Positions 1 through 34,922 of a stretch of DNA of 34,922 nt are shown one piece after another (position 1 is the stretch's first letter; each line of letters starts with the position of its first letter). Location of the stretch: positions 19,541-54,462 of the forward strand of contig VBOY01000039.1 of the NCBI GenBank assembly GCA_005893295.1, written 5' to 3'. The position numbers were made by a program, and so were the translations under genes. Under the pieces are notes generated by a model. It saw only the letters and a list, made by a program, of their open reading frames with translations. It had not been told where the DNA came from and made no database searches. The stretch is from Candidatus Eiseniibacteriota bacterium (lineage in GTDB: Bacteria > Eisenbacteria > RBG-16-71-46).

Positions 1-309
1 TTCGTGAATCGGTCCGGGCCCCCGCTCGGCCTGTTCGACAAGGCCTCCTTCGCCCGCGAAGGCGCCCGACTCGAGCCCGGCGACACCGTTCTGCTCTACA
101 CCGATGGGCTCACCGAAGCGATGGACGGGAGCCGACGGTTTCTCGGCGTCGACCGCGTGAAACAGGTGCTCGCGGAGCATTGCCTCGAACCCGAGGACCA
201 GCTGTGCGAGCGCCTGCTCGAGGAGCTGCGGTTCCACGTGGGGAGGGGAGGCTTGTCGGACGATCTGACGCTGATCGTGGCGCGGGCGGTACCTTACGCC
301 CGCTCTTGA
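1..309 (+). CDS. C-terminal fragment of a PP2C-type (SpoIIE/RsbU-like) serine phosphatase; the 5' end lies outside the window
   Basis: The translated tail contains 'LYTDGLTEAMDG' and 'SDDLTLIV', typical of the C-terminal metal-binding region of PPM/SpoIIE phosphatases. The ORF is open to the window edge. Confidence 0.55.
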   Translation, partial: FVNRSGPPLGLFDKASFAREGARLEPGDTVLLYTDGLTEAMDGSRRFLGVDRVKQVLAEHCLEPEDQLCERLLEELRFHVGRGGLSDDLTLIVARAVPYARS

Positions 310-421
310 GGTCCCGCTGCATGAATGTGCAGTCGCGAGCCGTCGTTTCGTCAAAGACTTAGGGGCCGCGTGTCAAGCAGGCCCGTGGGGAGGCGGTTGA
401 CGCCTCCCTCGGCTTCCCTCA

Positions 422-1630
422 GTGTCACCCGACATGAGCCCGTCCCGGCAGGCCGCCGGCCAGGGACCCACCGCCAACCCGACGGGATCCTCGCTGGATC
501 GGCGAAGGTTCCTGATCGTTCTTGGGGGTGCGGCCGCTCACGCGGCCCTGGCGCCGCATGCGGCGTGGTCGCGCAAGCTGGGCCTGCCGTTGCCGGCGCT
601 CCAGCCCTGGACTCTTCCCGCCGATCCTCCCGCAAGCGCCCTCGAGCTGGCCCGGGCGCTGGTTGGCGCCGCCATTCTGGCTCCCAGCAACTGGAACAGC
701 CAGCCCTGGCGCATGGAGGTGGACGGCGGCTCGATCCGGCTTCTCGCCGACCCGACGCGAGCGCTGCCCGTCACGGATCCCGACCGCTCCGGAATGCTGG
801 TCTCCCTGGGAGCCGCGCTCGAGAACATGTTGGTGACGATGCGCGCCTACGGTCTGAGGCCTACCGTCCGTTACTTTCCCGCGGGCGACTCGCGCGGACC
901 GGTCGCCGAGGTGACCTGGACCGGCGACGAAGCGCGGCGCGATCGCCAGCTCTTCGCCGCGATCCCCAACCGCCGGACCAACCGGCGCTCCTACGATGGA
1001 CGCGGGATCTTCATGCAGAACCGGGCCGCTCTCGCCGCCCAGATGTCCGAGGACTTGAGGCTCCACTGGATCGGCGACCGCGACCAGATCCGCAACGTCG
1101 CCGACCTGCTCCAGGACGCGACGCGTGCCCAGGTGCTCGACGCGGCCTCCGAGCGCGAGCGGCTGGCGTGGATGCGGTTCGGCGACGACCAGGCGCGCGA
1201 GCGCGGCGACGGCGTCACCGTGGACGATCTCGAGCTGGGTGGGCCGGCGCGCTGGTTCGCGAGGCGCTATTTCAATCCGCGCAGCCGTTTCATCGGGCTC
1301 GGAGCCGGGAGCGCCGGCAAGCAGGCCCGCGAGGCGATCGGCTCGTCGGGGGCGCTGGCGCTGCTCGCCGCGCCGCGGCGCACGGAGTTCTCGTGCCTCA
1401 CGGGTGGTCAGGCCTACGAGCGGTTCGCGCTCAAAGCCACCCAGCTCGGCATCGCCCATCAGCCGATGAACGCCGCGATCGAGGTCGAACGCTTCCGCCC
1501 CGATCTGGCGCGCAGCTTCGGCGCCCCGGGCGAGCACCCGCTCATGCTGGTGCGACTCGGCCACGCGAAGCGGCCACGACCCAGCCTGCGGCGCGCGGTG
1601 GCGTTGGTGGCGAGCTTCCGCAACACCTAG
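422..1630 (+). CDS. Tat-signal nitroreductase-superfamily (Acg-like) FMN-binding protein
   Basis: Twin-arginine motif 'DRRRFLIVLGGAAAHA' at the N-terminus. The nitroreductase-like motif 'PSNWNSQPWRMEV' is present, and the size (about 400 aa) fits Acg-type tandem nitroreductase folds. The start could be 422 or 434. Confidence 0.55.
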   Translation: MSPDMSPSRQAAGQGPTANPTGSSLDRRRFLIVLGGAAAHAALAPHAAWSRKLGLPLPALQPWTLPADPPASALELARALVGAAILAPSNWNSQPWRMEVDGGSIRLLADPTRALPVTDPDRSGMLVSLGAALENMLVTMRAYGLRPTVRYFPAGDSRGPVAEVTWTGDEARRDRQLFAAIPNRRTNRRSYDGRGIFMQNRAALAAQMSEDLRLHWIGDRDQIRNVADLLQDATRAQVLDAASERERLAWMRFGDDQARERGDGVTVDDLELGGPARWFARRYFNPRSRFIGLGAGSAGKQAREAIGSSGALALLAAPRRTEFSCLTGGQAYERFALKATQLGIAHQPMNAAIEVERFRPDLARSFGAPGEHPLMLVRLGHAKRPRPSLRRAVALVASFRNT

Positions 1631-1636
1631 CGGGTC

Positions 1637-2305
1637 TCAAGGGCTCGAAACCCGCTCGAGCCCGAAGCGCGGGCCCCCGGGCGGGCCCCGCGAGACCGTG
1701 AACGTCAGCGAGGGATCGGGGCCCAAGATCTCCACCAAATGGTCGAGCACGGTGGCGCGTGGGCTCAAGGTGACGGAGGGTGCCGCGGCGTTCTCCCGGG
1801 TGCTCGCGGGCGGCGGCACTGCCCACGACGCGAAGCCCGTTACGTGACCGCGTAGCCACAGGGAATAGCGGCGCGCCGCCTCGGGCTGGGGGATCCCGGT
1901 AAACGCCTCGCGCGGCAGGGTCACCAGCCGGAAGAACTTCGGGTCCCGCGGATGAATCACGATCCGTCCCCGCACCAGGACGAAGCCGTAGGCGCGATCC
2001 TGTCGCACCAGGCTTTCGAGGACGGCGGCCACGCTGAGCCCGCGGCTCGGCAGGTTGACCGGGCGTTCCCGATCGAAGGCGATGAAGTTGACCGGCACCC
2101 CGCGGTCGCGTAGCGACCGCACCAGAACCGAAGCCACGGCGGTCGTCGGCAGGGTCACCACCCAGGTGAGCACGTTGCCAGTGCGCGTTTCGACGGGCGC
2201 CGCCGGGCTGACTTCCGCCCGGCCGTGGGAGACCGTCGCGAAGGCGAGCCAGGCGAGTCCCCCGAGTACCGCGCCCGCGCGCTCACGGAGCCGGTGTCGG
2301 TTCAT
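1637..2305 (-). CDS. Hypothetical secreted protein
   Basis: N-terminal signal peptide ('AVLGGLAWLAFATVSHG'). It overlaps the upstream L,D-transpeptidase gene by ATGA. No recognisable domain. Confidence 0.4.
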   Translation of the reverse strand: MNRHRLRERAGAVLGGLAWLAFATVSHGRAEVSPAAPVETRTGNVLTWVVTLPTTAVASVLVRSLRDRGVPVNFIAFDRERPVNLPSRGLSVAAVLESLVRQDRAYGFVLVRGRIVIHPRDPKFFRLVTLPREAFTGIPQPEAARRYSLWLRGHVTGFASWAVPPPASTRENAAAPSVTLSPRATVLDHLVEILGPDPSLTFTVSRGPPGGPRFGLERVSSP

Positions 2306-3261
2306 CGTAGGGAAGGAGAGGACGGGGCCGAAAGGCTGTCCGCGCGCGCCGGAGGTTTCGAGGCGGCTTCGCTCGCCGGGGGTTCCAGGTAGGCGTTAAG
2401 CGCCCGCTCGATCTCGTAGAGCGGCACGTTCGTGGCCGTGGAGTCGGCGGCCAAGCGTCGCCAGGGCGATTTCTTGCCGTAGGCGAAGGCCCCGAACACC
2501 ACCACTGGAGTGCCGGGCTTAAGGATACGTCGCGGGTCGTTGCGATCGAGCTTCCACTCGTCGACCCAATCGTAGAGCCAGATCGCGTCGTCCTCGAGCA
2601 GCCGTATGCACGAGTGGCTCGCCGGGTAGCCCGGCAGGTCGAACAGATGGAACGAGATGCCGACGAAGTTCTCCAGGTTGACGTACCATTTGAGCAGCCA
2701 TTCTTCGTTGAACGTGCTCGTGCGCTCCTTGTCCTTCCAGTTCGTGTGATAGAGGCCCTCGGGCGTGGGGAGCGACTCTCGGCCGGTGCTCGTCGGTCCC
2801 CAGCGGGCGAGCGAGCCGCTCTGGTATGCCGCAAACGCCTGGACACGACGTGACACGAGCAGCAGCTTCGCCAGGTCTCGGGCGCCCGGCACCTGGCGTG
2901 GGAAGGGCGACAAGGCGAGCAGGTCCGCGGTGGTGTCGGTCGGCACCATGAGGCTGTCGCCGGTGCGCACGTGAAGCGAGTCGCGCCGGTTCACCTTGAG
3001 CACGAGTAGAAAGCGCGCCGGGCCGAGCTCGCGGGCGAGGGTACGGAGCGTCTTGTCGTCCGGGATCTTGACCGTCCGATAGCCCGGCTGGTGCACCACC
3101 GTGTCGGGGGGAACCGGTGACGGGACCGGAGCGGGATGCGCGAGGGCTGCGAGCGAGTCACGCGTGGCCTCGCCGGTGGGACGAGGACCCGCGCACCCCG
3201 CGAGGCCGATGACCATCGCCGCCGCGGCGAGGGCCGCTCGGCTGCGCGGCGGGGGGCTCAT
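2302..3261 (-). CDS. Lipoprotein with a LysM-like domain and an L,D-transpeptidase (YkuD) catalytic domain
   Basis: Lipobox 'VIGLAGCAG' after an internal Met (the ORF extends upstream to 3528 but lacks signal-peptide logic). The YkuD catalytic motif 'PASHSCIRL' is present, and 'YRTVKIP...GDSLMVP' resembles LysM. Confidence 0.7.
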   Translation of the reverse strand: MSPPPRSRAALAAAAMVIGLAGCAGPRPTGEATRDSLAALAHPAPVPSPVPPDTVVHQPGYRTVKIPDDKTLRTLARELGPARFLLVLKVNRRDSLHVRTGDSLMVPTDTTADLLALSPFPRQVPGARDLAKLLLVSRRVQAFAAYQSGSLARWGPTSTGRESLPTPEGLYHTNWKDKERTSTFNEEWLLKWYVNLENFVGISFHLFDLPGYPASHSCIRLLEDDAIWLYDWVDEWKLDRNDPRRILKPGTPVVVFGAFAYGKKSPWRRLAADSTATNVPLYEIERALNAYLEPPASEAASKPPARADSLSAPSSPSLR

Positions 3262-3373
3262 GACGCGCCCGCTCGGGGTGCGGCAGCCGCGAGGGCCTTC
3301 GAGTGCGGGTGCGGCCTGCCGGGCGCGTGGGATCATCCAGGGACCGCATTGTGCCGTAGCGCGCGGTTTCGTT

Positions 3374-3387
3374 CCAGGTTCACCTGG
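3374..3387. promoter_or_regulatory. Perfect-arm palindrome CCAGGT-tc-ACCTGG in the divergent promoter region between the L,D-transpeptidase and HMA genes
   Basis: A 14-bp inverted repeat sits about 37 bp upstream of the HMA gene ATG. It is a candidate operator for a metal-responsive regulator. Confidence 0.25.
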
Positions 3388-3423
3388 GCTACGCTCTGGG
3401 TGTACGGCCGGACGAGGGATTCG

Positions 3424-3774
3424 ATGCGAACCGGAAACTGGAACACCCTGGCGATGGTGGCGGGCGTGATCGCGCTCGCGATCGGTGGCCCGTGGCTCGC
3501 GGGGCAGCTCAAGTCGCTGCCACATCAAGAGAGCCTCGCGGCGCGCGCCGGGCAGCGCGTGGTCGCGCTCGAAGTCGGCGGGATGACCTGTGCGGGGTGC
3601 GCCGCCAAGGTGAGCGGCGAGCTATCGCGGGTCGCCGGCGTTTCGGCGGTCGATGTGCGCCTCCGCCAGCAGCGCGCCTTCGTGGTCTGCGACCGGGCTG
3701 TTTCCGACACCAGCCTGGTGGCTGCGGTCCACCGCGCCGGCCCGGGTTTCCTGGCCGCCGTCTCCGCGCCGTAG
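3424..3774 (+). CDS. Membrane-anchored or periplasmic heavy-metal-associated (HMA) domain metallochaperone (MerP/CopZ-like)
   Basis: N-terminal hydrophobic segment followed by the 'GMTCAGCAAKV' CxxC HMA motif. RBS GAGGGA with 4-nt spacing. The ORF is read from the internal Met of ORF 3136..3774. Confidence 0.7.
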   Translation: MRTGNWNTLAMVAGVIALAIGGPWLAGQLKSLPHQESLAARAGQRVVALEVGGMTCAGCAAKVSGELSRVAGVSAVDVRLRQQRAFVVCDRAVSDTSLVAAVHRAGPGFLAAVSAP

Positions 3775-3812
3775 CGCCGAGCCGGCGCCGCCATCTCGCC
3801 AAGAGGGATTCG

Positions 3813-5288
3813 ATGCGCTCTCGCCGCTGCGCACTGCTCGCTCTCTTGCTGACCCCCGTCTCGGCGCTCGCCGACCCCTTCGCCGATTTCCGAATTCCGG
3901 AGCATCGGACGTACCGCTGGGATGCGAGCCTGTCGGGTGATGCCTACCGTCTGGGCTCGAGCCAGGATCGGTACGAATCCCACAGCCGCCAGGCGCGCGC
4001 GGCCGCTGGGACGGACGGATACTGGCTGCGCGACTCGGACCCACAACGCACGCTGCTCGCGGCCAGCGCGTTCGTGGACGGGTCGCGTGCGTCCGCCGAA
4101 TCGCGAGGTCCATCCGGCGGCCAGACGGTGAAGGAGCGGTCTGTTCGGGAATCGTGGATGGTCTCGGCCTCGCACCGCCGATACGTGTGGGACGCGCCGG
4201 GCGGGCTCGATCTCGGGGCGTCCGCGCGCGGCGACTACGGGCAATTCTGGCATCGCGAACAGGATCGGCAGGAGGGCCTCTTTGGGTCTTCGCCCTTCGT
4301 CGACACGTTCGGCGAGCGCGACGAGAGCTGGCTCTATCGTTATCAGGTCATCGCGACCGGTGCCGTGGGCCTGGGGCGCGTGCGCGATGCCACGCCGGTC
4401 TACGATGCGTGGGCGTTCGAGGAGCGACTGAGGAGCCGAGGTGTCCTCGCCGGCCCGCTTTCCCAGCGCACGCGGGAGCGCCTCGCCTCGCTGCTCGTCC
4501 TGCGCGACGTCGAGGCCGCGGTCCTGGACCGACCAGGGAAGACCTTCTGGTCGGAACTGACAGCGATCCTCTCCGAAGACCAGGCCATGGAAGGAAAGGT
4601 CCTCGATGCGGCAACCGTGTTGCGAGTGCTTGAGCCCTACCAGGGGGCAGTCGCCGTGACGCGCGGATTCCTTCCACGCTCGCCGATCGCCCGACTGCGC
4701 GGCTCCTTCCTGGCGCTCGAGGTCCAAGGATCTCATTTGCACTTCATCGAGCGACGGAGCCAAGACACGTCCGACGAGCACACGGTGAACGACACGCTCT
4801 ACGCGGCCTTCTCGTCCAGTTCCTCGACACGACAGGCCGCGAGCCAGGACGAGATCCTCTTCGGTCCGCACGCCGAGCTCCATCGCCCCATGGGGCTGGC
4901 GTGGCAGGTCGACGCGTCCGGCGACATTCTCTTTCCCACCAAGGATCCTGCCCACGGGCTGCGCGTCGTCTCGAGCGCAGCGGCGGGAGTGCTGATGGCC
5001 GATCGGTGGCTCGCCAGGCTCTTCGTCGATCAGATTCGAACCATCGTGGAGGATGTTCGGGTTCCCGTGGTTCGGGGCGCCGACGCCTGGCAGGTGAGGT
5101 TCGGCGCGAAGCTCTCGTGGTACCTGGAGGATCACGTAGAGGTCGTGCTGGGTGTCCAGGACGAACAGCAGAGCAAGGGCCCACACAGCTTCGTGCGCCA
5201 GGACGGCGTCTCGATCGGCCTTAACTACCGCATCGCCGGCGGCGTCGAAGCCCCGGGCCTGATCGCGCCGGCTCGCATCCGACCCTGA
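3813..5288 (+). CDS. Hypothetical secreted protein, possibly an outer-membrane beta-barrel, in the metal-efflux cluster
   Basis: Signal peptide 'MRSRRCALLALLLTPVSALA'. Alternating amphipathic beta-like segments occur toward the C-terminus ('GVSIGLNYRIAGG'). The translation-initiation 15-mer is identical to that of the upstream HMA gene. Confidence 0.45.
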   Translation: MRSRRCALLALLLTPVSALADPFADFRIPEHRTYRWDASLSGDAYRLGSSQDRYESHSRQARAAAGTDGYWLRDSDPQRTLLAASAFVDGSRASAESRGPSGGQTVKERSVRESWMVSASHRRYVWDAPGGLDLGASARGDYGQFWHREQDRQEGLFGSSPFVDTFGERDESWLYRYQVIATGAVGLGRVRDATPVYDAWAFEERLRSRGVLAGPLSQRTRERLASLLVLRDVEAAVLDRPGKTFWSELTAILSEDQAMEGKVLDAATVLRVLEPYQGAVAVTRGFLPRSPIARLRGSFLALEVQGSHLHFIERRSQDTSDEHTVNDTLYAAFSSSSSTRQAASQDEILFGPHAELHRPMGLAWQVDASGDILFPTKDPAHGLRVVSSAAAGVLMADRWLARLFVDQIRTIVEDVRVPVVRGADAWQVRFGAKLSWYLEDHVEVVLGVQDEQQSKGPHSFVRQDGVSIGLNYRIAGGVEAPGLIAPARIRP

Positions 5289-5325
5289 AGGCACGCGCCT
5301 CGGGCCCTGTGCTAACGTCGCCGTC

Positions 5326-7689
5326 ATGAGCGGCACGGTCGGCGACAAGTTCGAGCCGCACGCACCCGAGCACCCGCCGCTCGGCGGCGGCGGCGGCTGC
5401 CTCGAAATCCTCTCCGATCGGCTCCAATCGAGCCCCGGCGTGGTGGCGATCGAGGCCGATTTCCGCGCCGGAACGCTCACCGTCCGCTACCAGCCGCAGC
5501 TCGTGGCGCCCGAACAGCTCAACGCCCTGGCCGACGACGTGGCGGAGCTGTTCGCGCAGCGGGTCACGTACTGCGAACGGCGTGAGTCGCTCGGGAGCTG
5601 TCACGAGTGCGCGCTCAGGCTGGGAAGCATGTCGCCCGCCGCGGGTCGCGAGTTCACGGTCACCGCCGATCCCGGGCGGGTGGGGCTGTCGCGCAGCCGC
5701 GTGCCCCCGGACGTGGCCGAGATGGTGCGGCCCCTGTCCCGCGCCAAGCCGTGGGGCGCCCCGTTCTCCCCTGCCGAGCAGGCCCAATACGCCAAGGGCC
5801 GCGCCATGGCGGTGCTCACGGCCACCTGCCTCGCTTTCCTGGTCGCCGGCATGGTGCTCGAGCGCGCCGGCGTCGCGGCGATCTGGCGCCACGCCGCCTA
5901 TCTCGCGTCGGCGTTCGCCGGAGGTTGGTTCGCATTGCGCTCCTCGCTCCAGGCGCTCGCGCGTCTGCGCTTCGATGTCAACCTGCTCATGATCCTGGCG
6001 GCACTCGGCGCGGGGCTCATCGGCTACGTGTTCGAAGCCGCGGTGCTCATGTTCCTGTTTTCGCTCAGCAACACGCTCGAGGTCTACACCATGGGACGGA
6101 CGCGCCGGGCGCTGCACGCTCTGCTCAAGCTGCGTCCGTCTCGCGCCCTGGTGCGGCGCGGCACCCGCGAGATCGAAGTCGAGGCCGAGGATGTCCAGGT
6201 GGGCGAGCGCGTGATCGTCAAACCGGGCGAAGCGATCCCGGTGGATGGCCGGGTCGCCGCCGGCGACTCGCTCGTCGACCAGAGCAACCTCACCGGCGAG
6301 TCCGTGCCGGTGCCCAAAGGGGCGGGCGATTCGGTGTTCGCGGGCACGCTCAACCAGCAAGGAGCGCTCGAGGTGCTCACGACGCGGGCCGCGGGCGACA
6401 CGACGCTCGCGCGCATCGTCGCGCTCGTGCAGGAAGCGCAGGCACAGAAGTCGCGCACCGAGGAGGTGGCCGAGTGGGTGGGGCGCTACTACACGATCGG
6501 CGTCCTGCTCGCGGCGGCGGCGATGATCCTGGTGCCGCCGCTCGCGCTCCGGCACGAGTTCCGCTCGTCATTCTACCGGGCGATGACGCTGCTCGTGGTG
6601 GCGTCCCCGTGCGCGCTCGTGATCGCCACGCCGGCCACCATCTTGTCGGCAATTGCCAACGCCGCGCGCCACGGCATCCTTTTCAAGGGAGGTCGATTCA
6701 TCGAAGCGCTCGGCCGGGTGCGCGCGGTGGCCTTCGACAAGACCGGGACTCTCACTCGCGGGCGCTTCGAAGTGACCGACGTGGTCCCCTTGGACGGCCT
6801 GCCGGAGACGCAGCTGCTGTCGTGGGCCGCCAGCGCCGAAAAGCGCTCCCAGCATCCGCTCGCCCAGGCGGTGGTGCGGGCAGCCGAAGCGCGCGGCGCG
6901 ACGACTACGCCGGCCGAGCAACTCACCGCCCACCTGGGCAAGGGCCTGGTGGCCGCGGTGAACGGCGCGACGATCGAGATCGGCACGCCCGATCTGTTCG
7001 CGCAGCTCGGCGTCACGGTACCGCGCGCAGGGACCGAGCTGGTCTCGCGCTTCAGTCGCGACGGCAAGACCCCGATGTTGGTGCGCTGCGGCGACGCCTG
7101 GGGGGTGATCGCCGCCGCCGACGAGGTGCGTCCGGCCGCGGCGGGAACGGTGGCCGCGCTGCGCGCGATCGGGGTCCGCGCGGTGGCGCTGTTGTCGGGA
7201 GACGCGGTTCAGACGGTGGAAGCGATCGCTCGCCGCACCGCGGTGGACGAGCATCATGGCGCGCTCCTTCCCGAGGACAAGGTGCGCGTGGTGGCGGACC
7301 TCGAGCGCCGGCACGGCGCGGTCGCGATGGTGGGTGACGGCGTCAACGACGCGCCGGCCCTGGCCCGCGCCACCGTCGGCGTGGCGATGGGCGGCATCGG
7401 GAGCGATGCGGCGATGGAGAGCGCCGACGTGGTGCTGATGGGGGACGACCTGACGTCGCTTCCGTATGCGCTCTCGCTCGCGCGGCGGGCGCGCCGCGTG
7501 GTGATTCAGAACGTTACCGTCGCCTCGGGCGTGATGGTGGTGCTCGTGTCGTTGGTCTTTTTCGGCCACCTGACGCCGCTCGGGCCACTCAAGCTCCCGG
7601 CCGCGGTTTCGGGCCACGAGGGGAGCACGGTGGTCGTCATCCTGAACGGGTTGCGACTGCTGGCGGGCAAGCGCGTCGCCGCGACCTAA
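5326..7689 (+). CDS. P1B-4-type heavy-metal-translocating P-type ATPase (Co/Ni/Zn/Fe class) with an N-terminal extension
   Basis: Motifs 'DKTGTLT', 'GDGVNDAPAL' and 'LTGES' are present. The transmembrane motif is 'SPC', not CPC, and the TM8 motif is 'HEGST'; both are P1B-4 signatures. The N-terminal roughly 150 aa look like a degenerate HMA fold with a single Cys, plus a 'CERRESLGSCHEC' cluster. Confidence 0.9.
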   Translation: MSGTVGDKFEPHAPEHPPLGGGGGCLEILSDRLQSSPGVVAIEADFRAGTLTVRYQPQLVAPEQLNALADDVAELFAQRVTYCERRESLGSCHECALRLGSMSPAAGREFTVTADPGRVGLSRSRVPPDVAEMVRPLSRAKPWGAPFSPAEQAQYAKGRAMAVLTATCLAFLVAGMVLERAGVAAIWRHAAYLASAFAGGWFALRSSLQALARLRFDVNLLMILAALGAGLIGYVFEAAVLMFLFSLSNTLEVYTMGRTRRALHALLKLRPSRALVRRGTREIEVEAEDVQVGERVIVKPGEAIPVDGRVAAGDSLVDQSNLTGESVPVPKGAGDSVFAGTLNQQGALEVLTTRAAGDTTLARIVALVQEAQAQKSRTEEVAEWVGRYYTIGVLLAAAAMILVPPLALRHEFRSSFYRAMTLLVVASPCALVIATPATILSAIANAARHGILFKGGRFIEALGRVRAVAFDKTGTLTRGRFEVTDVVPLDGLPETQLLSWAASAEKRSQHPLAQAVVRAAEARGATTTPAEQLTAHLGKGLVAAVNGATIEIGTPDLFAQLGVTVPRAGTELVSRFSRDGKTPMLVRCGDAWGVIAAADEVRPAAAGTVAALRAIGVRAVALLSGDAVQTVEAIARRTAVDEHHGALLPEDKVRVVADLERRHGAVAMVGDGVNDAPALARATVGVAMGGIGSDAAMESADVVLMGDDLTSLPYALSLARRARRVVIQNVTVASGVMVVLVSLVFFGHLTPLGPLKLPAAVSGHEGSTVVVILNGLRLLAGKRVAAT

Positions 7690-7979
7690 GCCGCCGGCTC
7701 GGCCGCGCCGAGTTGCCTCCAGTAGCGTGATCCGTCGGCCTCACGATCCAGGAACCGATGGTCGATCAACGCGCGGCGCAGCGACACCCAGTCGCCGAAC
7801 GTGTGCAGACGCTGGAGAATCTGGTTCACCTCGCGCTCGGAGTACTGACGCCCGACCGCGAATTCGGCCGCCAGGTGCGCGAGCATCAGCTTCTGGTCCT
7901 TGAGCTTCGCGGGCCACACCTTGAGACGGCCCTCGGCATCGAGGAAGCGGCGCAGCCGCGCGTGCGGGTCTGCGAACAT
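7686..7979 (-). CDS. DUF2087 domain protein
   Basis: 'YSEREVNQILQRL...LRRALIDHRFLDRE' matches the DUF2087 pattern. The start is taken at the Met that forms an ATGA overlap with the upstream gene. Confidence 0.5.
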   Translation of the reverse strand: MFADPHARLRRFLDAEGRLKVWPAKLKDQKLMLAHLAAEFAVGRQYSEREVNQILQRLHTFGDWVSLRRALIDHRFLDREADGSRYWRQLGAAEPAA

Positions 7980-8680
7980 CACCGGCCGGCCGTGATGCCG
8001 CCCGCGGTGCGTCTCATCCCCGCACCCCGGGACTCCAACGAGGTGACGATCACGTTGTCGTAGTAGACCGTGCACTCACCCACGCCGCCGGTATAGGCCG
8101 CGAGCGCGATCCGCCCGTTCTGTTGCTGCTTGCCGTCCGAACGTTCGAGCAGCAGGACTCCGTCCACCCACACGCGGTAGCGGGTGCCCCGCGCCTCGAC
8201 CCGCAGATGGTGCCAGGCGCCGTTCGCGTTTTCGACCCGGGCCTTCACGAGCGGCCATTGGCGCCGATGGAGCAACACATCCTGGTAGCCGGGCCCGCGC
8301 AGGTCCACGCCGATCCCGCTGTCTCCGACGATCCTCACCACCACCCCCTTGTCCACCCCGCGCATCATGCAGACGTCGAGATCGACCGCGTAGTCCCCCC
8401 ACTCCTGGGACCCGGCGTAGAGGAATGATCGCTCCTGCTTGCGATCCGGCAGATCGGCTCGCAGCACTCCGCGGCGCACCGACCACACGTGCTCGCGATC
8501 CGCGGCCCAGCCCGCGAGATCGCCGCGGTTGAAGTCGCTGGCGAACAACACGACCCCGGTGACGTGGGCCGGCTTAGGACCGGGCGGAGGCGCGGTCTCG
8601 CGCACCGGGTCGGAGACCGCCGCGCACAGAAGGACCCCGGCAACGATCGATGGATAACTGCGAGGTTCGAGCCCGCGCAT
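7979..8680 (-). CDS. Secreted DUF1080/LamG-like jelly-roll protein (putative 3-keto-disaccharide-hydrolase-like)
   Basis: Signal peptide 'SIVAGVLLCAAVS' after an internal Met. The C-terminal pattern 'NGRIALAAYTGGVGECTVYYDNVIV' is DUF1080-like. Confidence 0.45.
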   Translation of the reverse strand: MRGLEPRSYPSIVAGVLLCAAVSDPVRETAPPPGPKPAHVTGVVLFASDFNRGDLAGWAADREHVWSVRRGVLRADLPDRKQERSFLYAGSQEWGDYAVDLDVCMMRGVDKGVVVRIVGDSGIGVDLRGPGYQDVLLHRRQWPLVKARVENANGAWHHLRVEARGTRYRVWVDGVLLLERSDGKQQQNGRIALAAYTGGVGECTVYYDNVIVTSLESRGAGMRRTAGGITAGR

Positions 8681-8876
8681 GGTGAGCCTAGGCTGTGCGC
8701 TTTTGACGACGGAGTCAACGTGATCGTGATGGCGGGCCAGGTATCGGCATCCGGTCATCCGCCCTGCACCATCATGCCCCAACGGGGTTTGCGATGACGA
8801 CCGCACCGGCGGTTCGCACGCTGGGCGAGTACGCGCGTTGCCGCTCCCTCGGGGCCGCTGTAGACTGCCGCGCTCT

Positions 8877-9797
8877 ATGACGTCCAGGAAGCACTCGATC
8901 GAGGTGATCGGGGTGCCGATCGACCTCGGCGCCGGGCGCCGCGGCGTGGACATGGGCCCCTCGGCGATCCGGATCGCCGACCTCGAGCAGCGACTCGAGC
9001 AGCTCGGCCATCGCGTCACCGACTTCGGCGATCTCGACGTGATGATCCCGGAGACCCAGCAGGTCGGCCAAGGCAAGCTCCGCTACAAGGAGCCCATCCT
9101 CAAGACATGCGACGAGCTGCGCAAAGAGGTCGAGCGCAGCCTCGAGCAAGGAAGCATGCCGCTCGTTCTGGGCGGCGATCACAGCCTGGCGATCGGCTCG
9201 ATCGCAGGCTCGACCAACCACTACGCCGCCCGGGGCGAATCGTTGGGCCTCATCTGGTTCGACGCCCACGGCGACGCGAACACGGCCGAGACCACCCCTT
9301 CGGGCAACATCCACGGCATGGCTCTCGCGATCAGCCTCGGGCTCGGCGACCCGGACCTGGTGAAGCTCGGCGATCGAGCGCCCAAGGTGCAGCCGCGCAA
9401 CACGGTGCTGATCGGAGTGCGTGACCTCGACCCGGGCGAGCGCGACATCCTGAAGAAGAGCGGCGCGATCGTGTACACCATGCGCGACCTGGACGAGCGC
9501 GGCATGCGCGACGTCGTGGACGAGGCGATCCGGATCGCCAGCGACGGGACGGCCGCGATCCACTTGTCCTTCGACCTCGACGTCGTGGACCCGGAGGATG
9601 CCCCGGGGACGGGTACGCCGGTGTGGGGCGGCATCACGTACCGCGAGGCTCATCTGGCGATGGAGATGATCAACGACCGTGCCCCGATTGCGGCCATCGA
9701 TTTGGTCGAGGTGAACCCGGTGCTCGACACGCAGAACATGACCGGAATCCTGGCCGCCGAGCTGGCGCAAAGCGTGCTAGGCAAACGGATTCTATAG
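8877..9797 (+). CDS. rocF: Arginase / ureohydrolase family
   Basis: Motifs 'GGDHS', 'DAHGD' and 'SFDLDVVDP' are the Mn-binding signatures of the arginase family. Confidence 0.85.
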   Translation: MTSRKHSIEVIGVPIDLGAGRRGVDMGPSAIRIADLEQRLEQLGHRVTDFGDLDVMIPETQQVGQGKLRYKEPILKTCDELRKEVERSLEQGSMPLVLGGDHSLAIGSIAGSTNHYAARGESLGLIWFDAHGDANTAETTPSGNIHGMALAISLGLGDPDLVKLGDRAPKVQPRNTVLIGVRDLDPGERDILKKSGAIVYTMRDLDERGMRDVVDEAIRIASDGTAAIHLSFDLDVVDPEDAPGTGTPVWGGITYREAHLAMEMINDRAPIAAIDLVEVNPVLDTQNMTGILAAELAQSVLGKRIL

Positions 9798-9804
9798 ACC
9801 TCGG

Positions 9805-11493
9805 CTACGCCTGCGTCCGGAGCGCGAGCGAGCCGATCGCCCGCCTGAGCTTGGCGTGCGCGTCGAAACGGCGCACGAATTCCGACTCGCGCCGCCCGCC
9901 CTTGGCGCGCACCACGCGCACCAGGGCCCGCCGCTCGGCCGCGCTCCAGCGCGCCAACCCCGGTAGGATCAGGATCACGGGCGTCCAACGCGCCCACGCG
10001 AGACGCTCGCCGGTCGTCCATCCGGCATGCGATCGCACTCCGAGCAGCGCCCGAGCCTCGTCGCCGCATGCCCGGCCCGCGCCCTCTCGGTCCGAGCCAA
10101 AGCGCCGCGACAGCGCCTTCATCGTGGCGAATCCGACCTGGGCGAGCGGCAGCTCGCCGATCACGTCGGGCCGCGGTCGAGCGAGGGACAGGTAGACGCA
10201 GGCACGGGCGAGCCGGCGCAGCGTGGCAGCGCTCGAGCGGTGCTCGGGATCGCGCCTCACCCGGCGAAGCTCGCGACGCATGAGCCGCGCCGCGGCTCGG
10301 TCGCGCGGACGAAACCCCACCTTGTGGTAGAACCACCATGCCCCCGACTCGATGGCCTCGTCGTTTCCTTCGCCGAGCTGGTAGGGGACCACCGCGAAGG
10401 TGTCGCAGCCGAACAGGTGGCGAGTCATCGCCATCACCCACCCGTAGATCGGGGCGGCCTCGGCGCCGCGGAACGTCTCGAACACGTTGTAAGCGATCTC
10501 GGCCGAACCGAACAAGGATGCGGTGAGCACGTAGCCGATGGGAACGCCGTTCTTCAGCGTCAGGTAGCCGTAGACCGATTCCAGCAGCAGGCGTCGTTCG
10601 GGGAGTGATCCGATGCAGGCGAACTCGAGGCCCTCGCCGCAATCGATCATTCGCACGTCGCGCGGATCGCCGTACGAGAAGACATCCAAGTCGCGACTGC
10701 GGGTGATCATCGCTTCGCGCGCCCGGTCGATCAGACGCTCCCCTTCGCGGCGCGAAACCGCGCGCACCGAGCGCGGGCGGCGCAACAGATCCTCGGGGAT
10801 CTCGGGACGCGCCCTCGACAGGGGCCCACGCTGCCAGACGATCCGCTGGCCTTTGAGCTTGGCGCGGCTGCGCGACGGCGTCGTCCCGGCGGGCTGGAGG
10901 CGAATCGGTACGTCCAGCTCGTCCCACAGCGCCTCGCGCACGAACGGGTCCACGCCGAGCGTAGCGAAGCGCCGGATCAAGAACGCGGCGTCGCTCTCAT
11001 GAGGGCCCTTCATGCGCTCGATCCACTCGCGCGTGGGCGCTTCGTACTCGTCGAGCGCCGGGCTCACGGCGAAGTGGGCGAGCAGCGGTAGCAAGGGCTC
11101 GAGGCGGTCTCGATTCTCGAAGTCGCGCCAGTCGATGGTCAGCCGGTGCGGCCAGCGCTCAGCCAGCCACTGCGCGGTGGGCGCGAAGAAGCGAAAGCGA
11201 ATCTCGGTGCCGGCGATGCCACTGTCGGCGAGCCGGCGGGCGTGGTGGCGGAGGTCGCGACGACGATCGAACGAGCCGAGCAGCCGGTCGACCTCGGCGA
11301 GGATCGCTTCGTTCTCGGGATACGCCTGCCAGAAGCACGCGAGCTCGTGGAGCCTGAGCACCTCGGAGGTTCGCGGCACGCGCGCCCGCTGCAGCCGACG
11401 GAGCAGCTCGAGCTTGCGACCCGCGGCATCGCCGCCGAAGGTGGTCTTGAGTCGCTCGGCCGCACGCAGCACGGATGAGGGGGTGATGAGCAC
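9805..11493 (-). CDS. Large hypothetical cytoplasmic protein (562 aa), possible GNAT-like acyltransferase fold in the C-terminal half
   Basis: Clean long ORF with coding-like composition. 'ESGAWWFYHKVGF' is reminiscent of GNAT motif B. No confident family assignment. Confidence 0.45.
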   Translation of the reverse strand: MLITPSSVLRAAERLKTTFGGDAAGRKLELLRRLQRARVPRTSEVLRLHELACFWQAYPENEAILAEVDRLLGSFDRRRDLRHHARRLADSGIAGTEIRFRFFAPTAQWLAERWPHRLTIDWRDFENRDRLEPLLPLLAHFAVSPALDEYEAPTREWIERMKGPHESDAAFLIRRFATLGVDPFVREALWDELDVPIRLQPAGTTPSRSRAKLKGQRIVWQRGPLSRARPEIPEDLLRRPRSVRAVSRREGERLIDRAREAMITRSRDLDVFSYGDPRDVRMIDCGEGLEFACIGSLPERRLLLESVYGYLTLKNGVPIGYVLTASLFGSAEIAYNVFETFRGAEAAPIYGWVMAMTRHLFGCDTFAVVPYQLGEGNDEAIESGAWWFYHKVGFRPRDRAAARLMRRELRRVRRDPEHRSSAATLRRLARACVYLSLARPRPDVIGELPLAQVGFATMKALSRRFGSDREGAGRACGDEARALLGVRSHAGWTTGERLAWARWTPVILILPGLARWSAAERRALVRVVRAKGGRRESEFVRRFDAHAKLRRAIGSLALRTQA

Positions 11494-11564
11494 GAGGGCC
11501 GCAGCGTATCGAAGGGGGCTGGGGCGCGCCAGGTCGGGCGCGGGGGCTCGCCCGACTGCCGCCG

Positions 11565-11948
11565 TCAGCTGCCCGCCGGCGCGTGATTCTCGGTCCGCAC
11601 CACGACGCGATGGGCGACCGAATGGCCACCCTCGTCGCGGTAGTAGACCGTGACGCGGGCGTCCTTTGCCACGTCACCGTTCACCGTCATGGTGTCGTGC
11701 TTCGTGAACACCATCGAGCGCGGGTTGCGCCCGCGCCGTTCGACCGTGAGCGTGTGCTGGTCCTGCGCGGCCACGTAGCCGGTGAACTGCCGCATGGTGT
11801 TTCTGGCCTTGGCACTCTTGGCCGCGGGGGCCGCGGTCTTGGGGGCTGCCGACGCCGGATTGCCATGGAAGGCGAACCCAGCCGCGGCGGCGAGCGCGAG
11901 CGCCATGCCGAGCGCGACGTACTTCCGACCCTGTCTCATCCTCCTCAC
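11565..11948 (-). CDS. Small secreted hypothetical protein
   Basis: Signal peptide 'YVALGMALALAAAAGFA'. The mature part is about 90 aa and has no known motif. Confidence 0.4.
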   Translation of the reverse strand: MRRMRQGRKYVALGMALALAAAAGFAFHGNPASAAPKTAAPAAKSAKARNTMRQFTGYVAAQDQHTLTVERRGRNPRSMVFTKHDTMTVNGDVAKDARVTVYYRDEGGHSVAHRVVVRTENHAPAGS

Positions 11949-12161
11949 CTCCCTTCATCGTCGCTCGGGAGCAGGGCGATACGAATGCTAGAGAGGCCAC
12001 GTCTCTCGGGTCAAGGATTCTCGGTCACTGGCGCGGGCGTGGACCATGTGACGCCGGTGGCGACAGCGCGCCGCGGGACGCGCGCGGCCGGTGCTTGGGC
12101 GCGCGGCCTCTGCCGTGCGCCGTCTCGAGTTGCCGGAAACGTGAATCGCCGCGTGCCGGCC

Positions 12162-12836
12162 TCAGGCGCGCGACTGCGCGATTCGGCGCACGCCGAGCTT
12201 CTTCATGCGCGAGTGCAGCGTCGTGGGCTTGAGGCCGAGGATCGCGGCGGCTCCGCGGGGGCCGCTGACGCGGCCCCGTGTGCGCTCGAGCGTCTCCTCG
12301 ATGGCGCGACGTTGGACCTCGGCGAGCGTGCGTTCCATCGGGACGCTCGGCATCGGCGGCGACGTCGTGCGGCTCGGTGTGAGCACGAGGGCCAGCAGCC
12401 GTGCCGCAGCCGCCAGCGAGCGCAGATCCGTGTCGCCGAGGCTACGCCGCGCGAACAGTGCCAGCACTCCCACCAGCGATTCCTCGTGGACCATCGGCAG
12501 GGCCGCAAAGCTCGCGACCGAGTGGGTCGTGAGCCAGGCAGGATCGGCGAGACCGAGGGTTGGAAGCTCCCTCGACGCAACGATCGGCTGACGTTCGAGC
12601 GCCACGCGCCCCACCTCGCGCGCGCCTATCGGGAAGCGTCGAAACGGTCCGTCGAGTCGCGCGGTGGTTCCGATGCTCAGCTCGAGGTGGAGACACCGGG
12701 TTTGGTCGGGGCACTCGAGCCTCATCGGGCAGACGCTGCACAGGTCGCCAGGCCCAAGGAGCCAGATCCGCAGAAGTGCCGGATCGAATGGCAAAGCCAG
12801 ATTCTCGATAAGGTCCGCGACCCTTCCGTCGATCAC
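12162..12836 (-). CDS. GAF-domain plus Fis-type HTH regulator lacking an AAA+ module; contains a Cys4 cluster
   Basis: The C-terminal 'AAAILGLKPTTLHSRMKKLGV' is the NtrC/Fis HTH_8. A GAF-like segment ('ALPMVHEESLVGVLALF') is present. The motif 'CSVCPMRLECPDQTRC' (C-x2-C-x5-C-x6-C) lies in the N-terminal part. Confidence 0.55.
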   Translation of the reverse strand: MIDGRVADLIENLALPFDPALLRIWLLGPGDLCSVCPMRLECPDQTRCLHLELSIGTTARLDGPFRRFPIGAREVGRVALERQPIVASRELPTLGLADPAWLTTHSVASFAALPMVHEESLVGVLALFARRSLGDTDLRSLAAAARLLALVLTPSRTTSPPMPSVPMERTLAEVQRRAIEETLERTRGRVSGPRGAAAILGLKPTTLHSRMKKLGVRRIAQSRA

Positions 12837-12911
12837 GAGCTCATCATGGCGAAATAGAGTTACAGATCAAGCGATATTTCGCCGATTACGATATATCGCC
12901 ATATGCTCCGG

Positions 12912-14588
12912 TCACTCTGGGTGGACTCGGGCGAGGACCAGAGAAGGGGCACGCAGAACGATCTCGAGAGGACCGCGGGCGGCCCGAACCAACAGCGGCT
13001 CCGATTGAGGTCGAAAGGCGACGTACGTCAAATGGTCCGACGCGCGGAACTGCCGGATCGCGGTTCGCAGCGCGAGCGTGCCATCGTCGCGCGCGCGAGC
13101 GGCGGCATCGACCGGCACGAGATTCCGCGGCGCGTAGAGCCTGAGCGATGGTGGAGGAGGACCGATCACGACCAAGGCCGCCCGTCTCGGCGCGGCGGCG
13201 TCCATTGCGTGCGCCACCGAGCGCGCGTTCAAGAAGTCCTCCACCTGAGGCAGGACCGCGAGCGACACGAAGGGTGTGCCGAGGCCGACCGGCAGGGCCA
13301 TGAGGGCCGCCGCCAGCCGATGCCGGCCGAGGAAGCCGGCGAGCAGCGGAGCGAGCGAGAGCACGAGCAACACGGCGGCCAAATGCGCCAGCGATGGGGC
13401 CGCCCGACCGAGGCGCGACGCCACGAGCGCGAGCAGCAGTGCGCCCGTCGCCCCGAGGAGGGCCATCATGCGCTCGGCCGAGACGACCGGCCGAAAGACG
13501 CGACGCGGGTCCTCGATCAGATGATCGAGCAGCCGCCCGCAGAGCAGCGCGGCGGCCGGCGCCGCGGACAGAGCGGCGGCGAACGGCGGCACCGGGTACA
13601 GCAGCAGCGGAGCGAGCGAGGCCGCGAGGCAGGCGATGAAGCAGTGGGCCGCGGACTCCTCGCGCAGCTCGCGCGAGACCGGATCGGCGGCCGATCCCGT
13701 TCGGGTTGCTGGCGGGGCCAGGATTCCGCGGCGTGGCATGCGCCACAAGGTAGCGGCGTGCAGGGCGGCGCCGGGAACCAGCGCGCTCCACGGGAAGCAC
13801 CCGACCACCAGGAACGCCATCGCGCGCGCCGGCCCGGCCCACCACGAGTCGCGAGCCGCGGCAGCGTACGGGAAGAAGAAGACGTGCGCGGTGAACGCGA
13901 GACCGTAGCGCTCGACCATCGCGCCGTACCACGGCAAGGCCAGACCCAGCACGATCGAGAGCCCGGCCCCTAGCCCGAGGGCGCGCCAGCCCCGGGGTCG
14001 CCTGGTCAGGCCTAAGTACAAGGCGATCCCACCGAGCGGCCACAGCGCGGGGAGCGGGCCTCCACAGAGGAACGCGGTCGCCACCGCTCCGTAGCCCACG
14101 ACGAGGCGGCTCTCGCGACCGGCGCTGCGGCCGAACAACGCGTCGGCGAGGCCGCCCACGCCCGCCCAGGCGAGCAGCGTGGCCAGCAGTTGGGTCCCGT
14201 CGGTGCGGACCGCGAGCGGGAGTGCCAACGAGGAAGCCAGAACCGCGGCGGCGCAGGCGCCGGCGCGAGGGCCGAAGTGGCGCGCCCCGATCGACCCCGT
14301 CAACAGCACGAGCGCCACGGCGAGGGCCCCGCGCAGCAGGCGCCCCCCGAGCGGGGAATCCGGCGTCAGAAAAGCGCCGGCCGCATCGACGCCATATCCC
14401 AGCAGCGGCTTGTCGAACAGCGCCTCGCCCCCGAGTGCGGGCGTGAGCAGCTCCTTGCGCTCGAGCAACTCGCGCGCCACCTCGGCGTCACGTGCCTCGC
14501 CTTGATCGACGAACCCGATCCGGTCGAGTCCGAGGAACAGCCCAACCAGGCAGAGCACCGCGATCGCGAGCGGGACGAGGCGTGTCAT
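12912..14588 (-). CDS. Polytopic membrane glycosyltransferase of the GT39/GT83 (ArnT/PMT-like) family
   Basis: More than 10 predicted TM helices. N-terminal region 'DEGEARDAEVARELLE...DKPLLGY' resembles the ArnT/PMT catalytic loop. Confidence 0.6.
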   Translation of the reverse strand: MTRLVPLAIAVLCLVGLFLGLDRIGFVDQGEARDAEVARELLERKELLTPALGGEALFDKPLLGYGVDAAGAFLTPDSPLGGRLLRGALAVALVLLTGSIGARHFGPRAGACAAAVLASSLALPLAVRTDGTQLLATLLAWAGVGGLADALFGRSAGRESRLVVGYGAVATAFLCGGPLPALWPLGGIALYLGLTRRPRGWRALGLGAGLSIVLGLALPWYGAMVERYGLAFTAHVFFFPYAAAARDSWWAGPARAMAFLVVGCFPWSALVPGAALHAATLWRMPRRGILAPPATRTGSAADPVSRELREESAAHCFIACLAASLAPLLLYPVPPFAAALSAAPAAALLCGRLLDHLIEDPRRVFRPVVSAERMMALLGATGALLLALVASRLGRAAPSLAHLAAVLLVLSLAPLLAGFLGRHRLAAALMALPVGLGTPFVSLAVLPQVEDFLNARSVAHAMDAAAPRRAALVVIGPPPPSLRLYAPRNLVPVDAAARARDDGTLALRTAIRQFRASDHLTYVAFRPQSEPLLVRAARGPLEIVLRAPSLVLARVHPE

Positions 14589-14946
14589 GCGGTCGCTACG
14601 GAGCCTGCTCTTGGATCCGCGGGTCGCGCGAATGGCGGCCGGGTCCGGTGCTTCCCGGCGCGAGGAACGGCACGCTGCCGACGAGCGCCAGCTCCTTCTT
14701 GGCCCACGGGTGGATCAACTTGCTCGACCCGTGAGCGGCGAGCAGGGGTCAGCAGCACCCTGACAGAGAGACAAGAGCCCGACCGAAATCCTCACCGCCT
14801 GCTGGGGTCCCACGGTGCCTCCGTTCGCCCACTCGCCGCGCCCAATCACCGGCGGCGCTCCACCCAGTGAACCACAGCCGTTGACGATCCGGCGAGCGCT
14901 CGCTAGCCTTGCGGCGACACGAAAGACACGATCTTTGGAGACCCAC

Positions 14947-16680
<1,734 letters not shown>

Positions 16681-16681
16681 G

Positions 16682-16718
16682 GCCGCGGCGCTCCACTCGC
16701 TCTTCGAGCGGGCCGCGG
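16682..16718 (+). terminator. GC-rich stem-loop immediately after the acsA stop codon, with no U-tract
   Basis: GCCGCGGCGCTC ... GAGCG(gg)GCCGCGGC forms a roughly 12-bp stem with a 2-nt bulge. Confidence 0.3.
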
Positions 16719-16788
16719 CACGGGCGCCCATCCGTCGATGGTACTTTCCACACTCGAGTTACGCGCGTCAAGCCACGGCAAAAAACCC

Positions 16789-16817
16789 CTTGCGTTCACC
16801 CCCGAGTTGGCCGATAG
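16789..16817 (+). promoter_or_regulatory. Candidate sigma70-type promoter for cspA (TTGCGT-17 nt-GATAGT)
   Basis: -35 TTGCGT and a -10-like GATAGT with a 17-nt spacer. This would give a leader of about 175 nt. Confidence 0.25.
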
Positions 16818-16862
16818 TACGCGTGTCTTCAGTTGTCGGTGGGACGGCCGTGGACACGAAAC

Positions 16863-16890
16863 GCCGCCAGGGACAACGTGGCGGCTTTTT
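16863..16890 (+). terminator. Intrinsic-terminator-like hairpin (GCCGCCA-gggacaacg-TGGCGGC-TTTTT) inside the cspA leader; it may also serve as the acsA terminator
   Basis: Perfect 7-bp GC stem with a 9-nt loop and a T5 tract. It sits about 110 nt upstream of the csp start. Confidence 0.5.
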
Positions 16891-17000
16891 CTATGCCTCG
16901 ACCACCCGACTCGGAAGCCCGGTCACTAGGGCCGGACGACGCCGTCACGTTGGGCGGCAGATGCAAAGGGCTTCAGCCCTTGATACAAGGAGTTTGCAGA

Positions 17001-17201
17001 GTGGCTACGGGTACCGTGAAGTGGTTCAACGAGGCGAAGGGTTTCGGCTTCATCTCTCAGGAAGGTGGCGAGGATGTGTTCGTCCACTTCTCGGCGATTC
17101 AGGGCGAAGGTTTCAAGACCCTGGCCGAGGGTGAGCGGGTCGAGTTCGAAGTGACCCGCGGGCCAAAGGGCCTGCAGGCGGGCAACGTCCGCAAGGCTTA
17201 G
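17001..17201 (+). CDS. cspA: Cold-shock protein, CspA family
   Basis: '[15 protein letters not shown]' and 'VFVHFSAI' are RNP1/RNP2 motifs. The start is GTG, with an AAGGAG RBS 8 nt upstream. The ORF is open further upstream but carries no homology there. Confidence 0.85.
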
Positions 17202-17230
17202 TTCGCCCGGAGTACCACCTCACGCGGGTC

Positions 17231-17266
17231 GGGCGGCCCTCTCAAGGGTCGCCCTTCCGCTTTTCC
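17231..17266 (+). terminator. Rho-independent terminator of cspA
   Basis: GGGCGGCCC-tctcaa-GGGTCGCCC forms a 9-bp stem with one G·U pair, followed by the T-rich 'ttccgcttttcc'. Confidence 0.5.
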
Positions 17267-17416
17267 GGGAGTTGGCGCACCCCCTGCCACTCACCGGTCG
17301 CGCTCCTGGCGCCCGCGGTCCAAGGCCGTTCGATCTCAAGAAACGGCGACGCTGAGCCGATTTCTACCCTGATTTCCATCTTCCCCTTCCCCCTCAACGG
17401 CGGCGGGATTGGCACC

Positions 17417-19201
17417 ATGAACGTTGGCCCAGACTTGGAGCGCAACCCCGTTCCCGTCCGCCAGACCTCGGCCCGGGCGGCCGGGCTCGGCGAACCCGAT
17501 TCCTCCGCCAAGGCGGTGGGCACCTGGGTCCAGATGCTGGGCCGCACGCTGAAAACCTGTCGCCTCTACGAGGGACAGAACCCCACCGTGGTCAAGTTCC
17601 GCGACGACCTGGCGGGGGCGCTCCAGAACCTGCTTCAAAGCCAAGGAACCTTCACCTTGCGCTTCACGTCCGACGACGTCCGCTACGAGGAGGAGTCTCT
17701 CTACCACGCGCGCTCGCGTGACGACAATCTGGCGCTCCTCTTCTATCGCGATGGCGTGCGCGGCCTCACCTTCGCTCCCGGTGCCGAGGCGCGCGAAGTC
17801 CAGGCTCTGGTCGACGCGTTGCTCCTGGTGTCCGGACCGAGCTCCTCCCACGACGACCTGGTGACGCTGCTGTGGGAAGCCCACCTGGCTCACGTCGAAG
17901 TGGATTACGTCCCCGCGGAAGGAGACGTGGGCACCGGTGCCCCGGGTGCGGCCGAAGAAGAACGCCAGCTCGTGCCGTTCCCGACCGGCGGACGGCCGGC
18001 GGAAGGACCGGAGGCGGATCAGGCCCAGGACGCCGCGTCTACCGACCGCCAGGGGGCGCGGCAGGAGGGAGGCTCTCGATCCGACGACTGGACCACAGGC
18101 AACCTCACGGTCGAGATCGAAGCCGGGTTCGAAGAGTTGGACTCCCTGGCGCGCTCGGAGACCGAACGCTTCCGGCGCGAGTATCGGGCCGAGCACGAGG
18201 TGTCGCCGGGCACCACGGCGCTTGCCATCGTGCGGGCCTTCCTGGGCGCCGAGGTGACAACTGAAGACCGCATAGAGCTGGGCGCGTTTCTGCCGCGCCT
18301 TCTCAGGCTCGCGGTCTCGCGCGGCGCCTGGCTCGAAGCGCGTGAGGCCCTGCGCTTGATCGGCGAGTGTGGGACTCCGGGCTGGTCGCCGGACACCTTC
18401 GTGCAGGAACTACTCCAGCCGATCACGATCTCCACGATTGCGGAGCACGCGGACCGCCAGCCGCCGGCCGAGCTGCAGGACTTGGTGGCGTTGGCTCTGG
18501 AGCTGGGAGACGGCGCGGTGGATCTGCTCACGCTGGTTCTCGGCGAGAGCCGCCAGCCCGGCAACCGCCGCATCCTCGCCGAGGCGATCGCCGAGCTGAC
18601 GCGGGATCGGCCCGAGCGTCTCGCCCCGTGGCTCGCCGATCCGCGCTGGAAGGTGGTGCGCAACGTGGTCCACATCCTCGGCTGGATCGGCACGGACGCC
18701 ATCGTGGGATTGCTGCGGGGTGTGGTGCGGCATCCCGAGCCGCGGGTCCGCCTCGAAATCGTGACTGCGTTGGGCCAAGTGGACCCGCTGCTCGCGCGAC
18801 CGCTGCTGCTCAAGCTGCTGGAGAACGCAGACGTCAGGCTATTCGCCGCGGTGCTCCAGCGCCTGTCGGTAGAGCGCAACACGGCGGTCGCCCGGCTGGT
18901 GCTCGCGTACCTGCAAGATCCCGGCTTCGACGCGCGTCCGCCCGAGGAGAAGCGCTCGATCTACGCCGCGATCGCTGCGGCCGGAACCGACGAGATCCTT
19001 CCCGAGCTGCAGGCCGAGCTGCTCCAGTCGGCGTGGTTCGCGCGCGGCCAGGATGCGCATCGAGCCGCGGTGGCACGCTGCGTCGCCCGCATCGGCACGC
19101 CACAGGCGCGGATGGTGCTCGAGCGCGGCGCCCAGTCGAGACGCCCGCCGGTGCGAAAGGCGTGCGAGGAAGCGTTGCTGGAGATGGTCCGCCATGAGTG
19201 A
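17417..19201 (+). CDS. HEAT/PBS-lyase-repeat protein with an N-terminal domain of unknown function
   Basis: The C-terminal half has repeated 'VR..A...LG.IG....V..LL..L.D....VR' HEAT-like units. The ORF overlaps the downstream HD-GYP gene by 8 nt. Confidence 0.55.
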   Translation: MNVGPDLERNPVPVRQTSARAAGLGEPDSSAKAVGTWVQMLGRTLKTCRLYEGQNPTVVKFRDDLAGALQNLLQSQGTFTLRFTSDDVRYEEESLYHARSRDDNLALLFYRDGVRGLTFAPGAEAREVQALVDALLLVSGPSSSHDDLVTLLWEAHLAHVEVDYVPAEGDVGTGAPGAAEEERQLVPFPTGGRPAEGPEADQAQDAASTDRQGARQEGGSRSDDWTTGNLTVEIEAGFEELDSLARSETERFRREYRAEHEVSPGTTALAIVRAFLGAEVTTEDRIELGAFLPRLLRLAVSRGAWLEAREALRLIGECGTPGWSPDTFVQELLQPITISTIAEHADRQPPAELQDLVALALELGDGAVDLLTLVLGESRQPGNRRILAEAIAELTRDRPERLAPWLADPRWKVVRNVVHILGWIGTDAIVGLLRGVVRHPEPRVRLEIVTALGQVDPLLARPLLLKLLENADVRLFAAVLQRLSVERNTAVARLVLAYLQDPGFDARPPEEKRSIYAAIAAAGTDEILPELQAELLQSAWFARGQDAHRAAVARCVARIGTPQARMVLERGAQSRRPPVRKACEEALLEMVRHE

Positions 19202-20636
19202 GATCGAGCAGGAACGGGAAGACAGCCTGGCGGAGCGCGGGCCACAGTTCCTGATTCGGCTCGCGGCGATGCTGCGGACCGCGCGCACCCACGACGTGTC
19301 GAACCAGGCGTTCCAGCGCCAGCTGAAAGACTTCATCCAGCTCCTGTCCGCGATGTTCGAGGAGGACTCGGGACAGGACGAGGTGGCGCTCGCCGCGGCT
19401 GTCGGCTACTTCTACCTCAATGCGGTCCGCATCCGCGCCCAAGCCTCGCTCCTCCCCGTGTACCACTGGCTGATGGCGGAGTTCGAGCGCCGCTCGTTGG
19501 GAGGGGTTCGCTTCCTTTCCGGGGTCCACGAAGCGGAGCTCGAGCGCTTCTTCCAGCTCTTCCTGGCCGCCGAGGACGCCGCGCTCGCCGCACGGATCGC
19601 CGAGGCGATGCGCGAAGCGAGCATCGAGCACATCGTGGCGGTGCCGGCCTCCGCGCTGGACACGGACGATCTCGAGGCCTCGCTGGACCATCGGCAGGAG
19701 AACGAGCGCGGTCGAGCGAAGAAGGTGTTTTGGCACGCCGTGCTCGGCACGCGACGGATCGTGGCGCGGGCGCGCCAAAACGGTCGGCCCGACCTACGTC
19801 AAGCGAAGCGTCTGGTTCAGCCCGTGGTGGACAGCATCATGCGTCACGAGTACTCGGTCGTGGGGCTCACCGCTTTGCGCGATCACGACGAGTACACCTA
19901 CGCGCATTGCGTGAACGTGAGCATCGTATCGGTCGGAATCGGGCAGGCGCTGGGGCTGTCGCGCCAGGTGCTGGCGGACCTCGGGGTGGCAGCGCTGTTG
20001 CACGACGTCGGCAAGGTCGCGATCCCGCGTGAAGTGCTGCAGAAGCCGGGCCGGCTCGACGCACAGGAATGGCACCTCATGCAGCGGCATCCGCTCGAGG
20101 GCGCCAAGATGATGAGCCGCATGCCCGGGCTCACCGGCCTCACGCTCGACTCGATGCGCGTGTGCCTGGAGCATCACATGAACTTCGACCGCACCGGCTA
20201 TCCCGACGTCGACATGGAGTGGGGGCAGGCCACGCTGTCGCGGATCGTGGCCGTGGCGGATTGCTTCGACGCGATCACGGCCCATCGCACGTACCACAGC
20301 AGGCCGCGCACCGCGTTCGAAGCGCTCCAGTACATGCTGGGGCCGACACGCGTGGGCTTCGATCCCGCCGTGTTGTGGGGCCTGGTGCGGACCGTCGGCC
20401 TCTACCCGGCGGGCAGCGTGCTCGAGACCGACGATCACCACCTGGTCCTGGCGCTGAGCCCGGCCCCGGGCGACGTGCGGCGGCCGAACTGCCGCATCCT
20501 CGCCCGCCCGGACGGCACGACGCTGTCCGAGGACCACGTCGAGGAGTGGACACCGATGCCCGACGAGCGCCACGTGGTGCGGGTGCTGTCGCCCGAGGAC
20601 CATGCCTTCGACACCACCGAGCTGATCGCAGCCTAG
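19194..20636 (+). CDS. HD-GYP domain protein (putative c-di-GMP phosphodiesterase) with a roughly 230-aa N-terminal domain of unknown function
   Basis: 'ALLHDVGK' (HD) and 'HHMNFDRTGYP' (GYP) are present. The start ATG lies inside the stop region of the HEAT gene. Confidence 0.8.
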   Translation: MSEIEQEREDSLAERGPQFLIRLAAMLRTARTHDVSNQAFQRQLKDFIQLLSAMFEEDSGQDEVALAAAVGYFYLNAVRIRAQASLLPVYHWLMAEFERRSLGGVRFLSGVHEAELERFFQLFLAAEDAALAARIAEAMREASIEHIVAVPASALDTDDLEASLDHRQENERGRAKKVFWHAVLGTRRIVARARQNGRPDLRQAKRLVQPVVDSIMRHEYSVVGLTALRDHDEYTYAHCVNVSIVSVGIGQALGLSRQVLADLGVAALLHDVGKVAIPREVLQKPGRLDAQEWHLMQRHPLEGAKMMSRMPGLTGLTLDSMRVCLEHHMNFDRTGYPDVDMEWGQATLSRIVAVADCFDAITAHRTYHSRPRTAFEALQYMLGPTRVGFDPAVLWGLVRTVGLYPAGSVLETDDHHLVLALSPAPGDVRRPNCRILARPDGTTLSEDHVEEWTPMPDERHVVRVLSPEDHAFDTTELIAA

Positions 20637-20787
20637 TTGCCGCGCGCCCGCAGTGCTGGAGCTAGGCTCCCCATGCGAACGGACGGCGCCGGTGCGCCAC
20701 CCGTTGGTTCAGTTGGGTGAGCCCGCCGCGCGAGCTTGGACGCTCCCCGTCTCCACCCGCGCTCGTCGCGAACTCACCCGTTCCGCT

Positions 20788-21246
20788 TCAGTCGTCACAA
20801 TCCTCGTCGCCTTGATCCCCACACCAATCGCCATAGTCGTCGTCCGCCTCGATCACGCGCACCACGGACGGGTGATGATGGACGCGCACGTGGCTGTAGT
20901 AGACATCGAGCGTGGCGAAGCTCTCGTGGCAATAGGGGTCGTAGTAGACATAGCCCGCGGGGGCGGCGTGGGCGAGCGAGGCGCCGAGGAAGAGTCCCCC
21001 CAGGAAGCCGGCGAATACCGGCCCTGCGTTGCTGCGGCGCACGATGTAGGTCCCGTACGCCGGCTGGCGATAGCGGACCACGGTTCGAGGGGCGTAGTAG
21101 CTCCGCACCACCCGCACCTCGCGGTACGCGGGCCGGTAGCGGCGCCACCGGTGGCTCGCTTCGGCGGCCGGGCTCAAGATCGCCACGGCGACCAGGGCCA
21201 GCAGTAGCTCGGCGACCCAGCGCCTCGTTCTCGGGGCCTTTCTCAT
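20788..21246 (-). CDS. Small secreted protein: Tyr/Arg-rich N-terminal region, Gly-rich hydrophobic core, His cluster and acidic Cys-containing tail
   Basis: Signal peptide 'VAELLLALVAVAILSPAAEA'. Also present are 'HVRVHHHP', 'DPYCHES' and the C-terminal 'DWCGDQGDEDCDD'. Confidence 0.4.
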   Translation of the reverse strand: MRKAPRTRRWVAELLLALVAVAILSPAAEASHRWRRYRPAYREVRVVRSYYAPRTVVRYRQPAYGTYIVRRSNAGPVFAGFLGGLFLGASLAHAAPAGYVYYDPYCHESFATLDVYYSHVRVHHHPSVVRVIEADDDYGDWCGDQGDEDCDD

Positions 21247-21456
21247 GGGGAACCTCCTCGGCAAATGGTGTGGACGTGCCGTGTGAAACGATGACAACGA
21301 GCACGTGGCGTGCCACCGGCCGCAAGGACGCCTTCCCCTTGTCTGGGGCATGTCTCCGGGGCCAGACGCGGCCGGCTTAGGGCCCCGGTTTGTGGCGACC
21401 GCGCCACAGGGTGACGCGGCCGGGGGCTCGCGAGCGAGCGTGCCCGCGAAGCGCCT

Positions 21457-21873
21457 CTAGTTGCTGGTCGCGGTATGAACTACGCCGGCGTCGTTGTTCA
21501 CCCAGCGCACGTGCCCGGTGGGCTTGATGGAAACGGTCGAGGGCGAGAACGCATGGCCGTAAGGCGGATTGGACACCATCGAAACCACGGCCGAGTCTGC
21601 TTGCCCGGTGGCGATCGAGATCGTTCCCGTCATCTCGGCGTGATGGCGGCAGTGGTACCCGACGGTAGCCGCGGTGGGGAAGGTGAACTGGAAGCTCTGT
21701 CCCTGGTTCATGTCCCCGGAGTCGAAGCTGTCGCCGGAGGGGGGATTCGTGATCCCACCTCCGCCGCCCCCACCACCATTGTTCTTCGAGCAAGCCGACA
21801 TCGAGGTGACGCAGAACAGAACCAGAACCACGGTGGGCCGGACAAACGGGGTCGATCGGGCAGGCATCGCCAT
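21457..21873 (-). CDS. Lipoprotein type-1 (blue) copper cupredoxin with a Gly8 linker; ligand segments appear in permuted order
   Basis: Lipobox 'VTSMSAC', then 8 Gly. 'YHCRHHAEMTG' is the Cys-His-Met loop. The C-terminal 'FSPSTVSIKPTGHVRWVNNDAGVVHT' matches the plastocyanin N-terminal His strand ('[25 protein letters not shown]'). Confidence 0.55.
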   Translation of the reverse strand: MAMPARSTPFVRPTVVLVLFCVTSMSACSKNNGGGGGGGGITNPPSGDSFDSGDMNQGQSFQFTFPTAATVGYHCRHHAEMTGTISIATGQADSAVVSMVSNPPYGHAFSPSTVSIKPTGHVRWVNNDAGVVHTATSN

Positions 21874-21988
21874 CCTCCAGTCTTGGCTTCGTCGCGGCAC
21901 ATTGTCGCCTTTGGATGGGACGCGAGCCGCCGCGGATTCGTGAGATGGTCCCCCGCAGGCCCGAGCGCCGGCCTCGTCTCGAGGATCG

Positions 21989-22505
21989 TCATCCAACGCC
22001 GGGTTCGTGTTCGCGGTGCCGTTGGGCGCGCTTCCTGCGCCGCGCCGCCTCGGCGGTCAGCAAGAAGATGCTCAACCCGACGATCAGGAAGGCGAGCGAC
22101 GCTTGGAACGTGACGAACATCGCCACCTTGAGATAGGCGAAGCCTGGATGCCAGAACCGCGTCATCCAACCCGCCGCCTCCGAAAGCAGCGCCGAGCCGA
22201 ACGCCACCGGCCGAGAAACGGAGCGGGGCGAAGAGCATCAAGTGGCAGAGCAGCAGCAGCACGAGCGCGAACATCGGCAGGTGCATATGCGTGACCTCGA
22301 GCATGCTGACCGCCGAGCGCGGCGGCCGGAACTCGGCCTCGTTCCCACGGTAGTAAGACACGATGCTCGCCGGATCCAGGTTCATGTGCGACAGGTAGAG
22401 TGCGAGGTTGGTCGCCCAGAAGCCGGCCAGCAGCAGCAACGCGAGTCCCAGCGTGAGCCGCATCAGCGGCTGGTTCTGGAAGCCTCCCGATTCGAGGTAC
22501 TTCAT
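21989..22505 (-). pseudogene. Polytopic His-rich membrane protein gene with an apparent -1/+1 frameshift near 22207-22230
   Basis: The N-terminal part (frame of ORF 21708..22556) is membrane-like up to 'LFAPLRFS'. A convincing membrane C-terminus continues in the frame of ORF 21989..22207. After the junction, frame A degenerates into a Gly/Arg-rich translation that overlaps the cupredoxin gene. Confidence 0.35.
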
Positions 22506-22734
22506 CGGCGTGGGCGTTGCGACGCCATGGCGGTCTTCCCTTAAGGTGGCGTTCACCGAGCTTCGCGGGTGCGCGGGAGAACCCGCATCCTACCGACACG
22601 ATTCGTGGTCCGCCACCGCTGTGGGCCTGTTGTAGACTTTTCGCGCCCTGGCCGCGGGCGCACGGGCCCCCTGGGTCGGCCCACGATGGGACGACGGGAC
22701 CACTCGCTTCGCGTGTCGGGCAGAGGATGCGTGC

Positions 22735-25700
22735 ATGCTCGAGCGATTCGCGGGCCGATACCTCCTGCTGAGGCGCCTGGGACAGGGCGGGATGGGTGAG
22801 GTCTACCTGGCCCGCGATCTGACGACCGGGGCCGAGTGCGCTCTCAAGCGCCTTGCGGCGCGGAACGTGAGCCCCGATGCCGCGCGCCGCGAATTCGAGA
22901 TCCTGTCGCGCATCCGGCATCCCGCGATCGTCGAGGTGCACGAGCTCGGCCTCGCCGCCGATGGAACCCCCTACATGACGATGGAGTACGTGCCGGGCGT
23001 GGCGGCCGACCGCGCGCTGGCGCGCGGCGACTGGGCGACGCTGCTATTCGTGGCCGCGCGCGTGGCGCAGGGCCTCGAAGCGCTCCACGGGGCAGGCGTG
23101 CTGCACGGCGACCTCAAGCCCTGGAACTTGCTCGTCGTGCCCGGGCCCTCGCCCGACGCGCCGGTGGCCGACGTGAAGCTCGTCGATTTCGGCCTTGCGG
23201 CGCTGCGCGACGCCGCCGGCGAGGGCCGCCGGGGCACGCCGGGCTTCGCCGCACCCGAAACGGTGCGCGGTGAAACGCCTTCGATCGCCTCGGACCTCTA
23301 CGGCTTCGGCGCGACGCTCTACGCGCTGGCCGCGCGCCGTTCGCCCTACGAGGGGGACTCTGCGGTCGAGGTGCTGCGCCGCCAGCAAGCCGGGCCGCCT
23401 TCCGCACTTCCGCTCGAGGAGGTCGGCACGCCCGCTCCGCTCGTCCAGTTCGTGCTGCGGTTGATGGCGCCCGACGCCTCCGAGCGACCGGCGGACGCCC
23501 GCGAAGCGCGGCGCGAGCTCGAGCGCCTGCATCCGGTCTCGCGCCGCCCGCTCGCCGAGCGTCTCGAGACCGCGGTCACGGTGGGACGCGAGCGGGAGCT
23601 GGCGCGCCTCGAGCGATCGCTCGAGCGTGACACGGCGAGGCGGATCATCGTGCTGTCGGGTCCGGCGGGCCTGGGCAAGTCCACGCTGCTGACCGAGCTC
23701 GCGGTGCGCGGGTCGCTCGCGGGCCGGCACGTGCTGCACGCTTCGTGCGCCGCGCATGAGCCGGCGGACATCGCACGCCGGCTGCTCAAGCGTCTCGAGA
23801 CCGAGGCGGGTGAGGCCGTGGCGCCCTCGGCTGCCACCCGTGCCTTGTTCGAGTCGCGGAGCGCCTTCACGACCCTCGACCTCGAGGAGATGGTGGCGGA
23901 CGCGACGCGCTGGGCGGTCGAGGTCGCCGAGCGCGCCGGCCCGCTGCGTGTCCTGCTCGACGACGTGGAGCGACTGGATCCATTTTCGCGCTCGCTCATC
24001 CGCCGCCTGGTGGTCCGAAGGGCCCCGATCCACTGGGTGTGGGCGCGTCGCGACATCATGGGAGCATCCGACGAGCGCATGATGCTCGAGGCCGGGCTCG
24101 CGGAACACGTGGAGCTCTCGCCGCTCGCCGAGGACGGAATTGCGCGACTCGCCGCGGTGCGGCTCGGTGAGCCGGCTCCCGAGGCCCTGGCGTCGTTTCT
24201 GTGGAGTCGAAGCGGCGGGCATCCCGGGTTCGCGGTCGAGCTGCTCCGCGCGGCGGCCGCCGATGGCGTGCTGGTCGAGCAGGATCAGGGCCTGGTCGTG
24301 GCCGCGGACCGGCTCACCTCGCTAAAGATCCCCCGAGATTTCCAGGCTTCGCTGCTCGAACGGGTGGCGGCCTTGCCGGCCGAGGCGCGCGAGGCCGCCG
24401 CCGCGCTCGCGGCGTGGGGCCGGCCGCTCGCGGCCGCGGACCTCAAGGCCCTTGCGCCGCGAGCCGACGAGCGCACGCGGGCGCGATTGATCGCCGCCGG
24501 GCTGGCGGCGCGCGGCGAGGGTGGGACCCTGACGCTGAGACCTCCGGCGCTCGCAGAGGAGCTGCTGCGAATGCTCGCGCCCGACGATCGCCGGGCGCTC
24601 CACCGCGCGGCCCTCGAACGGCCGGGGCTCGACCACGCCGAGCGCTTCCGGCACCTGCGGGAGGCGGGCGACACCTCAGGGGCGCTGGCGGCGGCCGAGT
24701 CGAGCTACGCCGAGCGGCCGAGCTACGAGCTGGCGGCCGCGGCGGCGGAGCTGGCGGAACCGAGCGCCCGCGATCGCGCCGGGCTGTGGCACGACCGCGC
24801 GGCGCGCGAGCTGGCCGCATTGGGCCGCTACGCCGCGGCGATTCCACATCTCGAACGCGCGCTGGCGTTGGAGTCCGACAGTCCCGCGCGACCCGAGCGC
24901 TGGGTACGCCTTTCGGGCGCGTGCCTCAGGGCCGGCCGACTCGACGACACCGAGTCCACCATCGCCCGCGCGCTCGCGGAGGATCCGCCGGCGGCGTTTC
25001 GGGCCAAGCTTCTCTGCAATCAAGCGGCACGCCGCCTCGCGCTCGGCGATCGCGACGCGGCCCGCACGCGAGCCGAGGAATCGCTGGCGCTCGCCGAGGG
25101 CGCGGCGGATTCCGAAGCCATCGGCGCGTCCGCCGAGCTGCTCGCCTACTTGCTGCTCGCCGAGCAGCGCACGGAGGAGGCCGAAGCGATGGCGAGGAGA
25201 GCCGGCGATGCGTACCGGGAAGGGCGTCACGTTCACGGCTCGATCCGCGCCCTCGGGATCAAGGGAGCGATCGCGCGGGCCCGCGGCCGGCTCGCCGAAG
25301 CGGAGCGACATTACCGCGACGGTCTGGCCGAAGCGCGGGCGCGCGCGCATCGCTTGGCCGAAGAAGAGTTGCTGCTGAATCTGGCCGTGGTCCTGGCCGA
25401 ATCGGGCCAGTGGACCGCGTTGCGTGAAACGTTCGAGAAGGCTTCACGCATCGCCCTCGAAGATGGTCGGGCCGGGGGCGCCGCCGTGGCCGTCGCCGGG
25501 CTGTCACACGCCGACGGCCTCACCGGCCGGCCGCGAGCGGCGCGCCGCCAAGGACGCGCCGCAGTGAGGCTCACGCGGAGCCACGTGCCACGGCTCGAGG
25601 CCTACGCCTGGCGCGCCCTCGCCCAGGCCGACCGCATCGCCGGGCGGCTCGATCGCGCGGAACGGGCGGCGCGGCGCGCGGTGACGCTCGCGGCCCGTCA

Positions 25701-27786
25701 GGTGCCGGAGGAGCTGGACTGGAGCCGCATCGAGCTCGGCCGCGCGCTGGCCGCGAGCGCGCGCTGGAACGAGGCGGGCGAGCTGTGGGACGCGGCACGC
25801 GATCGGGCGTCCGACCCGAACGCCGTGGCGACCGCGGTGCTCGAGGTTCTGGCAGGCATGGCCGCACTGCGGCGCGGGCGGCCCGACCGAGCCGCCGCGC
25901 GGCTCAAGACCGCAGAGGAATGGCTCGGCACGCACCCGGCTCCGTACGTCGAGGCGCTCGCCCGGCGACTCGAGGCCGAGCTGGCGTTGAAGGACGGCCG
26001 GCTCGCGGAGGGCCGCGAAACAGGCCACGGTGCCCTCGAGAAGCTGGCGGCTCTTCCGGCGCCGGTCGAACGCGCGCACGCCGCCCTCGAGCTGGCCCGC
26101 CTCGCTCCGGCGAGCCCCGAGCTGGCGCCCGCGGTGGTGTCGTGGCTCGACCTGGCGATCGGGACCTTCGAGCGCGTGGGCGACCGCAGCAGCCGCGAAC
26201 GCGCCCTGGCGCTGCTGGTCGAGTGGCTGCGCCGCCATCCGGTGCGACCTCCGGCTCCCGCGGGCGGCCGCGACCTGATCGAGCGCGTGAGCTGGCTGCT
26301 CCACTCGCTCTCGGATCCGCGCGAGCTCACCCAGCGCGCGATGCGCATGGCGGTGGAGCAGCTCGACGCGGAGCGGGGGGTGCTGCTGCTCATCGACTCC
26401 GAGAGCGGCCTGCTCGCGCCGATCGCCGAGCACGGCGCGGTGGACGCCGCGACCCGCCGTGAGGCGGTGGGCTACAGCCGCCGCGTGGCCCAGCGGGTGA
26501 CCGAAAGCGGAGACAGCCTGCTCATCACCGACGCCCCCGCGGACCCGCGCGTGCTCTCGGAGAGCGTCGTCGACATGCAGTTGCGCTCGATCCTGTGCGT
26601 GCCGATGTTCCTCGGGGGTCACGTGGTGGGCGCGGTCTACCTCGACGACTCGCGGCGCGCCCACACGTTCGGCGACGCCGACCGGGGCCTGCTCGAGGGG
26701 TTCGCGCACCTGATGGCGGTGGCGATCGAGAACAGTCGCGGGCACGACGAAGTGCGGCAGGTGAAGGAGCTGCTGGAGGGCGAGAACCTGTCGCTGCGCC
26801 AGGAAGTAGGGGTGCGCTTTCGCCCGAACAACGTGGTCGGATCGAGCAGCCAGATGCAGCGCGTGCTGGCCATGGTGGAGCACGCTGCCCGCACGCAGAC
26901 CACGGTGCTGATCACCGGGGAGAACGGCACCGGCAAGGAGCTGATCGCCCGCACGCTCCACCACGGCGGCAAGCGACGCTTGCGGCCGTTCGTGGCCGTC
27001 AATTGCGGCGCGATCCCGGAATCCCTGATCGAGAGCGAGCTGTTCGGCATCCTCCCCAACGTGGCCACCGGCGTGCGCGGCCGGCCGGGGCGTTTCGTGC
27101 AGGCCGATGGCGGGACGCTGTTCCTCGATGAGATCGGCGAGATGCCGCTCAAACAGCAGGTGACGCTGCTGTCGGCGATCGCGAACCGCGAGATCACTCC
27201 GGTGGGAGGCGGGAAGCCGATTCCGGTGGACGTTCGGATCATCGCCGCCACGAACCAGAACCTGCGTCGCCAGGTCGAGCAGGGAGCGTTCCGCGAAGAC
27301 CTCTACTATCGGCTCAACGTGATCGAGATCGAGGTGCCGCCGCTGCGCGAGCGAAAGGCGGACATCCCCGGGCTGGCGAAGCACTTTCTGGCCCAGTTCG
27401 CCGCGCAGCAGGAGCGCGACGTCCCCACCATGACGCCGGAGTTCCTTGCCGCCTTGATGCAGAGCGACTGGCCGGGCAACGTGCGCGAGCTACAGAACTA
27501 CATCGAGCGAATCCTGGCGATGACGATGGGCTCGGTGCTCATGCCGGATCCGCCGCCGCGCGACCTTCAGGAGCGCGGGGCGAGGAAGCTGCCGAGGGGG
27601 CGGCGCCTGGTGGATAGCGTGGAGGACCTCGAACGCCGGCTGGTGGGGGAGGCCCTGGAACGGGCCCGTGGCAACCAGAGCCACGCCGCAAAGGAGCTGG
27701 GGCTGACCGAGCAGTCCATGCGCTATCGCATACGGAAATATGGGCTTCACTCTGCTCGCGGAAACCGGCGAACTCGCCGAAGTTAG
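22735..27786 (+). CDS. 1683-aa fusion protein with six modules: non-RD Ser/Thr kinase, STAND/MalT-like NTPase, TPR-like helical repeats, GAF, sigma54-interaction-type AAA+ domain, Fis HTH
   Basis: Kinase: 'LGQGGMGEVY', 'ALKRL', 'HGDLKPWN', 'DFG', 'APE'. STAND Walker A 'GPAGLGKST' and Walker B 'VLLDDVERLD'. GAF region 'LCVPMFLGGHVVGAVYLDD'. AAA+ module: 'ITGENGTGKE', 'GGTLFLDEIGEMP', 'RIIAATNQNL', 'FREDLYYRLNVIEIEVPPLRERKADI'. HTH: 'HAAKELGLTEQSMRYRIRKYGL'. Confidence 0.85.
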   Translation: MLERFAGRYLLLRRLGQGGMGEVYLARDLTTGAECALKRLAARNVSPDAARREFEILSRIRHPAIVEVHELGLAADGTPYMTMEYVPGVAADRALARGDWATLLFVAARVAQGLEALHGAGVLHGDLKPWNLLVVPGPSPDAPVADVKLVDFGLAALRDAAGEGRRGTPGFAAPETVRGETPSIASDLYGFGATLYALAARRSPYEGDSAVEVLRRQQAGPPSALPLEEVGTPAPLVQFVLRLMAPDASERPADAREARRELERLHPVSRRPLAERLETAVTVGRERELARLERSLERDTARRIIVLSGPAGLGKSTLLTELAVRGSLAGRHVLHASCAAHEPADIARRLLKRLETEAGEAVAPSAATRALFESRSAFTTLDLEEMVADATRWAVEVAERAGPLRVLLDDVERLDPFSRSLIRRLVVRRAPIHWVWARRDIMGASDERMMLEAGLAEHVELSPLAEDGIARLAAVRLGEPAPEALASFLWSRSGGHPGFAVELLRAAAADGVLVEQDQGLVVAADRLTSLKIPRDFQASLLERVAALPAEAREAAAALAAWGRPLAAADLKALAPRADERTRARLIAAGLAARGEGGTLTLRPPALAEELLRMLAPDDRRALHRAALERPGLDHAERFRHLREAGDTSGALAAAESSYAERPSYELAAAAAELAEPSARDRAGLWHDRAARELAALGRYAAAIPHLERALALESDSPARPERWVRLSGACLRAGRLDDTESTIARALAEDPPAAFRAKLLCNQAARRLALGDRDAARTRAEESLALAEGAADSEAIGASAELLAYLLLAEQRTEEAEAMARRAGDAYREGRHVHGSIRALGIKGAIARARGRLAEAERHYRDGLAEARARAHRLAEEELLLNLAVVLAESGQWTALRETFEKASRIALEDGRAGGAAVAVAGLSHADGLTGRPRAARRQGRAAVRLTRSHVPRLEAYAWRALAQADRIAGRLDRAERAARRAVTLAARQVPEELDWSRIELGRALAASARWNEAGELWDAARDRASDPNAVATAVLEVLAGMAALRRGRPDRAAARLKTAEEWLGTHPAPYVEALARRLEAELALKDGRLAEGRETGHGALEKLAALPAPVERAHAALELARLAPASPELAPAVVSWLDLAIGTFERVGDRSSRERALALLVEWLRRHPVRPPAPAGGRDLIERVSWLLHSLSDPRELTQRAMRMAVEQLDAERGVLLLIDSESGLLAPIAEHGAVDAATRREAVGYSRRVAQRVTESGDSLLITDAPADPRVLSESVVDMQLRSILCVPMFLGGHVVGAVYLDDSRRAHTFGDADRGLLEGFAHLMAVAIENSRGHDEVRQVKELLEGENLSLRQEVGVRFRPNNVVGSSSQMQRVLAMVEHAARTQTTVLITGENGTGKELIARTLHHGGKRRLRPFVAVNCGAIPESLIESELFGILPNVATGVRGRPGRFVQADGGTLFLDEIGEMPLKQQVTLLSAIANREITPVGGGKPIPVDVRIIAATNQNLRRQVEQGAFREDLYYRLNVIEIEVPPLRERKADIPGLAKHFLAQFAAQQERDVPTMTPEFLAALMQSDWPGNVRELQNYIERILAMTMGSVLMPDPPPRDLQERGARKLPRGRRLVDSVEDLERRLVGEALERARGNQSHAAKELGLTEQSMRYRIRKYGLHSARGNRRTRRS

Positions 27787-27959
27787 CGATTTCACCCGTT
27801 CGCGTTGCGGCGCATTGCGTTATTGATTATTTCGTCGCTATTTGCGCTGTTTTCTGCGAGCCAAGGCCGTTTCCGATGCGCCTCCACTAGCGCGAGAACA
27901 CCCTCTTAACATCATGGTTCACATGTAGTAACTGGCATTCCGCACGAGACATCCCAGAG

Positions 27960-27975
27960 CGGCACGGGTTTCGCG
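27960..27975 (+). promoter_or_regulatory. Candidate sigma54 (-24/-12) promoter, cGGCACG-N4-TCGC, upstream of the small secreted-protein gene
   Basis: GG and GC are spaced exactly as in TGGCACG-N4-TTGC. The -12 element is TCGC, which is non-canonical. It lies about 35 nt upstream of the ATG, in an unusually AT-rich intergenic region. Confidence 0.25.
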
Positions 27976-28008
27976 GTTGGCCGATTGGGTCCAATCAAGG
28001 AGAAACCC

Positions 28009-28290
28009 ATGCAAGGCTCGTACAAGGTCGCTTTCAGCGCTGTGATTCTGGCCACGGCCGTCTTGCTCGTACCCCGTTTGGCCACCGCCCAGATCTGCCC
28101 AAATCCGCCGGTGGGGGTTGGCCAACTCCAAGTGGCGCAAGTGCCCGACGATTGGGCCAGGGCGTCGTGGGTCCGGCGGATCGATTTCAGGTTTTTTTCG
28201 ATGCACGGCTGGGGACGCGGGGCCATTACCCGACTCGGCACCCGCTCGGCCAGCGCCGTCTTGCGTGAGCGGCGCGGACTGACGCGCTGA
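28009..28290 (+). CDS. Small secreted basic protein (93 aa) of unknown function
   Basis: Strong RBS AAGGAG with 6-nt spacing. Signal peptide 'VAFSAVILATAVLLVPRLATAQ'. The mature part is about 65 aa and includes 'ICPNPPVGVG'. Confidence 0.5.
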   Translation: MQGSYKVAFSAVILATAVLLVPRLATAQICPNPPVGVGQLQVAQVPDDWARASWVRRIDFRFFSMHGWGRGAITRLGTRSASAVLRERRGLTR

Positions 28291-28298
28291 ATCCTGCA

Positions 28299-28829
28299 GT
28301 GGGATTTCAGCACGGTCTGCCCCAGCGAGGGGAGCGGGGGGTCGACGGAACGCCCCCCGCGAGACTCGTTCGTCTCCATCGCCATAGCTTGATGAACCTG
28401 CTCGTCACCGGCGGCGTCGCCGACGAGCGACGTCGCGTGGCGCTCGCCTTCCATCACGAAAGCCCACAGCGCCTGGGGCCATTCGTGTCGGTGTGCTGCG
28501 GGCGCGAAGAGGCCCGACTCGCCGCGGGCCTCGAATCGTGGGCGTCGGACAACGAAGCATCCTCGGCCGACCCGTTGCGCGCGGCGCAAGGAGGCACCCT
28601 GTTCCTCGACGAGGTCGGGTGCCTGTCGAGCGACACCCAGCGACTGCTGCTGATCTTCGTTCGCCATCTCGCCGGCGCGGCGGACGATGACGGGCCGCCC
28701 GTCAGGCTGGCGGCCGGCCACGAAGAGGATCTGGACGCGGCGGCCGCCGAGGGAGCGTTCTCTCCACCGCTTCTCGACTATCTCGACAAGATTCACGTCG
28801 AGCTGGGTTCGGTCCGCGGCGCAGCCTGA
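28299..28829 (+). CDS. Stand-alone degenerate sigma54-activator-type AAA+ domain protein ('pseudo-bEBP') with no Walker A lysine, no GAFTGA loop and no HTH
   Basis: 'LLVTGGVADERRRVALAFH' stands where 'LITGESGTGKELVARAIH' would be. The Walker B region 'GGTLFLDEVGCLS' is retained, and 'RLAAGHEEDLDAAAAEGAFSPPLLDYLDKIHVEL' stands where 'RIIAATN..L...V..G.FREDLYYRLNV..I.L' would be. The start codon is uncertain (GTG at 28299 or ATG at 28392). Confidence 0.45.
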   Translation: MGFQHGLPQRGERGVDGTPPARLVRLHRHSLMNLLVTGGVADERRRVALAFHHESPQRLGPFVSVCCGREEARLAAGLESWASDNEASSADPLRAAQGGTLFLDEVGCLSSDTQRLLLIFVRHLAGAADDDGPPVRLAAGHEEDLDAAAAEGAFSPPLLDYLDKIHVELGSVRGAA

Positions 28830-28838
28830 GTCGACCTC

Positions 28839-29393
28839 TCAGCGGACCGCCTTTCGCGCCAGCGCCGGGGCTGCGACGATCTCGTAGAGGGCGAGCGCCA
28901 GACGAGCGCTCTCGCCGATCGCGCGCGCGGTGAGCGTGGCACCGGAAAGAGCGGGGATCGCGCGCCCCGGCCACATCCGGTCGTCGAGCCGCCGGTGGGC
29001 GAAGAGCGACAGCCACCGCGGCTCGGGCGCATAATCGGGCGGCTCGTGGAACGCCAGCACGTCGATCCGCGATACCGTGGTATCGGGTGCAATCGCCACC
29101 ATGAGGACTGCCGGCATGGTGCGCACCACGCGCGCATCGAAGAACGCCGTCCCGGTCAGGCTGTCGCCTCGCCAGGCGAAGTACGCGATCACCAGCCGCG
29201 AGGGAAGCTTCACGCGCGCCCGCTTCTCCACCGTGGCCGCCTCCGCGGCGCCGAGGGCGAACGAGCGGCGCCCGATGCGCGCGCCGGGAAACGCCTGCGC
29301 GAGCGCCTCCTCGCGCGTCATGAAGGCAGCGGCCCGCGCTTCGAGCGGCCAGGACAGCGCGGCCAGGACGAGAGCCAACGCGACTCGAGACAC
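28839..29393 (-). CDS. Secreted FMN_bind-domain protein (predicted substrate for ApbE flavinylation)
   Basis: Signal peptide present. The 'IPALSGATLTARAI' motif matches the NqrC/RnfG FMN_bind 'SGAT(L/I)TS' site, in which the Thr is flavinylated. Confidence 0.55.
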   Translation of the reverse strand: MSRVALALVLAALSWPLEARAAAFMTREEALAQAFPGARIGRRSFALGAAEAATVEKRARVKLPSRLVIAYFAWRGDSLTGTAFFDARVVRTMPAVLMVAIAPDTTVSRIDVLAFHEPPDYAPEPRWLSLFAHRRLDDRMWPGRAIPALSGATLTARAIGESARLALALYEIVAAPALARKAVR

Positions 29394-29396
29394 AGC

Positions 29397-30737
29397 CTAG
29401 AACAGATACCCGAGCGCCACGTTCCACTGATCGGTCGCGGTGTCGGCTTCGTCGTGGCGCCACTGGCGGTCCGTCTTGAGCACCACTTGAGGATGGGGTT
29501 TGAAGGCGACGCCGGCGGTGATCACCGAACGCCGGTTCGCTGGATCCTCGGCGCCACCCGGGACGTCCTCTTGCGTGTCGTACCGCTCGAGCCTCGCGTA
29601 CGGAGCGAGCCCCCATTCGGCGGCGGGGGCTAAGAGGGGCGCGACGTCGTACGCACCCTCGACGTAGCCGCCGAAGAACGATTTGCCGAGTCGGTCCGAG
29701 CCCGTCAAGCCGAGCGCGTCCGAGAGGTCGGAGACGTCGGTGAGCGCGCCGTGCGCGTAGAGCCCTGACAACGTCAACCCCCGCCACTGGAGGCGGGAGT
29801 GGAGGTCGAACAAGGTGAGCCGCGGGGTCACCTCGGCTCCCGCGGGCTGAAAGTCCTGCCAGCTGTCGCCGGTGAATGCTGCGGCACCGGCCGTGAGGCC
29901 GGGAAAGCCGACGTAGTCCAGGCGCGCGGCCACCGCCCCGCGGGTAGCGAGACTCTGCGAACCGTTCTGGCGCCCCTCGCGAATCCCCTGTGAAGCCGAG
30001 AAGCCACGCGCGTTCAGCCCCTCGGTCAGGAAGAGACGGTATTCGAGCCCTCGCCCGCGGCCGTGGATCCCGATGCCGTTTGCGCTCCACGTCGTGGGAA
30101 TGATGACTTGCTCGACGTCGGGGCGCCGGGCGCCGAGGAAGATCGGCGGCTCGTGAAGCTCGTTCACGAGCCCGAGCGGAAGGAGCATCATGCCGGCTCG
30201 AACGCCCACCCCCGGACGCAGCAGCCAGTCGATGTAGGCGAACTCGAGCGAGACCTCCCCCGAGAGCTCCGCCGAACCTTGGACCTCGCCGGTCAAGGGA
30301 TCCGCCCGGCCCTCGACCAAGGCTTCGTCGCGCACCCCGCCGTGCTCCAGCTCGATCTCGGAGTTGAACAACAGCCGGTCGGTGAACTTGTAGCCCAGGT
30401 ACACCACCTGCCGCAGATGATCGAGGCGGTCGAGCTTACCCGAAGGGACGTCGTCTTCGCGGGAGCGATCGAAGTTCTCGTAGAGCGCCTCGCCGTAGCC
30501 TCCGATCGAGACCCCGGGCCCGGCTCCGTACACCTTGGAGGCTGCGGGCGCGAGCCCGAAGCGGCCGGCGGTCCGCGCGCGCGCGGTCGTGTCCGCCACG
30601 GCGCCCAATTGGATGTTCTCGATCTCCGCGGTGAGCGCCTCCACTTTGCGCTCCAATTCGCCGATCCGCTCGTCGTCGGCGAATGCCGGCCCGGCGAAGC
30701 CCAAGACCAACAGCAGGGAAACAAGCGCCATCTTCAC
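29397..30737 (-). CDS. Outer-membrane porin-like beta-barrel with an N-terminal coiled-coil
   Basis: Signal peptide 'ALVSLLLVLGFAGPAFA'. Coiled-coil 'ERIGELERKVEALTAEIENIQ'. Alternating beta pattern ending in 'NVALGYLF', with a C-terminal Phe. Confidence 0.55.
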   Translation of the reverse strand: MKMALVSLLLVLGFAGPAFADDERIGELERKVEALTAEIENIQLGAVADTTARARTAGRFGLAPAASKVYGAGPGVSIGGYGEALYENFDRSREDDVPSGKLDRLDHLRQVVYLGYKFTDRLLFNSEIELEHGGVRDEALVEGRADPLTGEVQGSAELSGEVSLEFAYIDWLLRPGVGVRAGMMLLPLGLVNELHEPPIFLGARRPDVEQVIIPTTWSANGIGIHGRGRGLEYRLFLTEGLNARGFSASQGIREGRQNGSQSLATRGAVAARLDYVGFPGLTAGAAAFTGDSWQDFQPAGAEVTPRLTLFDLHSRLQWRGLTLSGLYAHGALTDVSDLSDALGLTGSDRLGKSFFGGYVEGAYDVAPLLAPAAEWGLAPYARLERYDTQEDVPGGAEDPANRRSVITAGVAFKPHPQVVLKTDRQWRHDEADTATDQWNVALGYLF

Positions 30738-30758
30738 GATGCATCCTTTCCTTCGAGG

Positions 30759-31814
30759 TCAGTTCATCCAGCGGATCGCGACTCCGGGCTCGGCGATCGC
30801 GGAGAGATTCCATTTCCAGGCGCGCAGAAGACCATGATCGGGCTCGATCCACAACACGCCGATCTCCTGGTGGCGCCGCGCCAGGGCCAAGGCACGCTCG
30901 CGGCCCATCACCAGCAGCGCCGTCGACAGGCCATCGGCGCGCGTGGCCGAGGGAGCGACCACGGTGACGGTTGCTTGGGTGTCGAGCGGCCGGCCGCTCG
31001 AAGGGTCGAGGATGTGCCCCAAGTGCTTGCCCCGGACCGTGACCCCGCGCACTCCCTGGCCGGAGGTCGAGACCGCTCCTTGGGCGATCGCAATCCGTAC
31101 GGCCGGCCGCAGGCGGTCGTTGGGATGAGCCACCGCGATCGGCCACGGCCGGCCCTTGGGCGAGAGAGCGAGCACCTCGCCTCCCAGGTTGAGCAGCGCA
31201 CGCTCGATGCCCTCGGCCGCCAGCAGTCGTGCGGCCCGATCGAGGGCGAACCCCTTGCCGATCCCGCCCAAGTCCACCCCCATTCCAGGCGTGGCGAGCC
31301 GCGCCATGTGGCGCGTGGGGTCGAGCGTGAGGCGGGACCAGGCCACGCGGGAGCGCGCCACGGCGATCTCCCGCGGCGAGGGCACGCGGCCCTTGCCGCG
31401 CAGGTCCCAGATGCGGTCGAGCGGCTCCACCGTCGGATCGAACGCGCCCGAGGTGGCGCGCGCGATCGCGAGCGCCGAGTCGAGAACAGCGTAGAGATCC
31501 TGAGAACAACGGAAGGCACTGCCGGCCGCCCGATTGAGGCGTGACAGCTCGCTGTCCTTGCGCCACGAGCTCATCACGTTTTCGAGCCGAGCGATCTCGT
31601 CGAGCGAGTGGGCGAGGACCCGGGCCGCCTGGGTCGAGTCGGGGGCTTCGGCCGTGGCGGTCAAGATCGTGCCCATCAGATAGCGCGCCCGCTCGACGCC
31701 AACGGGTCGGGCGGCCTCGCGCACCGCGCACCCGCCCGCAAGCAGGGAAGCGAGGGCCCACAGGGCGCGGATGCCGCCGCGTCGCCCCTGCTCAGCGGGG
31801 CGGCTTTGGGACAT
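30759..31814 (-). CDS. apbE: ApbE-family FAD:protein FMN transferase (lipoprotein)
   Basis: Lipobox 'LLAGGCA'. ApbE motifs 'YLMGT' and 'DLGGIGKGFALD' are present. Confidence 0.85.
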   Translation of the reverse strand: MSQSRPAEQGRRGGIRALWALASLLAGGCAVREAARPVGVERARYLMGTILTATAEAPDSTQAARVLAHSLDEIARLENVMSSWRKDSELSRLNRAAGSAFRCSQDLYAVLDSALAIARATSGAFDPTVEPLDRIWDLRGKGRVPSPREIAVARSRVAWSRLTLDPTRHMARLATPGMGVDLGGIGKGFALDRAARLLAAEGIERALLNLGGEVLALSPKGRPWPIAVAHPNDRLRPAVRIAIAQGAVSTSGQGVRGVTVRGKHLGHILDPSSGRPLDTQATVTVVAPSATRADGLSTALLVMGRERALALARRHQEIGVLWIEPDHGLLRAWKWNLSAIAEPGVAIRWMN

Positions 31815-32052
31815 CGTCCTCTTCGATCTCGATCACGTGGGTGGGGAGGCGTCCCGCCGACGAGAGCCACACGAAGACGGCGACCACCAGCAACGTGATC
31901 GAGACGAGGACAAACCCCACGGGCGGCAGGCGACCCGCGCGGTCCGGGCTCAAGAAGGTGACGTACAGCATGAGCCCCCAGATCGGGGCAAACAGCGCCA
32001 GGATGAACCACCGCATCCACTTCGGCAGGAATACCTTGAGACGCCTCGTCAT
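31792..32052 (-). CDS. Small two-TM membrane protein with an acidic C-terminus; overlaps the apbE start by 23 nt
   Basis: 'WFILALFAPIWGLMLYVTF' and 'VGFVLVSITLLVVAVFVWL' are hydrophobic helices. The ORF overlaps the RHH gene by ATGA. Confidence 0.4.
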   Translation of the reverse strand: MTRRLKVFLPKWMRWFILALFAPIWGLMLYVTFLSPDRAGRLPPVGFVLVSITLLVVAVFVWLSSAGRLPTHVIEIEEDDVPKPPR

Positions 32053-32255
32053 GACTTGCCTCCTCGCCCTCGAGTGCCGCGGTCCCCTCGTCTCGCCGCC
32101 GTTCCCCCCGGCAACCGGCCCTCCTCGGCGAGCACGCGACGCAGCAGGAACTCGATCTGAGCGTTCACGCTCCTGAGATCGTCGCTCGCCCAGCGCTGGA
32201 GCGCGTCGAGCAGCGCCGGGTCGAGCCGCAGCAGGAATCCCTTGCGTTCGGACAC
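32049..32255 (-). CDS. Ribbon-helix-helix (Arc/CopG-like) DNA-binding protein
   Basis: 'GFLLRLDPALLDALQRWASDDLRSVNAQIEFLLRRVL' fits the RHH beta-alpha-alpha pattern. Confidence 0.45.
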   Translation of the reverse strand: MSERKGFLLRLDPALLDALQRWASDDLRSVNAQIEFLLRRVLAEEGRLPGGTAARRGDRGTRGRGGKS

Positions 32256-32262
32256 CTCACCT

Positions 32263-33132
32263 CTAGGTGTAGAGCGTGCCCGTGTTGACGACCGGCTGAG
32301 TATGCTGGTCGCTGCACAGCACGACGAGCATGTTGCTCACCATCGCCGCCTTGCGCTCGTCGTCCAACGCCACCACGTTTTTGCGCGACAGCTGGTCGAG
32401 CGCCATCTCCACCATGCCGACCGCGCCTTCGACGAGCTTCTGCCGCGCCGCCACGATCGCGCTCGCCTGTTGGCGCCGCAGCATCGCCCCGGCGATCTCG
32501 GGCGCATAGGCCAAGTGACTGATCCGCGACTCGATCACCTGGACCCCGGCCTTGTCGAGCCGCGCCTGCACCTCGGTGCGCAGCTGGTCGGCGATCTCGG
32601 CGGTCTGCGCGCGCAGCGACCACTGCCCGTCGACGTGGGCGTCGTAGGGGTACGAGGTGGCCAGGTTGCGCAACGCCGCCTCGCACTGGACGTGCACGAA
32701 GTTCTCGTAGCTGTCGACCTCGAACATCGCCTCGGCGGAGTCCACCACCCGCCAGACGATGACCGCGGCGATCTCGATCGGGTTGCCGTCGTGGTCGTTC
32801 ACCTTGAGCTTGGAGCTCTCGAAGTTGCGCACGCGCAGCGAGACGCGCCGGCGCACGCTGAACGGGTTCACCCACCACAAGCCGGGGGCCCGCAGGCTGC
32901 CGACGTAGTTGCCGAACAGGGTGACGACTTGCGCCTGGTTCGGGTTCACGATCACGAACCCCATCACCAGGATGATGTCGATCACCATCGTCAGGCTCGC
33001 GCCCAGCGCCGACCATCCGGACGCCGCTCGCGCCGCCGCGATCAGCCACCACAGAGGGAACACGAAACCCGCCAGCAGCACGACGAGCATGAAAACACCG
33101 GGCAGGGCACCCGCCGTCTTCTCGCGCAGCAT
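32263..33132 (-). CDS. SPFH/band-7 (stomatin/prohibitin-like) membrane protein
   Basis: N-terminal TM segment, then '[16 protein letters not shown]...[33 protein letters not shown]'. The minus-strand RBS GGGAGG lies 6 nt upstream of the chosen ATG. Confidence 0.7.
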
Positions 33133-33273
33133 CTTCCGCCTCCCTTCGTTGATACCAATATGATATCGTTTAGATAGCGAGGCGGTCAACCCGATTCGGA
33201 AAAAGCGACGGCCCCGGCAAGTGCCGGGGCCGCTGAACGTTGCCGCGTGGCCTGGCGCCGATCGGCGCGCCGC

Positions 33274-33795
33274 TCAGGCCGTGGCGTGGCTCTGGGGCCG
33301 GAACTCGGAAGCGTTGTTCTCGAAGTCCCACACCATCGGCGGTTCCTGCCCGAGCGCGCGCAGGTAGACGTAGAGCTGGCCGCGGTGGTGAAGGAACTCG
33401 TCCTGCAACGCCCCGAAGTAGCGATACCCGGGAGCGCCGTTGGCGTCCCAGTAGGTCTTGACGATCGCCTTGAGCTGGGCATCCGTGATCGAGCTCACGG
33501 CGCGCGTCGCCGCCGCCCAGGATTCGTCCACCAGCGCGAGCAGGTCCTCGCGGGTCTCGATGCGAGCCACCATGCCCACTTCATCGGGCTCCGTGATCTC
33601 GCCGCGCGCCACACCCTCGGCCATCTCGCGCACCGCCGTTGCGTAGGTATGAACGACCAGCTCTACCGGCGTGCGCATGCTCGGGATCGGTCGGCTGTGA
33701 ATCTTGTCGGCGGGGATCGCGGCAACCGCGCGCCGGGCGATGCCGTGACACATGCGCAGGTGGTTCCACATCCCGGACAGCTCTTGAGTGTTCAT
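33274..33795 (-). CDS. DinB/YfiT-like (DinB_2) putative metal-dependent hydrolase
   Basis: 'WNHLRMCHGIARRA', '...ELVVHTY...' and 'EFLHHRGQLYVYLRALG' give His-containing four-helix-bundle motifs. The ORF upstream of this Met is Arg-rich junk. Confidence 0.6.
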   Translation of the reverse strand: MNTQELSGMWNHLRMCHGIARRAVAAIPADKIHSRPIPSMRTPVELVVHTYATAVREMAEGVARGEITEPDEVGMVARIETREDLLALVDESWAAATRAVSSITDAQLKAIVKTYWDANGAPGYRYFGALQDEFLHHRGQLYVYLRALGQEPPMVWDFENNASEFRPQSHATA

Positions 33796-33996
33796 GGCCG
33801 GACCTCGCTCGATGGGAGGAAACGACGTTTCTTCGTGGGCCTGAAAGCCGGCCCACGAGAATAGCGACCGCGCGTGCGCGGTCAACCGCAAACGATGCCT
33901 CGGGACGTGGAGCTCCCTATGCTGGGGCACCGCGAAGCCTACGTCGCGCGGCAGGCGGCGGCGACCCACGGCCCGGCCCCAAGCCGCACGCCCGCT

Positions 33997-34179
33997 AAGG
34001 ATTCGTGGTTCGGCCTCAAGGCCGGAGTGGGTACGGACTGGCGCCTTGGCCAGGCCTTCGGCCTGACCCTTGGCGGACGCTACCAATGGACCGAGTTCGG
34101 CGAAGACGTGGGTGGCCAGCGCATCTTCAATGGGCTCGGGGCTGACCTCGGGCTCACCTACCGCTTCCAGTACCAGTAG
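33997..34179 (+). pseudogene. Possible remnant of an outer-membrane beta-barrel (OmpW/OmpA-like) C-terminus with no intact N-terminus
   Basis: 'DSWFGLKAGVGTDWRLGQAFGLTLGGRYQWTEFGE...GLGADLGLTYRFQYQ' has a typical OMP C-terminal strand pattern. No signal peptide or upstream in-frame coding is present. Confidence 0.2.
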
Positions 34180-34202
34180 CCGCCGACGCTCCTGGCGACG
34201 TC

Positions 34203-34922
34203 TCAGCGGCGGCGGGTTCGTGCCGAGTCGCTGGTCGCGGTTCGCCCGACGCGCGTCGTTCGCACGACGTGGCCATCCATCTCGTTGCCGCGCTCGGCCG
34301 CATCCAGCAGAGCCCGCGGCACGCTCACCTCGAGCGCGAGCAAGGCGTGTGAGAGCGTCTTGCCCTGGGCGTCGAGCCGCAACGACACGGTTCCGCCGCC
34401 GCCCAGCGACTGGTGTAGCAGGAAGTTGAGCGCGTAGAGGTTCGACACTTCGTGGCGCTCGACGGTGCCGCGGCAAATTCCCTTGAACCGCCGCCTGACG
34501 AGCGCGGCGGTGAGCGTGCGCCTGAGCCATGGGTAGATCTCGGGGGCGCGCGCGATCACGCCGATGTTGCACGTGTCGCCTTTGTCGCCGCTGCGCGCGT
34601 GGGCGAGCGCCGCGAGCGGGACGCGCACCGATTTCTTGGCTCCGCGCGCCACGGGCCAGCGCTCGCGGGGGAGCGGCATCGGGCGAGCGGGATTCGCGAT
34701 CGGCGTTGGCCACTCGAGCGCGCGCTCGCCGTCGCGCGTGACGAGCCGCGGCTTGACGCGCTCGCGCGGTACCAGCGCCGGCCAGTAGGCCACCACCTCC
34801 TGGGCCTGGGGGCGGCCCCCGGTGACCGCCACGCCGGACGGCCCGGAGAGAATCACCGCCGGGACCATCTTGGAGAACTGCTCGACCTTCGCGCGGTCCG
34901 GGTCGCGCACCGAGAGGCGCAG
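34203..34922 (-). CDS. Conserved hypothetical protein (tentatively AtuA/DUF1446-DUF4387-like); the 5' end lies outside the window
   Basis: The ORF runs off the window edge with no stop. The 'ARSGDKGDTCNIGVIAR' motif is present. The family assignment is from memory and is weak. Confidence 0.35.
   Translation of the reverse strand: MRLSVRDPDRAKVEQFSKMVPAVILSGPSGVAVTGGRPQAQEVVAYWPALVPRERVKPRLVTRDGERALEWPTPIANPARPMPLPRERWPVARGAKKSVRVPLAALAHARSGDKGDTCNIGVIARAPEIYPWLRRTLTAALVRRRFKGICRGTVERHEVSNLYALNFLLHQSLGGGGTVSLRLDAQGKTLSHALLALEVSVPRALLDAAERGNEMDGHVVRTTRVGRTATSDSARTRRR

Follow-up and report, generated by a model that had tools for sequence, protein, structure and literature searches.

An overlapping HEAT-repeat/HD-GYP gene pair of Candidatus Eisenbacteria and the N-terminal domain common to its two products

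Of the c-di-GMP phosphodiesterases, the HD-GYP class is the least understood, and the locus described here raises the question of how such an enzyme might be controlled when it lacks REC, GAF and PAS input domains. In the window, by which we mean the whole 34,922-nucleotide stretch of Candidatus Eisenbacteria DNA that was analysed, the gene for an HD-GYP protein (gene B) starts inside the end of a gene for a HEAT-repeat protein (gene A). We asked whether the two proteins are partners, which part of each might bring them together, and when the pair would be expressed.

A conserved gene pair with overlapping ends

17417 to 19201, forward strand: gene A, an open reading frame for a 594-aa protein, the putative non-catalytic partner (HEAT_2)
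19194 to 20636, forward strand: gene B, an open reading frame for a 480-aa putative HD-GYP phosphodiesterase subunit (HD_5/HD-GYP)
19180 to 19201, forward strand: the coupling junction, with GGAG at 19180-19183, the gene B ATG at 19194-19196 and the gene A TGA at 19199-19201

Direct reading of the sequence bears out the initial annotation, which had placed the gene B start 8 nt inside the end of gene A: the genes share nucleotides 19194-19201 (ATGAGTGA). Gene A ends in CTG GAG ATG GTC CGC CAT GAG TGA, gene B begins at 19194 with ATG AGT GAG ATC, and the GGAG lies 10 nt 5' of this ATG. We propose that the overlap would provide equimolar, coupled synthesis of A and B.

Wherever we examined it, the pair is kept as neighbours. 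In a survey of 79 genome loci and two contigs of more than 1 Mb, gene B directly follows gene A in all 75 Candidatus Eisenbacteria loci that extend far enough, and all 75 complete junctions overlap, by 4 nt (n=35), 8 nt (n=34), 14 nt (n=5) or 11 nt (n=1). The 75 include second, diverged copies of the whole pair from MAGs that carry a first one (L069-L077, L080), and the overlap recurs in two distant pairs of very different base composition, at 8 nt (GTGTTTGA) in L084 (41% GC) and at 4 nt (ATGA) in L086 (75% GC). Chance accounts neither for the adjacency of the two genes nor, by a wide margin, for their overlap. This strict start/stop overlap, together with duplication of the pair as a unit, points to stoichiometric partners.

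The real conserved neighbours of the pair encode a small secreted protein, a cupredoxin lipoprotein, a membrane protein, ApbE and an ABC ATPase; none of these conserved neighbours is a motility-related gene. Shadow open reading frames in this high-GC DNA confounded the clustering of open reading frames by which conserved neighbours were sought. A motif search found no GGDEF gene or motif within the window, and PADLOC returned no defence-system match.

Domain architecture of the two proteins and their N-terminal domains

17501 to 17911, forward strand: A N-domain, aa 29-165 (AF2 pLDDT 90-97; invariant columns)
17924 to 18097, forward strand: A linker, aa 170-227, acidic and predicted to be disordered (pLDDT <50)
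18098 to 19198, forward strand: A alpha-solenoid, aa 228-594, about 20 helices in PBS-lyase-type HEAT-like repeats (AF2 pLDDT about 95; HEAT_2)
19221 to 19658, forward strand: B N-domain, aa 10-155 (AF2 pLDDT about 90), paralogous to the A N-domain
19662 to 19844, forward strand: B helical linker, aa 157-217, joining the N-domain to the catalytic domain
19875 to 20393, forward strand: B HD-GYP catalytic domain, aa 228-400, by alignment to PmGH (4mcw) and V-cGAP3 (5z7c)
20406 to 20633, forward strand: B C-terminal beta-rich domain, aa 405-480 (AF2 strands 409-465; motif GLYPAGSV...D...V)

Pfam assigns gene A a HEAT_2 match at residues 401-477 (E 9e-15; 55.2 bits against a cutoff of 27.7), in keeping with its first description as a HEAT array, and gene B matches to HD_5 at residues 228-393 (E 4e-22; 79.3 bits, cutoff 27.2) and to HD (47.7 bits, cutoff 22). 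The absence of REC, GAF and PAS domains from B and the uncharacterised nature of both N-terminal regions, also remarked on at the outset, hold in Pfam: residues 1-230 of A have no matches at all, and residues 1-227 of B nothing significant. Gene A has more than 700 full-length homologues at 54-68% identity, and its AF2 model has a mean pLDDT of 84.5. The closest PDB sequence matches of its solenoid are alphaRep designs, CpcE (5n3u) and YibA; assignment of A as an NblB equivalog was rejected, the NblB model scoring 17 bits against a cutoff of 300. The linker contains short conserved motifs, P-(W/F)-P and RSDDW, with P187, P189, R221, D224 and W225 invariant across 49 orthologues.

The B protein, whose orthologues are 67-77% identical, has HD-GYP enzymes as its closest structures; its PDB relatives are V-cGAP3, PmGH, DvhD, PA4781 and Bd1817, with the cGAMP-specific V-cGAP3 as the best sequence match (E 1.5e-22). 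Closer alignment to PmGH and V-cGAP3 finds the His/Asp metal ligands in place: the ligand positions of PmGH correspond to H238, H270-D271, H299, H327-H328 and D356 of B, which occur in 73-75 of 76 aligned rows, the rest being gaps. Together with K274, G335-Y336-P337, R365 and Y367, these residues are retained in all 72-75 scorable Eisenbacteria copies. K274, in the sequence LLHDVGK, is present in 74/74 copies and aligns with Lys235 of 4MCW, the conserved lysine after HD that binds c-di-GMP (Galperin and Chou), while R365, Y367 and the GYP loop align with conserved PmGH positions. Measured against the HD-GYP signature HHExh(D/N)GxGYP (Galperin and Chou), the sequence HHMNFDRTGYP of B keeps the HH, the hydrophobic residue, the D/N and the GYP; the E is replaced by M in 70/74 copies, and the first G by R in 55/74, with G kept in 9/74. 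The position of PmGH Glu185, an acidic metal-binding residue of the N-terminal loop, is occupied by Y234, preceded by an invariant E233, and V-cGAP3 also has a tyrosine there. The linker before this domain, modelled as helices 157-165, 171-196 and 201-217, carries a strongly conserved block (GRPDLRQAKRLVQPVVD), and the C-terminal beta-rich domain is kept in distant and fused relatives as well.

By profile comparison, the N-domains of A and B are paralogues that share a previously undescribed domain. BLASTP finds no match between the two N-terminal regions, and their homology becomes visible solely when profiles are compared: hhalign aligns the domains alone over 121 columns (probability 93%, E 3.6e-7) and the full-length proteins with a probability of 81%, and an independent MAFFT alignment of the N-domains gives an identical register. 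The AF2 models (pLDDT at least about 90) place the same alpha/beta secondary-structure elements in the same order in both, with two long helices and then, as seen in A, a beta-hairpin/alpha/beta/alpha/alpha/beta unit. Invariant motifs are RTLKTCRLY..N, SRDDN and RDG.R in A, set beside LRTARTHDV.NQAF.RQ, YH and FERR.LGG.RF..G...E.ERF in B; many of the invariant residues are polar (R, T, K, D, N, H, W), and an N, an F and an E are common to both types. The family is not in Pfam or NCBIfam, where we find weak matches to RsbRD_N and Pepco (E 0.004-0.09) and to Cas3 HD; sequence searches of the PDB with N-domain profiles give no credible match, and the fold was assigned to no known dimerisation or ligand-binding fold. 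Identification of the B N-domain as DUF3391 (PF11871) was rejected, with no match at E <= 0.1 or 1 and a different topology.

An exhaustive profile search nonetheless recovers the domain in 3244 cluster representatives. Among the best 150 of these 3244 matches, it occurs solely in A-type proteins, B-type proteins, fragments or natural A/B fusions, and the fusions, 13 in the order A to B and one in the order B to A, each combine a single A-type copy with a single B-type copy. One of them, L082, is a single uninterrupted open reading frame of 1119 aa. These natural fusions strongly reinforce one part of the initial annotation, namely that the HEAT protein may be a partner of the phosphodiesterase, there suggested as a sensor or scaffold that controls c-di-GMP or cGAMP hydrolysis. 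The annotation missed the paralogy of the N-domains, which makes pairing through a shared domain a likelier mechanism than control of the enzyme by a HEAT sensor. Two further observations on distant relatives bear on what the module does. In distant fused relatives the HD metal ligands are present and the GYP, Lys and Arg/Tyr residues are missing, so the ancestral module need not be c-di-GMP-specific; and the distant B-type protein P0400 is still encoded as part of a pair although it has lost its metal ligands, which suggests selection on the interaction itself.

The candidate promoter region and the neighbouring cspA gene

17001 to 17201, forward strand: cspA, upstream of gene A (GTG start; CSD E 1e-29)
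17231 to 17254, forward strand: GC-rich hairpin after cspA (GGGCGGCCCU/AGGGUCGCCC), then UUCCGCUUUUCC (RNA fold)
17335 to 17363, forward strand: candidate sigma-28 (FliA)-type promoter, with -35 CTCAAG at 17335-17340, a 15-nt spacer and -10 GCCGATTT at 17356-17363

Alignment of the upstream regions, and no other approach, revealed a conserved promoter-like motif whose copy in the window ends 54 nt 5' of the gene A ATG; a simple promoter and terminator scan of the region found nothing. CTCAAG-N15-GCCGAT precedes gene A in 46/78 loci (46-60/78 for CTCAAG-N15-GCCGAT(AAC); a recognisable motif is absent in 18-28/78), and of its 49 occurrences in 757 kb, both strands counted, 46 are upstream of A. 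In the window, 0.07 occurrences would be expected by chance. Other pattern matches (four inside the loci, and one in the window at 24442) lie within coding sequence and were taken as chance. Across the family the consensus reads GCCGATAAC (A 37/50, A 33/50, C 34/50), and the distant pair L084 has TAAA-N15-GCCGAAAAC 5' of its A gene. Compared with E. coli FliA sites as the reference, the -10 element in the window matches the sigma-28 -10 GCCGATAA at 6/8 positions and the -35 CTCAAG is present, with a spacer of N15 after TCAAG as against N14 in E. coli. E. coli FliA promoter sites match this motif type, and yhjH and ycgR are FliA targets (PMC4183435). Eisenbacteria MAGs have been reported to contain motility and chemotaxis genes (bioRxiv 10.1101/2025.11.25.690425), and in 11/80 metagenome matches the N15 motif lies 5' of FliS, FlgM, FlgN, CheV, CheD, CsrA or MCP genes of other bacteria. 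The A-B operon appears to have its own conserved promoter of the sigma-28/FliA type, presumably recognised by sigma-28.

The pair does sit directly after cspA in the window, as first noted, and it had been suggested on this basis that the two genes might be temperature-linked. A cold-shock module co-expressed with cspA would fit the position of cspA 215 nt upstream of gene A on the same strand, and the presence of a CSD gene upstream of the pair in 14/75 loci. That gene is absent upstream in the other 61/75, however, and a strong hairpin with a U-rich tail follows cspA (fold of 17196-17290: dG -43.4 kcal/mol, z -2.5). Not called by the simple terminator scan, this hairpin is probably the cspA terminator, separating cspA from the A-B unit; the stretch from cspA to gene A includes the conserved, separate candidate promoter, and the region contains no Rfam thermosensor or other RNA family. 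The temperature idea is therefore unsupported, and we regard it as very improbable.

A proposed two-subunit phosphodiesterase and its relation to known systems

The conserved pairing, the shared domain, the fusions and the sigma-28-type promoter lead us to propose that A and B probably act together as one motility-linked, c-di-GMP-degrading complex. In our best explanation, to which we assign a probability of roughly 0.55, the two genes make up a bicistronic operon of their own, driven by a sigma-28-type promoter, for two subunits of one signalling enzyme that pair through their N-domains. B would be the catalytic subunit, a metal-dependent HD-GYP phosphodiesterase with a complete predicted active site, most likely acting on c-di-GMP and possibly on another cyclic dinucleotide. 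A would be a non-catalytic partner whose HEAT-like solenoid offers a binding surface. The paralogous N-domains would most likely pair as a pseudo-symmetric heterodimer, giving a 1:1 complex in which A may control or localise the activity of B, in whichever direction that regulation runs; in other lineages a single fused polypeptide would take the place of the two subunits. With transcription from an operon-specific promoter of the sigma-28/FliA type, production of the complex would go along with expression of late flagellar and chemotaxis genes, and the second messenger would stay low in the motile phase. Several observations speak against this reading: the N-domain fold has been matched to no known dimerisation or ligand-binding fold, the HD-GYP signature deviates at two positions, distant fused relatives are without GYP, Lys and Arg/Tyr, the promoter spacer exceeds that of E. 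coli FliA promoters by 1 nt, 18-28/78 loci have no recognisable motif, the neighbours of the pair are not flagellar genes, and the window has no GGDEF gene.

Three other readings start from the same observations. If the shared N-domain senses a small molecule, A and B could bind the same ligand without touching one another and be co-transcribed as responses to one cue. HD-GYP N-terminal domains are generally seen as sensors (bioRxiv 10.1101/2021.11.05.467447), and the many invariant polar residues, with the N, F and E common to both types, could line a ligand pocket. We nevertheless consider such parallel sensing unlikely: the HEAT solenoid lacks an output activity, none of the best 150 of 3244 matches joins the domain to a different output, the fusions pair exactly one copy of each type, and the strict overlap and duplication of the pair as a unit also speak against it. 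Somewhat less likely still is that A is an inhibitor, B being active solely when its N-domain and linker helices bring two B chains together, and held inactive in a heterodimer by the paralogous N-domain of A until the HEAT solenoid receives a signal. HD-GYP enzymes do act as dimers, and N-terminal domains such as DUF3391 may promote the active dimer (bioRxiv 10.1101/2021.11.05.467447); the paralogy of the N-domains and the persistence of the pair around the metal-ligand-free P0400 would fit as well. Permanent covalent A-B fusions, however, are hard to square with a releasable inhibitor.

The third reading concerns the substrate: B may not be a c-di-GMP enzyme and may instead hydrolyse 3'3'-cGAMP, pGpG or another phosphoester, its HD-GYP features being family heritage. 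In its favour are the match to V-cGAP3, with which B shares a YT..H context in place of the PmGH glutamate, the two deviations from the signature (E to M and G to R), and the lack, in distant fused relatives, of the GYP loop and of the Lys, Arg and Tyr that contact c-di-GMP. Against it, K274, GYP, R365 and Y367 are invariant within Eisenbacteria and align with conserved PmGH positions, and most characterised HD-GYP enzymes use c-di-GMP (bioRxiv 10.1101/2021.11.05.467447). We judge this reading about as doubtful as parallel sensing, and return to a c-di-GMP-degrading A-B complex as our preferred explanation.

Among the HD-GYP architectures in databases, those with an undefined N-terminal region are the most frequent (Galperin and Chou). 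One such region can now be recognised as a real, widespread domain, found across 3244 cluster representatives and, among the best 150 of these, as a paralogous pair divided between the enzyme and a HEAT scaffold, encoded by coupled genes or as a fusion. This gives a concrete, testable model for control of an HD-GYP enzyme without REC, GAF or PAS domains. More speculatively, and with a likelihood that we place well below that of the complex itself, the shared domain of about 135 residues might be a new heterodimerisation or sensor module and the hallmark of a widespread but so far overlooked class of HD-type phosphohydrolase signalling systems, either two-subunit or fused. The HEAT subunit would tether the enzyme to part of the motility apparatus, for instance the flagellar motor or a chemoreceptor array, so that the second messenger would be degraded locally and once the sigma-28 regulon is switched on.

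Several known systems share parts of this arrangement. PmGH (4mcw), PA4781 (4r8z), DvhD (9rbz) and V-cGAP3 (5z7c) have a homologous catalytic domain with the same His/Asp ligands, Lys, GYP and Arg/Tyr as B; their inputs are GAF, REC, PAS or degenerate HD-GYP domains, whereas B has a new domain and a separate HEAT subunit, and it differs from PmGH in having Tyr at the Glu185 position with Glu one residue earlier, and HHMNFDRTGYP in place of HHExhDGxGYP. In the DUF3391-HD-GYP proteins Bd1817 and PA4108, the N-domain consists of four strands followed by two long helices, while that of B has two helices followed by a beta/alpha unit, and no paralogous-domain partner protein has been described for that family, unlike A-B. 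RpfG-type HD-GYP proteins offer a precedent for acting in complexes besides hydrolysis (bioRxiv 10.1101/2021.11.05.467447), although RpfG has a REC input domain and its partners, GGDEF and PilZ proteins, bear no relation to A. The A solenoid has the repeat type of the PBS-lyase-type HEAT-like proteins CpcE/F, NblB, YibA and the alphaRep designs, yet A is not an orthologue of CpcE or NblB and is set apart from them by its extra N-domain, its acidic linker and its tie to an HD-GYP gene. The closest parallel in logic is E. coli PdeH (YhjH), which with YcgR belongs to the FliA class-3 regulon: a phosphodiesterase made from a sigma-28 promoter with the late flagellar genes, as we propose for A-B. 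The A-B promoter motif is of the type found in that regulon, sigma-28 dependence being read here from sequence, and PdeH, unlike A-B, is a stand-alone EAL protein of unrelated fold with no partner subunit. The sigma-28-type promoter suggests that uncultured Eisenbacteria follow the logic of E. coli pdeH, in which c-di-GMP is degraded while the cell swims, and that they do so with different parts.

The gene pair, its conservation and its surroundings

Gene A, encoding a HEAT-repeat protein, is followed directly by gene B, encoding an HD-GYP phosphodiesterase, and is directly preceded by cspA, the gene marked in Pfam by its cold-shock domain (CSD):

17001-17201, GTG start: cspA
17417-19201, + strand: gene A, ORF of 594 aa, Pfam HEAT_2 at residues 401-477
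19194 (ATG)-20636, + strand: gene B, ORF of 480 aa, Pfam HD_5/HD at residues 228-393

The initial annotation described the overlap, the domains and the upstream cspA accurately. The junction reads ...CGC C-ATG-AG-TGA in the window, with the B ATG at 19194-19196 and the A TGA at 19199-19201; B therefore starts 8 nt inside A, with GGAG 10 nt upstream of its ATG. Pfam searches of the whole proteins found no domain other than HEAT_2 in A and none other than HD_5/HD in B.

More than 700 full-length homologues of A (54-68% identity) and homologues of B at 67-77% identity were found, nearly all labeled Candidatus Eisenbacteria. The order CSD, HEAT_2, HD_5 and the identical 8-nt overlap recur in two contigs of more than 1 Mb with different flanks. 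The initial annotation had made its reading depend on the pair being neighbors elsewhere, and they are: across 79 loci, obtained by scanning one genome per species, our own profile HMMs place B immediately 3' of A in every locus with sufficient downstream DNA, and the genes overlap at 75 of 75 junctions, by 8 nt (n=34), 4 nt (n=35), 14 nt (n=5) or 11 nt (n=1). In several MAGs there is also a second A gene that has diverged much further (38-47% identity); since a correspondingly diverged B directly follows each of them, A and B were duplicated together as a unit. A domain search additionally reached two far more distant pairs, at locus L084 (from an organism of 41% GC; 8-nt overlap, GTGTTTGA) and locus L086 (75% GC; 4-nt overlap, ATGA). 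Eisenbacteria-type pairs at L005, L010, L038, L050 and L057 lie on contigs named Saccharimonadaceae, Udaeobacter, Terriglobales, Verrucomicrobiia and Methylomirabilota, which probably reflects binning or labelling errors in public MAGs.

Other genes in the window are:

20788-21351 and 21457-21996, - strand: two small genes running toward gene B
22735-27786, + strand: giant 1683-aa protein with Ser/Thr kinase, AAA_16/STAND NTPase, TPR, GAF, sigma-54 activator AAA+ and HTH_8 domains
2302-3528, - strand: YkuD L,D-transpeptidase, unrelated context gene
5326-7689, + strand: P-type ATPase, unrelated context gene
14815-16680, + strand: AMP-forming acyl/acetyl-CoA synthetase, unrelated context gene

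One small convergent gene encodes a lipoprotein-like cupredoxin (Copper-bind, E 1.7e-4) in which YHCRHHAEM is a type-1 copper motif. The product of the other is small and secreted, has an acidic C-terminus that contains Cys, and gave no Pfam match. In 36-48 of 79 loci, both genes keep their synteny with the A-B pair. Locus L002 has a 1685-aa counterpart of the giant kinase protein downstream of its pair. The large ORFs at 325-1701, 3525-5480, 9805-11493, 11583-12857 and 12912-14588 gave no Pfam match.

The N-terminal domains and the catalytic domain of B

BLASTP found no match between the N-terminal regions of A and B. Profile-profile comparison aligned residues 31-161 of A with residues 13-148 of B (probability 81%, E 1.2e-5), and the isolated N-domains (A, aa 29-165; B, aa 10-155) at a probability of 93% (E 3.6e-7, 121 columns). 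An independent MAFFT alignment reproduced this register and gave the common motifs L-[KR]-T-x-R-x-[YH]-[DE]-x-x-N, F-x-R, G-x-x-x-x-E and E-A-x-[LI]-x-H. AlphaFold2 models, with pLDDT of ~90-97 over both N-domains, predict one succession of secondary-structure elements for the two (a pair of long helices, beta-hairpin, helix, strand, two helices, strand), with a third strand beside the hairpin in A. By profile and by model, the two N-terminal domains are one and the same domain. It has no Pfam match and no PDB sequence match, and fold searches with the full-length models placed it in no fold class; an identity with DUF3391 was ruled out, as that domain in the HD-GYP protein Bd1817 consists of four strands followed by two helices (bioRxiv 10.1101/2021.11.05.467447).

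In the models, the N-domain of A is followed by an acidic disordered linker of ~58 residues and a 365-residue alpha-solenoid. That of B leads through three linker helices into the HD-GYP domain, and a small beta-rich domain forms the C-terminus. Two invariant motifs in the A linker resemble docking motifs:

17924-18097 (aa 170-227), + strand: disordered acidic linker of A, with P-W/F-P at 187-189 and RSDDW at 221-225

The B profile matches the structurally solved HD-GYP enzymes V-cGAP3, PmGH, DvhD, PA4781 and Bd1817, and fold searches concur. Alignment with PmGH assigns the metal ligands H238, H270-D271, H299, H327-H328 and D356, pairs K274 with the c-di-GMP-binding Lys of PmGH, and places the GYP motif and R365/Y367 in B as well. 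Lack of the catalytic metal ligands had been named as an argument against the initial reading; no scorable Eisenbacteria copy, diverged paralogues included, has lost any of these residues. Compared with the published signature HHExh(D/N)GxGYP (Galperin and Chou), B, which contains HHMNFDRTGYP, has M in place of E and mostly R in place of the first G. The position of PmGH Glu185 is Tyr in B, as in V-cGAP3, with an invariant Glu one residue before.

The upstream region

The initial annotation also suggested that the pair could be temperature-linked through cspA. This idea did not hold up: only 14 of 75 loci have a CSD gene upstream, and in the window cspA is followed by a 10-bp GC hairpin and a U-rich tail (dG -43 kcal/mol). 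A bipartite motif emerged from the aligned regions upstream of A. CTCAAG-N15-GCCGAT lies within 450 nt 5' of A in 46 of 78 loci (50 with a relaxed -35, ~58-60 with near variants), and because the 757 kb holds only 49 copies on both strands, 46 of the 49 are upstream of A. After GCCGAT the consensus continues with A, A and C and so reads GCCGATAAC. In the window, where 0.07 occurrences are expected by chance, the candidate is:

17335-17363: sigma-28-type promoter candidate, CTCAAGAAACGGCGACGCTGAGCCGATTT, ending 54 nt 5' of the A ATG

A second two-mismatch match to the pattern, within the giant kinase gene (24442-24470, + strand, CTCAAG...GCCGACGA), was taken as chance.

Judged by its sequence, this putative promoter is of the sigma-28/FliA/SigD type. 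Among the FliA sites that ChIP-seq located in E. coli are TCAAGTCCGGCGGGTCGCTGCCGATAAT (flgKL) and TAAAGTTT...GCCGATAAC (tar), and the FliA regulon contains two c-di-GMP genes, yhjH and ycgR (PMC4183435); the E. coli spacer is 1 nt shorter than that upstream of A. As an empirical control, metagenomes were scanned for exact CTCAAG-N15-GCCGATAA. In 11 of the 80 loci returned, from Pseudomonas, Armatimonadota and one deltaproteobacterial MAG, the motif lies directly 5' of a gene for FliS (3), FlgM (2), FlgN, CheV (2), CheD, CsrA or an MCP. The remaining loci look like chance. The distant, low-GC L084 has TAAA-N15-GCCGAAAAC 75 nt 5' of its A gene. Eisenbacteria MAGs reportedly encode motility and chemotaxis functions (bioRxiv 10.1101/2025.11.25.690425), and no flagellar genes were seen among the immediate neighbors of the pair. 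We propose that the A-B module is probably part of a sigma-28 motility regulon.

In six loci (L041, L045, L046, L047, L050 and L055) the motif lies 216-303 nt 5' of the first aligned A residue, versus 50-120 nt, and the spacer is very alike (CTCAAGTGCTTGC.G...AA.GCCGAT); gene A may have a long leader there, or a small ORF in front of it.

Fusions and the two-subunit reading

An exhaustive HMMER search with the joint N-domain profile returned 3244 cluster representatives at E <= 1e-3, 688 of them at E <= 1e-10. When the best 150 of the 3244 were sorted by sub-domain HMMs, 55 proteins had the A N-domain with a solenoid, 11 the B N-domain with HD (with or without the C-terminal beta-rich domain), and one further B-type protein had an HD match broken in two; many were fragments. 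Another 13 were long A-then-B fusions (A-type domain, usually HEAT_2, B-type domain, HD) and one was fused in reverse order, and the N-domain was seen in no other architecture among these 150. Pfam confirmed HEAT_2 and HD within one chain for the fusions, one of which, on a 48-kb contig, was verified to be a single unbroken ORF of 1119 aa. Distant fusions keep the HD metal ligands and have mostly lost the GYP loop, the Lys and the Arg/Tyr. Two distant proteins are:

L083, 5001-8240: P0432, reverse fusion of B-type N-domain, HD-GYP, A-type N-domain and solenoid
L086, 1152-2624: P0400, unfused B-type protein with several HD metal ligands lost (pattern EFRHDRVGR...)

P0432 ends in a Cys4 zinc-ribbon (CPRC...CLSC). 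Despite the ligand loss, the P0400 gene still overlaps its HEAT gene by 4 nt, which points to a partner that has been kept although catalytically dead.

Fusion, one-to-one domains, co-duplication and start/stop overlap are the classical signature of a two-protein complex. Here the fusions occur in both orders, every system has exactly one domain of each type, the pair is co-duplicated and its start/stop overlap is universal, all of which argues that A and B function as one complex. Because the N-domains are paralogous, we infer that they are the obvious site of contact.

The finding is real and more interesting than first described: by their sequences, A and B appear to be a dedicated, translationally coupled two-subunit module in which an HD-GYP hydrolase is paired with a HEAT scaffold. 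The subunits would be joined through their common, previously undescribed N-domain; in other lineages they are fused. The module belongs to a known kind of system, the HD-GYP signaling enzymes; what is new is its input domain and its obligate partner, which carries a paralogous domain.

Follow-up and report, generated by a model that had tools for sequence, protein, structure and literature searches.

On the minus strand of the window, by which we mean the whole stretch of 34,922 nucleotides that was analysed (GC 70%), we identified a short gene whose product appears to be a lipid-anchored cupredoxin with the two halves of its domain in swapped order. The gene and its features, which are numbered from the first ATG, are the following:

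21874–21878, minus strand: Shine-Dalgarno-like GGAGG, adjoining the first ATG, with 6 nt between it and the second
21457–21873, minus strand: putative permuted cupredoxin lipoprotein gene, from the open reading frame list and the sequence, 138 aa from the first ATG
21865–21867, minus strand: second ATG, probable start at 21867 (MPARS..., 136 aa)
21793–21873, minus strand: predicted signal peptide, residues 1–27, with an Arg-containing n-region, a hydrophobic core and the lipobox S-M-S-A before Cys28
21790–21792, minus strand: lipobox Cys28, predicted lipid-attachment site and first mature residue, an invariant column in alignment A2 (12 family sequences)
21754–21789, minus strand: flexible tether SKNN-GGGGGGGG, residues 29–40, 12 residues ending in Gly8
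21754–21777, minus strand: Gly8 run, eight mixed GGN codons
21610–21753, minus strand: first domain half, residues 41–88, corresponding to what is C-terminal in canonical cupredoxins (the FDSG segment with β6–β8, ITNPPSGDSFDSGDM...YHCRHHAEMTGTISIA)
21631–21651, minus strand: copper-ligand loop Cys75-Arg-His-His78-Ala-Glu-Met81, C-x2-H-x2-M, of amicyanin length
21592–21609, minus strand: connector TGQADS, residues 89–94, joining the canonical C- and N-termini, with Asp93-Ser94 invariant
21460–21591, minus strand: second domain half, residues 95–138, corresponding to what is N-terminal in canonical cupredoxins (β1–β4, AVVSMVS...FSPSTVSIKPTGHVRWVNNDAGVVHTATSN)
21475–21477, minus strand: His133, predicted as the fourth ligand and matching His37/39 of plastocyanin, with the C-terminus five residues further on
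21457–21459, minus strand: stop codon TAG

Since the Shine-Dalgarno-like element abuts the first ATG but is spaced by 6 nt from the second, the true start is probably at 21867, which would yield a protein of 136 aa; the gene call on a related contig, L001, begins at the equivalent of this second ATG. The translation from the first ATG reads MAMPARSTPFVRPTVVLVLFCVTSMSA-C-SKNNGGGGGGGG-ITNPPSGDSFDSGDMNQGQSFQFTFPTAATVGYHCRHHAEMTGTISIA-TGQADS-AVVSMVSNPPYGHAFSPSTVSIKPTGHVRWVNNDAGVVHTATSN, followed by the stop codon, and an exact look-up of the window protein returned no record. A scan for expression signals around the gene gave no sigma-70-like promoter and a single weak terminator-like site, which is on the opposite strand. 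An Rfam scan of the window gave no match.

The N-terminal part of the protein has the features of a bacterial lipoprotein (...VTSMSA-C28-SK), and Cys28 would be the processed residue; the same signal and lipobox layout is seen in the translations of the family members, and a lipobox-type Cys is found across the family. The sequence-only reading had called this protein a lipoprotein with an eight-glycine tether, which agrees with the invariance of the predicted lipobox Cys in A2 and with the exact position of the Gly8 run. It had also treated that run as a G/C homopolymer, whereas the codons are in fact mixed, and had placed the ligand loop at residues 114–123, a numbering that fits a 179-aa reading frame starting at a TTG (21996); in the 138-aa frame this segment occupies residues 73–83. 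AlphaFold2 assigns pLDDT values below 50 to residues 32–41, the tether region. Other family members carry Gly/Ser/Pro/Asp-rich linkers in the same position, and by comparison of these sequences the Gly8 tether is an ordinary case of the family's lipoprotein linkers.

Several profile comparisons place the two halves of the domain in reversed order. The Pfam Copper-bind model (PF00127) matches the protein in two stretches with 23.4 bits, above its gathering cut-off of 21.2, and residues 56–87 align with positions 65–98 of its 99, that is, with its last third. Conversely, residues 82–136 align with positions 12–66 of the 115 in the halocyanin model TIGR03102. A profile of the family itself recovers plastocyanin of Synechocystis (1PCS) with a whole-sequence E-value of 1.7e-12 in two pieces: profile positions 88–125 match residues 3–41, including the ligand His (i-E 4.7e-05), and positions 49–80 match residues 64–97, including the Cys, His and Met (i-E 4.2e-04). 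Both pieces are significant separately, and they occur in reversed order. The same profile also matches amicyanins in PDB. The NCBIfam models for plastocyanin, amicyanin and halocyanin each cover only half of the protein, with scores well below their cut-offs (TIGR02656, 24.9 against 87.85 bits; TIGR02657, 17.8 against 110.2; TIGR03102, 22.1 against 93.8).

His133, Cys75, His78 and Met81 align with the four copper ligands of plastocyanin. In the canonical linear order the His strand lies some 40–50 residues before the Cys-His-Met loop; here the loop comes first, at residues 75–81, and the His follows at residue 133. The reversed matches to Pfam, TIGR03102 and 1PCS thus bear out the earlier observation that the copper-ligand segments are permuted, and the plastocyanin-like N-terminal segment does sit at the extreme C-terminus, the ligand His being five residues before the stop. 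The domain had been described as possibly minimal. The folded part after the linker comprises residues 41–138, and at 98 aa it has the size of a whole plastocyanin with nothing missing, so the domain is complete.

With the plastocyanin/amicyanin/halocyanin group (PF00127), the protein shares the homology of both halves, the 98-aa size, the His-Cys-His-Met ligands and the predicted strand pattern. Its C-x2-H-x2-M loop and the Y-H-C context resemble those of amicyanin, and its N-terminal half resembles those of plastocyanin and halocyanin. In contrast to all these proteins, the chain is cut right after the His-bearing β4, and a turn with conserved Asp-Ser links the former termini.

The position of the cut can be seen by comparison with a canonical-order relative, P0003, in which the corresponding junction reads HTVTANDASFDSGDM / VHTVTANDASFDSGDM. 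Joining the C-terminus of the window protein (HTATSN) to the segment that follows its tether (...SGDSFDSGDM) recreates this canonical junction. According to the HMM coordinates, canonical proteins typically have only two residues between these two ends, so the cut falls in the β4/β5 connection with essentially no loss. At the other junction, the connector measures four residues between HMM boundaries in 46 of the 57 permuted proteins described below, and one residue more in seven. The same C-to-N linker in tandem cupredoxin arrays has a median of 27 residues, with a range from about 0 to more than 100, and lacks the Asp-Ser turn. A fixed and conserved β8–β1 connector is what would be expected of an intramolecular turn and argues against a floppy inter-domain linker; it speaks, less strongly, against obligatory domain swapping.

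An unusual order of segments could also arise if the gene were what remains of a recently truncated, decaying tandem gene with two domains, or if a canonical gene had been mis-assembled or frameshifted, with no functional protein as its product in either case. The Gly-codon run is GC-rich and repetitive, and the reading frame of the gene immediately upstream switches around 22204–22209 when compared with the intact homologue in the related locus L010, so that indels or pseudogenes do occur in the window. The cupredoxin gene itself is found on an independent contig, L001 (ENA assembly ERZ27286009), which comes from another sample and is about 97% identical in nucleotide sequence over the gene and its flanks. 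Start, stop and Gly8 length are the same in both, and there are no indels, including in the Gly-codon run and at the 3' end, the two places where they had been suspected. The two genes differ by seven synonymous and five non-synonymous changes (pN/pS about 0.24); one synonymous change lies in the Gly8 tract, and within residues 39–136 five differences are synonymous and two non-synonymous, so that changes in the mature part are mostly synonymous. A fragment from a JGI metagenome (P0002) is 100% identical.

Half-domain HMMs applied to the whole window in six frames detected one C-half (21610–21729) and one N-half (21460–21597), which share a frame; no other half-domain, such as a decayed tandem gene might leave behind, was detected in any of the six frames. 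The reading frame has a GC3 of 0.81, with a uniform signal across its two halves. The 57 permuted clusters, despite a median mutual identity of only about 48% over half-domain columns, share their ends, the lipobox and the ligands, and the AlphaFold2 model is confident. Taken together, the second contig, the conservation of the family, the absence of leftover halves, the GC3 signal and the model largely refute a pseudogene or artefact, which we regard as extremely improbable.

When 1.84 billion cluster representatives were searched exhaustively with HMMER, the relatives recovered were of two kinds. The first kind comprises many tandem cupredoxins, 170–1450 aa long and matched in as many as 11 stretches, in which the window protein is aligned in one piece across a domain junction. 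The second kind are small permuted proteins: ten 50%-identity representatives, 125–138 aa in length and 46–57% identical to the window protein, each with a single end-to-end match that reaches its own C-terminus. These small proteins follow a common plan, which begins with a signal peptide, lipobox Cys and low-complexity tether, continues through FDSG...YHC..H..MTGTVTV and an A-x-G-x-x-D-S connector, and ends with ...F.P..V.IKPGG.VRW.N....HTVT(S/R)(N/D/P) and the stop. The invariant columns of A2 include Cys28, Tyr73, Cys75, His78, Met81, Asp93, Ser94 and His133.

Dozens of further members came from a profile search of 5.8 billion proteins; where these have any JGI name it is 'plastocyanin', and more than one third of them have no precomputed Pfam domain. 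When 241 collected proteins were classified by half-domain HMMs, which were built from the permuted family itself, 57 showed the C-then-N order and 44 the canonical N-then-C order, the remainder being tandem arrays. Counted as protein clusters with swapped order, the family thus has at least 57 members. The Cys, His and Met of the loop and the terminal His are kept in all 57, and nearly all of these proteins stop 4–5 residues after the terminal His, giving an abrupt HT-x-T-x-x end. The ligand loop itself varies, C-x2-H being followed by one, two, three, four or six residues before the Met. Met/His- or Gly/Met-rich tails are present in some members (L006 and P0185). When one genome from each GTDB species was scanned with a five-sequence alignment, nine loci were found, with the permuted form in all nine; six are labelled Candidatus Eisenbacteria (candidate phylum Eiseniibacteriota), one is labelled Acidiferrales and two are labelled uncultured bacterium. 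A search for homologues with the same segment order, which the sequence-only reading had proposed, therefore succeeds, in at least 57 diverged clusters and nine species genomes, with all four ligands kept. These proteins constitute a conserved cupredoxin family from the candidate phylum Eisenbacteria that resembles a natural circular permutation. We call the family undescribed in a qualified sense, since coverage of the literature is incomplete: among 7.7 million PMC full texts and bioRxiv preprints we found no natural permuted cupredoxins, and we found no curated model of such proteins.

With alignment A2 as input, AlphaFold2 predicts residues 51–138 with pLDDT values of 96–98 from only 12 aligned sequences, and leaves the signal and the tether disordered; with the single sequence the mean pLDDT is 37.7. 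The predicted strands comprise residues 60–64, 69–74 and 82–87 (β6–β8), followed by 94–101, 107–110/113–116 and 121–126 (β1–β3) and by short strand segments around His133. Judged by this fold and by the canonical positions with which the individual ligands align, the four ligands would be expected to converge at one site. Foldseek, a sequential aligner, found no match in PDB at E ≤ 0.001; because such aligners perform poorly on permuted chains, this means that no solved structure with such a chain order is detectable in this way.

A circularly permuted azurin, cpAz (PDB 5SYD), was reportedly engineered by Yu and colleagues and published in Protein Sci in 2017. At 14% identity it is the nearest solved structure to the permuted protein, and this man-made protein is the only solved structure with similar connectivity. 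Its sequence begins just before the His46 strand and ends after β3, with GIPGG joining the native termini. The azurin construct is soluble, and its cut before the His46 strand keeps the His...Cys-His-Met order. In the natural family the chain is cut one strand later, which brings the His strand to the C-terminus and changes the ligand order, and a lipoprotein signal is present. The cpAz paper (Yu et al., Protein Sci 2017) is an entry in the reference list of PMC6288478.

The swapped halves might alternatively complement each other between chains, the C-half of one molecule pairing with the N-half of another to form dimers or longer chains with intermolecular copper sites. Such domain-swapped oligomers would be in keeping with the short connector of about six residues and with the contiguity of the window protein across the domain junctions of tandem arrays, where the two halves belong to different domains. 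The monomer, however, is modelled with pLDDT 96–98, and in 5SYD a linker of only five residues closes the native termini in a structure solved with the cupredoxin fold. In addition, the fixed length of the connector and its invariant Asp-Ser are those of a structured intramolecular turn, and a lipid anchor on every chain would be expected to limit run-away polymerisation. We therefore consider swapping unlikely and favour closure of the domain within one chain. Of the two explanations offered initially, the genuinely permuted type-1 copper domain is the one that gains from the second contig, the at least 57 clusters, the nine genomes, the confidently predicted fold and the similarity to a permuted azurin as the nearest solved structure.

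Among canonical-order proteins, lipoprotein cupredoxins of the same subfamily, such as P0003, P0198 and P0200, are similar to the permuted family in having a signal peptide, a lipobox Cys and a low-complexity Gly/Ser/Asn tether, as well as the motifs HTVT...FDSG and YHC..H..MTG; P0003 is 64% identical to the window protein over the C-half. Neisseria Laz, auracyanin and halocyanin are further lipid-anchored cupredoxins. In the canonical-order lipoproteins the tether enters the domain at β1, the end distant from the copper, whereas the tether of the permuted proteins is attached at the β4/β5 connection.

The tandem multi-cupredoxins (for example P0044, P0112, P0034 and P0005) have from two to about seven detected N–C pairs (11 HMMER-matched stretches) and are the closest relatives by score, the window protein spanning the C-half of one domain and the N-half of the next. 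Unlike the permuted proteins, they consist of complete N–C domains with long and variable C-to-N linkers. Under a model of permutation by duplication, they are the likely ancestors. The pattern found is that of a duplication permutant: the halves are swapped, nothing has been lost, and tandem-repeat relatives are abundant as a possible source.

We constructed a neighbour-joining tree of 603 domains whose halves had been re-ordered to a common order (83 columns). The tree is crude, given the short alignment, the use of distances and the origin of the HMMs in the permuted family itself. In it, a split separates off 55 of the 56 permuted proteins together with a single non-permuted domain, and the largest pure permuted clade contains 50 proteins. 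Bootstrap support is moderate, about half of 30 replicates keeping at least 46 of the 56 together. The permuted family is near-monophyletic at this moderate level of support, and its sister group consists mostly of domains of tandem cupredoxins with two to five domains.

These relationships point to a single ancient event, after which the family diversified to its present median identity of about 48%. The event would have taken place in a tandem cupredoxin lipoprotein that lost the first N-half and the last C-half, and the inter-domain linker would later have been shortened to the fixed turn containing Asp-Ser. Surviving intermediates of the signal-C-N-C type were not found among the collected proteins, the apparent C-N-C cases being fragments or proteins with an undetected first N-half. 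The second initial explanation, a deletion within a tandem gene, is in this form probably correct as the ancient route, given that tandem arrays are the nearest relatives and that the window protein spans their junctions; as a recent accidental deletion that left a pseudogene, it does not hold.

Considering all of this evidence, we think it quite likely that the product of the gene is a functional type-1 (blue) copper protein that has undergone circular permutation in nature. We infer that the precursor would be exported, lipid-modified at Cys28 and held at the membrane by the Gly-rich tether of about 12 residues. The 98-residue domain would fold, as a monomer, into the cupredoxin Greek-key sandwich with the chain running β5-β6-β7-β8-connector-β1-β2-β3-β4 relative to plastocyanin. 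One copper ion would be bound by Cys75, His78 and Met81 of the β7–β8 loop and by His133 of the last strand, so that the ligand order would be Cys-His-Met...His and not His...Cys-His-Met. Lipid-anchored type-1 copper proteins shuttle single electrons in the periplasm, and a periplasmic one-electron shuttle is the most likely role of this protein as well. This assignment is by homology, as no respiratory, denitrification or copper-specific partner was recognized by Pfam or NCBIfam among the neighbouring genes.

The upstream gene, on the strand of the cupredoxin gene, codes for a membrane protein of four helices that matches no family. Downstream are genes for a secreted 152-aa protein with a Cys/His motif (20788–21246), also with no family match, for an HD-GYP-type HD domain protein and then for a HEAT-repeat protein. 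The gene for the secreted protein is syntenic downstream of the cupredoxin gene in five related loci, and the trio as a whole is syntenic in several. The flanking genes of the window are 50–81% identical to those of several of the nine species-genome loci (L006–L011, of which L009 is the one labelled Acidiferrales), which makes the candidate phylum Eiseniibacteriota the very probable source of the window; no synteny was found between the window and the context of L003 on its 3.6-Mb contig. At a distance of 16 kb there is a gene for a heavy-metal P1B ATPase.

This neighbourhood could be taken to suggest that the permuted domain binds copper for envelope copper handling or stress defence, possibly together with the downstream secreted protein, and is no electron shuttle. 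Besides the lack of a respiratory partner nearby, the recurrent pairing with the secreted Cys/His-motif protein, the P1B ATPase and the tails of L006 and P0185 fit such a role, Met/His- and Gly/Met-rich tails being similar to Cu(I)-binding segments. However, the full type-1 ligand set, which is typical of electron transfer, is invariant in the family. The spacers between the cupredoxin and secreted-protein genes are about 190–350 nt long, the pairing is absent in L003, and the synteny extends to the unrelated HD-GYP and HEAT-repeat genes; we therefore read it as shared ancestry and not as an operon. The ATPase has an SPC motif, not the CPC motif that is usual for copper-pump P1B ATPases. A copper-handling role accordingly appears improbable to us, and electron transfer remains the preferred assignment.

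On balance, we lean towards regarding these lipoproteins as a monophyletic family, found mostly in metagenome-assembled genomes labelled Candidatus Eisenbacteria and having the ligand order Cys-His-Met...His, and as the first type-1 blue copper proteins with a natural circular permutation. If this is correct, the family would have been overlooked because annotation says 'plastocyanin' or gives no domain. None of the members reaches the NCBIfam cut-offs (the scores given above are those of the window protein) and more than one third have no Pfam domain, so inventories of copper proteins in uncultured phyla such as Eisenbacteria undercount them, which a dedicated family model would remedy.

Cupredoxins are a textbook case of a rigid scaffold that tunes its metal site (the entatic or rack state), and circular permutants of azurin have been built by hand to probe the relation between chain connectivity and the copper centre. 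A natural and diversified family with another cut site would offer ready material for the same question, to which its near-terminal ligand His, altered ligand order and naturally variable loop lengths would be useful. It would also be a clean case of permutation by duplication, the presumed tandem-array ancestors of which are still in the databases. The main audience for both aspects would be specialists in metalloproteins and in protein evolution. For the proteins themselves, entry of the tether on the β4/β5 side may reorient the redox site with respect to the membrane or tune its potential.

Downstream of the permuted cupredoxin gene lies a gene for a conserved secreted protein, and directly upstream of it lies a gene for a membrane protein:

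20788-21246, minus strand: conserved secreted protein, 152 aa
21989-22505, minus strand: membrane protein, with a switch of reading frame between 22209 and 22204

Homologues of the secreted protein are encoded directly downstream of the cupredoxin in L006, L007, L008, L009 and L010 (loci of related genomes, L009 carrying an Acidiferrales label). The gene pair is syntenic in these five loci, with spacers of approximately 190-350 nt. The protein opens with a signal peptide and a basic stretch, continues with a glycine-zipper hydrophobic segment (GPVFAGFLGGLFLGA) and a Cys/His motif, and ends in an acidic tail. The conserved motif between the glycine-zipper segment and the tail reads Y-x-Y-x-D-P-Y-C-x3-F-x2-L-x5-H-x4-HHP-x-V and, judging from its Cys and His residues, might bind metal. 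No match to this protein was found in Pfam or NCBIfam.

Relative to an intact, 80%-identical homologue in the Eisenbacteria locus L010, the reading frame of the upstream membrane-protein gene shifts: residues 1-99 are encoded in one frame and residues 107-154 in another, with about seven residues absent. The GC3 signal changes frame at the same point as the homology. Either this gene is a pseudogene or the window contains an indel error. The EVTHMHL motif is conserved in this membrane-protein family, for which searches of Pfam and NCBIfam yielded only a sub-threshold hit to DUF5671.

Beyond these genes, the window encodes a large multidomain protein and several proteins with predicted redox or metal-related functions:

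22735-27786, plus strand: fusion protein, 1683 aa
5326-7689, plus strand: P1B-type heavy-metal ATPase (E1-E2 ATPase and HAD domains, DKTGT)
28839-31814, minus strand: flavin-related cluster, comprising the next three genes
28839-29393, minus strand: FMN_bind-domain protein
29397-30737, minus strand: 446-aa protein with no family match
30759-31814, minus strand: ApbE flavin transferase

The fusion protein combines a Ser/Thr protein kinase, a STAND/AAA_16 ATPase, TPR repeats, a GAF domain, a sigma-54 activator AAA+ domain and a Fis-type HTH; its gene here separates the cupredoxin block from genes that, in two related loci, L009 and L011, stand immediately upstream of the cupredoxin. The P1B-type ATPase has the transmembrane motif SPC, not CPC, and a CHEC motif in its N-terminal region; these motifs make a copper-pump function improbable. 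The composition of the flavin-related cluster suggests a flavinylated extracytoplasmic redox module, and a homologue of its 446-aa protein is encoded upstream of the cupredoxin in L006.

Within the permuted family, tethers, tails and ligand loops vary, and one Eisenbacteria contig, L012, carries a gene of which only one half is in frame:

L006, 1459-2100: variant with an extra domain and a Met/His-rich tail
L012, 3428-3676: in-frame N-half of a permuted gene

In the L006 protein, an additional domain of about 90 aa separates the lipobox from the cupredoxin domain, and the C-terminal tail is rich in Met and His (GTAMKMPHM). In family member P0185, the tether and the tail are long and rich in Gly and Met. 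The ligand loop ranges from C-x2-H-x1-M (P0157, P0159 and P0163) to C-x2-H-x6-M with extra His (CTFHTTAHYRM in P0191, CRYHTTTHHRM in P0194). In L012, the reading frame is intact only for the N-half, which comes second in the permuted gene. The C-half before it seems to lie in another frame or to be absent, and the gene may be a frameshifted or decayed copy.

The same cupredoxin subfamily also occurs as very long tandem arrays of 570-1450 aa (database relatives P0004-P0043), some of them with signal peptides. These arrays contain up to 11 stretches matched by HMMER and, according to the half-domain HMMs, at most about seven canonical-order N-C pairs. The permuted family probably arose from such arrays.

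Follow-up and report, generated by a model that had tools for sequence, protein, structure and literature searches.

The low-GC island directly 3' of a giant regulator gene in Candidatus Eisenbacteria, here from an uncultured soil bacterium, contains a sigma54-type promoter that most likely drives a two-gene operon encoding a small exported protein along with a defective version of the AAA+ domain that the regulator itself carries. We consider it reasonably probable that the island controls a bicistronic operon which depends on sigma54, is activated from an enhancer, and serves as the local target of the regulator next to it. The window (the whole stretch of 34,922 nucleotides that was analyzed) was compared with 31 related loci analyzed in full, mostly from Ca. 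Eisenbacteria MAGs, and with five to six partial loci; conservation counts are of 32 loci, and about 37 loci in all bear on gene order. The order of regulator, promoter, and small signal-peptide open reading frame (ORF) is strict in those ~37 loci. Orthologous regulators are only 43-72% identical between loci, yet every element of the module keeps its position.

The island (27787..28008), which holds the regulatory elements, is 54.5% GC (0.545 vs a window mean of 0.697), and GC is this low in just 0.22% of 220-nt windows across the 34.9 kb, bearing out the AT-rich island that a sequence-only reading had placed after the regulator's stop codon. The same reading had described a 'cGGCACG-N4-TCGC' element with exact GG/GC spacing, and this too is present, at 27960-27974. 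The full promoter, CGGCACGGGTTTCGCG (27960..27975, forward strand), comprises C27960, GGCACG (27961-27966), an N4 spacer (GGTT, 27967-27970), and TCGC (27971-27974), with GG at 27961-62 and GC at 27973-74 in the GG-N10-GC spacing. Two deviations from TGGCACG-N4-TTGCW are found, C for T at -26 and C for T at -14. The pattern YGGCAYGNNNNTSGC has four matches in the window where 0.64 are expected, and none of 100 shuffles reached four. Scoring with a sigma54 promoter PWM, which had been proposed as a check on the element, was carried out with a matrix built from other loci alone (the window and its closest relative, locus L014, were excluded); position 27960 ranks first of 69,814 positions on both strands.

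Each locus has its own copy, YGGCACG-N4-T[C/G]GCC, about 155-245 nt past the stop of the orthologous regulator. In all loci the copy is intergenic and lies on the same strand as a Shine-Dalgarno (SD) sequence and an ATG, the latter 33-64 nt beyond the promoter 16-mer, from which an ORF of 86-119 aa follows. GG, CA, T, and G of the promoter show no variation at all, and 31/32 loci retain the final C, with varying flanks; the invariant positions coincide with those critical for sigma54. Six further loci carry the element 164-181 nt past the regulator stop, five of them with a signal-peptide ORF, and 13 near-identical population contigs show zero SNPs within the promoter or the enhancer copy described below. 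On this comparison of sequences we class the -24/-12 element as a phylogenetic footprint. A scan of 27500-28900 gave no sigma70-like promoter. A search for the RpoN-box motif gave no match in the 734 kb of DNA scanned, a result that is uninformative; canonical bacterial enhancer-binding proteins (bEBPs) with GAFTGA or GSFTGA are encoded elsewhere in Eisenbacteria, at loci L017, L032, and L034, implying that sigma54 is in use there.

Upstream of the promoter, the candidate for a conserved enhancer is an 18-bp palindrome, TTCGCC-N6-GGCGAA, found in most loci at a fixed distance of about 115 nt 5' of the promoter. In ~19/32 loci a match of at least 10/12 lies between -114 and -121 relative to the promoter, against a background of 2.5% of 170-nt windows with at least 10/12; the copy in locus L018 scores 11/12 at -127, and some loci have a second copy ~70 bp further upstream. 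The window has a degenerate 8/12 copy at the equivalent position, -117 (TGCGCTGTTTTCTGCGAG, 27843..27860), as a candidate enhancer (UAS) for the regulator HTH; an 8/12 score is by itself not above background. Other sites had been offered as activator-binding sites, and these fared less well. TTGCG occurs three times in the island (27805, 27815, and 27842, the third within the palindrome copy), but 74% of island shuffles hold some 5-mer at least three times; the direct repeats are thus at chance level and were dropped as evidence. The quasi-palindrome CGCATTGCG (27811..27819, forward strand) does exist, but it is clade-specific, being shared with L014 alone; together with the T-rich tail that follows, it forms a weak terminator-like site for the regulator gene (27809-27821), one of two such sites found where 0.8 are expected. 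Between candidate enhancer and promoter lies an AT-rich zone (27900..27935) with a weak IHF-like core, TAACATCATGGTT, at 27907-27919 (7/9 specified positions match). Across loci, mean AT is ~0.5 at -60 to -25 vs ~0.3 further upstream.

The regulator (22735..27786, forward strand) is a protein of 1683 aa in which Pfam domains and PDB alignment delineate a Ser/Thr kinase, a STAND-type AAA_16 NTPase, TPR, GAF, a sigma54-interaction AAA+ domain with its AAA lid, and a Fis-type HTH (HTH_8, E 3e-12). No clear transmembrane segment was found in it, the maximum hydropathy of 1.77 falling inside the GAF domain. Its AAA+ domain matches PF00158 at E 9e-63, with Walker A GENGTGKE and Walker B DE (GGTLFLDE), and aligns with ZraR at E 2e-71. 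In that alignment GAFTGA falls on NVATGV, the sequence of the regulator's L1 loop, and a pattern search finds the variant loop in 31/32 loci. Because the loop reads NVATGV and not GAFTGA, direct activation by the regulator is something we infer and is not safe to assume. In PspF, region I of sigma54 is contacted by F85 and T86 of GAFTGA, and open complexes no longer formed when any GAFTGA position was substituted (PMC3467059). Caulobacter NtrC, which has no GAFTGA, acts at sigma70 promoters (PMC12421884), as is also reported for the GAFTGA-less homologue VpsR of Vibrio cholerae (PMC6158489).

These observations, together with the canonical bEBPs present in the phylum, speak for a reading in which the sigma54 promoter is genuine but a different, canonical bEBP opens it. 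The regulator would then bind the palindrome to repress, to counter an activator, or as a factor independent of sigma54, or else act elsewhere. We regard that reading as unlikely, though it is the strongest competitor. Against it stands the strict order of regulator, promoter, and ORF in ~37 loci, with a palindrome at fixed distance of the kind typical of a cis-acting bEBP site; outside the loop, moreover, the AAA+ domain of the regulator is canonical throughout, in its Walker motifs as in its match to ZraR. The variant loop is itself conserved, with T-G and a hydrophobic V kept, which suggests a working loop and not a decayed one. The sequence-only reading had the small gene as a dedicated output of the regulator. 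Given the conserved -24/-12 footprint and a signal-peptide gene that always follows an orthologous regulator, a dedicated local output of the regulator is still the best reading, but the output is bicistronic and the regulator's direct part in activating it is presumptive.

The first gene of the putative operon is a 93-aa ORF (28009..28290, forward strand) of the length previously described, with its ATG at 28009 and not 28010. It has a predicted signal peptide of 27 residues (28009-28089), with a single K/R among residues 1-10, 20 uncharged residues in a row, and A-T-A preceding Q28, where cleavage is predicted (ATA|Q). The mature part was expected to be basic and of about 65 aa; it is 66 aa long, with a pI of 11.9 and 11 K+R vs 4 D+E, and ends in a clade motif, AVLRERRGLTR. 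No locus lacks an ORF of this kind, 86-119 aa long and equipped with SD, signal peptide, and invariant A-Q, although identity is as low as ~20%. GC3 is 0.72-0.93 per locus, dN/dS is below 1 in 16/16 pairs compared, and GC by codon position agrees with the frame. An antisense ORF at 27912-28796 (294 aa) agrees in the same phase; it was rejected, having no domains or homologues and overlapping the homology-supported second gene.

The features of Sec and signal peptidase I substrates (positively charged n-region, hydrophobic h-region, A-x-A, no lipobox) are present in all loci by inspection. They could nonetheless belong to a small envelope membrane protein that is not released but held by an uncleaved N-terminal anchor, like the small membrane partners in stress circuits. 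The h-region is long, with ~20 uncharged residues, and AF2 shows it as one long helix. We consider this improbable, since A-x-A followed by Q is invariant in position, directly past the hydrophobic stretch, in 36/36 aligned sequences, the first 15-20 residues past A-x-A are without K/R, as in exported, cleaved proteins, and there is no lipobox. A lipoprotein reading was likewise set aside (lipobox absent, Cys not conserved). Export and cleavage stay the preferred prediction for the small protein, and the invariant A-x-A|Q resembles the Bacteroidetes 'Q-rule', in which signal peptidase I substrates have Gln at +1. With Eisenbacteria commonly assigned to the FCB group, an N-terminal pyroglutamate is plausible for the mature protein. 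In at least one other protein predicted to be exported, from the related locus L026, A-S-A is followed by A instead of Q.

Pfam and NCBIfam gave no match to the small protein. A word-indexed homology search returned only a 95% cluster, an exhaustive phmmer search five small relatives plus repeat-protein noise, and a profile search 13 unnamed proteins. Structure prediction, which had also been proposed, gave an AF2 pLDDT of 55, too poor for a fold search. The idea of a secreted signal or toxin-like peptide, which had come with the first description of the ORF, remains speculation, with neither a family match nor a confident fold behind it. That its sequence evolves fast while its position, export signal, and tight control are retained suggests a function at the cell surface or toward other organisms.

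Between promoter and small ORF, a transcription start is predicted at 27986 (forward strand), ~12 nt past the -12 C, from the known geometry of sigma54 promoters. The strong AAGGAG ribosome-binding site noted earlier is indeed found, at 27997..28002 on the forward strand, 6 nt 5' of the ATG. The intervening sequence includes an inverted repeat, GGTTGGCC/GG-T-CCAATC (27975..27996, forward strand), which begins right behind the -12 element and ends at the SD. Most loci have equivalent inverted repeats that differ in sequence (mean z -1.8). Cognate arms pair at -17.8 vs -13.1 kcal/mol for non-cognate arms (p 2e-7); the arms overlap in the window and in L014, so the duplexes of these two loci are not valid in themselves. 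Since the repeat starts right after the -12 GC, the predicted sigma54 start falls past its 5' arm. Such a covarying repeat, placed exactly between promoter and SD, might mean that the GGCACG-N4-TCGCC block is a structured RNA leader or terminator-like part of a read-through transcript of the regulator, from which the small ORF is expressed. This seems very unlikely to us: what is invariant in the block is exactly the sigma54 consensus, at positions that the repeat does not reach; no partner with which the block could pair is conserved, no Rfam family matches, long and short transcripts do not differ in predicted SD accessibility, and the upstream gene codes for a sigma54-type activator. Over the whole window, no Rfam family reached the gathering score, the only matches near 28293 having E ~0.5. 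A fold-back in which the repeat hides the SD in read-through transcripts only was also considered and found no support, the two kinds of transcript, long and sigma54-initiated, showing no difference in this accessibility (means 0.28 vs 0.26, p 0.68). The operon model, which we continue to prefer, leaves the function of the inverted repeat unexplained. That promoter match and ORF are accidents of a GC-rich genome, in which spurious ORFs are many (that at antisense 27912-28796 is an example) and to which a small ORF without annotated family might be ascribed, is refuted by positions conserved across loci with regulators of 43-72% identity and by the top PWM rank, and retains negligible probability.

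The second gene, trEBP, had no mention in the sequence-only reading. It encodes a degenerate, AAA+-only protein (28299..28829, forward strand), 176 aa long when read from GTG 28299 and 145 aa when read from ATG 28392, the start that gene callers choose. Homologues of 164-188 aa bear the N-terminal extension, which is conserved as amino acids; within its LHRHSL block only synonymous differences are found between loci. The protein is an alpha/beta subdomain of bEBP type in which Walker A and GAFTGA are missing and to which neither lid nor HTH is joined; its C terminus reads ...RGAA. It matches PF00158 at 39 bits (cut-off 20.2) over profile positions 24-167, its PDB matches are FleQ, NtrC, and PspF, and the best Foldseek matches of its AF2 model are bEBP AAA+ domains (E 5e-8). 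Walker A (GxxxxGK[ST]) was found in 0/32 loci and the Walker B DE in 2/32. Without Walker A, GAFTGA, lid, and HTH, trEBP is a pseudo-ATPase relative and not a functional bEBP. Its start overlaps the stop of the small ORF (NTGA) in 15/30 loci, and in a further 11 it comes 5-13 nt behind that stop; by this arrangement of reading frames trEBP is translationally coupled to the small ORF, and the output is a predicted bicistronic operon. A G/C hairpin, GCGGGGGG-N11-CCCCCCGC (28334..28360, forward strand), lies inside trEBP codons 12-21, its stem conserved and its loop variable across loci. It was rejected as a genome-wide REP or terminator, since the GGGG(G/A)G/CCCCC type is confined to the junction in the loci examined and lies inside the trEBP frame. 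The downstream FMN_bind/ApbE genes were likewise not counted as members of the module, being convergent and lacking synteny in other loci.

The sequences show the anatomy of the module and its conservation; from these parts we infer sigma54 dependence, the identity of the activator, export with cleavage, and feedback, in the following order of events. The regulator would integrate signals through its kinase, STAND, TPR, and GAF modules, and its oligomer would use the Fis-type HTH to contact the inverted repeat that lies ~130 nt before the start (27843-27860 in the window, TTCGCC-N6-GGCGAA in the family). Looping of the AT-rich DNA between enhancer and promoter could then allow the regulator's AAA+ ring to open the closed complex of sigma54-RNAP at CGGCACG-N4-TCGC (27960-27974), with transcription starting near 27986. 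The short leader and strong SD would give a 93-aa precursor, to be exported by Sec and cut after A-T-A, yielding a 66-aa basic protein with N-terminal Gln. Ribosomes leaving the small ORF would re-initiate at the adjoining or overlapping start of trEBP, whose product is predicted to be a pseudo-ATPase copy of the bEBP AAA+ alpha/beta subdomain and would most likely dock onto the regulator's AAA+ ring, feeding back as a poison subunit or co-subunit.

The module is of the sigma54/enhancer type with unusual components, for which the curated families and literature searched gave no match. It shares with classical sigma54 systems (NtrC at glnAp2, NifA at nifH) the GG-N10-GC core, an inverted repeat ~100-130 nt upstream, an AT-rich zone between, and an activator with a Sigma54_activat AAA+ domain and a Fis-type HTH. 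Classical promoters have TTGCW at -12, whereas this family has T[C/G]GCC throughout; E. coli glnAp2 has TCGC too. The activator differs more, being a 1683-aa fusion with kinase, STAND, TPR, and the NVATGV loop. In outline the arrangement is like PspF/PspA, where a bEBP gene adjoins its own sigma54-dependent operon, and the operon here codes for a predicted AAA+-binding protein and a small envelope-directed protein, with what would be built-in feedback. Homology to PspA, PspB, or PspC is absent here from Pfam and NCBIfam matches, trEBP matching bEBP models only; the putative modulator is a degenerate AAA+ domain, and the likeness is one of circuit logic only.

To our knowledge, hetero-oligomeric bEBP partners keep their ATPase and sigma54-contact motifs; trEBP differs from them in that Walker A is absent (32/32 loci), the catalytic Glu is rare, and GAFTGA, lid, and HTH are missing, and in that its gene lies inside the target operon. 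The likeness is that a second bEBP-like AAA+ protein adjoins the main one and could co-assemble in its ring, hetero-oligomers of such paralogues being documented for HrpR/HrpS, FleQ/FleT, and VnfA1/VnfA3, with RedR1/RedR2 a further pair of this type (PMC9542535). VpsR and Caulobacter NtrC, like the regulator, have an AAA+ bEBP fold with an altered sigma54-contact motif (PMC12421884; PMC6158489); they act at sigma70 promoters, whereas the regulator has a textbook -24/-12 element directly downstream and keeps the length and T-G of the loop.

A literature search on gene regulation in Eisenbacteria found nothing, and we know of no cultured member of the group. As a conserved, compact test case, with enhancer, -24/-12 promoter, two small genes, and regulator, the locus lends itself to reconstruction in a heterologous host. 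Two questions that it touches are whether an activator with an NVATGV loop can remodel sigma54-RNAP, and how a catalytically dead, lid-less AAA+ paralogue affects an activator ring. A tentative proposal, which we put forward as possible and no stronger, is that a giant, phylum-wide bEBP subfamily with xVATGV in place of GAFTGA still drives canonical -24/-12 promoters, and that a pseudo-ATPase paralogue, whose synthesis is tied to that of a fast-evolving exported peptide, joins or caps the ring. If this reading is true, the module would represent a new mode of sigma54 engagement or of ring regulation, and a self-contained circuit joining envelope export to activator control.

The giant regulator is encoded by a 1683-aa ORF (22735-27786, +) in which a Pfam search finds Pkinase, AAA_16 (STAND-type NTPase), TPR, GAF, Sigma54_activat, AAA lid and HTH_8 domains, and its full-length relatives (43-72% identity) come from ~35 metagenome-assembled genomes (MAGs), nearly all labelled Candidatus Eisenbacteria. 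The complete module also occurs in MAGs labelled Acidiferrales, Saccharimonadaceae and Udaeobacter (L019, L038 and L058), where it could reflect mis-binning or lateral transfer. The 222 bases after the regulator stop (27787-28008) form the low-GC island described in the earlier, sequence-only reading: 54.5% GC vs ~70% for the whole 34.9 kb, a level as low as this being found in 0.22% of 220-nt windows. The -24/-12 element with exact GG/GC spacing proposed in that reading is likewise in place, as CGGCACG-GGTT-TCGC at 27960-27974 (+; GG-N10-GC).

A relaxed pattern, YGGCAYGNNNNTSGC, has four matches in the window vs 0.64 expected. Among the 32 loci compared (the window and 31 others), YGGCACG-N4-T[C/G]GCC is present in all, 155-245 nt past the regulator stop; GG, CA, T and G are invariant, the final C is kept at 31 of 32 sites, and the flanking bases show essentially no conservation. 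The next conserved gene is reached 590-720 nt past the regulator stop, except in L015 (857 nt) and in two loci where a gene has been inserted. Scored with a sigma54-type PWM trained with the window and its nearest relative left out, 27960 ranks first of 69,814 window positions, in keeping with the promoter first proposed. The same PWM places the element 164-181 nt past the regulator stop in six further loci where the downstream gene was initially unplaced, five of which have a signal-peptide ORF after it, and among 13 soil contigs that are nearly the same (98-99.9% identity) the promoter is free of SNPs. This comparative evidence is decisive in placing the element beyond chance, and by sequence and conservation the control region belongs to the known -24/-12 class. 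The other relaxed matches in the window lie at 2422-2437 (+) and 9314-9328 (+), both apparently within ORFs (PWM scores 14.2, just over the weakest family site, and 12.8), and at 11896-11910 (-), ~220 nt upstream of a gene at 9805-11673 (-).

Downstream, the strong AAGGAG Shine-Dalgarno (SD) sequence already recognized stands at 27997-28002 (+), and the 93-aa signal-peptide ORF with a basic mature part also holds, its start moving by one base from 28010 to the ATG at 28009 (28009-28290, +). Codon-position GC is consistent with this frame; an antisense ORF (27912-28796) has the same third-position phase but no domain or homologue, and was rejected. In all loci an ATG with GGAG(G) ahead of it lies 33-64 nt past the promoter 16-mer and opens an ORF of 86-119 aa. 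The product has one to three K/R among its first 10 residues, ~21 uncharged residues in a row, and A-x-A followed by Gln; only M1, A27 and Q28 are invariant in a 36-sequence alignment. With cleavage as predicted, the mature parts would be basic (median 77 aa, pI 11.5, net charge +5; 66 aa and pI 11.9 in the window), with no K/R in the first 15-20 residues and a P-x-G motif ~5-8 residues past the Gln. One sequence search returned only a 95% cluster; five small relatives (36-65% identity) have a common C-terminal AVLRERRGL[TMI]R, a profile search gave thirteen unnamed proteins, and no Pfam or NCBIfam family was matched. Between the more similar pairs dN/dS is 0.13-0.95, mostly 0.3-0.8, which points to weak purifying selection. 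The AlphaFold model (pLDDT 55) is reasonably confident for the signal helix alone. On these comparisons the small protein is real and fast-evolving, with a function not readable from sequence or fold. Population variants in loci L001-L003 show a tight substitution cluster with compensating indels in the signal-peptide c-region (window 28068-28094; LLVPRLATAQI vs LLTPRAGSAQG) that preserves frame and A-Q; the mature part has just one synonymous SNP.

The original proposal of a single output gene overlooked a second, trEBP (28299-28829, +), which encodes a degenerate AAA+-only protein. It matches only the alpha/beta subdomain of Sigma54_activat (39 bits; cut-off 20.2), and its AF2 model (pLDDT 73) matches bEBP AAA+ domains such as those of FleQ, VpsR, PspF and NtrC1 in a structure search. 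Across the 32 loci Walker A, GAFTGA, lid and HTH are absent, and the Walker B Glu is kept by two proteins, that of the window among them; trEBP is, on these features, a relative of bEBPs and not a functional one. None of the three proteins (regulator, small protein, trEBP) reached a curated NCBIfam cut-off. Gene callers place the start (ATG 28392, 145 aa) too far downstream: in nearly all loci no stop interrupts the frame back to the end of the small ORF, amino-acid conservation extends to an N-terminal peptide (RG-x4-5-PPA-x-LLRLHRHSL) with solely synonymous differences in its LHRHSL block, and relatives are annotated at 164-188 aa with this extension included. A start codon and the stop of the small ORF overlap in 15 of 30 loci (as ATGA, GTGA or TTGA), and in 11 more the start comes 5-13 nt past the stop, the window having GTG 28299, so that the two genes form one translationally coupled operon served by the promoter. 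A G/C hairpin over codons 12-21 of trEBP (28334-28360, +), with conserved stem and variable loop, is specific to this junction and could throttle trEBP translation.

Several loci depart from this arrangement. In L015 the junction is widened to 287 nt (8801-9088) and holds about five tandem G-run/C-run hairpin units, single-copy elsewhere; L026 (11618-12764) and L046 (9315-10442) have an extra gene of ~270-316 aa between the two, coding in L026 for a signal-peptide protein. L043 (3049-4400) and L056 (11249-12000) have promoter and signal-peptide ORF with no trEBP evident downstream, so that the small ORF is tied to the regulator more closely than trEBP is. In 13 of 32 loci trEBP ends in ...GAA (...RGAA in the window, 28818-28829), and in four more in ...GVA; such endings recall Ala-Ala degradation signals at protein C-termini, and the protein may therefore be unstable. 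Convergent with the operon in the window (28839-31814, -) are genes for an FMN_bind protein, a 446-aa protein without domain match and an ApbE flavin transferase, which do not adjoin the module in other loci.

Most loci also have an inverted repeat from just past the -12 GC to the SD (27975-27996 in the window), whose arms vary in sequence with complementarity kept. Cognate arms pair at -17.8 kcal/mol vs -13.1 for non-cognate arms (p 2e-7), the own duplex values of the window and its closest relative being invalid since their arms overlap; folding has a mean z of -1.8. The 5' arm is upstream of the predicted start (~27986), so a sigma54-initiated RNA would lack it. Hiding of the SD in read-through RNA alone found no support, predicted SD accessibility showing no difference between the two transcript types; the repeat may insulate the operon from read-through some other way, or affect DNA melting.

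As to activator sites, the palindrome TTCGCC-N6-GGCGAA (18 bp) stands 114-121 nt before the first base of the promoter, scoring at least 10/12 in ~19 of 32 loci and 12/12 in three. Of the 170-nt background windows, just 2.5% reach 10/12 anywhere; some loci carry another copy ~70 nt farther upstream. The window's equivalent, TGCGCTGTTTTCTGCGAG (27843-27860, position -117), is unremarkable by score alone (8/12). The sites initially suggested fare less well: TTGCG occurs three times, but 74% of island shuffles have some 5-mer thrice, and the quasi-palindrome CGCATTGCG (27811-27819) is common only to the window and its closest relative, L014, and with its T-rich tail resembles a weak terminator in a simple scan. 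Between palindrome and promoter is an AT-rich zone (~50% AT at -60 to -25), with CAA-N4-TTR cores in many loci by raw occurrence. Elsewhere in the window, a 224-aa GAF + HTH_8 protein without AAA+ domain (12162-12836, -) has upstream of its gene the second-lowest-GC island (12848-12911), holding TTCGCCGATTAC and GATATATCGCC, which are similar to the TTCGCC half-site.

The regulator's AAA+ domain is otherwise canonical (E 2e-71 to ZraR) but, in alignment to ZraR, has NVATGV (ELFGILPNVATGV) in place of GAFTGA with equal loop length; by pattern search, 31 of the 32 loci have this variant. In PspF, F85 and T86 of GAFTGA contact sigma54 region I, and substitution at any GAFTGA position abolishes open-complex formation (PMC3467059); bEBP homologues without GAFTGA work at sigma70 promoters (PMC12421884, PMC6158489). 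The regulator lacks one defining bEBP feature, and its engagement of sigma54, if any, would be non-standard. Canonical GAFTGA/GSFTGA bEBPs are present in other Eisenbacteria loci, which makes it probable that the phylum has sigma54. The main rival, which we regard as unlikely, is that the promoter is real and fired by another bEBP, the GAFTGA-less regulator having a different role at the palindrome.

A literature search on Eisenbacteria regulation turned up nothing. The circuit logic is like that of PspF/PspA, although there is no homology to PspA here; HrpR/HrpS and FleQ/FleT likewise have a second AAA+ partner (PMC9542535), whereas the partner here is catalytically dead. The layout of the locus, its conservation and the translational coupling are shown by these analyses; sigma54 dependence, which protein activates, export with cleavage, and feedback are inferred. 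On balance we lean towards an enhancer-dependent sigma54 operon as the giant regulator's local output: the regulator would drive the adjoining operon via an enhancer, yielding an exported basic peptide and a pseudo-ATPase AAA+ paralogue, which may in turn feed back on the regulator's ring.

Follow-up and report, generated by a model that had tools for sequence, protein, structure and literature searches.

Sequence comparison shows that the gene at positions 28299 to 28829 (forward strand) of the analyzed window, i.e., the whole 34,922-nucleotide stretch from a Candidatus Eiseniibacteriota metagenome-assembled genome, encodes a conserved and selected, non-catalytic relic of a sigma54-activator AAA+ domain, of which only the alpha/beta subdomain is left. 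A stand-alone, catalytically degenerate domain of this type had been proposed in a first-pass annotation, and this proposal is borne out by a match to the Pfam profile PF00158 (Sigma54_activat), by the motif losses and by alignments to sigma54 activators (bEBPs). The 176-aa protein, here called pseudo-bEBP, is the second product of a two-gene operon that starts with a small secreted protein and lies behind a putative sigma54 promoter, with a giant bEBP-like regulator encoded immediately upstream of this promoter. It might feed back on the giant as a dead subunit, a function that we put forward tentatively.

The pseudo-bEBP gene and its family

The reading frame extends from a GTG codon at 28299 to the TGA ending at 28829. 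In GenBank it is entered as TMQ67455.1, a "hypothetical protein" of 145 aa with the start called 31 codons late. The GTG start is supported by the fact that the homologous position reads ATG-GGA-TTC ("MGF") in two relatives (L090 and L107) and that the N-terminal segment PPAxLLRLHRHSL, located upstream of the ATG called in GenBank, is kept family-wide. As had been claimed initially, the gene begins 8 nt after the small secreted-protein gene, whose stop codon occupies positions 28288-28290.

The family comprises more than 100 clusters at 50% identity, all of them short stand-alone proteins, and 11 close homologues, each of which carries PF00158. A metagenome scan with an alignment of the N-terminal part only recovered family members, and all pseudo-bEBP loci compared are metagenomic. 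A scan of genome contigs with the whole-family alignment, using the Walker B word as pattern, yielded ordinary bEBPs with at most 37% identity and no true family member. The dN/dS values of 0.12-0.25 indicate purifying selection which, together with the conservation of the family, settles the concern that the reading frame might be an artefact. An antisense ORF (27912-28796, 294 aa) was rejected as a gene, being unconserved and interrupted by stops in L001. Several long database matches (P0076, P0144 and others) were also dismissed as function-revealing fusions; these are tandem or chimeric ordinary bEBPs, the summed scores of which inflated their rank. A full-text literature search returned no description of such a pseudo-bEBP or of the architecture of the giant.

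Fold and lost motifs

The PF00158 match (E = 4.4e-10, 39.9 bits, gathering cut-off 20.2) covers residues 29-167, corresponding to positions 20-167 of the 168 in the profile, so that the profile check suggested with the first-pass annotation came out clearly above the threshold. Besides Sigma54_activ_2, no further Pfam domain was matched; in particular, the search gave no AAA_lid_14 (PF25601), HTH_8 or sensor domain, in accordance with the earlier statement that sensor and HTH domains are missing. Some genuine bEBPs are also devoid of HTH_8, and the absence of this domain alone is not decisive. A phmmer search against the PDB returned the AAA+ domains of FleQ, NtrC-type proteins, VpsR and PspF (E = 3e-8 to 1e-5), and the same structures were matched by an AF2 model of the protein (pLDDT 72.6, pTM 0.70). 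FleQ and VpsR rank at the top in both comparisons, only marginally above other bEBPs. The originally described alignment along the whole bEBP central domain holds for the alpha/beta subdomain and not beyond it: according to the model, the chain stops nine residues past the last core strand, and the lid subdomain with sensor II is entirely missing. Against the NCBIfam bEBP equivalogs (NtrC, PspF, DhaR, RtcR and others) the protein reached at best 45 bits, with cut-offs lying at 440-760, and among the PADLOC defence models it matched nothing but AAA+ models of the RtcR type, weakly and over part of their length, as explained by general homology among bEBPs.

In the alignments to bEBPs, Walker A (28410 to 28433, forward strand) reads GGVADERR. 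GGVADER forms residues 38-44, and the P-loop Lys is replaced by Arg44, which confirms the initial reading of this motif; Arg is found here in 127 of 128 family members. The Gly preceding the Lys position has become Glu in this protein and is Glu, Gln, Arg or Asp across the family. The GAFTGA (L1) loop was likewise correctly reported as absent, its place between the "ELFG"-equivalent and Walker B being taken by the shorter, unrelated stretch LESWASDNEASSADPLRAAQ; a continuous helix at residues 67-82 is predicted by AF2 to replace the hairpin insertion of the loop. The Walker B strand GGTLFLDEVG (28590 to 28619, forward strand; residues 98-107, with TLFLDE at 100-105) is indeed retained here. 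Its Asp is widely kept in the family (D in 112/128, E in 11/128). The catalytic Glu, which is present in this protein, occurs in only 19 of 128 members, and thus is not under family-wide constraint. The emphasis that had been put on a retained Walker B is therefore misleading, as about 85% of the family have lost this residue.

Where sensor I and the arginine fingers used to be (HEEDL...GAFSPPLLDYLDKIHV; 28719 to 28799, forward strand), both Arg fingers are gone, FRxDLYYRL having turned into FSPPLLDYL, and residues 141-167 read HEEDLDAAAAEGAFSPPLLDYLDKIHV, as had been noticed before. In sensor I, AAT is changed to AAG (G140 in 119/128 members), and the loop ahead of it is shortened. D160, D163 and K164 are newly conserved in 118-123 of the 128 members, and the C-terminal tail RGAA-COOH (28815 to 28826, forward strand) is present in 17/23 aligned members and in most of the family. 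The highest conservation is seen in the core AAA+ sheet and the face of the former nucleotide site (Arg44, the GGTLFLD strand, RLAAG). Since the P-loop Lys, GAFTGA, Arg fingers, lid and HTH are all missing, pseudo-bEBP cannot be an activator itself.

Genomic setting and the putative sigma54 promoter

The giant regulator (22735 to 27786, forward strand; 1,683 aa, TMQ67454.1) consists, according to its Pfam domains, of a Ser/Thr kinase, a STAND NTPase (AAA_16), TPR, GAF, a sigma54 AAA+ domain with lid, and HTH_8, in this order. The order giant, small ORF, pseudo-bEBP is found in every locus with enough flanking DNA, extending to members at 45-50% identity and to one near the bottom of the family match list. 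The expected co-occurrence with large bEBPs in relatives was thus observed: linkage to a giant is seen in the window and in L001-L004, L090, L099, L102, L107, L109 and L111 (in the latter with a rearranged gene order, the giant still being adjacent), and giants of about 1,680 aa with the same architecture adjoin the family members of L001, L102, L107, L109 and L111. Further co-operonic partners are clade-specific, namely a PAS-histidine kinase in the L001 clade and a response-regulator bEBP in L111, and among the neighbours the giant, which has an AAA+ domain, is the only invariant one.

Walker A (GENGTGKE), Walker B and the Arg fingers (FREDLYYRL) of the giant are all intact, which implies that an active ring exists to be regulated. 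Its L1 loop (27037 to 27075, forward strand) deviates and reads ELFGILPNVATGV instead of ELFGHEKGAFTGA. The form ELFGIL[PRS][NS]VAT[GDQ]V is shared by all 11 partner giants that were inspected, and the loop of the giant in the window reads NVATGV and not GAFTGA. Because the GAFTGA Phe is missing from this loop, we infer the sigma54 dependence of the giants from the promoter alone. Recent duplication from the AAA+ domain of the giant was considered as the origin of pseudo-bEBP and is unsupported. A family HMM scored the AAA+ domains of partner giants at about 82 bits and unrelated bEBPs at up to 89 bits, and BLAST identity between pseudo-bEBP and its own giant is 31%. As giants score no higher than generic bEBPs, there is no sign of recent duplication or of partner-specific similarity.

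A sigma54-type -24/-12 element, CGGCACGGGTTTCGCG, lies at 27960 to 27975 (forward strand), with GG at 27961-2 and GC at 27973-4. For this window taken by itself, the match does not reach significance. Across loci, however, an element GG[CT]A[CT]-N5-[TC]N-GC precedes the start of the small ORF by 48-80 nt in 20/20 cases, compared to a mean of 0.37/20 and a maximum of 4 in shuffled controls (background 3.1% per 115-nt window), and the flanking sequence is unconserved between loci. A sigma54 promoter ahead of the operon makes the latter a plausible target of the giant, the presumed activator, and feedback the natural reading. The AT-richer intergenic region at 27787 to 27959 (forward strand; GC about 0.53) is a candidate enhancer (UAS). 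Inspection of seven loci by eye revealed no conserved inverted-repeat enhancer between giant and promoter; only the word CATTGCG recurs.

The small secreted-protein gene (28009 to 28290, forward strand; 93 aa), preceded by the Shine-Dalgarno sequence AAGGAGA (27997 to 28003, forward strand), has an equivalent in every locus, and AGGAGG or AAGGAGA precedes the equivalents in other loci. It is unannotated in GenBank, where the consecutive accessions TMQ67454 and TMQ67455 leave no annotated gene in between. A Sec-type signal peptide is predicted for residues 1-27 with cleavage at ATA|Q, giving a mature N-terminus Q-I-C-P-N-P-P-V-G-V-G; the C-terminus is basic. The A-x-A|Q site and a P-x-P-x-G-G motif occur in the equivalents at every locus. 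Neither Pfam nor NCBIfam gave a match, PADLOC likewise assigned no family, and only 12 relatives, all without names, were found. The protein evolves with dN/dS = 0.3-0.66. At every locus its gene adjoins that of pseudo-bEBP, either overlapping it or separated by a gap of a few to about 25 nt.

RNA elements at the start of the pseudo-bEBP gene

RNA folding of positions 28280-28385 revealed a stem-loop (AAUCC...GGAUU; 28290 to 28306, forward strand) spanning the small-ORF stop and the pseudo-bEBP GTG. In the L001 clade, the start codon is surrounded by a comparable hairpin, and the predicted structure is likely to be a translational-coupling element. Codons 12-21 contain a conserved GC-rich hairpin, GCGGGGGG-N-loop-CCCCCCGC (28334 to 28360, forward strand), which encodes the "RG....PPA" columns of the protein. 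In the alignment, 90% of its cells are paired compared to 47-62% in slid controls, and double changes are seen in 6 of the 11 pairs, which none of 500 shuffles equalled. In L005, a codon change from Gly to Glu is offset by a synonymous one for Pro, and in distant members the corresponding place is occupied by a hairpin with another sequence. The local fold z-score is -2.3. The hairpin was also considered as an intrinsic terminator and rejected, since a simple terminator scan does not call it, there being no T-run in this window.

Possible functions of pseudo-bEBP

The function that we favor, tentatively and at somewhat less than even chances, is that the giant activates the promoter and that pseudo-bEBP, bound to the AAA+ module of the giant as a dead subunit, feeds back on it. 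This takes up the initial suggestion that the protein could enter the hexamer of the giant and modulate it, for example by poisoning or templating the ring; poisoning or feedback would agree with the genomic setting. The giant would switch on the 27960 promoter of the small-ORF/pseudo-bEBP operon, and the product would dock on the AAA+ module of the giant or, in some clades, of the extra co-encoded bEBP, thereby presenting Asp/Lys where the neighbouring subunit expects an arginine finger. As pseudo-bEBP cannot propagate the ring without a lid, it would cap or poison oligomers and so limit the formation of open complexes driven by the ATPase. How much of it is made relative to the secreted protein could depend on translational coupling and on the hairpin in its first codons, and the conserved Ala-Ala at the C-terminus may shorten its lifetime. 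On balance, the output of the giant might limit itself, in the manner of a pulse or a threshold. This proposal is supported by homology combined with degeneracy, by the conservation and selection of the gene, by the linkage to the giant, by the intact ATPase motifs of the giants and by the excess of sigma54 promoters over the shuffled expectation. Subunits defective in the Arg finger or in Walker motifs are known to poison mixed AAA+ rings, e.g., in PspF, NtrC1 and other AAA+ proteins. Counting against ring capping are the missing lid, which normally contributes to protomer-protomer contacts in AAA+ proteins, and the lack of any preference of the family profile for the partner giants over generic bEBPs.

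A decaying pseudogene, a gene-calling artefact or a functionless remnant of a duplicated bEBP would explain why every catalytic motif is gone, and would fit the GC3 of 0.79 (compared to 0.86-0.90 in neighbouring genes) and the label of the GenBank record. Such a remnant is hardly conceivable, however, given the intact ORF of the same length in all the clusters, the low dN/dS, the new conservation of Arg44, D160, D163 and K164, the kept C-terminus and the synteny and promoter preserved across loci; as far as evidence of this kind can go, this explanation is already refuted. Pseudo-bEBP could also act in the same pathway without being a ring subunit, serving as adaptor or decoy. It might bind the giant at its TPR, GAF or kinase domains, for example via the C-terminal RGAA or as a substrate of the kinase, or else bind sigma54 itself or the clade-specific partners. 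Family-specific features outside the classical AAA+ motifs (PPAxLLRLHRHSL, D160/D163/K164, RGAA) would suit this role, TPR domains commonly bind C-terminal peptides, the downstream partners differ between clades, and the missing lid argues against normal ring contacts. We nevertheless regard it as rather doubtful, though well worth considering, because the conservation peaks in the AAA+ sheet and the former nucleotide-site face, as contact with a neighbouring AAA+ domain would predict, and the giant, with its AAA+ domain, is the sole neighbour that never varies.

The prominence of FleQ and VpsR among the sequence and structure matches raises the question of a non-hydrolysing ligand sensor, the degenerate pocket of which would bind a nucleotide or second messenger and relay its state to the regulator. 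The AAA+ domains of both proteins bind c-di-GMP, and the nearly invariant Arg at the former P-loop together with the kept Walker B Asp hints at a pocket still in use. Yet with the "GK" Gly replaced by Glu, Gln, Arg or Asp and with sensor I, sensor II and lid absent, canonical nucleotide binding is unlikely; the c-di-GMP site of FleQ partly uses the lid, and the lead of FleQ and VpsR over other bEBPs is marginal, all of which makes a sensor improbable. Even less probable is that pseudo-bEBP serves the small secreted protein as a cytoplasmic chaperone, export-timing factor or immunity factor. The constant adjacency of the small ORF and the stem-loops around the stop and start codons, which suggest translational coupling, would agree with such a service, but the fast evolution of the small protein next to a well-conserved pseudo-bEBP does not fit a tight, co-evolving pair, its Sec signal peptide is ordinary, and we know of no precedent for a bEBP-derived AAA+ fold in any of these roles.

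Comparison with known systems and significance

The alpha/beta subdomain is homologous to that of bEBPs such as NtrC, PspF, FleQ, NorR and NifA (PF00158), with 28-32% identity to FleQ, PspF and NtrC1, and the AF2 model contains their five-strand core; in addition, the gene lies next to that of a genuine bEBP, downstream of a sigma54 promoter. Unlike bEBPs, pseudo-bEBP has no P-loop Lys, L1/GAFTGA, sensor I, arginine fingers, lid/sensor II, regulatory domain or HTH, and the family as a whole is without the catalytic Glu. Bare of the sigma54-contacting loop, it resembles the GAFTGA-less members of the lineage (TyrR, PhhR, Rhodobacter NtrC, HupR and VpsR, the last being among its best structural matches). 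These are, however, full-length DNA-binding regulators with a complete AAA+ domain including the lid and usually a functional nucleotide site, whereas pseudo-bEBP is a bare alpha/beta subdomain.

Hetero-oligomers of paralogous bEBP AAA+ domains have been described for HrpR/HrpS of Pseudomonas syringae (PMC3105312) and RedR1/RedR2 (PMC10084136), and NifA/VnfA/AnfA form a further co-dependent or interacting set (PMC9542535). All three sets, encoded by adjacent genes, provide precedent for tuning of output by a paralogous AAA+ protein; in contrast to the truncated pseudo-ATPase, their partners are complete, ATPase-competent activators with DNA-binding domains. The proposed logic is shared by PspA, FleN, NifL and HrpV, separate and often co-regulated proteins that bind the AAA+ domain of an activator and restrain its ATPase or assembly. 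HrpV is the anti-activator of HrpS. For the other three, anti-activation in trans has been described for PspF (PMC3791423), FleQ (PMC8528422) and NifA (PMC12998190), respectively. PspA is ESCRT-III-like, FleN a MinD-type ATPase, NifL a PAS/GHKL protein and HrpV a small T3SS regulator, so none of them derives from the bEBP AAA+ fold, and the Pfam search gave no homology of pseudo-bEBP to any of these families. To our knowledge, the known trans-acting regulators of bEBP ATPase rings all come from unrelated folds. The clamp-loader subunits delta and delta' are likewise AAA+ paralogues without nucleotide-site motifs that have a structural role in or at the end of an AAA+ oligomer, yet they retain the lid as well as the collar domain and are obligate and stoichiometric. 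For pseudo-bEBP, also a dead AAA+ paralogue, a structural role is only proposed.

The module defines three further items: small secreted proteins that form a family without annotation, a clade of kinase-fused giant activators that adjoin sigma54 promoters even with a loop other than GAFTGA, and an RNA hairpin within the operon that shows covariation. Although the hosts (Candidatus Eisenbacteria and relatives) are uncultivated, the feedback hypothesis is testable in vitro, as all parts are short and synthesisable. In textbooks, bEBPs serve as a model of AAA+ mechanochemistry and signal-controlled transcription, and control by a dead paralogous subunit would be a new principle of sigma54 regulation; pseudo-bEBP would then also be a natural tool for counting the active subunits needed by a bEBP ring. 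Taken furthest, and as a long shot, the three genes may make up a sigma54 signalling circuit that is complete in itself and has so far gone unrecognised in uncultivated bacteria of soil and sediment. In it, the cytoplasmic giant would switch on a secreted peptide signal or effector, and the lid-less, short-lived pseudo-AAA+ protein would cap the ring of the giant. If so, pseudo-bEBP would represent the first case of a bEBP anti-activator that arose from the bEBP fold, and would provide these bacteria with a built-in timer for peptide release.

The Pseudo-bEBP Gene and Its Conservation

The ORF at 28299–28829 (+), located in a Candidatus Eisenbacteria MAG, runs from GTG 28299 to TGA 28829 and encodes a 176-aa protein (pseudo-bEBP) related to the AAA+ domains of bacterial enhancer-binding proteins (bEBPs), the activators of sigma54. 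It starts 8 nt behind the stop codon (28288–28290) of a small upstream ORF. That this frame is a real gene, as the first-pass annotation had assumed, is supported by its codon-position G+C of 0.79/0.50/0.79, a pattern typical of coding frames, by 11 close homologues (48–98% identity, 128–188 aa), and by pairwise dN/dS values of 0.12–0.25. The homologues are well separated from ordinary bEBPs, which enter the list at E > 1e-7. GC3 of the gene (0.79) is below that of the neighbouring genes (0.86–0.90), and the stretch 27787–28830, from the intergenic region through the small ORF to the end of the pseudo-bEBP gene, has a lower G+C and GC3 (0.53; 0.75–0.79) than the genes around it, the G+C of the window being 69.7%.

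In GenBank, the protein is listed as TMQ67455.1 (“hypothetical protein”, 145 aa), the neighbouring giant bEBP as TMQ67454.1, and the small ORF in between is not annotated. The 176-aa reading is favoured over the annotated one because the related loci L090 and L107 contain ATG-GGA-TTC at the position where the window contains GTG-GGA-TTT; moreover, the conserved N-terminal PPAxLLRLHRHSL is located 5′ of the GenBank-called ATG. An overlapping antisense ORF of 294 aa was rejected, as it is not conserved.

Homology and Loss of Catalytic Motifs

The profile comparison proposed along with the first-pass annotation yielded a match to Sigma54_activat (PF00158) of 39.9 bits (E 4.4e-10; profile positions 20–167 of 168), above the gathering cut-off of 20.2 bits, and by homology the pseudo-bEBP is a member of this superfamily. 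Its identity to the AAA+ domain of its own giant is 31%, and to the solved domains of FleQ, NtrC-type proteins, VpsR and PspF 28–32%. An AlphaFold2 model (pLDDT 72.6, pTM 0.70) shows a five-strand AAA+ core and, used as a structure query, retrieved the same structures as the sequence. Pfam searches of the protein found neither AAA_lid_14 nor HTH_8 nor sensor domains, the last two being absent as had been expected from the sequence, and none of the NCBIfam equivalog cut-offs was reached. When tested for membership, the protein fails nearly every functional feature by which bEBPs are defined.

All motif strings quoted earlier were recovered at their positions, and the description of the domain as catalytically degenerate was borne out by the loss of the P-loop Lys, GAFTGA and the arginine fingers. 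Alignment to bEBPs revealed that Walker A has changed from GESGTGKE to GGVADERR, sensor I from AAT to AAG and the arginine-finger region from FRxDLYYRL to FSPPLLDYL. In place of the GAFTGA hairpin, the protein has a shorter stretch of unrelated sequence, for which a single continuous helix is predicted, and the pre-sensor-I loop is shortened. Since the chain stops nine residues past the last core strand, lid and sensor II are absent.

A family profile search against 1.84 billion cluster representatives gave 97 matches at E ≤ 1e-30, and about 130 of the best 150 matches are short stand-alone proteins (85–263 aa); the few long matches were rejected as family fusions, being tandem ordinary bEBPs. 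In an alignment of 128 members, the P-loop Lys is replaced by Arg in 127, sensor I is Gly in 119, and neither arginine-finger position carries a basic residue. In Walker B, the Asp is retained (112 D, 11 E), and Glu, the catalytic residue, in only 19 members. Retention of Walker B, which had been pointed out for the protein of the window, is thus true there but not of the family as a whole. By every standard criterion, the whole family is predicted to be catalytically dead. At the same time, residues D160, D163 and K164 (118–123 of 128) and R166 (111/128) are newly conserved, and most members end in RGAA-COOH (28815–28826, +), a tail that could act as a degron of the ssrA-like Ala-Ala type or serve in docking.

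A Conserved Three-Gene Module

The giant (22735–27786, +; 1,683 aa) contains Pkinase, AAA_16 (STAND), TPR, GAF, Sigma54_activat, AAA_lid_14 and HTH_8 domains. Wherever flanking DNA suffices, the suggested search for degenerate paralogues beside large bEBPs in relatives found a giant adjoining. The order giant kinase–STAND–TPR–GAF–bEBP, small ORF, pseudo-bEBP is present in the window and in the metagenomic loci L001–L004, L090, L099, L102, L107 and L109, the last encoding a member that ranks close to the end of the profile match list. L111 (8001–9981) shows a variant order, in which small ORF and pseudo-bEBP (209 aa) are directly followed by an ordinary response-regulator bEBP (448 aa), with a convergent giant just downstream of it. 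Each of the 11 partner giants compared has intact Walker A, Walker B and arginine-finger motifs, with an unusual L1 loop, ELFGIL.NVATGV, in place of GAFTGA, the sigma54-contact loop; in the window the L1 loop reads ELFGILPNVATGV (27037–27075, giant residues 1435–1447).

Genes 3′ of the pseudo-bEBP differ by clade (a PAS-histidine kinase, a 130-aa ORF or, in the window, none on the same strand). In one clade, the next gene encodes a 310-aa protein with PAS and HATPase_c domains, start and stop codons overlapping (L001 10537–11469; L003 2667–3599; L099 2221–3153); it resembles histidine kinases (CckA, AtoS), and Pfam found no HisKA match in it. The convergent cluster at 28839–31814 (−) contains genes for an FMN_bind-domain protein, a protein of 446 aa without Pfam match and ApbE (FAD:protein FMN transferase). 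Among the family loci its synteny is shared by L107 alone, so it is not considered part of the module.

The small ORF (28009–28290, +; 93 aa) has an equivalent of 75–119 aa in every locus. Its product carries a predicted Sec-type signal peptide with one Lys, a 15-residue hydrophobic core and cleavage at ATA|Q, the Ala-Gln of this site (A-x-A|Q) being invariant in the family and closely followed by a common P-x-P-x-G-G(T) motif. Otherwise, the protein diverges fast (dN/dS 0.3–0.66) and has a basic C-terminus. A profile search retrieved only 12 unnamed relatives, and neither Pfam nor NCBIfam gave a match.

Putative Regulation by Sigma54 and RNA Structure

Upstream of the small ORF, a sigma54-type −24/−12 element, CGGCACGGGTTTCGCG, is located at 27960–27975. 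Within the window alone this match is not significant; its strength derives from the position conserved across loci. GG[CT]A[CT]-N5-[TC]N-GC occurs 48–80 nt 5′ of the small-ORF start in 20/20 loci, compared to a mean of 0.37 (maximum 4) of 20 in shuffled controls and 3.1% of background windows of the same size. The element has canonical GG-to-GC spacing, lies in otherwise unconserved sequence and is followed by a strong Shine-Dalgarno site. Given this recurrence, the small-ORF/pseudo-bEBP operon is very probably sigma54-dependent, with the adjacent giant as the obvious candidate activator. CATTGCG or a near variant, found 100–150 nt 5′ of the promoter in several loci (window 27787–27959; L001, L090 and L107 intergenic), is a possible enhancer half-site; these intergenic regions showed no conserved inverted repeat.

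A GC-rich RNA hairpin is predicted at 28334–28360 (+), in codons 12–21 of the pseudo-bEBP gene, which code for the alignment columns RG....PPA. In a comparison of 19 loci, 90% of its cells are paired, versus 47–62% in slid controls, and double changes are found in 6/11 pairs, which 0/500 shuffles matched. In L005, a synonymous Pro change compensates a Gly-to-Glu replacement, and distant members carry, at the corresponding site, a hairpin whose sequence differs. A simple terminator scan of the window did not call it. Together with a smaller stem-loop spanning the stop/start junction (28290–28306), it suggests that the small ORF and the pseudo-bEBP gene are translationally coupled and that an attenuator or stabiliser may adjust the ratio of their products.

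Possible Function and Relation to Known Systems

The comparisons reveal a selected pseudo-ATPase of bEBP origin, invariably encoded beside a giant bEBP predicted to be ATPase-competent. What such a protein does is best addressed by tentatively assuming, somewhat short of an even chance, that it feeds back on the giant: bound as a dead subunit that has no lid, it would present Asp/Lys at the position of the expected arginine finger and, unable to extend a ring, would leave oligomers capped or poisoned. This is essentially the ring poisoning proposed in the first-pass annotation, and the gene context supports it. The missing lid and the lack of any special similarity between the family and its partner giants argue against it, and an adaptor or decoy binding another domain or partner is a less probable, though serious, explanation. 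A non-hydrolysing ligand sensor appears unlikely, and a helper of the small secreted protein, encoded alongside in every locus, somewhat more so. A pseudogene is very unlikely: the concern that the frame might be an unconserved artefact was addressed by the conservation and purifying selection of the family, which indicate a gene, not a relic.

Among known systems, TyrR, VpsR and similar relatives also lack GAFTGA, but are full-length DNA-binding regulators; in the interacting pairs HrpR/HrpS and RedR1/RedR2 both partners are active, unlike the catalytically dead pseudo-bEBP; and the anti-activators PspA, FleN, NifL and HrpV have folds unrelated to the bEBP AAA+ domain. No description of a similar protein was found in the full-text literature searched, a limited collection. 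The anatomy of the pseudo-bEBP is solid; its function we infer. As judged from its sequence, it represents a branch of the bEBP AAA+ family, made up of uncharacterised pseudo-enzymes and found within an undescribed three-gene module, with an anatomy that would come as a surprise to the sigma54 specialist.
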